The notes: a model not told the origin generated them from the letters alone. A DNA stretch of 64,000 nucleotides from Candidatus Poribacteria bacterium (GCA_965214095.1 OZ243938.1:2976001-3040000), one strand, 5' to 3'; positions 1 to 64,000 are shown, counted from the first letter of the stretch. Numbers and translations are program-made.

Positions 1-357
1 GCGGCGTTCCCAAGTTTTGACATCCCATAGATAGACAAAACCATCTTGACTTCCTCCAACCATAGTATCTCCATCCAAACTGAATGCAACACTATTAATA
101 TGACCTCCAGTTCCCGTGATTAATGTGATCTCCTGATATGTAGCCATATCATATATCCAGATACCGATACTTGCCGCCACTGCCAAATACTTACCATTCG
201 GGGAATATGCAATCTCGTTTATAATACCTTTCCCGAGACGCGCAATTGCTCCCTCCGGCAAATTCATACGTGTAGTGTCAGCAGCAAATGTATTGAGTGG
301 TAAGAACATTGGGTGAATAATGAACGTTATGAATAAAAGGATGGTGATTCTCTTCAT
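1..357 (-). CDS. Secreted WD40-repeat protein, 3'-truncated by the window edge
   Basis: Not in the ORF track; hand translation from ATG at 357 gives MKRITILLFITFIIHPMFLPLNTFA (signal peptide), LPEGAIARLGKG, then IAYSPNGKYLAVA and GHINSVAFSLDGDTMVGGSQDGFVYLWDV (WD40). Confidence 0.85.
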   Translation of the reverse strand, partial: MKRITILLFITFIIHPMFLPLNTFAADTTRMNLPEGAIARLGKGIINEIAYSPNGKYLAVAASIGIWIYDMATYQEITLITGTGGHINSVAFSLDGDTMVGGSQDGFVYLWDVKTWERR

Positions 358-390
358 GTGAGAAGTCTCATAAACTACACTAATTTTGTC

Positions 391-1299
391 TTAACCCTTA
401 TAGGCATAAGCACGGTGCTGAATCCGTAAATCAAAGTTATCATCCGGATCCCACGTCAACATATCGGAGGGCACTTCGTAAGTGAACTGTTCGGTGTCCG
501 AGGAATATGGATTAGTACTACGTTCATGCAATGCACGTTGATACATTTTGCAACGTTGTGTCAAGAACTCAGTCTGCCACCACTTGTAATGAGTGTTCCA
601 TCTCGGTGTCCGCTGGTCAAAGTAAATGACGCGACGGAGTGAGTCACTTTCATTGATTTTACTGCCATGCAAGACTTTCGTATGGTGCAGCAGAATATCA
701 CCCGGTTCCACTTCAGCAGGCACAGCATCTGGACGATCAAAGTTCTCCATCCCCTTGTCAATTTCTTCCTGTGCTTCTTCAATTCCCCACAGATGACTTT
801 TCGGTATCACCCATACACATCCGTTGTCCACTGTAGAATGATCAATGTATATATCAACGTTAAAGATCGGATGATTTTCTCGTATAGCATTGCCATCACG
901 GTGCCATCGGACAGAGGATCCGTGTTTCGGCAACTTGAAGACAAGCGATTCGTAACACGGAATAAAATCGGGACCAATAATACGGTGCAGTAAGTCTCCG
1001 ATGAAGGGGTGACCAAGTAATCGGAGAGAAAATTCGTTTGGATGTGAATGTAGATAGGTAAGATAGTAAGGAATACCTTCGGGACCCCGCATGCACCATT
1101 CGTCTGCAGGACCACCATCTAAAATCTCATCAATCAGTCGTTGGCTTTCACCTTGTATAACAGCAAGTTCATCTGGTTGGATAACCTGTTTAAGAATAAG
1201 ATATCCGTTATCGTTGAAGAATTGTATTTCGTCATCAGTAATTTGTCGCATAGAGTTAATTACCTTATCAATTACGTGAGCAGTAAAAATGCTGCTCAC
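391..1299 (-). CDS. Phytanoyl-CoA dioxygenase (PhyH) family Fe(II)/2-oxoglutarate dioxygenase; true start probably ATG 1251 (MRQITDDEIQFF)
   Basis: FFNDNGYLIL N-terminus, WHRD (HxD), NGCVWVIPKSH, GDILLHH, distal His in VLHGS, RRVIY. Confidence 0.9.
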   Translation of the reverse strand: MSSIFTAHVIDKVINSMRQITDDEIQFFNDNGYLILKQVIQPDELAVIQGESQRLIDEILDGGPADEWCMRGPEGIPYYLTYLHSHPNEFSLRLLGHPFIGDLLHRIIGPDFIPCYESLVFKLPKHGSSVRWHRDGNAIRENHPIFNVDIYIDHSTVDNGCVWVIPKSHLWGIEEAQEEIDKGMENFDRPDAVPAEVEPGDILLHHTKVLHGSKINESDSLRRVIYFDQRTPRWNTHYKWWQTEFLTQRCKMYQRALHERSTNPYSSDTEQFTYEVPSDMLTWDPDDNFDLRIQHRAYAYKG

Positions 1300-1309
1300 A
1301 CTTATATTA

Positions 1310-1421
1310 TACCATTTCTATAAATGTTTATCCCATTAACATTTGTTAAGAATGTCTTGAAGGACTGCACAAACTGGCAGTTTATGCTACAAAAATGCGG
1401 CGTTTTCTATTAGAGATGGTA
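1310..1421. mobile_element. 112-bp MITE family A, copy 1
   Basis: TIR TACCATTTCTA/TAGAGATGGTA, flanked by TTA...TTA; near-identical to three other copies. Confidence 0.85.
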
Positions 1422-2177
1422 TTATTTTCTCGATTTTATTTTTGCCCAAGTAGTCGTTAATTTGTCCTGTGCTTCCACAGCAAGTGCTTCATCCATGTGT
1501 CGCTTCACTTCCGCTTCAGTGAGTGCAACACTCCACATCTTCACTTCATCAACCGTTCCATTGAAAAAGTTGCTATTTCCACCATTCGCAGCTATGGACA
1601 TACCGTTAGCAGAGAAATCCATACGGGCAGCACCTCCAGAATCACCCTCCGCGTCCTTTACACCATCAAGATACAGTGTAGCTTTATTCTGATCCTGCGT
1701 TACCACAAGGTAATACCATTGTGGTTCAAAAGCATCGTAAGAGGATAATATTTCAAATTCAGCTGCCTTTGTACCAAGGTAGCATCCGAACAACACTGCA
1801 TTACGGTTGAACGTAAGATGTGGACGTCCACCACCATTAGCGCGATACATCAGATCTATTCTGCCTCCACCTACTATTCTTTCCGTAGGTTTGAACCACA
1901 TCTCAATTGTCATATCATCAGGTTCATCTAAGTTAAATGCTGGCACGGTAACCGCACCGTTATTGAATTTTAGGGCTTGTTCAACTATTCCTTCCACCCA
2001 TTCACCATTCTTGATAGTGCCTTCAAGCTTATTTTCTGATACGTCTTCTGTGGTGTCTCCATTACCTTCATCAAAAGAGAAATGGAAGATAATATCCTCA
2101 GCAGGATTTGCAGCATACCCAGTTGAATAGCAAAGTATAAGTGTTATTATTGTGAATAAACAAATTACATTTTTCAT
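1422..2177 (-). CDS. Secreted LamG/concanavalin A-like lectin domain protein with C-terminal AVEAQDKLTTTWAKIK motif
   Basis: Signal peptide; FSFDEGNG, MTIEMWFK, WYYLVVT, LYLDG, FNGTVDEVKMWSVALT; GGAGG SD upstream. Confidence 0.9.
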   Translation of the reverse strand: MKNVICLFTIITLILCYSTGYAANPAEDIIFHFSFDEGNGDTTEDVSENKLEGTIKNGEWVEGIVEQALKFNNGAVTVPAFNLDEPDDMTIEMWFKPTERIVGGGRIDLMYRANGGGRPHLTFNRNAVLFGCYLGTKAAEFEILSSYDAFEPQWYYLVVTQDQNKATLYLDGVKDAEGDSGGAARMDFSANGMSIAANGGNSNFFNGTVDEVKMWSVALTEAEVKRHMDEALAVEAQDKLTTTWAKIKSRK

Positions 2178-2213
2178 TGTATTTTCCTCCGAAATGTTAA
2201 TTTGAGTAACATT

Positions 2214-2242
2214 ATTTTACATAATACAGTGTTTTATGTCAA
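2214..2242 (-). promoter_or_regulatory. sigma70-type promoter of the LamG gene
   Basis: Minus strand TTGACA-17 bp-TAAAAT, 37 bp upstream of the ATG. Confidence 0.65.
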
Positions 2243-2322
2243 CTTCAGAGCAGTAAAAATGGGGTTATTTAGTTTTAATAAATTATCAACATCAGGATTT
2301 ACTGAAAGTTAATACTCAAAGC

Positions 2323-2420
2323 GGTAGGTGCGGTTTCCTAACCGCACCGAAACCTGTGAGAAAACCTATTATGAAAGGTGTTTGACACAAATCCGGTGCG
2401 GTTAGGAAACCGCACCTACC
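2323..2420. repeat. GTAG-type REP doublet (REPIN-like)
   Basis: Perfect 27-bp inverted repeat GGTAGGTGCGGTTTCCTAACCGCACCG (2323-2349 / 2394-2420); each arm is itself a hairpin. Confidence 0.85.
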
Positions 2421-2438
2421 TGCTTGGGGAATTTAGCA

Positions 2439-2586
2439 TTTGTCTGAACCAGGATTTGCAGGATTAGTAGATTTCTAGGATAAGAGTTTGAAACATCAAA
2501 GTGATAGTCAGAGAATAAACGTCAAACTGCGAATAGGAACTTTGGAAATCCAAACTCATAATCCTGCAAATCCTGGTTCAGACAAA
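2439..2586. repeat. 148-bp element with perfect 28-bp terminal inverted repeats
   Basis: TTTGTCTGAACCAGGATTTGCAGGATTA at 2439-2466 and its reverse complement at 2559-2586. Confidence 0.8.
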
Positions 2587-2677
2587 AAGGAATACAAACC
2601 CACAACAAAATAACGTTTGTGAATGATAATGAACAAAAATCCCAAAACTATATAACCCTGCATTCTGCTTTTCTATC

Positions 2678-2706
2678 TTGATATATACGCCAAGACCTGC
2701 TATAAT
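2678..2706 (+). promoter_or_regulatory. sigma70-type promoter with extended -10 for the vWA gene
   Basis: TTGATA-17 bp-TATAAT with TGn before the -10; GAGG SD before ATG 2746. Confidence 0.7.
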
Positions 2707-2745
2707 GTTCTTAATGAAATTCCAAAAATAGCAAGAGGAAAGATC

Positions 2746-4954
2746 ATGAAACGTTTCCAAACCAAACAACGATCACTAAATGCATGTCTGATAGCCGCGA
2801 TTGTACATCTCTGCCTCGCTATTCTACTTACCTTCTTCTATTACAGTCATCTTAGTCATGAAATTGATGATGTTGTTGGGATAGAATTTGTAGAAATGGA
2901 AGAAACATTAAGAAAACACCGCACGATAAAACGTCCACCAAAGAAAAATCCAACGCAAGAATCAAAAAACATCTCTGAATACCGACCACAACATAAGGCA
3001 CTGTCAGCTTCTGCCAATTTATTTGATGAGACTGTGCGTCCATCAGAAAAAATACTCACACATAGTGCCACTGAAACTGTATCTAATACCACAGAACTCC
3101 CCGACGTAACAACGCAGTCAAAACACCTAAATAGTCGTGCTGCTGCAATTGCTAAATCCGTTCAAAGTCCTTATGAAATAACATCTGGTAAAGGAAAGGA
3201 AAACCTTAGACAACGTGTTAAAGGGGATGGAGAAAGTGGATTCCATCGGCTTGAGTCCAAAGGAGCATCTGAAATAGGGGGTATTGGTGATGGATTAGGA
3301 CAAGATGGAAGCGACGGTGGAGATGGAACAGGAGATGGTGGTGGTGGGAAGAATCCTTTTGGGGATGCACTAAAACAGATCGCAGATCATATTATCAGCA
3401 CACGTACAACTGACAAGGTGAATATCGTTTTTGTGGTTGATACCAGCGCGAGTATGCGTGACAACATACAACAGGTCGCAGATAATCTGTATACAATGAC
3501 AGATGCGTTTGACACAATCAACCTTGAATACTATTTAGGCATGGCCGAATTCAGTGTCCGTCGAGAAGGGCAAGAGATTAAAACGCGTGCATTATTACCC
3601 GATGTCGCACTCCTGAGAAGACGGATGAAGGAAGTAAAATTGAGTGGAGATGAAAATGCTCTTGACGCACTCTTTGAAACTTTTAACTTTATTCAATTTC
3701 ATGCGGATGCAGATAAACATTTGATTCTCGTCACTGATGAACCAGCTTCTACCAGTTACAGAGCAGAAGGTGGAAAGGATACCATGCGAAATAAAGTGAT
3801 CGATCAAGCTAAATTTGAGGATACACGTGTCAATGTACTCGGACATCCTGAACCCTTTCAACAAAATTTAGCAGAAGTCACTGGCGGTATATGGCAAGCA
3901 ATTCCAGGTAGTGAATACAATCCTGCTGCACTCCCAAGCAATCGTGCAGGAAACCAAAAGTTTTTGAAAGTTTTCAGGGATATTGCTGTTGATATACGGA
4001 AATCTGGGGGCAGATCACTATTCAGTCTTGACCTAAAGTTCACAATTGACTTGGAAGATGGTGAATTTTCCGTAGATCAAATAAAGAAAGTCGTCCGAGA
4101 CAACGGGTTGGATTTCAAGCCACAACTGTTCCTATCCGAAAATGTCAAAATCCTAAACAATCCTGTCAGTGAGTTATGGGTTATTGCTGACCACGAGAAC
4201 GGAGAAATGTTCACTATCAACAGAGATGACACAAAATTATATGTCTATGATGGGGTTTTGCCTGAACAGTGGAGTTTGGATGAAGACGCAATTGCACGCA
4301 CACAAACACAAGGAAAAAGATGGGTACTCACCAATCTGGCAAAAAACCAAGTCTATACTTTCATCAGAGGAAACGACCACATGCAGGTGTTTGCGGGAGG
4401 ACAACCCGGTTCAGCTTCAAACCCCAATGCAGAACCCATTGTAGATATTATGATAATGTTAGATTACAGCAGAAGTATGGGTGGAAAGTCACAAGCGATC
4501 ATGCTTGGATTAAGCACGCTTCTTGGAAGATTAGATATATTTCCACTTAAGTATAGAGTCGGACTTATGAGATTTGCAGAAGCAAAAGACGCAATAAAGA
4601 CTATTGACGGTGTTGTTGTCAGTCAAATGCCACTTAACGAAATCGTCATTGAAACCCTAATGGAAGACCCGTTTGGTGGAGATGAACATCTGATTGATGC
4701 TATCGTGGAAGGGTCTACCTCAGGTGAAATTTAGTCCTTACGCAAAGCGATTCCTACTAATTTTGACAGATGAACCGACAACCGGCAAGTATCCTGCTGA
4801 ACAAGCATTGAAGACGTGTAAATCTTATGGCACTATGGTGTATGTTGTAGGTCATCCACAGGAAGATGACTTTCAAACGAAACTCGCGAAAGAGACCAAA
4901 GGACTTTTTTTCACTATGCCAAGACACCTGGATAAGGATTACCTGAATCAGTAA
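2746..4954 (+). pseudogene. Membrane-anchored double von Willebrand factor A domain protein, split by a +1 frameshift at GGG 4711-4713 (ORFs 2746-4734 and 4694-4954); may be an assembly error
   Basis: N-terminal TM helix, Gly-rich linker, two MIDAS motifs (DTSASM, DYSRSM); removing one G gives IVEGLPQVKFSPYAKRFLLILTDE and completes the second vWA (~735 aa). Confidence 0.8.
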
Positions 4955-5004
4955 TTATGATACCATTTTTTATTGATAGTATTTCATTAACAAGAAACAA
5001 GTTA

Positions 5005-5116
5005 TACCATTTCTATAAATGTTTATCCCATTAACATTTGTTAAGAATATCTTGAAGGACTGCACAAACTGGCAGTTTGTGCTACAAAAATGTGGTGTTT
5101 TCTATTAGAAATGGTA
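5005..5116. mobile_element. 112-bp MITE family A, copy 2
   Basis: TIR TACCATTTCTA/TAGAAATGGTA; TTA...TTA flanks. Confidence 0.85.
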
Positions 5117-5119
5117 TTA

Positions 5120-5142
5120 GTAGTCGCGCAATTCATTGCGCC
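5120..5142 (+). repeat. GTAG-type REP hairpin
   Basis: GTAGTCGCGCAATTCATTGCGCC; related copy at 45676-45696. Confidence 0.6.
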
Positions 5143-5225
5143 TCTTATATTCTTTGCCACCGTGCAAACCTATAATCTAATAATGAGATATTTTTTCAGA
5201 AATAGTATAAGAAACGAGGAATTTA

Positions 5226-5744
5226 ATGGCAACATCTACAAGCACACAACAACATAGAGAAATCGCAGCGGAACAGGGTCCTGTTTCTGTTGCGATTGTA
5301 ACAGTCAGCGACTCACGCACACCAGAAACAGACACAAACGCTGCTTTTCTACGCGAACAACTTGAGGCAGATGGAAATAGCGTAACTGCATATCAGATCA
5401 TAAAAGACGAACCTGACCAAGTGTCTGATGTATTGGACACAATGGCAGAAACTGACGCGCAGATAGTTATCTTCAACGGTGGCACAGGTATTGCACCACG
5501 CGATACAACCTTTGATGTTCTCGATCGCAAATTAGAAAAGACATTGCCAGGTTTCGGTGAACTTTTTCGCATGTTCAGTTACGACCAAGTTGGTGCTGCT
5601 GCGATGTTGTCACGTGCAACGGCAGGTGTCTATAAAGGGAAAGTGGTTATCTCCACACCAGGATCAAACGCTGCTGTGCGGTTAGCGTGGGAAAAACTTA
5701 TTGGTCCAGAACTTGAACATCTGGCTTGGGAAGTTGGGCGATAG
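5226..5744 (+). CDS. moaB: Molybdenum cofactor biosynthesis protein B (MoaB/MogA family)
   Basis: [51 protein letters not shown]. Confidence 0.93.
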
Positions 5745-5752
5745 TCTATAGA

Positions 5753-6610
5753 CTATAACATCTCGCGTGTAAAGGTATATATTTCTCGCAACCACGATCC
5801 ATAATAAATCCCGTTCGCATAACAGAAATAGATAACTTTCAAACCAACAACACAGATCAAACAGAGAGATAACAACGTAAGCAGACTATAATCCAATCCC
5901 TTCATCTGTGAAGTGCGTAATGATGTCCGCTGTGTCGCAGTTTTCGGTGAAAATCCACGACTTTCAACCGATTCACCAAGGTTTGTCGCGTGCCGTATGT
6001 TTCCTGCCAATATAGGACGAAAACTATTGATGACACCCCGCACAGATGCAAATAGATTGAACCGTAGATAACGGAATCCTCTCAATCTCTGTGAACGCAG
6101 GACAGCAATGGCTTCAGAAGCAATCACTGGAATGAAATGTAATGCAGTTGTTACCATAAAAGCAAGTGCACCCGGCACGCGCAATTGTGACAATGCAAGC
6201 AGCAGATCACGCGGTTGTGTTGTCCACACAATGTAGCATCCTATCACAAGCGTGGTATTGAAACGTAGTGATTGAATGATACCGTGATACAATCCCTCAC
6301 GATAAATTTGAATACCACCTGTCCACTTACCGATGAGCGGAAAATCAGCGGGAACGAGTGTAAGCAAAACTGTGCGGGGAAATGCGTTATAGAATATGCC
6401 TTGACTGTATATCAGTCCCCATGTAGTAAAGAAAAGGAATATCAGCAATAATCTAATCTGCTTAAGGGTAGGGATAGAAGATGCAACGAGGAGGATACTT
6501 GCCAGAAAGCAAACTAATAATGCGGATGGACTGTCCAGCAAAATAACAAGACAACCGCATATCATCACGATGAGTATTTTTGTCCGCGCTTCCAGTTTAA
6601 GATTCTGCAT
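5753..6610 (-). CDS. ecfT: ECF transporter transmembrane component T (EcfT/CbiQ family)
   Basis: Multiple TM helices; TTQPRDLLLAL, ALHFIPVI, SQRLRG and ESRGF coupling motifs. Confidence 0.88.
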   Translation of the reverse strand: MQNLKLEARTKILIVMICGCLVILLDSPSALLVCFLASILLVASSIPTLKQIRLLLIFLFFTTWGLIYSQGIFYNAFPRTVLLTLVPADFPLIGKWTGGIQIYREGLYHGIIQSLRFNTTLVIGCYIVWTTQPRDLLLALSQLRVPGALAFMVTTALHFIPVIASEAIAVLRSQRLRGFRYLRFNLFASVRGVINSFRPILAGNIRHATNLGESVESRGFSPKTATQRTSLRTSQMKGLDYSLLTLLSLCLICVVGLKVIYFCYANGIYYGSWLREIYTFTREML

Positions 6611-6620
6611 TGTCTGCCTT

Positions 6621-9600
6621 CTATTTCCGTATCAACATCTTTCGTGTTGATGTGTATTCTCCAGCGGTTAGGGTGTAGAGGTAGATTCCGCTTGCGACGC
6701 GTTCACCTTGTGCGTTGCGACCATCCCAATACGCTGCACGAGACTGATGTTCATAGATACCAGCCTGTCTATGTCCCAACGCCAATGTCTGTACTAGCGC
6801 ACCGTCAATGGCATAGATATGCAGCGTGACTTCAGCAGGTTTTGCTAAGTGATACGGTATCCACGTCTCAGGATTGAACGGATTTGGATAGTTTGCTAAG
6901 AGTGCGGTTTTTTTCGGTAGTAAGGTTTCAAGCAGTTGCTCAAGCACACCAATTCCTCTCAGGAAGGTTGTATCTTTGTTGGTGAGTTGTTTCGCTTCAT
7001 CAATCCATCTTTTTAGATTCTCTGCAGTCATTACTGCTGCTGGTGCTGTAGGTGCGTTTTCTAATGCTGCCATGACCAATGCTAAATCATCACTATTGAT
7101 AACTCCATCTCCGTTTACGTCTGGATTTGGGTATGTGCCTTCGGGTGGAGTAGTGCCGATGGTTGCAGCAACTAATACGAGATCCATCACATCTACGACT
7201 CCATCAACATTGACATCTTCTGTGACATGGTTTTCTGGCAAGACGGCTCTTGCTGTGAAGGTAAGTTGAGAATTAATACCTTCTGCAGTCACATTAACAG
7301 TGATTATGCCAAGTTTCCATCCAAATCGGAGAAAAGTTTGTGCTCTACCGTCTGCATCGGTCATAATGGTGGTATCAGTCAGTTCTGCATCACCATCGGT
7401 TATAGAAAATGTAACCTTCACTCCCTCTTTTGGCTTCCCGTTAGCATCACGATATTCCACAACAAAGGGTGAAGGCAGTGTCCTCCCCACGAGTTCTTCC
7501 TGTTTATCACCAGATATCAGATGGAATTCTGGGTGAGTAATATTATCAAAAGATACTACAATTCCTCTTTCCTGCATAGCAGGGATGTGTGTGCGTATTG
7601 AATCATTATTCAGTGGATTGTTTCTAATATCTAGCCCCGTGCTATTCCACTGTGTTCCTGTAAGGTTTAATTTCACCAGGGGTGATACATCCGAGATGTT
7701 GTTGTTGTCTAGAAGCAAGGTATCTAGTTGTGTCATGCCTTGCAAAGGGGACACATCCGAGATGTTGTTGCTGGATAGTCTCAACTGAATCAGTTGTGTC
7801 ATGCCTTGCAAGGGGGACACATCCGAGATGTTGTTATTTATAAGTAATAAAACTTCTATATTTATGAGTTTTATGAATGCAGATATATCTAATATGATAT
7901 TATTACTAAGTTCTAACCACACAAGTTGTGTAAGTCCGGCAAGTGGAGATACATCAGAGATAGAATTACTTGCCAGAGCTAATTGTGTTAATTGTGTCAT
8001 CCCAGCAAGTGGCGAAATGTCGGATATTTTATTGCGGCGTAGCCCCAAACTTGTGAGTTGTGTAAGTTCTTTGAGTGGTGAAATATCCGAGATATTGTTG
8101 CTGTCTAAACTCAGATTTGTGAGTTGTGTAAGTTCTGCCAGTGATGTAATATCCGAGATAGAATTACCTCCCAGATTTAATTGTGTTAATTGTGTCATGC
8201 CAGCAAGTGGTGAAATATCCGATATGTTGTTATTTATAAGTGATAAAACTTCTAGATTTATGAGTTTTATGAATGCAGATATATCAGATATTGAATTGTG
8301 AGAAAGGTTAAGGGTTTTCAACTGAGTAAGTGCATTTAGTGGTGATGAATTTGATATAGAATTGCTTGTAAGATCCAGATAAGTCAGATGCGTAAGCTTG
8401 GCAATTTCGGATAAGTTGAGTTGTGAACTATAGGCTACATTAAGGTAAACTAATTGTGTCAGAGATTGAAGCGGCGAAAAGTCAGTTACGCGATTGTTAT
8501 TGACCCAACCTTGTCCATTTATGTATTCAGCACCAAGTATAAGAGCTGTGAGGTTATAGGCATACTCAAGTCCAGTCAGGTCCTGAACATTAGAATTTGG
8601 CATATATAGATAGGTTAAGTTTATCATGTCTCCCGCAGTTACCTCCGCATTCGCGGGTAAGTTCAAAGTTCCCTTAATCTTGGCGAGAAGATTCTTATCT
8701 GGTATTTGAACAACTTGCTTAGTGTCAAATCCTGTAATAGTAAAATCTAAAGCGTGGGGGATTTCCTTAACTTGCGCTCGAACTTTGTTTTCACCCGGGG
8801 TTGAACCTATCTTAAACCCACTATGAGCATTACCGCTATGGTTAGTCACACTCTCAACCTTGTATGGACTACCACCGATGGGGGTCAAGGTAAGTGTAAC
8901 AGGTACACCAGCAAATGCAATGCCGTTCTCATCTAATACACTTACGTAGACCACAGCATTACCACCTATTGCGTGCCGAGAAGCAGATTCATTTTGTATT
9001 TCAGTAGGGATCCGGTTTTCGAACGATACAGATGTTCCGTGCGTCTGTAGAAGAGGAATATGTGTATTGAGTGAAGCATAATTCAGTAGATTACCGCTTA
9101 GATTAAGTGTTTTTAATTTGAGTAACTGTGTAAGGGTTGAAACATCACTAACGTCATTATTCTGAAGTGACAATGTATCTAATACTGTGAGTTGACCAAG
9201 TGCTGTAACATCTGACAATTGATTGTTGTTGAGTGACACTGTTCTCAATTTCGTCAATTCTGCAAGTCGTTCTACATCAGTGATGCTATTATTGTTGAGG
9301 TATAGGGTAGTAAGATTTGAAGCATACTCTAATCCTGTAAGATCGTTGATGTTTGCATCGTTTGCCTTGAGTCGTGTCAATGTCAACATATCTCCGACTG
9401 TGACACTCTCATTGATAGGTTTTCCAAGTGTTTCAGTTATATTTGTATGAAGGTTTTTATTTGGAATATTCACGGTCAAATCAATCGAAATAGCAGTAGC
9501 AGTAAAGGTTACGGGTTCCTCAATATGTACAGCGGTGACTTTGACAGTCGCATCTCCCTGTTCTTCTCCAAATGTTAAGTATCCTTGTGCTCTCCCTTTT

Positions 9601-11513
9601 GCATCAGCCGTAGTAGATGTTTCGCTAAGTTTTCCGTTCCCTTCGGTTATTGCAAAAGTTACTGGTACTCCTGCAAATGGTTGATTTCGTTCATCTTGGA
9701 CTTCCACAACGAAAGGTAATGGTAGTGCTGTATTTGTCAATACCTGTTGTGTATCACCCGAAATTTTTAAAAGTCTTGTTGGAGTGCGTTTGTCAAACTT
9801 GACCTTTATCCCTTTCTTTTGCATAACAGGAATGTGTGTATTGATAGATGCGTAACTAAGTGGGTTCGAATGAAGATAGAGAGTTGTCAATAGGTCCATC
9901 TCTATGAGGGGCGATATATCCGAGATTGAATTATGGCAGAGGTCCAATAAATACAGTTGTGTCAACTTCGAGAGAGATGAAATATCTGAGATATTATTGT
10001 TGGTTGATCTTAATTCTATGAGGCGTATAAGTCCTGCAAGATGTGAAATATCTGAGATATTATTGAAACTAAAATCTAGAAGAGATAATTCTGTCAACCC
10101 GGCAAGAGATGAAATATCTGAGATATTATTGTTGTATAAGTTTAGATCTCCCATGTGTATGAGTTCAGCAAGAAATGAAATATCAGAAATGTTGTTGTAA
10201 GAAATATCCAAGACTTCTAGCTTTGGAAGGGATTCAATTGGCGTATAATCAGTTATTTGATTAGTATTCACAATGCCTCGTCCTTGAACATATACCCCAT
10301 CGAGATGGAGTCGTTGTAAATTGATTGCATTTTCAATTCCACTCAAATTTTTCACCCTACTATTCTGAGCTGATAAAGACGTTAACTCAAGCATTGTATG
10401 TGTTGTTAGGGTGTGAGATAAATTCAATCCCAAATCTCTCCGAACCGCTGCTGCTAAATTCATATCTGGAATTGAAACTACTCTCGGAGGAGGCAGAATT
10501 TGTGATATGTCAATAGGAAAGCTTTTAGCGGAGACATTTCCGTTGACATCAATTACTCTTAAACCTACGAATTCAGTCTTTGTTGTAATGTAGGATGACT
10601 TGAGTTCAATAGTGCTTTTTGTTCCATTTATTCTCTTACATGCCTTGACAGATACATTAGTGAAATTAGGGAATAGTCGTGCCTGGTAGAGTCTATCAGG
10701 AGCGAATAGTCGTGCCTGGTAGAGTCCATCAGGGTCAGAAACTTCAAACTTAGAGCTGATTACATTCGGTGCAGATTCAAGAGTTGTTGATAGTATTTTA
10801 ATCTCTGCAGATTCGTTAGAAAAGGTGTTGTCAGAATTGAAGGCACGATGCACATTCAACCATTCAGCATCACATGGTGATAATGCTCCTCGTCCTGGTC
10901 CGTAAGACATGATGTAATCAGCGTCGCGGAAATCATGATTTAAACCAAAGACATGTCCAAGTTCGTGGGCAGTTATTATGTAATGATTGACAATACTCCA
11001 TTTGTCAACACCACAAACCAAAGCAAATCCTCCTGATCCGCTCCCTAAGCTTGCCATTCCTGAAAAGTAAGTGCACAAGACAGTCCTACTATCACCTACG
11101 TTATTTGCTGCGACTGTAAGAACAATGTGATGTTGTTTTACATCACTTGTTAGTTGTAATGTTTCCGTAACTTCTTTTCGGACATAATTAAATGGATTAT
11201 CCTGATAATATACAGTATCGTGTTTTCCAGGAATTTGATATACTATTGCTTTTCCATCCGCGTCTGATTCAAACGTAAAGGTCTTTCTGCCGTATCCATG
11301 CCGATCCATCTGCTCAGCAAAGTATTGTTGTACTTTTTTAATGAGTGCATCCATACCAGAGTCTATATCATCGTGAGGATCCACATCTTTTGGATAGAAA
11401 TAAGCAAGTCTTACCATCGGACGTTCATTTTGTGCATGTGCAAAGTCCTGTACCAAACAGAAAACCATGAGACTTACAATTCCAATCAATGATAACTTTC
11501 TTTTCATGATCAA
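6621..11513 (-). CDS. Secreted 1630-aa protein: metzincin metallopeptidase, three internalin-type LRR blocks, Big_1 domains, dockerin-like pair and conserved C-terminal domain
   Basis: Signal peptide; HELGHVFGLNH with YIMSY Met-turn; 22-aa NNISDISPLxxLTQL repeats; ISGDxQ...TDADGRAQ Big_1; DVNxDG repeats; NYPNPFNPETWIPY...TRKMLIRK. Confidence 0.9.
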   Translation of the reverse strand: MIMKRKLSLIGIVSLMVFCLVQDFAHAQNERPMVRLAYFYPKDVDPHDDIDSGMDALIKKVQQYFAEQMDRHGYGRKTFTFESDADGKAIVYQIPGKHDTVYYQDNPFNYVRKEVTETLQLTSDVKQHHIVLTVAANNVGDSRTVLCTYFSGMASLGSGSGGFALVCGVDKWSIVNHYIITAHELGHVFGLNHDFRDADYIMSYGPGRGALSPCDAEWLNVHRAFNSDNTFSNESAEIKILSTTLESAPNVISSKFEVSDPDGLYQARLFAPDRLYQARLFPNFTNVSVKACKRINGTKSTIELKSSYITTKTEFVGLRVIDVNGNVSAKSFPIDISQILPPPRVVSIPDMNLAAAVRRDLGLNLSHTLTTHTMLELTSLSAQNSRVKNLSGIENAINLQRLHLDGVYVQGRGIVNTNQITDYTPIESLPKLEVLDISYNNISDISFLAELIHMGDLNLYNNNISDISSLAGLTELSLLDFSFNNISDISHLAGLIRLIELRSTNNNISDISSLSKLTQLYLLDLCHNSISDISPLIEMDLLTTLYLHSNPLSYASINTHIPVMQKKGIKVKFDKRTPTRLLKISGDTQQVLTNTALPLPFVVEVQDERNQPFAGVPVTFAITEGNGKLSETSTTADAKGRAQGYLTFGEEQGDATVKVTAVHIEEPVTFTATAISIDLTVNIPNKNLHTNITETLGKPINESVTVGDMLTLTRLKANDANINDLTGLEYASNLTTLYLNNNSITDVERLAELTKLRTVSLNNNQLSDVTALGQLTVLDTLSLQNNDVSDVSTLTQLLKLKTLNLSGNLLNYASLNTHIPLLQTHGTSVSFENRIPTEIQNESASRHAIGGNAVVYVSVLDENGIAFAGVPVTLTLTPIGGSPYKVESVTNHSGNAHSGFKIGSTPGENKVRAQVKEIPHALDFTITGFDTKQVVQIPDKNLLAKIKGTLNLPANAEVTAGDMINLTYLYMPNSNVQDLTGLEYAYNLTALILGAEYINGQGWVNNNRVTDFSPLQSLTQLVYLNVAYSSQLNLSEIAKLTHLTYLDLTSNSISNSSPLNALTQLKTLNLSHNSISDISAFIKLINLEVLSLINNNISDISPLAGMTQLTQLNLGGNSISDITSLAELTQLTNLSLDSNNISDISPLKELTQLTSLGLRRNKISDISPLAGMTQLTQLALASNSISDVSPLAGLTQLVWLELSNNIILDISAFIKLINIEVLLLINNNISDVSPLQGMTQLIQLRLSSNNISDVSPLQGMTQLDTLLLDNNNISDVSPLVKLNLTGTQWNSTGLDIRNNPLNNDSIRTHIPAMQERGIVVSFDNITHPEFHLISGDKQEELVGRTLPSPFVVEYRDANGKPKEGVKVTFSITDGDAELTDTTIMTDADGRAQTFLRFGWKLGIITVNVTAEGINSQLTFTARAVLPENHVTEDVNVDGVVDVMDLVLVAATIGTTPPEGTYPNPDVNGDGVINSDDLALVMAALENAPTAPAAVMTAENLKRWIDEAKQLTNKDTTFLRGIGVLEQLLETLLPKKTALLANYPNPFNPETWIPYHLAKPAEVTLHIYAIDGALVQTLALGHRQAGIYEHQSRAAYWDGRNAQGERVASGIYLYTLTAGEYTSTRKMLIRK
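10671..10733. repeat. In-frame 33-bp tandem duplication
   Basis: GAATAGTCGTGCCTGGTAGAGTC occurs twice, 33 bp apart; encodes LYQARLFAPDRLYQARLF. Confidence 0.85.
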
Positions 11514-11552
11514 TCTCCTTGACTTATATATAAGTGAAATATATTGACAAAA

Positions 11553-13772
11553 CTACTTCCGTATCAACATTTTTCGTGTTGAAGTGTATTCTCCAGCAGT
11601 TAGGGTGTAGAGATAGATTCCACTTGCAACGCGTTCACCTTGTGCGTTGCGACCATCCCAATACACTGCACGAGACTGATGTTCATAGATACCAGCCTGT
11701 CTATGTTCCAACGTCAATGTCCGAACCAATGCTCCATCAACTCCATAGATATGTAAGGTTACCTCAGCAGGTTTTGCTAAGTGATACGGTATCCACGTCT
11801 CTGGGTTGAACGGGTTTGGATAGTTTGCCAAGAGTGCTGTTTTTTCTGGTAGCAGTGAGGCAAGCAATTCTTCAAGCACACCAATTCCTCTCAAGAAGGT
11901 TGCATCTTTGTTGGTCATTTGTTTTGCTTCGTCAATCCATCTTTGTAAGTTCTCTGCAGTCATTACTGCTGCAGGTGCTGTGGGTGTATTTTCTAATGCA
12001 GTCATGACTAATGCTAAATCATCGCTGTTGATAACTCCATCTGCGTTTACGTCTGGATTTGGGTATGTGTCTTCGGGTGGAGTAGTGCCGATGGTTGCAG
12101 CAACTAATACGAGATCCATCACATCTACGACTCCATCAACATTGACATCTTCTGTGACATGGTTTTCTGGCAAGATGGCTTTTGCAGTGAATGTTGGTGG
12201 GGATATAACACCTTCTGCAGTTGCACGAACGGTGACAGTGCCAACTTTCCATCCGAGATGTAGGAAGGTTTGTGCTTTACCATCAGCATCTGTTCTCACA
12301 GTGGTATCAGTTAGTTCACCTTCATCATTTCTAATAGAAAAAGAAATGTCCTCACCTTGTATTGGATTGTCGTTTGCATCTCTATACTCCACAACAATGG
12401 GGTCAGGCAGTACCCTTCCGATAAGATCTTCCTGCCCATCACTAGAAACTAACAGAATTTCTGGATGTGTTCTGGGGCTATAACTTATATCTACCCCTCT
12501 TTTCTGCATCGCTGGAATATGTACGCGGATAGATTCATTGCTAAGAGGATTCCTAAGTAGTCTTACGTCTGCTAAATATTTGAGATCTTTTATGGGTGCT
12601 ATATCCTTGACATCATTTCCAAAAAGATTTAATAAAACCAAGTTCAATGCATATTCAAGTCCTGTTAGATCTCTTATTCCTCTAAATTCTCCCTGTAAAT
12701 ATCTCAGATCCAACATTTTATGTGTGGTGATAGGTTGACTCGAATCAATTCCCACCCCTTGTTGAACTAATTCTTGTCGAACTATTGATTCTAAATTCGT
12801 ATCTGGTATTGATACAATTTTGGACTGAGGAAACAGTTGAGCAAAATTAAACGGAAAGTATTTCCTTGAGATGTTACCATTAGAATCAATTAGCGATAGT
12901 TCCACACTTTCGGTTATTGTCGTTATAAGACTTGTATTGAATTCAAAAGAGATAGTTTTGTTGCTTAATCTCTTACAGTCAATTTGCCAGTCTCTTGTCT
13001 CTGTTTGACTGTACCTATTATGTGCAATCAACTGTGCCTGATGTAATCCATCAGAATCGGAAACATTAAAATCTATGCGAATAGTGTCTGTTTTAGATTC
13101 AAAACTGGGTTGTATCATCTCAATGGTTGATGGTTCATTATCAACAGTTACATCAAGGTTAAATGCGCGGTGAACATTTAACCATTCTGCTGTACAATAT
13201 GGCATAATGATCGTTCCGGAATAGAGATTAATAAAACTGAAAAAGTGAATAGCATCATGCCGTAATCCAAGTACGTGTCCGATTTCGTGTGCAGTCAATC
13301 CAGCTATACCAGTAGCACCATTAAATGTCATTGCAACCCCACCATTTCCGGTGCCTATTGTTCCTTTTCCCGCAGCATCAAGGACATCAGTACTGAATTC
13401 TGGTAAACAGAAGATTATATCCTTTGAAATGTTAAAGGATCTACTTATCTCACCAATGACTTCCGAAAATGCGTTTTTACTTTCATAGTATAATGTGAGG
13501 TGATGTACCATTGCATTACCTTGCACATTGGATTCAAAAAGAAATGTCTTCCTACCAAAACCGTGTCGTTCCATTTCATCTGCAAAGGATTTCTGAACGT
13601 TTTTTATTAAGGTATCCAGTTTGGCATCAATGTTTTCCTGCGGCTGCGTATCTGACGGCATGAAATAGACAATACGTACAATCGGCCGTTCATTTTGTGC
13701 TTCTGTGAGACTGGTTATGAAAAAGAATGTTATGAAACATATAATGCCAATCATTAGCATTTTTCTATTCAT
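11553..13772 (-). CDS. Secreted 739-aa paralogue: metzincin domain, short LRR, Big_1, dockerin-like pair and C-terminal domain
   Basis: HEIGHVLGLRH; last ~630 bp nearly identical to 6621-7260. Confidence 0.9.
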   Translation of the reverse strand: MNRKMLMIGIICFITFFFITSLTEAQNERPIVRIVYFMPSDTQPQENIDAKLDTLIKNVQKSFADEMERHGFGRKTFLFESNVQGNAMVHHLTLYYESKNAFSEVIGEISRSFNISKDIIFCLPEFSTDVLDAAGKGTIGTGNGGVAMTFNGATGIAGLTAHEIGHVLGLRHDAIHFFSFINLYSGTIIMPYCTAEWLNVHRAFNLDVTVDNEPSTIEMIQPSFESKTDTIRIDFNVSDSDGLHQAQLIAHNRYSQTETRDWQIDCKRLSNKTISFEFNTSLITTITESVELSLIDSNGNISRKYFPFNFAQLFPQSKIVSIPDTNLESIVRQELVQQGVGIDSSQPITTHKMLDLRYLQGEFRGIRDLTGLEYALNLVLLNLFGNDVKDIAPIKDLKYLADVRLLRNPLSNESIRVHIPAMQKRGVDISYSPRTHPEILLVSSDGQEDLIGRVLPDPIVVEYRDANDNPIQGEDISFSIRNDEGELTDTTVRTDADGKAQTFLHLGWKVGTVTVRATAEGVISPPTFTAKAILPENHVTEDVNVDGVVDVMDLVLVAATIGTTPPEDTYPNPDVNADGVINSDDLALVMTALENTPTAPAAVMTAENLQRWIDEAKQMTNKDATFLRGIGVLEELLASLLPEKTALLANYPNPFNPETWIPYHLAKPAEVTLHIYGVDGALVRTLTLEHRQAGIYEHQSRAVYWDGRNAQGERVASGIYLYTLTAGEYTSTRKMLIRK

Positions 13773-13800
13773 GCTTTTCTCCTAATCAATTAGAATGGTA

Positions 13801-14895
13801 TTACTGCAAATCCATTACACAACGAAACCCAACGGTGATGTTCTTACCCTGAGGTGGGAGGGAGAATCGTGTGCTATTGCGAACATTATTTGCAGTAACA
13901 AGCCAAGAACCACCACGCAACACCCGATTAGATTGAACTATATCAAAGTCTTCAGAAATTTCTTGTATAGTATTAACCTCTGAGAATGGGTTGTCATCTT
14001 GAGAAATGGTGTAAAACTCGGCATCGTATTCATCAAGGCACCATTCCAACACGTTTCCTGCCATATCAAACAGTCCATAGTCGTTCTCAGGATATCTACC
14101 GACAGGTGCTGTGTATGCATAGCCATCATCGAATTTCGTTTCTGACCACCAATAGAGAAGCAGGTTCTTATCGGCGTAGTTGCAACGGCTATCCCGTGGT
14201 GAAGCATTCCCCCAAGGGTATTTTTGATTTTTTCTACCAGCACGTGCGGCTTTTTCCCATTCTGCTTCTGTTGGCAATCGTTTTTCTGTCCATTTGGCAT
14301 ACGCCATTGCATCGTGCCAACTTACAAGGACAATAGGGTGCTTATCTGTGGGGGCATATTCTGAAATTGCATCCCAGTCAGGTGCAGGATGTCCTGTTTC
14401 TTCAACAAATTTCCTATAGTCTTTTACTGTTACCTCGTTGATATCCATCAAGAATGAATCTACAAAAACAGTATGAACAGGATGTTCATCTTCGGCAGCA
14501 TTCTCTGAATCACTTCCCATTTGGAAATCGCCTTCTCGTATCAGTACCATATCTTCTGGTATAAATGTATAGTTCAAAGTATGTGTGCCGCCTTCCCATG
14601 TAAGTTGAATGGTGACATCTCCGATAGGGAAAGGTCCTAAGATTCTGGTTTCTACACTCAATTCCCTCAATTTTCCGGGTTCAACGGTAAGGTTCTCTGG
14701 TGTTCCAAAGAATTCTATTGTAATTGATTGGTCAGGTTCAAGTATACTGCCGCTTTCAGGTGTCGCAGACTTGAATGTTGCAGTGGGTACTTCAACAACA
14801 CGATCACTATCCGTATCCTCCTCTCCACAACCAGATACTGTCATCAACAATTTGCATATCATAACAATTACAATTAGGTTAATAACTTTCTGCAT
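13801..14895 (-). CDS. Formylglycine-generating enzyme (FGE-sulfatase/SUMF1) family lipoprotein
   Basis: Lipobox VSGC; GDFQMGS, EHPVH, NEVT, RLPTEAEWEKAAR, YPWG, GLFDMAGNVLEWC, RVLRGGSW, VGFRCV. Confidence 0.92.
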   Translation of the reverse strand: MQKVINLIVIVMICKLLMTVSGCGEEDTDSDRVVEVPTATFKSATPESGSILEPDQSITIEFFGTPENLTVEPGKLRELSVETRILGPFPIGDVTIQLTWEGGTHTLNYTFIPEDMVLIREGDFQMGSDSENAAEDEHPVHTVFVDSFLMDINEVTVKDYRKFVEETGHPAPDWDAISEYAPTDKHPIVLVSWHDAMAYAKWTEKRLPTEAEWEKAARAGRKNQKYPWGNASPRDSRCNYADKNLLLYWWSETKFDDGYAYTAPVGRYPENDYGLFDMAGNVLEWCLDEYDAEFYTISQDDNPFSEVNTIQEISEDFDIVQSNRVLRGGSWLVTANNVRNSTRFSLPPQGKNITVGFRCVMDLQ

Positions 14896-14945
14896 ATTAT
14901 CTGTCCTTCAAATATATGACGGTGTCATACATAAAATTGATCTTA

Positions 14946-15057
14946 TACCATTTCTATAAATGTTTATCCCATTAACATTTGTTAAGAATGTCTTGAAGGA
15001 CTGCACAAACTGGCAGTTTGTGCTACAAAAATGCGGCGTTTTCTATTAGAAATGGTA
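14946..15057. mobile_element. 112-bp MITE family A, copy 3
   Basis: Same TIRs; TTA...TTA flanks. Confidence 0.85.
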
Positions 15058-15130
15058 TTACTTACTAACATCGCGATGACTTAATACAACATATTTAATA
15101 TCAAATAAGTAATATAAAGTCAAATCTTTT

Positions 15131-16636
15131 TTAAATCAATGATGTTTTTTGTAAAATGCCTGTATCAGCGAAGGCAGCAGCGGGAGAACCGTCAAATATC
15201 ACATCACCTTCATGCATCAACAGGACGCGATCCGCATATTTCTGGGTGAGTTCAATGTTATGTGTAGCAAAAATGAGGGTTTTGTTTTCTTGTCGGATTT
15301 GATTGCAGAGTTCTTCCATCATACTTTGTAAGTGGTGTGCATCCTGACCAGTAGTAGGTTCGTCAAGTAGGAAAATATCAGGATGTAGTGAAAAGGTTGA
15401 CGCAACAGCAACGCGTTGTCGTTGTCCGCGTGAAAGCGAATACGGTGCTTCTGCTCCAATATCCGATAGTTGAAACTGAGTCAAAGTGTCATTGACTAAA
15501 GTGTTCAGTTTGTCCGATTTCAACTTCAGATTCTTGGGACCAAATTTCACTTCACCACGCACTGTCTCAGCCTGCAGCAGCAGATCTGGATTCTGAAACA
15601 CAATGCCTACTTTACCTGCTAACTGATGTAGTTTGAATCGTTTCATATCTTTTCCATCAATAGCAACTTGACCAGGATTAGGTCTGAGCAAACCAGCAAT
15701 GAGATTGAGTAGTGTCGTTTTTCCAGATCCATTTTCACCCATAATCGCTACAACTTCACCGCGCGATACTTCCAAGGATATGTCTTTGACTGCATGTTCT
15801 TCACTACTTGGATATTGATAATATAGGTTCTGGATTTCAAGGATCGGATGTGATGTGGGAGGTTTTGTACTAATTGCTTTTGTAGCACCGGTTGAATCTG
15901 GCAACTCAACACCTAAGTTGTGAAAGATTGTCGTATCTTGAAAAGCATCGGATTGTGGCAGGTCTAAACAGAGTTCGCCTTCATGCATCAGCCAAACACG
16001 ATTGCATAAATGTTGTACTTGCTTGACTCGGTGGGTTGCCAGTATAACTGTAATACTGAGTTTAGTATTCAGTTGTTTGACTATATTGAGAATATCTCTC
16101 GTTGCGCGTGGATCCAGATGACTTGTGGGTTCATCAAGAAGTAAGACCTGTGGTTGCATCGCACAGATTGATGCAAGTGCTACACGTTGTTTTTCACCAC
16201 CAGAGAGTTCAGAGACACGTCTGTTCTCATATCCGATCAGTCCTACTTGGTCTAATGCAAGGGTTATACGTTCTCTAATCTTTTCGGCTGGAAATCCGAG
16301 ATTTTCAAGACCAAAAGCAATTTCATCCTCTACATAAGTGCAAAAGAGTTGATCATCAGGATTTTGGAAGAGGAGTGCGACCTGTTGACAAGTGGTAACC
16401 AGTGATTGTTCGGCTACATTCTGATCATTCACATGAACAGAACCTGTCAGTGTTCCAGATGAAGAATGAGGAATTAGACCATTTATAGTGCGAAGTAATG
16501 TAGATTTACCACACCCGGTTGGTCCTGTTAGCAGGACAAAGTCACTTGGTGCAACCTGAGCATTGATGCAATTAAGTGTTGGTGTTTCTCGACTTGGATA
16601 GGTATAGGAGAGTTGCTCAATCTGAACTGACACCAT
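15131..16636 (-). CDS. ECF transporter ATPase with two fused ABC domains (EcfAA')
   Basis: Walker A GPTGCGKST and GENGSGKTT; FQNPD Q-loops; LSGGEKQR and LSRGQRQR; LLDEPT twice. Confidence 0.92.
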   Translation of the reverse strand: MVSVQIEQLSYTYPSRETPTLNCINAQVAPSDFVLLTGPTGCGKSTLLRTINGLIPHSSSGTLTGSVHVNDQNVAEQSLVTTCQQVALLFQNPDDQLFCTYVEDEIAFGLENLGFPAEKIRERITLALDQVGLIGYENRRVSELSGGEKQRVALASICAMQPQVLLLDEPTSHLDPRATRDILNIVKQLNTKLSITVILATHRVKQVQHLCNRVWLMHEGELCLDLPQSDAFQDTTIFHNLGVELPDSTGATKAISTKPPTSHPILEIQNLYYQYPSSEEHAVKDISLEVSRGEVVAIMGENGSGKTTLLNLIAGLLRPNPGQVAIDGKDMKRFKLHQLAGKVGIVFQNPDLLLQAETVRGEVKFGPKNLKLKSDKLNTLVNDTLTQFQLSDIGAEAPYSLSRGQRQRVAVASTFSLHPDIFLLDEPTTGQDAHHLQSMMEELCNQIRQENKTLIFATHNIELTQKYADRVLLMHEGDVIFDGSPAAAFADTGILQKTSLI

Positions 16637-16658
16637 TTTAGTCTATCAAGATCAGAAG

Positions 16659-18644
16659 TTATGTTTGCAGTTCATCAATTTCAACTGGTATGGAACCGAA
16701 ACGTTGCACTAAATGGCGGGAAATTGAGTCTTTGAAAGCATCAAAGGTTTCCTGAACGTTCTGCTTGAACTCGTCATGGAGTTGTGCTTGCTGTTCTTGA
16801 ACACGAACAAATAGGTTGCTAATATACGTTTGTAATTCACCGAGACGTTCACTTTGTGCTTTTGTAAATGCTGCAACCGCTTCCTTAAAGACTTCCAATT
16901 CTGCTTCTAAGTATTCCTTGAACAGTGAATTCTGAAAATTCGCGAGGGCATTCTGTGCAGCATACTGAAAATCTGAGTGTATAGTTTCGTATTGTTTCTT
17001 AACTCTTTGACTAAGTTGCTGAGAATATTTCTGAATTTCGTGTATTCTATCACCTTGTATATTAACGAACTGGGAAATCTTCTCTTTAAATGAGTCTATC
17101 TCACTCGCTAAATAAGTTCTAAAATCTTCTACAGCGACGGTATGCCGTGTTATTTTCTCAAGATGGTATCCCATTACGGCTAATCGGATAGCCTCAGGGA
17201 ACATCTTGCGATGATTTTTTAGCACTTTTGCAATAAACTTGAGATATTGGTATCCTTGTTTGGAGAACATTTGTCGTCTAATGGAAAGGAGAAATGCATG
17301 TACCTCGTCTTTCTGAATGCTTCTCACGTTATGTGTTTTATACGGTATGTGTTCCAGCATGGTATAACATCTGTCAAAATAATTCTTTAACGTAGGATCA
17401 TAAAGTGTGGATATTACGCGTCTATACTCTTGGATAAGTTGATCCCGCGGCATCTCAGGTACAAAGTTCAGACTCATATCTGTATTGTTACCAGTAGATT
17501 CTAAGAGCAAACGATCTTCCTGTTTGAGTCTATGCCATAGGTCAGTTTCTTTGAGTGCAGTTAACAATCCTGCCATTGCCATTGGAATTCCGGCTTCCTG
17601 AATGAAATCTATGTGTGAATCAAACTCTGTATCACCATCAAGACCGATAATAAATCCACCCGTGACTTCCATTCCCTTGTGTTGTATTTTCCTTATGGAA
17701 TTCAATAGGTAACTTCCAGCATCTTCCTCTTTACTTGTATTTTGTCCTTTTGATGTTGTAATCAATGCATCTTCATTGGGTGTTTCAATACCAAGAAAAA
17801 CCATGTTAAAACCTGCTATACTCATTGCGTCAAGCATTTCAGGGATTTCAACAAGGTTCACACTTGCTTCTGTATAGAGTGAGAACGGAAAACCGCGTTC
17901 CTCTTGCCATCCCTGCACAGCAGGAAGTAAGCGCATTGCATCACGTTTGTTACCGATAAAGTTGTCATCAACAACAAACATTGACCCTGTCCAACCGAGT
18001 TTATACAACATTTCAAACTCAGATAACATCTGTTCATTACTTTTGGTGCGTGGCACACGTCCAAATAACTTGGTAATATCGCAAAATTCGCAGTTGAACG
18101 GACATCCTCTCGAAAACTGCAGTGCCATGGATCCATAAGGCTTTAAATCAATTAGGTCATATCGTGGTGGTGGTGTCTTTGTTATATCTGGTTTTTTGGT
18201 TTCTTTATATACCTCTTTAGCTGCCCCACTTTCAAAATCAGTCATAAAGTCTTCAAATGTCTCTTCAACTTCACCGAATAGAAAATGATCAACTGTGCCG
18301 TTACATTCCTCTTTGATATTATCGTAGTAAGATGTTGGATGGGGTCCACCTGCAATAATCGGCACATCTGCCCGGTTACACTCTTCAACGACATCATAGA
18401 GGGATTCTTTTTGAACAATCATCGTTGATGTCAACACCATGTCTGCCCATTCAAGGTCAGCATCGGTTAATGTCCCAACGTTCATATCAACCACTCTCAT
18501 GTTGTAGTTATCGGGGAACATGCCAGCAATAGTCAATAGACCGAGAGGCGGCATAGATGATTTTTTACCGATAAAATCTAAGGCGTATTTAAAGCCCCAG
18601 TAAGAAGGTGGGAATTTGGGGTAAACAAAGAGAGCATTTGGCAT
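16659..18644 (-). CDS. Cobalamin-binding radical SAM protein (DUF4070-type) with long helical C-terminal extension
   Basis: MPPLGLLTIA, AGGPHPT (B12-binding domain), GCPFNCEFCD (CxxxCxxC), VDDNFIGNK, FLGIETP, GGFIIGLDGD; AGGAG SD. Confidence 0.9.
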   Translation of the reverse strand: MPNALFVYPKFPPSYWGFKYALDFIGKKSSMPPLGLLTIAGMFPDNYNMRVVDMNVGTLTDADLEWADMVLTSTMIVQKESLYDVVEECNRADVPIIAGGPHPTSYYDNIKEECNGTVDHFLFGEVEETFEDFMTDFESGAAKEVYKETKKPDITKTPPPRYDLIDLKPYGSMALQFSRGCPFNCEFCDITKLFGRVPRTKSNEQMLSEFEMLYKLGWTGSMFVVDDNFIGNKRDAMRLLPAVQGWQEERGFPFSLYTEASVNLVEIPEMLDAMSIAGFNMVFLGIETPNEDALITTSKGQNTSKEEDAGSYLLNSIRKIQHKGMEVTGGFIIGLDGDTEFDSHIDFIQEAGIPMAMAGLLTALKETDLWHRLKQEDRLLLESTGNNTDMSLNFVPEMPRDQLIQEYRRVISTLYDPTLKNYFDRCYTMLEHIPYKTHNVRSIQKDEVHAFLLSIRRQMFSKQGYQYLKFIAKVLKNHRKMFPEAIRLAVMGYHLEKITRHTVAVEDFRTYLASEIDSFKEKISQFVNIQGDRIHEIQKYSQQLSQRVKKQYETIHSDFQYAAQNALANFQNSLFKEYLEAELEVFKEAVAAFTKAQSERLGELQTYISNLFVRVQEQQAQLHDEFKQNVQETFDAFKDSISRHLVQRFGSIPVEIDELQT

Positions 18645-18724
18645 AATTGGTATTACTCCTTGAGGACAATTCGCATGCCCGCATTGCCAACATTAAAAAT
18701 AAAAACACATACAGTCCAATATAC

Positions 18725-18753
18725 ATGATACTACAATTAATGCTTGTTGTCAA
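18725..18753 (-). promoter_or_regulatory. sigma70-type promoter of the radical SAM/ECF operon
   Basis: Minus strand TTGACA-17 bp-TATCAT. Confidence 0.65.
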
Positions 18754-18784
18754 CTAATTCAATTATTACAAAGTAATATGAAAT

Positions 18785-18813
18785 TTGACAATTGCAGAAT
18801 TGATGTTTATAAT
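18785..18813 (+). promoter_or_regulatory. Perfect consensus sigma70 promoter of the Cache lipoprotein gene
   Basis: TTGACA-17 bp-TATAAT, then AAAGGAG SD and TTG at 18850. Confidence 0.8.
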
Positions 18814-18849
18814 TCATGGATATTTATTTGGTTACAAAGGAGTTACAAA

Positions 18850-40000: not shown

Positions 40001-43000
40001 CGCTAATAGAACTGTCCTGTCCGTTAAGTGAAGTGAGCGTTTCCATCTCTGTAATGGTAATAGTGTCACCCGATGATTTATTGAGGGCATCTTCTATTTT
40101 AGTGCGGAGATTGCTATCAGGGATATTGATACCTGAGGCTATTGATTCTTGTGTTCTATCTCCGATTTGTTCTATCTGCCAAGCATCGTTCTCAACGGCT
40201 TTTGCCTCGAATCGGTAGGTCTTACCGTTGACAGTTGAAATGACACTCATTGAATCGTTAGTAGATATTCTATTTACAACCGTGGCAAGCCAATCCGGTA
40301 ATCCCGGGATGTTCCATTGAGACCTACCATCAGCGATCACAGAGAAAACAGCGTCTGTGTCTGGGTAAGTGCAGCTTTCACCGAGAGTGAGAATATCACC
40401 GACCTTACATACACCTTTGTTGACGAGAACAATTGGGATAACCTCACTGATAACCTCTATAGGCAGATCTGCCGATTTGACAAGGGTATAACCGATATGA
40501 TTTCCAGGTTGACTTCGTAATGTGCCGATATTGACTGTGGTAGCATAGGTCGCACCGGGTGTGCGGGTAACGGTAAGCACTTCGCTTTCCATGCTACCTG
40601 CAGGTATTGTTAGGGTTGTTGCACCACCGCTAATGCTGCCATCGGTAACGCTAATCGGCAGCACCATCTTAAACGGTGCCCCCGTGGATACCACTGCCTT
40701 GAACTGCCCATCCACAACTTTTTCTAATGTGACAGTAAGAGGTAAAGGATCAACAGGGTTTTTATGGATATAGACCGTTGTCAGCAATGACAGACCAGAA
40801 AAGAGACCTTCTGGAATACTCGTCAACCGGTTTTCATGTAAATTTAATACCTTCAACGAAGACAATTCTGAGAACGCACCATTAGCTATACTCGTAATTT
40901 GGTTACGATATAAGGTGATATTATTCAAGTTGGACAGACCCGAAAATGTCTCCGCATCTATGGATGTTATCTGGTTCTGATGTAGGAAGAGACTCGTCAA
41001 CGATGGTAGACTGATAAAGACCTTCGCAGGTAGACTCGTTAATCGGTTGCCATCCAACCGCAGAGATTTCAGTGGGGGCAGACCAGATAAATCGTCCGAC
41101 ACTAAGGAGCTAATCTGGTTTCCATGTAGACTAAGTTCTTCTAACGAGGACAACTGAGAGAATGTATCCCCATCTAACGTCGTAAACTGATTAGCATACA
41201 GATTGAGATGTTTCAGAGCCGGTAGATCAGAAAAGATGTTAGCATCAAAGGTCGTAAACTGGTTGTTTTGCAGTTCAAATGATGTCAGTGACGACAGACC
41301 TTTAAAAACACCTGTTTCAAGTGAGTTTAACTGATTCGAACCAATAGAAAGTGACGTTAGTGATGATAAATCGGAAAATACGCCTTTAGGCAGAGCTGTT
41401 AACCGGTTGTTTGTTAGACTGAGGTAATCAAGTGCTATCAAACCATCAAAGTCGCCCTCTTTCAGTTTTGTGATATTCACACTACTAATGCTCAATCGAA
41501 CAATACCAGCAAGATGTGCTGCGGTTACATCGCTGGCAGAATTCACACTCGGCACCGCCGCAACAATTGCATCACGCACCTGCGGTGTGCGTTCGCTGAC
41601 GGGAGTGCTACCATCAGGAACAAGAATCGGCAGATCAGTAGATTTGACGAGTGCATATCCACTGTGATTTGATGGTAGGCTCGGTAATGTCCCGATATTG
41701 ACGGTAACAGCACCCGTTGTGCCGGGTATGGGCGTTACAGTAAGCACTTCACTTTCCACACTGCCTGCGGGGATCGTGATCGTTGTTACACCACCACTGA
41801 TGATCCCGCTAACGTTAAGTGGTAGGACAATATGAAAAGGTGCCCCCGTGGGTGCCACTGCTTTGAACTGACCATCTGCAACTTTTTGTAACGAAACAAG
41901 AAGAGGCAAAGGGTCAATATCCGAATTCGTAAAACTGAGTAAACTAAGCGATGTCAGCCCTACCAAGATTCCGTTTGGCAAAGAAGTCAATTTGTTGTTA
42001 TATAGATTAAGCTCCTCCAAATTAATGAGATTACCAAAGACACCATCGGGCAAAGAACTTATTTCGTTGCTAGGCAACCAAAGGTCTCTCAACATTGTAA
42101 GATTGTCAAAAATACCAGATGGTAAAGAACTTATCTTATTACGATTTAAATCAAGGCGTTCCAGCTTTGTAAGATTATCGAAAATACCAGATGGCAAGGA
42201 GTGAAAAGAACTACTATCCTCCATATGAAGCGCTGTTAATGCTACGAGATTGTCAAAAATATCATCTGGCAAAGAACGTAAATTGGAACCTTGCAGATTA
42301 AGGCGTTCCAGCTTTGTAAGATTATCAAAAATACCAGATGGCAAAGAACTGTAGTTGTTGAAATCTATTCCAAGGTCTCTCAGCTTTGTAAGATTTTCAA
42401 AGATATCAACTGGGAAAGAACTAATCTTGTTCTGAGCCAGACTAAGCGATGTCAGCGCAGTGAGATCGTCAAAGATATCATCTGGTAAAGAACTTATCTC
42501 GTTGTGAACCAGACTAAGCGATGTTAGCGCAGTGAGATTGTCAAAGTCGCCTTCACCTAGTGCTGTGATGTTCTCATAACTTATAGATAACCGAGTAATA
42601 CCAGCAAGGTGTTCTTCAGTAACATCTGCAGCAGAATTCACACCTGGCACCGCTGCGACGATAGCATCACGCACCTGCGGTGTGCGGTCACTCACAGAAA
42701 GGAATACGCTACCACCCAGTTCTGGGAACGCGAGCGGTAGATCAACGGATTTGACAAGGGAATAACCGGTATGATTTGCTGGTAGACTTGGTAATGTGCC
42801 GATATTGACTGTGGTAGTATCGGTTGCACCGGGGGTGCGGGTCACGGTAAGCACTTCACTTTCCACACTGCCTGTAGGTATTGTTAGGGTTGTTGCACCA
42901 CCCCTAATCCTGGCATCGGTAACACTCAGCGGCACCACAATATCAAAAGGCGCACCCGCGGATGCGACTGCTTTGAACTCTCCATCCAATACCTTCTCCA

Positions 43001-45605
43001 ATAATACAGTAAGCGGTATCGGGTTGACAGTGTTACGTTCCAAGCGAAGTGTTGTCAGCGACGACAACCCAGAGAAGATACCCGCGGGTAAGCTGCTCAA
43101 CGTACCAGAAGACAAGTCAAGAAACGTTAACGATGATAGACTGGAAAAGATACCATCTGGCAGGTAGGTGGGTTTAAGACCTGCCATGCTGAGACTCGTC
43201 AACGATGTCAACTGATCAAACACGTCAACTGGTAGGGAAGAGAGATTATAAATACGGTTCAAGTTGAGACTTTCCAACGATGTCAAATTGTCAAACACAC
43301 CATCTGGCAGGGAGGTCATGTCGTTTTGAGCAAGGTTAAGGAGTGTCAATGATGTTAAGTTGTCAAATACACCATCTGGTAGAGAGGTAAAAGTATTAGC
43401 AGGGGAAGCAGCATCCAAAATAAGTGTATTTAGCTGGGTCAACTGGTCAAAAGCTCCAGCAGGGATGGAAGTAATTCGGTGGAAACCTAAATTTAGACTC
43501 TTCAATGAGGTGAGACTAAGGACTGCTTCAGGGACTGAAGTAAGTCGTGTGTTGTAAAGACTGACACTTTCCAGCGTGTTTAGCCCATCAAAGATGCCGT
43601 CTGGTAGACTGACACCATTCCACCTGTCTATCTCAAGTATTCTCAGTGCGGTCAACCCCGAGAAATCTCCTATCTGAAGGTTAAGAGGTCCTTGTGTCTC
43701 AATCCCTGGGAGGTTAACTCTGAGAGTAGTAATTGCTGCAAGGTGTGCTTCGGTAACATCGTCAGCAGAATTCACACCCGGCACCGCTGCGACGATAGCA
43801 TCGCGCACCTGTGGCGTGCGTCCACCGAGTAAGCTTGGAATTGTGATATCAAGTTCTAAACTTCTACCAGCTGCCTCAATGGCTGCGACGAGCCTACGGA
43901 GCGGTCCGTAATCTGAAATAGAATTGCCAGACAGATAGAGGCTTGTCAGACTTGTCAAATCTTCAACTGCGGATACATCACTAATGGAATTATCTGACAG
44001 ATAGAGGCTTGTCAGACCCGTAAGATTATCAAATATGTCATCCGGTAACGTGGTTAACTGATTCCCAACCATACGCAGATCTGTCAACGAAGTCAGTCCA
44101 TCAAAAAGACCCGCTGGTAACGTCGTCAACTGATTGGAACCGAAGCGGAGCGTTGCCAGTGACGATAAGCCATTAAATATCCCCGGCGGTAACGTGCTTA
44201 ACTGATTTACACCGAATTGGAGCGTTGCCAGTGACGATAAGCCATTAAATATCCCCGGCGGTAACGTGCTTAACTGATTTACACCGAATTGGAGCGTTGC
44301 CAGTGACGATAAGCCATTAAATATCCCCGGCGGTAACGTGCTTAACTGATTATCATATAGGGTAAGTGTTGTTAGTGCGGTAAGTCCGCTAAAGATATCC
44401 TCTGGTAGACTCGTAAGTTGATTATCATAGAGACGCAGCTCCTCCAAACTGGTGAGGCCTTGAAAATCACCAGATTTTAGGGATGTGATGTTTCTATCAT
44501 TCAGATATAAGGTAGTAATTCCAGTAAGGTGGCTATCCGTGATTTCTGCGTAACTGGAAACATTCGGATCGTTTAGACGGACAACGGCGAGGATCGCTTC
44601 TGCTACCTGTGGTGTGCGTGCCCAGATTGGGATAAATACAGGCACTTCGGTAAATGTTAATGGCAGATCGGTAGTTTTTATGAGTGTATAGCCACTGTGA
44701 TCCTCTGGAAGCGGAGAGATACTTCCAATATCCACACTCACATTAGGTGTTTCATCACTTGTGCGGGTTACGGTAAGCACATCACTTTCCAAACTACCAG
44801 CCGGGATTGTAACCGATGTACCCCTATCCAAAATGAGACCATTTGTAAGAGTGAGTGACAATACAATATCAAAAGGTGCACCTGTTGGAATTACTGCTTT
44901 GAACTGTTCCGTTCCAACAATTTCTAATGAGACAGATAGGGACAAAGAACCATTGGTCTGACCTAAATTAACATTCCTAAGATTTGACAACCCATCAAAT
45001 ATTCCATCTGGAAGTTCTGTCAGTTGACTGTACTCCAGACGAAGAGTTACGAGATTTGACAACCCATCAAATAATCCATCTGGAAGTTCTGTCAGTTGAT
45101 TTCGATCCAGACGAAGAGTTACGAGATTTGACAATCCATCAAATATTTCATCTGGAAGTTCTGTCAGTTGATTTTGACTCAGATAAAGAGACTGGAGATT
45201 TGACAACCCACCAAATATTCCATCTGGAAGTTCTGTCAGTTGATTTTGACTCAGACCAAGAGTTATGAGATTTGACAACCCATCAAATATTTCATCTGGA
45301 AGTTCTGTCAGTTGATTACCATCCAGACCAAGATGGCGGAGATTTGACAACCCATCAAAGTCGCCCTCTTTCAGTTCTGTGATATTCTCATCAGCCACAG
45401 ACAAGGTAACAATACGAGCGAGGTGTACCTCAGTCACATTTGCAGCAGAATTCACACCTCGCACCGCTGCGACGATAGCATCGCGCACCTGCGGTGTGCG
45501 GTCACTCACAGGGGTAATGTCTGCATAACCTGTAAGATATGTTCCCAACAACATAAAAATTGTCACGAATATGGATACGATCTGACTTTTCTTTGAATTC
45601 AACAT
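34068..45605 (-). CDS. Giant secreted 3845-aa LRR/cadherin adhesin-like protein: nine capped LRR cassettes, internalin LRR, Big_1, five cadherins, Cys domain and C-terminal domain
   Basis: Signal peptide ending GYA; repeated PVSxRTPQVRDAIV cap, 24-aa LRRs and LEKVADGQFKAV domain; LDYE cadherins; NFPNPFNPETWIPY...TRKMLIRK; AAGGGAG SD. Confidence 0.92.
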   Translation of the reverse strand: MLNSKKSQIVSIFVTIFMLLGTYLTGYADITPVSDRTPQVRDAIVAAVRGVNSAANVTEVHLARIVTLSVADENITELKEGDFDGLSNLRHLGLDGNQLTELPDEIFDGLSNLITLGLSQNQLTELPDGIFGGLSNLQSLYLSQNQLTELPDEIFDGLSNLVTLRLDRNQLTELPDGLFDGLSNLVTLRLEYSQLTELPDGIFDGLSNLRNVNLGQTNGSLSLSVSLEIVGTEQFKAVIPTGAPFDIVLSLTLTNGLILDRGTSVTIPAGSLESDVLTVTRTSDETPNVSVDIGSISPLPEDHSGYTLIKTTDLPLTFTEVPVFIPIWARTPQVAEAILAVVRLNDPNVSSYAEITDSHLTGITTLYLNDRNITSLKSGDFQGLTSLEELRLYDNQLTSLPEDIFSGLTALTTLTLYDNQLSTLPPGIFNGLSSLATLQFGVNQLSTLPPGIFNGLSSLATLQFGVNQLSTLPPGIFNGLSSLATLRFGSNQLTTLPAGLFDGLTSLTDLRMVGNQLTTLPDDIFDNLTGLTSLYLSDNSISDVSAVEDLTSLTSLYLSGNSISDYGPLRRLVAAIEAAGRSLELDITIPSLLGGRTPQVRDAIVAAVPGVNSADDVTEAHLAAITTLRVNLPGIETQGPLNLQIGDFSGLTALRILEIDRWNGVSLPDGIFDGLNTLESVSLYNTRLTSVPEAVLSLTSLKSLNLGFHRITSIPAGAFDQLTQLNTLILDAASPANTFTSLPDGVFDNLTSLTLLNLAQNDMTSLPDGVFDNLTSLESLNLNRIYNLSSLPVDVFDQLTSLTSLSMAGLKPTYLPDGIFSSLSSLTFLDLSSGTLSSLPAGIFSGLSSLTTLRLERNTVNPIPLTVLLEKVLDGEFKAVASAGAPFDIVVPLSVTDARIRGGATTLTIPTGSVESEVLTVTRTPGATDTTTVNIGTLPSLPANHTGYSLVKSVDLPLAFPELGGSVFLSVSDRTPQVRDAIVAAVPGVNSAADVTEEHLAGITRLSISYENITALGEGDFDNLTALTSLSLVHNEISSLPDDIFDDLTALTSLSLAQNKISSFPVDIFENLTKLRDLGIDFNNYSSLPSGIFDNLTKLERLNLQGSNLRSLPDDIFDNLVALTALHMEDSSSFHSLPSGIFDNLTKLERLDLNRNKISSLPSGIFDNLTMLRDLWLPSNEISSLPDGVFGNLINLEELNLYNNKLTSLPNGILVGLTSLSLLSFTNSDIDPLPLLVSLQKVADGQFKAVAPTGAPFHIVLPLNVSGIISGGVTTITIPAGSVESEVLTVTPIPGTTGAVTVNIGTLPSLPSNHSGYALVKSTDLPILVPDGSTPVSERTPQVRDAIVAAVPSVNSASDVTAAHLAGIVRLSISSVNITKLKEGDFDGLIALDYLSLTNNRLTALPKGVFSDLSSLTSLSIGSNQLNSLETGVFKGLSSLTSFELQNNQFTTFDANIFSDLPALKHLNLYANQFTTLDGDTFSQLSSLEELSLHGNQISSLVSDDLSGLPPLKSLRLDGNRLTSLPAKVFISLPSLTSLFLHQNQITSIDAETFSGLSNLNNITLYRNQITSIANGAFSELSSLKVLNLHENRLTSIPEGLFSGLSLLTTVYIHKNPVDPLPLTVTLEKVVDGQFKAVVSTGAPFKMVLPISVTDGSISGGATTLTIPAGSMESEVLTVTRTPGATYATTVNIGTLRSQPGNHIGYTLVKSADLPIEVISEVIPIVLVNKGVCKVGDILTLGESCTYPDTDAVFSVIADGRSQWNIPGLPDWLATVVNRISTNDSMSVISTVNGKTYRFEAKAVENDAWQIEQIGDRTQESIASGINIPDSNLRTKIEDALNKSSGDTITITEMETLTSLNGQDSSISDLTGLETATNLTTLKLGNNAIVDISALANLTKLTELQLWDNQITTLSDLSGLTNLTTLYLWGNTVSDISDLSGLISLMQLRLGENSITNIGTVSNLTNLTQLYLNENTITDISAITGLTNLTELRIGSNTISDITPVQNLTNLEWLDMPNNQISNISAVQNLTSLVELYFQNNSVSDLSPLVGNTGLGESTEIDIRGNPLNYPSIYTHIPALQAKDVYIDFDNRVATTPVKISGDTQSGETGATLTQPFIVEVKDSGSVIFAGVPVTFAITAGGGTLSATNTTTDANGRAQTTLTLGDTAGTNTVSVSVPGVTQTITFTATATAPVVVYITPVGDRTSQVAQAILGVVRLDYPNVSTYAEITATHIASPTALYLNNKNITTLKSGDFDGLTGLEDLRLNNNQLTSLPSGIFSGLTALINLNLFNNQLSSLPDGIFEGLTSLTTIRLARNTVDPLPVTVSLEKVAEGQFKAVVPTGATFDFVLPITVSNGSITGDASSLTIPQGSTESETLTVTRTAGTTADVTIDIGTLPSLPRNHFGYALVKPDDLPLAVITSINTAPVFTDGTAITRTVTENTVATTNIGTPIAATDTENDTLTYTLSGTDASAFDIDSSTGQLKTKTTLDYETKNTYTVTITVSDGSLTDTITVTINITDIDEAVVVDPPTTNVAPTFTDGESTTRVVSENTAAGTNIGNPVNATDANNDTLTYSLGGIDAASFDVDSTTGQLKTEASLDYESKRVYSVTITAADDELSDTTTVIISVIDVNDTVLSSGFVPVADRTAQVRDAIVDAVPNVTDAATVTESQVAAITSLNLRSKGILSLKTGDFSGMIALTDLNLFRNQLSELPPGIFDGLTALSTLRLGDNVVDPLPLFVSLQSVGTGQFKAVITTGAPFSMVLPITVTDGSISSGITSVTIPQGRAESTSFTVIGTAAKVSFGTFPSIPQGHFGYTLTQFTVCNRTTEVADAIAAAVGVSDCSDVTEVDLATITRLDLSGSAITSLQTGDFDGMVSLRTLYLENNELTSLPNNIFDDLVSLTFLSLNENKLTTLPSGIFSKLTSLTHLDIFDNDLNSLPSSVFTGLSALTSLSLKNNELTYLPGDIFSGLSSLTSLSLSNNKLTSLTAGIFEGLTQLSQLHLSLNPNANTLLTLRISLQKVGTNSVKAVVPSGAPFTMTIPVQIENGVLAGGATTMTIPIGAVESQPLTITRTAGTVAAVTVDIGTALPRLPSNHNGYNLLKSRTLPLEVLPPLNSPPVFTEGASTTRTILENTAIGTNIGDAITATDVNTADTLTYTLSGTDAAAFDIDSTTGQLTTKVALDYETKNAYSVTLTVSDSIATGTIAVTINISNVNEAPVFAADSLTTHTVAENTVAGTNIGTAYSATDVDGDTLTYSLSGQDAAAFGIDTETGQLKTSAALDYETKTIYSVTITVSDGKLNTSITVTINVTNVDELPIDPEEVEEVSTNNAPVFTDGETATRTVVENTSSSVDIGLAVSATDADNDTLTYTLDGTDASAFDIDSSTGQLKTKAALDYETKTTYTVTITASDGSLTATIEVTINVTDVAEVVTSEDGTSTDTDTDENGESVTDTDTNNEPASTVGFTPVSERTSVIRDIIVRAAGVESAGDVTETHLASIKSLSYSGHSQPSLSTLKIGDFDGLTGLTALSMSDHSLSSLPDGIFDDLTSLTTLTLRGFWSNTPLSSLPTGVFDNLTKLTYLNIGYNSLSSLPDGIFDNLAELIEFWMFNNQVSSLPDGIFDNCTSLTALRLGGNGLSSLQADVFDNLSALSFLTLGSNSLSSLPEGIFDNLSALTSLFLHANGIVSFPDGIFDNLSALTYLNVYNNPIEDFEQLRRLKANNPGIEIFGVRIPEEDDNGAPALPAVPSETTLLANFPNPFNPETWIPYQLSTDADVTLTIYNMRGVVVRQLKLGQKAAGVYTSRSRAIHWNGRNQIGEKVAAGVYFYTLKAGDFTATRKMLIRK
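44090..44360. repeat. 72-bp coding tandem repeat with near-identical LRR units
   Basis: GGAGCGTTGCCAGTGACGATAAGCCATTAAATATCCCCGGCGGTAACGTGCTTAACTGATT three times at 72-bp period. Confidence 0.9.
44981..45360. repeat. 72-bp coding tandem repeat with ~48-bp constant and ~24-bp variable parts
   Basis: Units start GATTTGACAA at 44981, 45053, 45125, 45197, 45269 and 45341. Confidence 0.9.
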
Positions 45606-45908
45606 TTCAAATATCTCCCTTAAATCGTAGTTATGTCAATAATACGATTTTTTGGTAGTGAGTTTTAAGGTGTTCGTAGTCGCAATTCATTGCGCCTCGG
45701 ACATTCGCTGGTAGACAAGGTCCCCGAAACTCGTCTATTCAAAGTGTCAAATTAATTCTTAAATCTATTATTGTTACCCCTACACTCCGCAGTTATGGAT
45801 CTGGAAAATGGACATTTTTGACTTCTTTACCTAATATGTTGATGATTTTAGAATGTATCTCATTTAGATTTGCAATAGTGCGTTGTCCGTGATCATTTTG
45901 TCTTATCA

Positions 45909-46007
45909 TAGTAAATTATGAATAAAAGTTGACACTTTCGCCCCACGATAGGCGAGGTTTCCTAACCTCGTTGATGCAGAGTGTTAACGTGATTCCAAAA
46001 TCTACTA
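45909..46007 (-). mobile_element. 99-bp MITE family C, copy 2 (inverted relative to copy 1)
   Basis: Reverse complement aligns end to end with 33784-33882 (roughly 85% by eye). Confidence 0.75.
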
Positions 46008-46113
46008 TAATACGCTAAGTTGCTACAATACTTTGTGAATATTCAGCGTTTCTCTATTAGAAACGGTATATCTGTGTAAAAAAATCTTGTAAGTAGCAAC
46101 TTGAATTAAGGTA

Positions 46114-46142
46114 ATTATAATAAGTAGTCATATTAAAGTCAA
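46114..46142 (-). promoter_or_regulatory. Candidate sigma70 promoter for the 3845-aa gene
   Basis: Minus strand TTGACT-17 bp-TATAAT, ~500 bp upstream of ATG 45605. Confidence 0.55.
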
Positions 46143-46272
46143 TATTATTTAATATTGTATTATTATATTTTATTAGTTTAACATGACTTTTAATGACAAG
46201 TTATCATTTAGAAATGGTATAATAACCTAATGGAGTGTCTACACTAAAATTACGGGTATATGATTTTGAAGA

Positions 46273-46295
46273 GGGCGAGGTGACCTCGCCCCTAC
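46273..46295 (-). repeat. GTAG-type REP hairpin
   Basis: Minus strand GTAGGGGCGAGGTCACCTCGCCC. Confidence 0.6.
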
Positions 46296-46378
46296 GATCA
46301 TATTACCCTAAAAATAAAGGTAGACAGAACACTAAGTTGCTACCTAATAAATTGCTTTTAAATCCATGGGATTTTCTC

Positions 46379-46454
46379 CCGGTATTCAATGGAATCAACT
46401 CCGCAGACGGCGTAATGAACTCGATTGGTCTAACGTCTATAAATGACATAATCG
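46379..46454 (+). mobile_element. 76-bp relic of the IS5-family transposase
   Basis: 72/76 identity to 55144-55219, including a TGG-to-TGA change. Confidence 0.85.
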
Positions 46455-46615
46455 GAGAAATATGATCAATCTTTTTCTTCTTCATAGCTTAGGAAGGGGT
46501 ACCAATCTGTCTATGAAAAAGGCGGTTGAGGGGTTTATCTGCCGCATCGGGTTTTAATCTGAATGACAAAATTATCAGTCGGCGAGAATGGGCCTCACCA
46601 TCTAATCCTTATAAT

Positions 46616-47041
46616 TCAATCCGTGCACTCGGGATAAGCAACCAAAAAGTAAATATCTTCACCATTTGTTAAGACCGAAGTTATGCCATAATCTTCAGCA
46701 AAACTCTGACCTAATGACTGCGCCTCCGATAAATCAGTAAACGCAAATGTAAAGAATGGAACGATAAATACTTCACCGCCACAATTATCATCCTGCCACT
46801 TCAATATAGTTTTAATTACTAACTCTTTATCTTCTACACTATACACAAACTTTGGCACCCATGCCTCATTGCGAGAACCATCATATAAGAAGAATTCACC
46901 ATCCCGAAAAAATCCGTCTAAACCACTGTCAACCTCTTCCTCTGTAATGACTGGATCAACAATAACCTTTGTAGGCTCGCAACCAAATAACAATAATAAC
47001 AGGACTAAAGAGAAATATTTCATATACATAAAAAATTCCAA
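46616..47041 (-). CDS. Small hypothetical lipoprotein, intact copy; start probably 47023 or 47029
   Basis: MKYFSLVLLLLLFGC lipobox; duplicated at 21239-21663. Confidence 0.75.
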   Translation of the reverse strand: MEFFMYMKYFSLVLLLLLFGCEPTKVIVDPVITEEEVDSGLDGFFRDGEFFLYDGSRNEAWVPKFVYSVEDKELVIKTILKWQDDNCGGEVFIVPFFTFAFTDLSEAQSLGQSFAEDYGITSVLTNGEDIYFLVAYPECTD

Positions 47042-47069
47042 TCTTATATAGTAAAAACCATAATTATTT

Positions 47070-47259
47070 GAGGGGTGTGCATAAATATATTATGTGCCAA
47101 CATTGGCAGCGTCTCTCATCAAGTATTTCTTTATATGTAATTGTCCCCTTTGTGGTAGCATAATCTATTGAGACGTTTTGATCTTGTGGACGGCACGCGG
47201 AGCGTGCCTACTACTTTTAAGACTATCTTTGAGATTGCTTTTCTTTATGTACACTTCTC
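47070..47259. mobile_element. 190-bp MITE family B, copy 2 (decayed right TIR and TSD)
   Basis: GAGGGGTGTGCATAAA...TTTATGTACACTTCTC; flanks AATTATTT / AATTAATT. Confidence 0.8.
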
Positions 47260-50200
47260 AATTAATTACACACGACGGTAGGTTTGGTTTCCTAACCGAA
47301 CCGGTGTTTGTTCAGTCTCATAGTCAGGCAGAATGCGCCAAATCAACGGTATGAATCATGGAGCATGCTACACGCGCATGCTTCATTAGGCATTCTGCAT
47401 TGGTTCGGAAACCGCATCTACCGGGGAGTGTGCACGTGTTTTTACATTTCACTATAATTCAAAAGTTTACTATAATCACAATCCAATTAGAAGGAGACAT
47501 TTGAGCGATGTTCAACCCATCTTCAAACGGTGAGACAATACACCAAAGTATGAGCGAATAAACATCAACAATCCAGTTATCATAAGGTCTTATGATACTA
47601 TTTCCGTATCAACATCTTGCGGGTAGCAGTAAAATCACCTGCATTGAAAGTGACAAAATAGACACCTGTGGCGACTTTCTCTCCGATGCTGTTTCTTCCA
47701 TCCCAATGTGCTGCGTGTTGTTGACTCGTGTAGAAACCTGCTTTCTGCTGTCCTAATGCTAATGTCCGAACGACAACACCACGCATATTATAGATTGTCA
47801 ATCTGACATCGGCAGGTTTAGACAACTGATACGGTATCCACGTTTCCGGGTTAAACGGATTGGGAAAGTTGGATAGGAGCAAGGTTTTTTCTGGTACTTG
47901 TTGGATGTTGACGGGAGCTTGACTAACAGCAGGTATCACTATAAGAGGCGGATCTGGATCGACAATGCGGATTTCATATCCGCGGTTATACAAACTGACT
48001 GGATTTAGTGTCAAAACAAGGTCTACTCTAACAGCATCCGTCGTGCCTTCAGTGCGTATCACGTTAATAATTTTGCTCTGATTTTCACCCGCTGTCATCC
48101 GTAAATCGGGGACGGAGCTATAACTACCTGATGTTCCTGTAATCTGATTAGGATCTATTACACCGTTAATAACAGTGACGAATGAGTGAAACGTAGCTGG
48201 TACACCGATAGGACATATCGCGCGGAATTGACCGTCTGCAACTTTTTCCAGAGACACACGGATATCCATAGCTTTATAACCAGCACCTTGGTCACCACAT
48301 TCAAAACTGGATAGTTTTGTGAGACCAACCAACAAACCATCTGGCAATGAACTTAGGTTGTTATTGTCTATATATAGATTAGTCACTTCAGTTAAATTAC
48401 TAAAGATATCAGATGGCAACGAAGAAATATCATTATATGCAACGTCGACTTTTGTCAATTTGGTATTTTCGTCAAATAGACCACTTGGCAATGTAGTCAA
48501 CTTGTTAGCACTGATATCTATTGATGTGAGTTCTGTAAGTTCGTCAAATTCGTCTCCATCCAACGAAGTTAAGTCGATGGCAGATACTGCAAGCGACTGA
48601 AGTTTGGTGAGTTGGTCGAAAATATCATCAGGCAAAGTTGAGATTCCATTACGCGCTATCACCAGATAGGTTAGTTCTGTGAGATTATCAAAAACACCAT
48701 CAGGCAAGGTTGTTATATTATTTACACTTAAATCAAGTCCTTCCAGTGCTGTGAGATTATCAAAAACACCATCAGGTAAGGAATTCAATTCGTTCCGATT
48801 AAATAGAATTTTCTTCAGTGCTGTGTTATTGTCAAAAATACCGTCAGGTAAAGAAGTTATCAAGTTGTTATATATTTGTAATTCTTCCAGAGATGTTAGT
48901 CCATCAAATACCCCAGCAGGTAGGGAAGTCAATCGGTTTGTGCTAAAACTCCTATCATCGTATAGATAGAGTCTTTTCAAAGATGAGAGATTATCAAAAA
49001 TACTTTCAGGCAAAGTTGTGAGTTCTGTGAGACCGAGGTTAAGTTCCTCAAGAGCAGATAGACTGTCAAAAACATCTGATGGTATTGTAGTGAACTTGTT
49101 TGCGAAAAGGTCCAGTTTTATCAATCCTGTGAGTCCATCAAAATCACCTGATAGAAGTGCGGATTGCGTTCCACTTAACACACCAGGAATCTCAAGGTCA
49201 GTTATTGCGGTAAGGTGTGCAGCTGTTACATTTGCAGGATCGCTGACACCCGGAACCTTACCCACAATTGCATCGCGTACTCTCGGTGTGCGTTCATCCA
49301 CAGGTGTGTCCGGAATATCTTCGTTTACATCCGTAATAGTGATTGTGACAGTGATTGTCGCACTATTATTACTTGCACCACTGTCATCCGTCACCTTGAC
49401 AGTCACAGAATACGTACTCTTTTCTTCATAATCCAATGCAGCACTAGTTTGCAGCTGCCCTGATGTGGTGACAATACTGAATGAGGACGCATCCGTGCCT
49501 TCAAGACTATAGGTCAATGTGTCACCTGTATCAGCATCTGTTGCAGCGACGGCGGTCCCGATGTTTTCACCGGACGCGGTATTTTCTGCGATAGAACGGT
49601 CGGTGCTGGCACCATCAGTAAACACAGGCGTGTTGTTTTGGTTTTGCCGTGAAATGCGTGTGACAAGGATTGTCCCAGATATTTCAGCAGTGCCACCATT
49701 CCCGTCTGATGCGATTACGTTTATTGAATACGACGAACTGGTATGATCAATAAGCGTTTGCGTGACTTGGATCTTTCCTGTGGACGTATTTATGGTAAAA
49801 TAAGAGGCATCCGTTCCACCCAGACTATAGGTCAATGTGTCCTCATCAGGATCCGTCGCGGTTACAGCGGTACCGATCGTATCACCGACCGAAGCAGACG
49901 CAATATCTGCTATGCGATAGTTAAAACTATTTGCTGAAAATGTTGGTGCACGGTTCTCATCTACGTCTGTGATGTTAATCGTGACGGTGATAGTGGTGGC
50001 ATCATTACTTGCACCACTGTCATCTGTTGCTGTGACGGTTACTGTGTAGGAAGTCTTTGTTTCATAGTTCAGTGCTGCCTTCGTTTTCAACTGACCTGAA
50101 GTAGTAACGATGCTGAAGGATGCAGCATCTGTGCCAGCGAGGCTATAGGTCAAGGTATCATTGGTATCCTGGTCTGTGGCAGTAACAGCATTTCCGATGT

Positions 50201-50569
50201 TGGTATTAGCAACGGTATTCTCAGCGATGGCACGTGTGGTTGAAGCCCCCTCTGAGAACACAGGTGCATCGTTTGCGTCTGTGACGTTAATCGTCACTGT
50301 GATAGAATCTGTGGCATTATCTGGGTCTGAAGCAAATACCGAGATGGAATATGAACTTTTCGTCTCATAATCCAGTGCTGCCTTTGTTTTCAACTGGCCT
50401 GTGCCACTCTCAATACTAAACGATGCAGCATCTGTGCCACCGATACCATAAGTCAAAGTATCATCGTCTGCGTCAGTTGCTGTGATAGCATCGCCGATGT
50501 TCTGAGCAGCGGCTGTATTCTCAGCGATGGATCGGGTCGTGCTTGCATCTGTGAAGACTGGCGCACGAT

Positions 50570-51800
50570 TTTCATCCACGTCCGTAACATTGATTGTCAC
50601 AGCGATAGAAGCTCTACCACCATTTCCATCAGAAACAGAGACTGTCACGGAATATGATGTCTTTGCTTCATAGTTCAATGCTGCTTTTGTGCGTATTTGA
50701 CCTGTTGTGCTATCAATGTCAAAGGAAGCTGCATCTGTGCCAGTCAGACTATAAGTCAGTGTGTCGCCAGTGTCCGGGTCTGTTGCAGAGACAGCACTGC
50801 CAATATCAACACCAGAACCCGTATTTTCGGCTACGGAGCGGGTAGCACTATTTGCAGAAAACGTAGGAGCACGGTTCTCATCTACATCCGTAACATTGAT
50901 TGTCACAGTGATAGAGGCACTACCACCATTCCCATCGGAAACAGAGACGGTAACTGAGTATGAATTCTTATCTTCATAATCCAGTGCTACTTTTGTTCGT
51001 ATTTGCCCTGTTGCGCTGTTAATGTCAAAAGAGGCAGCATCTGTGCCAGTCAGTCTATAAGTCAGTGTATCGCCAGTGTCCGGGTCTGTTGCGGAAACAG
51101 CACTGCCAATATCAACACCAGACCCCGTATTTTCTGCTACAGACAGAGTTGCACTATTTGCAGAAAACGTAGGAGCACGGTTCTCATCTACATCCGTAAC
51201 ATTGATTGTCACCGCGATAGAGGCACTACCACCGTTTCCATCAGAAACAGAGACTGACACAGAATATGATGTCTTTGTTTCATAATCCAATGCTGCTTTT
51301 GTTCGTATTTGCCCTGTTGCGCTGTTAATGTCAAAAGAGGCAGCATCTGTGCCAGTCAGTCCATAAGTCAGTGTATCGCTAGTGTCCGGGTCTGTTGCGG
51401 AAACAGCACTGCCAATATCAACACCAGAACCCGTATTTTCGGCTATAGACCGGGTGGCACTATTCGCAGAAAACGTAGGGGCGCGGTTCTCATCCACGTT
51501 CGTAACATTGATTGTCACAGCGATAGAGGCACTACCACCATTTCCATCAGAAACGGTGACTGACACAGCATAAGAATTATCATCTTCATAATCCAATGCT
51601 GCTTTTGTGCGCAACTGACCTGTTGTGCTAACAATACTGAAAGATGCGGCATCTGTGCCAGTCAGTCTATAAGTTAGGGTATCGTCAGTGTCCGGGTCTG
51701 TTGCTGAAACGGCATCGCCGATGTCTACACCCTGTCCAGTATTCTCGGCGATGGAACGGGATGTGGTTTCACTATCATCAAAGGTTGGTGCGCGGTTCTC
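50570..51800. repeat. 306-bp coding tandem repeat of near-identical cadherin domains (~4 units)
   Basis: DENRAPTFSANSAT...GSASIAVTINVT recurs; shadow ORFs at 50697, 51003 and 51309 show the 306-bp period. Confidence 0.85.
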
Positions 51801-54800
51801 ATCTACATCTGTCACATTGATTGTGATGGTGATCTCGTCCTCAAGAGTGCCATCAGACACTTTGACCTTGACTTCATAACGAGCTTTTGTTTCATAGTCA
51901 ATAGCAGCCTTCGTTTTTAGCTGCCCACTTGTGCTAACAATATCAAACGATGCAGCATCCGTCCCACTCAGGTTATAAGTGAATGTGGTATCAGCATCTG
52001 GATCCGCAGCGGTAACTGCTGTGCCAATGTTCGCACCTGCAGCAGTATTCTCGGCAACGCTACGTGTGGCGTTTTCACCTTCCGCGAAAACAGGTGCTTC
52101 ATTGACGTTGGTTATGTTCACCGTGACAGTGATAGTATCACTCAAACTACCATCAGATACGGTGACTGTAACTGTATAGGTGGACTTAGATTCGAAGTTG
52201 AGGACTGTACTGGTTTTTAGCTGCCCAGTTTCACCATCAATACTAAATGCTGATGCACCTGTTCCACTCAGTAGATATGCGAGTGTATTTGTATCTGCAT
52301 CAGTGGCACTGATCGGTGTGCCAATGTTGACACCAGTTGCTGTATTTTCTGCGACAGTCCGTGTTGCGGTTGCCCCCTCTGTGAACACAGGTGCGATGTT
52401 TGAAGGTGTTTCGTCTAAATTTCTGACAGTGATAGTTACGGTAATACTATCACTTCCATTGTTTCCATCTGATACACCTATTGTGACTGTATAGGAGGCT
52501 TTCGTTTCATAATCAAGCGCAGCTTTTGTTTTTAACTGTCCCGTCGTAGATTCAATGTCAAACGAAGCAGCATTTGTGCCGGTAAGGGAGTACGTCAATG
52601 TATCACCATCAACGTCTGTTGCAGCAACAGCACTGCCAATATTTATACCCGCACTAACGTTTTCTGCGATGGTGCGGGTAGTGCTTGCACCATCTGTGAA
52701 CACAGGTGCTTCATTGACGTTGGTAACGTTTATCGTAACAGCGATACTATCACTGCCACCGTTCTCATCAGAAACATTGACTGTTACTGTATAACTCGAT
52801 TTCGTTTCATAATTCAGAGCAGCTTTTGTTTTCAATTGTCCCGAAGAAGTATCAATACTAAAGGAAGCAGCATCTGTGCCAGTCAGACTATAGGTGAGTG
52901 TATCGTTGTCCGCATCCGTTGCAGACACAGCATTCCCAATATTTGTTCCTGATGCTGTATTTTCAGCGACCGTGAGGGTTGTTGTATTACCCTGTGTAAA
53001 GATAGGAGCGTTGTTTGTAGGTGACTCGTCAACATCAGTTACATTGATTGTGACGGTGATGGAGGCACTGCCATCCACACCATCAGACACGGAAATCGTG
53101 ACCGTATAGGTGGATTTAGTTTCATAATCTAATGCTGCATCTGTTCGAAGCTGACCTGAAGTGCTATCAATCGTAAACGATGCTGCATCTGTGCCTTCAA
53201 GACTATAAGTCAATGTGTCATTATCAGCATCCGTCGCAGATACAGCATCCCCGATATCTAAACCTGTGCCAGTATTTTCTGCGACTGAACGTGTTGTGCT
53301 GCTGCCATCTGAAAAGACAGGAGCGTTATTGGCAGGACTCTCATCTACGTTTGTTATGTTAATGGTTACCGTGATGCTATCGCTGCCTTCATTTCCATCA
53401 GAGACAGTAATTGTTACGGAATAGGAGGCTTTCGTTTCATAATCAAGCGCAGCACTTGTGCGTAACTGACCTGAACTACTGTTTATGCTAAAGGAGGAAG
53501 CATCTGTTCCACCGATACCATAAGTTAAGGTATCATCATCTGCATCTGTTGCAGAGATAGGATTTCCAATGTCAACACCAGAACCCGTGTTCTCAGCAAC
53601 AGAACGTGCGGCACTTTCGCCTTCTGTGAACACTGGCGCAGTATTGGTAGAACTCTCATCAACATCGGTAATATTTATAGTGACAATAATAGTGTCGCTA
53701 CCTCCATTTCCATCAGAGACCGTGAGTCTTACCGAATAGGAGTCTTTCGTTTCATAATCAAGCGCAGCACTTGTGCGTAACTGACCTGAACTACTGTTTA
53801 TGCTAAAGGAGGAAGCATCTGTTCCACCGATACCATAAGTCAAGGTATCATTATCTGCATCTGTCGCAGAGATAGGATTTCCAATGTCAACACCAGAACC
53901 CGTGTTCTCAGCAACAGAACGTGTGGCACTTTTGCCTTCTGTGAACACTGGCGCAGTATTGGTAGAACTCTCATCAACATCGGTAATATTTATAGTGACA
54001 ATAATAGTATCACTACCTTCATTTTCGTCAGTGACCGTGAGTCTTACTGAATAGGAAGTTTTCGTTTCATAATCAAGCGCAGCACTCGTCCGCAACTGAC
54101 CTGAACTGCTGTCTATGCTGAAGAAGGAAGCATCTGCGCCAGTCAGACTATAGGTCAAGGTATCCTTGTCAGCATCTGTCGCAACAACAGGATTCCCTAT
54201 GTTGACACCAGAACCCGTATTCTCCGCAACGGAACGTGTTGCGCTACTCCCGTTTGTAAATACAGGTGCACTATTCGCTGTTTCTGGAACAACACCTGTA
54301 GACGTTTCATCTATGTCCGTAACATTTATGGTGATACTTATGCTGTCGCTATACTCACCATCGGAAACAGTAATTGTTACTGTGTAGGAGGATTTGGTTT
54401 CATAATCCAACGCTGCTTTTGTTCTCAACTGTCCAGATGTGCTGACAATACTGAATGCAGACGCATCTGCACCTTCAAGGCTATAGGTCAAGGTATCGTC
54501 ATCAGCATCTGTCGCTGCCACAGCACTGCCAATATCAACTTCTGCACTGGTATTTTCTGCTACAATTCGTGTAGCACTCTCACCTTCGGTAAACACGGGT
54601 GCGCGGTTATCTACGACATCCGTGATATTGATTGTAATGTTGATAGTATCCGTAAGCTTTCCATCAGATACTGTTATCATGACCGCATAAGTCGCCTTCG
54701 TTTCATAGTCAAGAGCAGCTTTCGTTTTTATCTGTCCGTTTGTGGTATCAATGTCAAAGGAAGCAGCATCCGTTCCTGTAAGACTGTAGGTTAATGTGTC

Positions 54801-54863
54801 CCCATCAGCATCTGTCGCTGATATCGGACTCCCAATACCAACATCAGAACTGGTGTTTTCACT

Positions 54864-55863
54864 GAACTCATATTGAGTAAAACATAATAATGCTATATAA
54901 TAGGGAAACACAAGAGTTTATTTATGTCCTATTCTTTCACTTCATATATCTATAACTTATTGAAAGGTGTTGTTATGGCAGACAAGGTTCAAGAGCCCCT
55001 CAGATACAATGGTATTCCGAAGCAGGTTTCACGTAAGGATTTTAATCGTTATATCAAACCTCATCTAAAGAAACGCATAAAAGGTCCCAAACCGAAACTG
55101 TCTTTCTATAAGATATTCAACTATATCCTCTATGTTTTACATACCGGTATTCAATGGGATCAACTCCGCACACGGCGTAATGAACTCCATTGGTCTAACG
55201 TCTATAAATGGCATAATCGTTGGTCAAAAGATGGTTCTTATGAGAAACTTTTTGAAGCATCTGTCATACATCTTCATGATAGTGATCAACTTGACACCTC
55301 TTGTTTACATGGTGATGGTTCAAACACTGTTGTAAAAAAAGGGGTGACACCATAGGGTATTCAGGTCATAAACATCAAAAAGGTGAAAAAGAGGTGGCTA
55401 TCACCGACAATAAAGGTTTTATCATTGGTCCAATAACCCTCAAACCAGTGAACCAACATGATACAACGATTTTGCCCGAGGCATTGACCGAACTCATCTC
55501 CTTCAGCAATCGGATTGGCATGGCACTTGATGGTTCCGCGCTAACGCTGGATTCTGGTTTTGATTCCAAGGTGAATCATAAGATTATTAAAGAACAAGGA
55601 CTGATCCCAGTGATCTACCCTAACAAACGAAACACTAAAGAACCTATCGCTATCGCTCGCAAGTTCCGGTGGTTTAGAAAAGATATATACAAAGACCGGT
55701 ATAAAGTAGAGCGAACTTTCGGGTGGCAAGATACTTACCGAAGACTCGTTCTAAGTTATGATAAACTCAAAGAAACACGTTTAGGTTTTCGTAATTTAGC
55801 ATATTCAATGATAAATTTTCGAGCAACTTTCAACGATGCTTAGATGTTACTCGCTATGAGTTC
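54864..55863 (+). mobile_element. IS5-family insertion sequence, 1000 bp
   Basis: Imperfect TIR GAACTCATA(TT/GC)GAGTAA; 3-bp TSD ACT at 54861-54863 and 55864-55866; DDE transposase inside. Confidence 0.92.
54924..55843 (+). CDS. IS5-family DDE transposase in two ORFs joined by a probable programmed -1 frameshift at A AAA AAA G (55334-55341); start probably ATG 54975
   Basis: ILYVLHTGIQW, YKWHNRWSKDG, HGDGS; the -1 frame continues GDTIGYSGHKHQKGEK, NQHD, LDSGFD, RYKVERTFGW. Confidence 0.88.
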
Positions 55864-58495
55864 ACTTACAGTTCGAGTCGTACTGCTTCCTTCTGTGAAT
55901 ACAGGAGCACGGTTTTCTGATACATCGGTTACATTGATCGTAACCGCGATAGAATCGCTGCCGTCTTTGCCATCGGAAACAGAAACATTTCCTGAATATG
56001 TAGTTTTGGTTTCATAGTCAAGAGCAGCTTTCGTTTTTATCTGTCCGTTTGTGGTATCAATGTCGAACGAAGCAGCATCCGTTCCTGTAAGACTGTAGAT
56101 TAATGTGTCCCCATTAGCATCTGTTGCGGCTATAGCACTTCCAATATTGATACCCGCTGCTGTGTTTTCTGCGATGGAGCGAGAGGCGGTCTCACCCTCC
56201 GTGAACACAGGTGCGACATTCAAGGCTTTGAATATTTCCAACGGTGTCTGGTTCGTTTTATCAAGTGCGTATCCAGTATGACCTGTCGGTAGACTCGGCA
56301 CACTGTCGATACTCACGGTGACAGCACCGAAGGTGTTGGGTGTGCGAGTGACAGTATGGAGCTGACTCATAACACTGCCTTTGGCAATGCTGATAGCAGT
56401 GAGGTTATTACTTAGACTGCCATTTGCTACGGTGATAGGCAGCGAAATATCATAAGGTGCACCTGTCGGGAAGACCACTTGAATCATGTTATCGCCAACC
56501 TTCTGCAGTGTTAGAGATAACAACAATGGGTCAGTTGTGTTGCCACTCAAGTTGAGTGTTGTCAACGATGTCAGACCTTGAAAGATGCCATCAGGTAGGT
56601 CTTCTAATTGGTTATTGCTTAGGTTCAGAGTTGTGAGAGATAATAAGTCTGTGAAATCACCTGTATTGAGGGATACAATGGACATACCACTCAAATCCAA
56701 CGCAGTGATAGTTGCAAGTTGGACCTCTGTCACGTTGTTACAATCACTTACACCGGAAACTGCGGCAGCGATTGCATCGGCAACTTGTTGGGAGCGATTA
56801 CAGACTGTCGACTTGGCGAGGATATAGCCAAAATGATTCGTAGGCAGGGACGGTAATGCACCTAAACGGACATCTGTCGTTGTAGCAGTAAAGGCATCAC
56901 TTTCAAGACTTCCTTTTGATATTGTAATCGTTGTTATACTTGCGTCATTGAGTGGCACCACAATATCAAACGGCGCACCTGCGGGGATAATCACCTTAAA
57001 CTGATTTTCTGCGATCTGTTGCAATGAAACCATCAGTGGCATCGGATCAAGCAGATTTCCACCTAGACGGAGCGATGTGAGCGAAGTAAGTCCTTTAAAG
57101 ATACCGACTGGTAGTCCATTCAGCATATTACCGTATAGGTTAAGGTTCGTGAGAGCTGTCAGCCCACCAAAATCACCCGTTTTGAGTTCCGTAATATCAA
57201 CATTACGTAGATTAAGACTGGTAATGGCTGCGAGGTGGGTATCGGTTACATCTTCGGCAGCATCTACACCAGGGATTGCTGCCACGATAGCATCACGGAC
57301 TGCAGCAGTGCGATCACTGACAGCAAGTGATGTTATATCCGTCGTGGTGTCACTGGCATCAATGACATTTACAATCACAGTAATCGTATCTGTCAGTTCA
57401 CCATCAGAAACAGTGATTGAAACGCTATACAAGTGCTTCGTTTCATAATCTAAATCCGATTTTGTTTTCAGTTGTCCATTAGAAGAATCAATCTCAAATG
57501 AATTCGCATCAATACCACTGAGTGTGTATGTCAAGGTATCTTCGTCTGTATCCGTAGCGGAAACGGCACTGCCGATGTTTGTATTTGCTACCGTGTTTTC
57601 TACGACTGCGCGGGTAGTAATGCTACCATCACTGAAAACGGGTGCAGCGTTTACGGTAGGATCGGTAACTCCAGTCATTTCGGTTGGGTCGGTAACTTCA
57701 GTCATTTCGGTAGGGTCAGGATTCTCAGTAGAACTTTCAGCACCGATTATTTCAAGTGGTAACGACCCTGGTTTTGTCAAGGTATATCCGTAGTGATTTG
57801 CGGGCGAACTTGGCAACGAGCCGATATTTGCAGTAACCGCATTGGTCGTATTCGCAGTGCGCGAAACCGAAACCGCATCGCTTGCTGTGCTGCCTTTAGA
57901 GACGGTGAGTGTAGTAACATTCTCTGCAAGGGTGCCGTTTGCAACAGTCACAGGTACGACTATAGAGAAAGGTGCGCCGGTCGGCACAACTGCCTTGAAT
58001 TGATTTTCTTCAACCTTTTCAAGCGTTACGGATATCTGCATCGGGTCAACGGTGTTGCTTCCCAATCGAAGTGTTGTTAACGCTGTGAGTCCTTCAAATA
58101 TACCATCGGGGAGACTGCTTAGTTCATTGTCGTATAAATTCAGACTTGTTAATCCTGTCATCCCAGAAAAATCACCAGTTTTAAGAACGGTAATACCTTT
58201 TTCTCTCAGATTGAGAGCAGTAATTGCTGCAAGGTGTGTTTCTGTTACATCCGTAGCAGCGTTGACACCTGCCGCGGTGACGATAGCATCCCGCACTTGA
58301 GTTGTCCGCTCATTCACTGGCGTGACATCCGCAATACCTGTAAGGTTTGTGCTAAGAAGTATGAGAAGCACGACTAAAATGAGTAAGGTGTTGTTGTTAT
58401 ATAAAGCTAAACGATTTTTCACGGTAATAAATGTCCTTTCATATTTGTGTTTCTGATGGGTAGCAGGAGACAACCCACCCGCCAAGTGGGTATTG

Positions 58496-61400
58496 CTATT
58501 TCCGTATCAACATTTTCCGGGTAGCAGTGAAATCGCCTGCTTTGAAGGTGACGAAATAGACACCTGTAGCGACTTTCTCTCCGATACTGTTTCTACCATC
58601 CCAATGTGCAGCACGTTGTTGACTTGTATAGAAACCTGCTTTCTGCTGTCCTAATGCTAATGTCCGAACGACAACACCACGCATGTTATAGATGGTCAAT
58701 GTGACATCGGCAGGTTTAGACAACTGGTAAGGTATCCATGTTTCCGGGTTGAATGGGTTTGGGTAGTTCGGTAAAAAGTCTGTCTTGTCTGGTATCTGCA
58801 CCAACTCTTGTGGGGCAAGATTGATAGCGGGTAAAATTACCGGTGGTCGAGTAGGATCTATAGCCAATAGGTAGCCACGGTGTCCTGGCTCTATCATAAA
58901 GTGGGCAATGGCTCGGACTAGGATAACAGAATTAGTGGAGGTGCGGACAATATCAAGGACACCACCCTCGGTGCTGCCTGCAGGGATTACCATCGAATCA
59001 TAAGATAAACCATTGTGGGTTTCCTCGCCACTTGCTGCGCCATTGAGAATTATAACCGCCACATTCAAATCAACTGGGGCTCCTACCGGACACACCGCTT
59101 TGATCTGCCCATCAGCGACTTTCGTTATTTTAATAAAAATTGTGAAAGGATCGGTACTGTTTCCCGACAGATTGATGGTAGTCATTAGCCTGCCATTAGC
59201 CAGCAATCCATCTGGTAATGTACTCAAACTGTTATTGCTTATATCAAGATTGTCCAATGTCGTCATGCTTGTTAACAGATTGTCTGGCAACGAACTAATA
59301 CTGTTATCACTTATGTCAAGAGTCACCATGGCAGTGAGATTATCAAAAATACCTGATGGAAGAGATGTTAAACTGTTGTTTTCCAGGTTAAGGTATGTCA
59401 ATGCCGTGAGATCGTCAAACACATCATCAGATAGTGATGTTAAACCGTTGTTTCCCAGATTTAGTGACACCAAAGACGAGAGACCGTCAAATATACCAGA
59501 GGGTAACGAACTCAGGTTATTACTGAAAATGGTCAGCTCTCTTAGGTTTGTAAGTCCATCAAAATCATCTGCTGTCAGAGAGGATATTGATTCCGAACTG
59601 AGATCTATTGCGAGAATCTGCAAAAGGTGACCCGTTTTGACATCGGCAGCAGTTGACACATTAGATAGTGCTTGGACAATCGCATCACTCACTTGCGAAC
59701 TGCGGCTACTAAGTGAAACTGAGGGATCGGAATCATCAAACTCTGTAACATTTATCGTGATGTCAATGGAGTCAGTTCCCCCGAATCCATCGGACACAGA
59801 TACGGTTACGGCGTATGAGTTTTTCGTATCATAATCTAATGTTGCGCTGGTTTTGAGTTGTCCTGTTGTGCTATCAATACTAAATGAGTCAGCATCTGTA
59901 CCTCCAAGACTGTATGTGAGTGCATCATTTGCATCAGCATCCGTAGCAGTTACAGGCTCACCAATTGTTCTCCCAGATGGAGTCCCCTCAATGACTGATC
60001 GGGATGCGCTTGTTCCTTCTGTGAATTCGGGTACTTCGTTATTTCCCTTAAAGATATTAATTCTGGTCTCATCATAAATAAGTTGATAATCCGCTCGATC
60101 ATCAGGTGGGGGCAGCGGTAAAAGGGAAAGATAAACGACAGCATCCTCCGTTGTCCCCGCATCTCGGACTAAAGTATATTCGGGACTTTCTACTGCACCC
60201 TTTGGAATTCTGGGGGTGATATTTCCTCCACTATAACTACAGTTTACAGTGATGACCGATGCGCCAATACTAATGGGGGCACCAATGGGACACACAAGTT
60301 TTATTTTATCCGTGCCAACCTTCTCAATACTTACAGTTATATCAAAAGGAGCCCCTGGATTAAGAGATAAACCAAGAGAAGTTAAACTGGTGAGTCCATC
60401 AAAAAATCTATCTGGCAATGATAGTAGGTTGTTATTTGACATTACAAACCATTCTAGCTTTGACAAGTTACTGAGAATACCCTCTGGTAATGAAGAAATT
60501 TGGTTATCAGACAGGGTAAGACTCCACGAATTTGAGAGTTGGTCAAAAATACCACTGGGTAGTGAAGTCAGATTGTTGTTGTGCATATCCAGTCGTGTCA
60601 GTGAAGTTAGGCTATCAAAGACTGTGCTCGATAAGGAGGTTAGTCCTGTAGCTTCTAGGTCCAGTGTACTCAGTGAAGTTAGGTTATCAAAGAGACCTGA
60701 AGGTAGCGTACTGATGTTACAACCTTCAATATGCAAAGTATTAAGGGATGTAAGATTGTCAAATAAACCGGCGGGTAATGACGTGAGATCATTATAACTG
60801 ATGTTCAGAAAAGTCAGTGATGTAAGGTCATCAAAGACATCTGCGGGGAACGAGGATATGTCATTTTGTTGCAGGTTGAGATACGTTAAACCAGTGAGAC
60901 CGTCAAAGTCATCAGCACTTAACGAAGATATTGATTTCCAAGAGAGATCAATTGAACGAATGCCATTAAGGTGTACTTGGAATACGTCGTCTGCTGAATG
61001 GACATTGGGTAGTTTGCCGAGAATAGCATTCCTGACAGCAATATTTCTATCACTGAGTGGAATTTCGGGAGGTGTTTCATCTAAATCGGTGACATTGATT
61101 GTGACTGAAATGGAAGCGGTTCCACCGAAAGTATCAGCAACGTCAACGGTCACGACATGGGATGTACTCGTTTCATAATCCAACGCGCCATTGGTTATAA
61201 GTTGACCTGTGGTGCTTTCAATACTAAATAGAGCTGCATCAGTTCCGCTGAGTGTATAAGTGAGTCTATCGTTATCAGCATCCGTAGCCGATACGGGATC
61301 ACCGATGTGAACATTAGAAGGTGTTCTTTCTTGGATAGAACGTGTTGTGCTGCTCCCATCTGTAAATACAGGTATGTTGTTGTCAGCTCTAAACACATTC

Positions 61401-64000
61401 AAATCACTCCCTTTTGTCAATACATAACCGCTGTGATCTGAGGGTCTACCAGGTAAAGTTCCGATAGACGCGATAACATCGTCTGTCGTCCCGGCAGTGC
61501 GTGTCACTGTCAGTGTCTCACTATCAGTAGCACCTTGTGAAATTGATACACTTGTTGCCCCACCAGTGATACTCCCATTTGTAACACTCACAGGCACGGT
61601 TATATCAAAAGGCGCGCCCGTAACCGCGACTGCTTTGAATTGTCCTTGTGCAACCAGTTCCAAAGCGATAGGCAGTGATAGTGGCTCAACAGAATTTTCT
61701 TCTAAATGAAGTTCTGAAAGACTGGTCAGGTTGACAAATATGCCAGCGGGTATAGAGGAGAAGTCGTTGTCTCTGAGGTCAAGCGTTGACAGGGATGTGA
61801 GTTTCTCAAAAATACCAGGTGGTAGTGTGGTAAAACTGTTTGAATCCAGGCGAAGATCTGTTAATGATGTCAGATTATCAAAAACACCGGACGGTAGACT
61901 ACTCATTCGACAGTAGAACAAATCAAGTGATCTTAGTGAAATAAGATCGTCAAAAATTTTGGGAGGTAGGGTGCCTATAGCAGTGTTAATAGACAAATTA
62001 ATACCCGTCAAACTGGTAAGTCCATCAAAATCACCCACTTTCAGTCCCTGGATGTTATATGCCCTTAGATTTAATGTTCCGCCTATTGCTGCAAGATGTT
62101 CTGCCGTTACATCCGTAGCATTGTAGATGCCAGGGACCTTACTCACAATTGCATTGCGCACATCTGCGGTGCGCTCACTCACAGGAGTTATACTTTCGTT
62201 TACATCTATAATGTTGATCGTGACGGTGATCGTCGCACTATTGTTACTCGCGCCGCTGTCATCCACCACCTTGACGGTTACCGAATACGAACTCTTTGTT
62301 TCATAATCCAACGCGGTACTGGTTTGCAGCTGCCCTGATGTGGTGACAATACTAAACGAGGACGCATCCGTGCCTTCAAGCGAATATGTGAGAGTATCAC
62401 CAAGATCTGTAGCAGATATAGGATCGCCAATGTTGGTACCGGCATCCGTATTCTCTCTTATAGAACGTGTGGTACTACTACCATCGGTAAAAACTGGGGT
62501 AACGTTATCACCTCTTATTACGATAGCATTTTGCCCCTTGGTAAGCGTGTATCCTGTATGGTTTGTGGGAATGTCAGGTAAAGTGCCAATAGATGCCACA
62601 ACATGGGCAGTTGTACCGGTGGTGCGTGTCACTGTCAGTGTCTCACTATCAGTAGCACCTTGTGAAATTGTTACACTTGTTGCCCCACCCGTGATACTCC
62701 CATTCGTAACACTCACAGGCACGGTTATATCAAAAGGCGCGCCCGTAACCGCAACCGCTTTGAATTGTCCATCAACAACTTGTTCCAAAGCGATAGGCAG
62801 TGGGAGTGGATCAACAGGATTTGCGTGGAGATTAACATCTGAAAGACTGGTAAGATTAACAAACATCCCGTTCGGTATAGAATTGAACTGGTTTCTAAAT
62901 AGTTCAAGTTTTCTCAGTGATGTGAGATTGGCAAAAATACCTGCAGGTAATGAACTCAATTTGCACCCATCCAGGTCAAGATTTATTAATGATGTAAGGT
63001 TGTCAAAAACACCTGTAGGTAATGAACTAATTTTGTTGTTTTCCATCTCAAGTGTTGTCAGAGAGGTAAGATCATCAAAGATTCCAGCAGGTATTGAAGA
63101 TAAATTTGTGTTCCAATCCAAGTCAAGATATGTCAAACTGGTCAGTCCATCGAAATCACCTGCTCTGAGTGATACAATGTTCGACGTTGCGAGACTCAGT
63201 GTGCCCGTTATCGCTGCGAGATGTTCTTCCGTTACATCCGCAGCGTTGCTGATGTCAGGCACCTTATTCACAATTGCATCGCGCACTACTGGGGTGCGTT
63301 CACTCACAGGAGTTGTACCTTCCTCTACATCGGTGATATTGATAGTAACAGCAATGGTTGCACTATTGTTACTTGCGCCACTGTCATCCGTCACCTTGAC
63401 AGTCACAGAATACGTACTCTTTTCTTCATAATTCAACGCAGCGCTTGTTTGCAGCTGCCCTGATGTGCTCACAATACTGAATGAGGACGCATCTGTACCC
63501 TCAAGACTATAGGTCAATGTGTCACCTGTATCTGCATCTGTTGCAGCGACGGCGGTACCGATGTTTTCACCGGACGCAGTATTTTCTGCGATAGAACGGT
63601 CGGTGCTGGCACCATCAGTAAACACAGGCGTGTTGTTGGTTTGGTTTTGCCGTGAAATACGGGTGACAAGGATTGTCCCAGATACTTCAGCAGTGCCACC
63701 ATTCCCGTCTGATGCGATTACGTTTATTGAATACGACGAACTGGTATGATCAATAAGCGTTTGCGTAACTTGGATCTTTCCTGTGGACGTCTCTATGGTA
63801 AAATAAGAGGCATCTGTTCCACCCAGACTATAGGTCAATGTGTCATCATCAGGATCCGTCGCGGTTACAGCAGTACCGATCATATCACCGACCGACGCAG
63901 ACGCAATATCTGCTATGCGATAGTTAAAACTATTTGCTGAAAATGTTGGCGCACGGTTCTCATCCACGTCTGTGATGTTAATCGTGACGGTGATAGTGGT
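58496..64000 (-). CDS. Giant LRR/cadherin protein, 5'-truncated by the window edge (>1834 aa): four capped LRR cassettes alternating with cadherins, plus C-terminal domain
   Basis: Frame is open to 64000 (TTITVTINITDVDENRAP); NYPNPFNPETWIPY...TRKMLIRK. Confidence 0.9.
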   Translation of the reverse strand, partial: TTITVTINITDVDENRAPTFSANSFNYRIADIASASVGDMIGTAVTATDPDDDTLTYSLGGTDASYFTIETSTGKIQVTQTLIDHTSSSYSINVIASDGNGGTAEVSGTILVTRISRQNQTNNTPVFTDGASTDRSIAENTASGENIGTAVAATDADTGDTLTYSLEGTDASSFSIVSTSGQLQTSAALNYEEKSTYSVTVKVTDDSGASNNSATIAVTINITDVEEGTTPVSERTPVVRDAIVNKVPDISNAADVTEEHLAAITGTLSLATSNIVSLRAGDFDGLTSLTYLDLDWNTNLSSIPAGIFDDLTSLTTLEMENNKISSLPTGVFDNLTSLINLDLDGCKLSSLPAGIFANLTSLRKLELFRNQFNSIPNGMFVNLTSLSDVNLHANPVDPLPLPIALEQVVDGQFKAVAVTGAPFDITVPVSVTNGSITGGATSVTISQGATDSETLTVTRTTGTTAHVVASIGTLPDIPTNHTGYTLTKGQNAIVIRGDNVTPVFTDGSSTTRSIRENTDAGTNIGDPISATDLGDTLTYSLEGTDASSFSIVTTSGQLQTSTALDYETKSSYSVTVKVVDDSGASNNSATITVTINIIDVNESITPVSERTADVRNAIVSKVPGIYNATDVTAEHLAAIGGTLNLRAYNIQGLKVGDFDGLTSLTGINLSINTAIGTLPPKIFDDLISLRSLDLFYCRMSSLPSGVFDNLTSLTDLRLDSNSFTTLPPGIFEKLTSLSTLDLRDNDFSSIPAGIFVNLTSLSELHLEENSVEPLSLPIALELVAQGQFKAVAVTGAPFDITVPVSVTNGSITGGATSVSISQGATDSETLTVTRTAGTTDDVIASIGTLPGRPSDHSGYVLTKGSDLNVFRADNNIPVFTDGSSTTRSIQERTPSNVHIGDPVSATDADNDRLTYTLSGTDAALFSIESTTGQLITNGALDYETSTSHVVTVDVADTFGGTASISVTINVTDLDETPPEIPLSDRNIAVRNAILGKLPNVHSADDVFQVHLNGIRSIDLSWKSISSLSADDFDGLTGLTYLNLQQNDISSFPADVFDDLTSLTFLNISYNDLTSLPAGLFDNLTSLNTLHIEGCNISTLPSGLFDNLTSLSTLDLEATGLTSLSSTVFDSLTSLTRLDMHNNNLTSLPSGIFDQLSNSWSLTLSDNQISSLPEGILSNLSKLEWFVMSNNNLLSLPDRFFDGLTSLTSLGLSLNPGAPFDITVSIEKVGTDKIKLVCPIGAPISIGASVITVNCSYSGGNITPRIPKGAVESPEYTLVRDAGTTEDAVVYLSLLPLPPPDDRADYQLIYDETRINIFKGNNEVPEFTEGTSASRSVIEGTPSGRTIGEPVTATDADANDALTYSLGGTDADSFSIDSTTGQLKTSATLDYDTKNSYAVTVSVSDGFGGTDSIDITINVTEFDDSDPSVSLSSRSSQVSDAIVQALSNVSTAADVKTGHLLQILAIDLSSESISSLTADDFDGLTNLRELTIFSNNLSSLPSGIFDGLSSLVSLNLGNNGLTSLSDDVFDDLTALTYLNLENNSLTSLPSGIFDNLTAMVTLDISDNSISSLPDNLLTSMTTLDNLDISNNSLSTLPDGLLANGRLMTTINLSGNSTDPFTIFIKITKVADGQIKAVCPVGAPVDLNVAVIILNGAASGEETHNGLSYDSMVIPAGSTEGGVLDIVRTSTNSVILVRAIAHFMIEPGHRGYLLAIDPTRPPVILPAINLAPQELVQIPDKTDFLPNYPNPFNPETWIPYQLSKPADVTLTIYNMRGVVVRTLALGQQKAGFYTSQQRAAHWDGRNSIGEKVATGVYFVTFKAGDFTATRKMLIRK
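63330..64000. repeat. ~670-bp near-identical intergene repeat (partner ~49330-49997)
   Basis: DENRAPTFSANSFNYRIADIASASVGD...GASNNSATI is shared at near DNA identity between two giant genes. Confidence 0.88.

What the first reader, a model, noticed from the sequence alone, without database searches (positions are those of the whole stretch)
44981..45360. LRR array with constant framework DNA and hypervariable concave-face codons
Seen: five full 72-bp units share ~48 nearly invariant bp, even at synonymous sites, while the x codons of LxxLxLxxN differ by multi-base non-synonymous changes. Coding strand: CGC CAT/GGT/GAT GGT; ATA ACT/GGT/AGT CAA; CAG TCT/TAT/AGT CAA; GTA ACT/CGT/GAT CGA; GTA ACT/CGT/GAG TAC. 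The Leu codons (CTC, CTT, CTG) never change, and variants are shared in patches between units. The second and third variable codons always end in T. Inference: strong diversifying selection with micro-gene-conversion, or targeted mutagenesis. This is the N-terminal-most cassette. Compare the three near-identical units at 44090-44360.
Basis: partly seen in the sequence, partly recalled or inferred. Interest (0 to 1): 0.75.

Follow-up and report, generated by a model that had tools for sequence, protein, structure and literature searches.

The report
Young LRR repeats with fast-evolving binding face
Five recently copied leucine-rich repeats at the start of a giant surface protein of a sponge-symbiont-type bacterium have changed almost only at the residues that face the ligand. 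This is the familiar result of repeat duplication plus selection for new binding surfaces, not a programmed mutator.

Summary
Five 72-bp units (window 44988-45347, minus strand) share 54 of 72 invariant columns. Of the 18 variable columns, 13 fall in the 15 bases of the five x codons of LxxLxLxxN (P=1e-8).

The array is the first LRR module of a 3845-aa secreted LRR/cadherin protein.

The targeted-mutagenesis (DGR) reading fails:
- No reverse transcriptase in the 94%-complete genome.
- No template copy.
- 14 adenine columns never vary.
- No donor cassettes for the variable blocks.

Evidence for descent from one unit, with amino-acid-changing substitutions favoured:
- The x codons show no silent differences: 41 of 50 comparisons change the residue, 9 are identical, 0 are synonymous.
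- Their third bases are partly retained by descent.
- The Leu codons embedded among them are fixed.
- 5 of 15 informative site pairs fail the four-gamete test, which fits exchange between units.

The same pattern recurs in 14 other arrays of this genome and in 8 of 32 arrays in relatives, including other phyla.

Verdict: a clear but ordinary case of repeat amplification with diversifying selection. Population polymorphism could not be tested because only contigs were available. This scan has noted the same pattern before on other DNA.

The parts
34068..45605 (-). Gene for a 3845-aa secreted or surface protein. It has many cap-LRR-beta-sandwich modules, one LRR_4 (22-residue) block, cadherin repeats and a C-terminal sorting-type domain.
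   Evidence: ORF. Pfam: LRR_8 875 bits, Cadherin 190.8 bits, FlgD_ig 31.7 bits (cut-off 27), Por_Secre_tail 20.8 bits (below its cut-off of 27).
45516..45605 (-). Probable Sec signal peptide (MLNSKKSQIVSIFVTIFMLLGTYLTGYA/D).
   Evidence: Read from the translation: basic start, hydrophobic stretch, small residues before D. This is an inference; no predictor was run.
45348..45515 (-). N-terminal cap of the module (RTPQVRDAIVAAV...), repeated before each LRR array of this gene family.
   Evidence: Repeated motif visible in the translation. No Pfam family: best hit E=0.043, below its cut-off. One helix predicted, at low confidence.
44988..45347 (-). The five full 72-bp LRR units, at 45276-45347, 45204-45275, 45132-45203, 45060-45131 and 44988-45059. 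Codons 4, 5, 7, 9 and 10 of each unit are hypervariable; the rest is near-identical DNA.
   Evidence: The AlphaFold model places a beta-strand on unit residues 5-7 of units 1-4, and a longer strand from residue 5 in unit 5, with block-mean pLDDT of 72-92 over most of the array.
44916..44987 (-). Sixth, degenerate unit (SNLRNVNLGQTNGSLSLSVSLEIV) that closes the solenoid and runs into the next domain.
44604..44957 (-). Post-LRR all-beta (Ig-like sandwich) domain, present after each typical (24-residue) LRR array of the family.
   Evidence: Alignment of 20 copies. AlphaFold model pLDDT 84.1 with nine strands. No Pfam family. Foldseek finds only weak generic beta-sandwich matches: none at E<=0.001, best 4jx0_A at 1.4e-3.
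44116..44351 (-). Second module's array of three near-identical 72-bp units, two of them identical. It shows the earliest stage of the same process.
   Evidence: TRF 3.3 copies, 95% matches. Units printed. One pair has 0 framework and 0 x differences.
34077..34337 (-). C-terminal sorting-type domain (…FPNPFNPETWIPYQL…), shared with the neighbouring giant gene 47598-54911.
   Evidence: Pfam residues 3757-3843. The same motif ends both translations.

Best explanation
The array is the ligand-binding solenoid of the first module of a giant secreted adhesin-like protein. Five 24-residue LRR units arose recently from one ancestral unit by tandem duplication or unequal crossing-over, and they still exchange short stretches with each other. 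Their scaffold DNA has therefore had almost no time to drift.

Each unit places residues 5-7 on a beta-strand (shown by the model). From general LRR knowledge, unit residues 4, 5, 7, 9 and 10 are the x positions of LxxLxLxxN, which are exposed on the concave face and its beta-turn (inferred). Selection for new or broader binding has fixed amino-acid-changing point substitutions at just these codons, so each turn of the solenoid now shows a different surface.

No dedicated mutator is involved. The ligand is unknown. Given the organism type, it is probably a host (sponge) or matrix molecule; that is an inference.
For: Shown:
- The variable columns cluster in the x codons (13 of 18, P=1.1e-8) and evolve 15 times faster per column.
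- Framework pS is 0.028, while x-codon pN is 0.618.
- Every differing x-codon comparison changes the residue: 41 of 50, with 9 identical and 0 synonymous.
- In old unit pairs of the same genome, 573 of 1110 same-residue x comparisons use different codons. Shared x codons in this array are therefore identical by descent.
- Single-step x differences are 0 of 13 synonymous against 29% expected (P=0.012). Pooled with the other young arrays they are 4 of 38 against 26% expected (P=0.02).
- The third bases of x codons 5 and 7 are T in all five units. For independent units the chance is 0.0054 and 0.023. Pairwise differences at x-codon positions 1/2/3 are 0.72/0.54/0.36, against 0.63/0.62/0.67 in old pairs. 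The x codons thus descend from common codons and changed mainly where a change alters the residue.
- Leu codons 3, 6 and 8, which sit between the x codons, are fixed.
- Stages of the process are visible: identical duplicate units at 44116-44351, and in a relative a pair with 0 framework differences and 2 of 15 x bases changed.
- The pattern is general. 14 other arrays of this genome have unit pairs with under 10% framework difference, and 104 of their 145 x-codon comparisons change the residue. 8 of 32 arrays in relatives show it, each with its own framework.
- Unit residues 5-7 form the beta-strand in the model. The x positions of LxxLxLxxN are the five solvent-exposed beta-strand/beta-turn residues (PMC3138743, passages read).
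Against: - Unit pairs are not independent, so the P values overstate significance. The own array rests on only five codons.
- Across the genome, x divergence is about 0.5 whether the framework differs by 2% or by 20%. That flat relation would also arise if the framework were being homogenised while old x codons were kept.
- x-codon third positions are still far more diverged (0.36) than framework third positions (0.021).
- The framework of this array itself has 4 non-synonymous changes to 1 synonymous, so the silent-site clock rests on a single event.
- No population or orthologue data could be obtained.
Confidence: 0.7

Rival explanations
1. Concerted evolution of an old array. On this reading the units and their x codons are old, and gene conversion or unequal crossing-over keeps overwriting the scaffold. 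Conversions that erase the distinct x codons are removed by selection. The x codons are then maintained, not newly evolved.
For: - x divergence stays flat at about 0.5 across framework divergence of 2-20%.
- 5 of 15 informative column pairs are four-gamete incompatible.
- The best relative's N-terminal array (L002) and other relatives' arrays are each homogeneous around a different, array-specific framework.
Against: - The fixed Leu codons 6 and 8 are single codons wedged between x codons. Conversion tracts would have to be 3 bases long.
- The third bases of x codons 5 and 7 are identical by descent.
- x third positions are only 0.36 diverged, against 0.67 in truly old pairs.
- None of the 9 same-residue x comparisons uses a different codon, against 52% in old pairs.
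- This rival overlaps with the best explanation. Both need selection on the x residues.
Confidence: 0.2
2. Programmed hypermutation. A diversity-generating retroelement, or another dedicated system, rewrites the x codons. The NNT codons would be the trace of AAT codons in a template.
For: - Codons 5 and 7 are NNT in 5 of 5 units, and codon 9 in 4 of 5.
- Multi-base changes within codons are common: 28 of 50 x comparisons differ at 2 or 3 bases.
- All 5 variable framework columns have A as one of their states.
Against: - 0 PF00078 matches in the own genome at 94.5% completeness, while the control rings in 3 of 14 known genomes.
- No second copy of the array above 78% identity anywhere in the 5.25 Mb.
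- 14 framework columns are A in all five units.
- Codons 4 and 10 vary at all three positions.
- The site is an N-terminal LRR, not a C-terminal lectin-type or Ig-type variable region.
- Silent changes at x codons are lacking, which unselected mutagenesis would not give.
Confidence: 0.03
3. Cassette assembly of the lamprey VLR kind. Silent donor LRR units elsewhere in the genome are copied into the expressed array.
For: Sequence similarity of the units to variable lymphocyte receptors (2o6q_A, E=4.5e-42), and the mosaic sharing of patches between units.
Against: - No other locus carries this framework.
- The variable 27-mers have no match closer than 6 mismatches outside the array, no better than 10 shuffled controls.
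- SHOC-2, LGR4, chondroadherin and designed consensus LRRs match as well or better, so the likeness to VLRs is generic for 24-residue LRRs.
Confidence: 0.02

Closest known systems
Eukaryote-like LRR/cadherin surface proteins of sponge symbionts (described for Poribacteria by single-cell genomics, PMC3909097; passages read)
   Same: LRR and cadherin Pfam domains, a signal peptide and a Por-type C-terminal sorting domain. Named relatives are Candidatus Poribacteria MAG proteins. The paper reports abundant LRR (PF12799) and cadherin genes with signal peptides and TIGR04183-type tails.
   Different: In the passages I read, the paper counts domains only. It does not describe the DNA-level pattern of young units with saturated x codons, or the cap-LRR-beta-sandwich module.
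Highly internally conserved repeats of fungal NLR/NWD (HET-E) proteins: concerted evolution plus positive selection on a few surface positions (PMC4986451; passages read)
   Same: Repeats with high internal identity, variation limited to a few positions per repeat that map to the binding surface, and exchange between repeats.
   Different: The fungal repeats are WD40, ANK or TPR in cytoplasmic receptors, and they also exchange between paralogous genes. Here the repeat is an LRR in a bacterial secreted protein, and no other locus shares the framework.
Diversifying selection on the x residues of LxxLxLxxN in plant LRR receptors and resistance genes (PMC3138743, passages read; the wider resistance-gene literature is recalled)
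   Same: The same five solvent-exposed beta-strand/beta-turn positions carry the variation.
   Different: In plants the comparison is between paralogous or allelic genes. Here it is between tandem units inside one bacterial gene, with almost no silent divergence.
Diversity-generating retroelements
   Same: Codon-precise hypervariation in a binding protein, with NNT-type codons.
   Different: No reverse transcriptase, no template repeat, invariant adenines and a different target fold. It does not work like a DGR and is not one.
Solved 24-residue 'typical' LRR proteins: SHOC-2 (7t7a), LGR4, chondroadherin, Leptospira LIC11098/LIC10831 (4u08, 4u06), lamprey VLR (2o6q), designed consensus LRRs and repebodies
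   Same: Strong sequence matches: 7t7a_A E=1.4e-60, 4u08_A 6.1e-53, 2o6q_A 4.5e-42. The framework is consensus-like.
   Different: None of them has the N-terminal cap or the post-LRR beta-sandwich of this module. That domain has no Pfam family and no clear solved relative.

Membership tests
Leucine-rich repeat proteins (typical 24-residue class) | Tandem LxxLxLxxNxL motif with a 20-30 residue period | tested here: met
   Five 24-residue units with SNLxxLxLxxNQL. Pfam LRR_8 scores 875 bits against a cut-off of 27.
Leucine-rich repeat proteins (typical 24-residue class) | Solenoid with one short beta-strand per repeat on the concave side | tested here: met
   AlphaFold single-sequence model: strands at model residues 64-66, 88-90, 112-114 and 136-138, which are unit residues 5-7 of units 1-4, and 160-165 in unit 5 (from its residue 5). 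Block-mean pLDDT is 72-92 for model residues 41-160. SHOC-2 matches at E=1.4e-60. Side-chain exposure was not computed.
Diversity-generating retroelement target | Reverse transcriptase gene in the genome | tested here: not met
   PF00078: 0 matches at E<=0.001 in the own genome (94.47% complete, 4 contigs). The control rings in 3 of 14 known genomes.
Diversity-generating retroelement target | Template repeat nearly identical to the variable region | tested here: not met
   blastn of the array against the whole genome gives only self hits and four hits of 67-78% identity in another LRR gene.
Diversity-generating retroelement target | Variation confined to template adenines | tested here: not met
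   14 framework columns are A in all five units. Codons 4 and 10 vary at all three positions.
VLR-type cassette assembly | Bank of donor LRR cassettes sharing short homology with the expressed gene | tested here: not met
   No other locus has the framework. The variable 27-mers have no match under 6 mismatches outside the array, the same as 10 shuffled controls.
VLR-type cassette assembly | AID/APOBEC-like cytidine deaminase | not tested
   No search was made, because the donor bank had already failed.
Internally conserved repeats under concerted evolution with positive selection (fungal NWD type) | High identity between repeats of one array | tested here: met
   TRF gives 86% matches overall. 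Framework differences between units are 1.8-5.3%.
Internally conserved repeats under concerted evolution with positive selection (fungal NWD type) | A few hypervariable positions per repeat, on the binding surface, with an excess of residue-changing substitutions | tested here: met
   13 of 18 variable columns lie in 5 codons. 41 of 50 x comparisons change the residue and 0 are synonymous. The surface location is inferred.
Internally conserved repeats under concerted evolution with positive selection (fungal NWD type) | Exchange of repeats between paralogous genes, and repeat-number polymorphism in populations | tested here: inconclusive
   No paralogue shares this framework. Exchange within the array is suggested by 5 of 15 incompatible site pairs. 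Population data are lacking.
Eukaryote-like repeat proteins of sponge symbionts | Secreted LRR/cadherin protein encoded by a sponge-associated bacterium | tested here: inconclusive
   The domains are met. The habitat was not shown directly. The named relatives are Candidatus Poribacteria, Dehalococcoidia, Rhodothermales and Synechococcus MAG records. Earlier notes of this scan call the genome Poribacteria.

The most novel reading that the evidence does not exclude
Codon-precise change recurs in at least 15 arrays of this genome and in arrays of other phyla. Multi-base codon replacements sit on a scaffold with almost no silent change. This could reflect an undescribed diversification route that needs no reverse transcriptase. 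One form would be population-level combinatorial shuffling of LRR units, or a targeted repair process, giving these symbionts a rapidly re-tunable repertoire of host-binding surfaces. My evidence does not exclude ongoing within-population variation, because only contigs could be examined.
Probability: 0.05. Interest if true: 0.85.

Novelty: new member of a known kind. Interest (0 to 1): 0.3.

Why it matters
The array marks, at single-codon resolution, the probable ligand-contact surface of a giant surface protein from an uncultured, symbiont-type bacterium. It also shows that this large gene family makes new binding faces by copying a repeat and then changing five residues per turn. There are 91 module matches in this genome, and 108 arrays with 602 units. 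That gives concrete residues to mutate or swap in binding experiments on symbiont-host recognition. As biology it is an expected evolutionary mode, already known from plant and fungal receptors, and not a new mechanism.

Tried and rejected
- DGR reading: rejected.
- Donor cassettes or micro-conversion from elsewhere in the genome: rejected. Outside the array, the best matches of the five 27-base variable blocks have 6 mismatches (units 2, 3) or 7 (unit 4), and units 1 and 5 have none within 7. The 10 shuffled controls behave alike.
- Search for the same framework with other x codons in other samples: the 47-base IUPAC pattern found 0 stretches in metagenome contigs and 0 in genome contigs.
- Search for close orthologues or alleles for a codon-model test: none found.
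  - Best in 40 relatives' genomes: 52%.
  - 4 metagenome loci at 40-56%.
  - 10 genome loci at 24-49%.
  - The 120 listed of 434 proteins are at 32-61%, with only lengths of 181-578 residues searched.
- Read pile-up for polymorphism: 5 runs listed and 4 laid, all held as contigs.
  - None of the 41 listed differences lies in 44981-45360; 115 further rows were not shown.
  - The listed differences and joints come from paralogous modules laid at 85% likeness.
  - Contigs cannot show rare variants, so this says nothing about polymorphism.
  - Run X1 holds only a small share (0.05) and only diverged pieces.
- Single-sequence fold of the whole module: only the LRR part was confident. Residues 1-36 and 189-303 had pLDDT below 50.
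- Fold search of the post-LRR domain: no match at E<=0.001. An internalin-like inter-repeat domain was considered but not shown.
- Two array-finding scripts used a wrong motif spacing and found one array. They were corrected and their output is not used.
- PAML-type site models were not run, because no such program is available and no orthologues were found.
- Supplementary tables of PMC3909097 could not be seen. They may list LRR gene counts.

Full report
**What is there**

The finding lies on the minus strand, inside an 11.5-kb ORF (window 34068-45605, 3845 aa).
- The protein starts with a signal-peptide-like stretch.
- It then carries many modules of the same build: a roughly 55-residue cap (RTPQVRDAIV...), an array of 24-residue LRRs, and a roughly 100-residue all-beta domain.
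- It also has a block of 22-residue LRRs, cadherin repeats and a C-terminal sorting-type domain.
- Pfam scores: LRR_8 875 bits, Cadherin 191 bits, FlgD_ig 31.7 bits; Por_Secre_tail is below its cut-off.
- Neither the cap nor the post-LRR domain has a Pfam family.
- With an alignment of 20 copies, the post-LRR domain folds confidently as a nine-strand beta domain (pLDDT 84). It has only weak, generic Ig-like matches among solved structures, none at E<=0.001.
- The array in question is the first LRR array after the signal peptide.

**Check of the observation**

- TRF reports 5.3 copies of a 72-bp unit at 44980-45359 with 86% matches.
- In coding register, the five full units read SNLxxLxLxxNQLTELPD(G/E)(I/L)F(D/G)GL.
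- 54 of 72 columns are invariant.
- 13 of the 18 variable columns fall in the 15 bases of codons 4, 5, 7, 9 and 10 (P=1.1e-8).
- The minimum number of substitutions is 20 in those 15 columns against 5 in the other 57.
- The three Leu codons embedded among the x codons never change, and codons 5 and 7 always end in T.
- Contigs from three public runs of one study reproduce both edges of the array without a difference.

**Targeted mutagenesis**

A DGR needs a reverse transcriptase, a template repeat and adenine-specific change.
- The own genome (5.25 Mb, 4 contigs, 94.5% complete) has no PF00078 match, while the same search rings in 3 of 14 control genomes.
- blastn of the array against the genome gives only self hits, plus four hits of 67-78% identity in another LRR gene.
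- 14 framework columns are adenine in all five units.

A VLR-like donor bank is also absent. No 27-base variable block has a match closer than 6 mismatches outside the array, the same as shuffled controls.

**Old or new x codons**

Two readings remain. In one, the units are young and the x codons changed fast under selection. In the other, the units are old and only the scaffold is homogenised.

- All 41 differing x-codon comparisons (of 50) change the residue. The 9 that encode the same residue use the same codon.
- In old unit pairs of this genome, 573 of 1110 same-residue x comparisons use different codons.
- Single-base x differences are 0 of 13 synonymous where 29% is expected.
- The shared third-base T of codons 5 and 7 has a chance of 0.0054 and 0.023 under independence.
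- x-codon third positions differ in 36% of comparisons, against 67% in old pairs.
- The single Leu codons wedged between x codons are fixed. Conversion tracts cannot explain this unless they are 3 bases long.

Evidence for the second reading:
- Genome-wide, x divergence is about 0.5 whether the framework differs by 2% or by 20%.
- 5 of 15 informative column pairs fail the four-gamete test.

I conclude that the units amplified recently, still exchange with each other, and have residue-changing substitutions favoured at the x codons. The pairs are not independent and the array has only five x codons, so the P values are indicative only.

**Generality**

- A scan of the genome finds 108 arrays with 602 units.
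- Within-array pairs whose framework differs by less than 5% (15 pairs, 10 of them from this array) differ at 52% of x-codon bases.
- The 24 pairs with 5-10% framework difference differ at 50% of x-codon bases.
- One pair, in the neighbouring array at 44116-44351, is identical.
- Fourteen other arrays contribute 29 young pairs. In these, 104 of 145 x comparisons change the residue, 37 are the same codon and 4 are synonymous. Their framework shows 49 synonymous among 101 single-step differences, meaning purifying selection.
- In loci from relatives, 8 of 32 arrays show young pairs of the same kind, each around its own framework. These include the best relative's N-terminal array (L002) and two Dehalococcoidia MAG loci.
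- L002 has a pair with no framework difference and 2 of 15 x bases changed, which is an early stage of the process.

**Where the variable residues sit**

- A single-sequence AlphaFold model is confident for the LRR part (block-mean pLDDT of 72-92 over model residues 41-160). It puts a strand on unit residues 5-7 in units 1-4, and a longer strand from residue 5 in unit 5.
[quoted passage not shown] This region usually forms the ligand site (PMC3138743, passages).
- I did not compute exposure from coordinates.

**Organism and relatives**

- The module family is greatly expanded here: 91 matches in the own genome, and 36 of 41 genomes searched have a match.
- No relative is closer than about 50-60% protein identity.
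- Named relatives are MAG records labelled Candidatus Poribacteria, Dehalococcoidia, Rhodothermales and Synechococcus.
- Earlier notes of this scan call this genome Poribacteria. I did not test that independently beyond these names.
- Poribacterial genomes are reported to be rich in LRR and cadherin genes with signal peptides and Por-type tails (PMC3909097, passages).

**Comparison with what is known**

- The pattern matches the [quoted passage not shown] described for fungal NLR/NWD proteins (PMC4986451, passages).
- It also matches diversifying selection on LRR x residues in plant receptors.
- This scan has reported the same pattern on other DNA: phage, giant-virus and Dehalococcoidia LRR genes. 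Those are unchecked AI notes.
- It is therefore a new example of a known kind.

**What stays open**

- Population polymorphism could not be tested, because the runs are held as contigs only.
- Orthologue dN/dS could not be tested, because there is no close relative.
- The ligand is unknown.

Noticed in passing
window 44604-44957 (and 9 further copies in the window): A conserved all-beta domain of about 100 residues follows the typical (24-residue) LRR arrays. Its consensus reads ...PLPLxVSLxKVGxGQFKAVxPTGAPF...H-GY. It has no Pfam family and no clear solved relative.
   Followed up: partly
L017-L024; P0085: The whole cap-LRR-beta-sandwich module occurs at 39-49% identity in MAG records labelled Dehalococcoidia and Rhodothermales as well as Candidatus Poribacteria. 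A related LRR protein is labelled Synechococcus. This suggests the module is shared across phyla, possibly by transfer between co-resident symbionts.
   Followed up: no
window 50563-51714 and 53378-54238: The neighbouring giant gene (47598-54911, 2437 aa) holds young tandem cadherin-repeat arrays. One has period 306 with 3.8 copies at 87% matches; the other has period 315 with 2.7 copies at 90%. Repeat amplification here is thus not limited to LRRs.
   Followed up: no
window 44116-44351: Two of the three units are identical over 72 bases. The third differs at x codons 7 and 10 and at four framework residues. This looks like a fresh duplication caught before divergence.
   Followed up: partly
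G000 C1:4758605-4759781 (outside the window): Two 66-bp LRR arrays about 760 bp apart look like a duplicated whole module. Corresponding units differ mainly at x positions. This pair could serve for a positional-orthologue test of selection.
   Followed up: no
window 6621-11513, 22145-27442, 27526-30693, 55840-58485, 58496-64000: The window is a cluster of very large same-strand ORFs of 881-1834 aa, in addition to the two giants. At least three of them carry the same post-LRR domain or module.
   Followed up: no
L004 (G020:C1:4267909-4271775): The strand opposite the LRR gene match contains a 358-aa open frame that looks transposase-like from its sequence. It was not searched.
   Followed up: no
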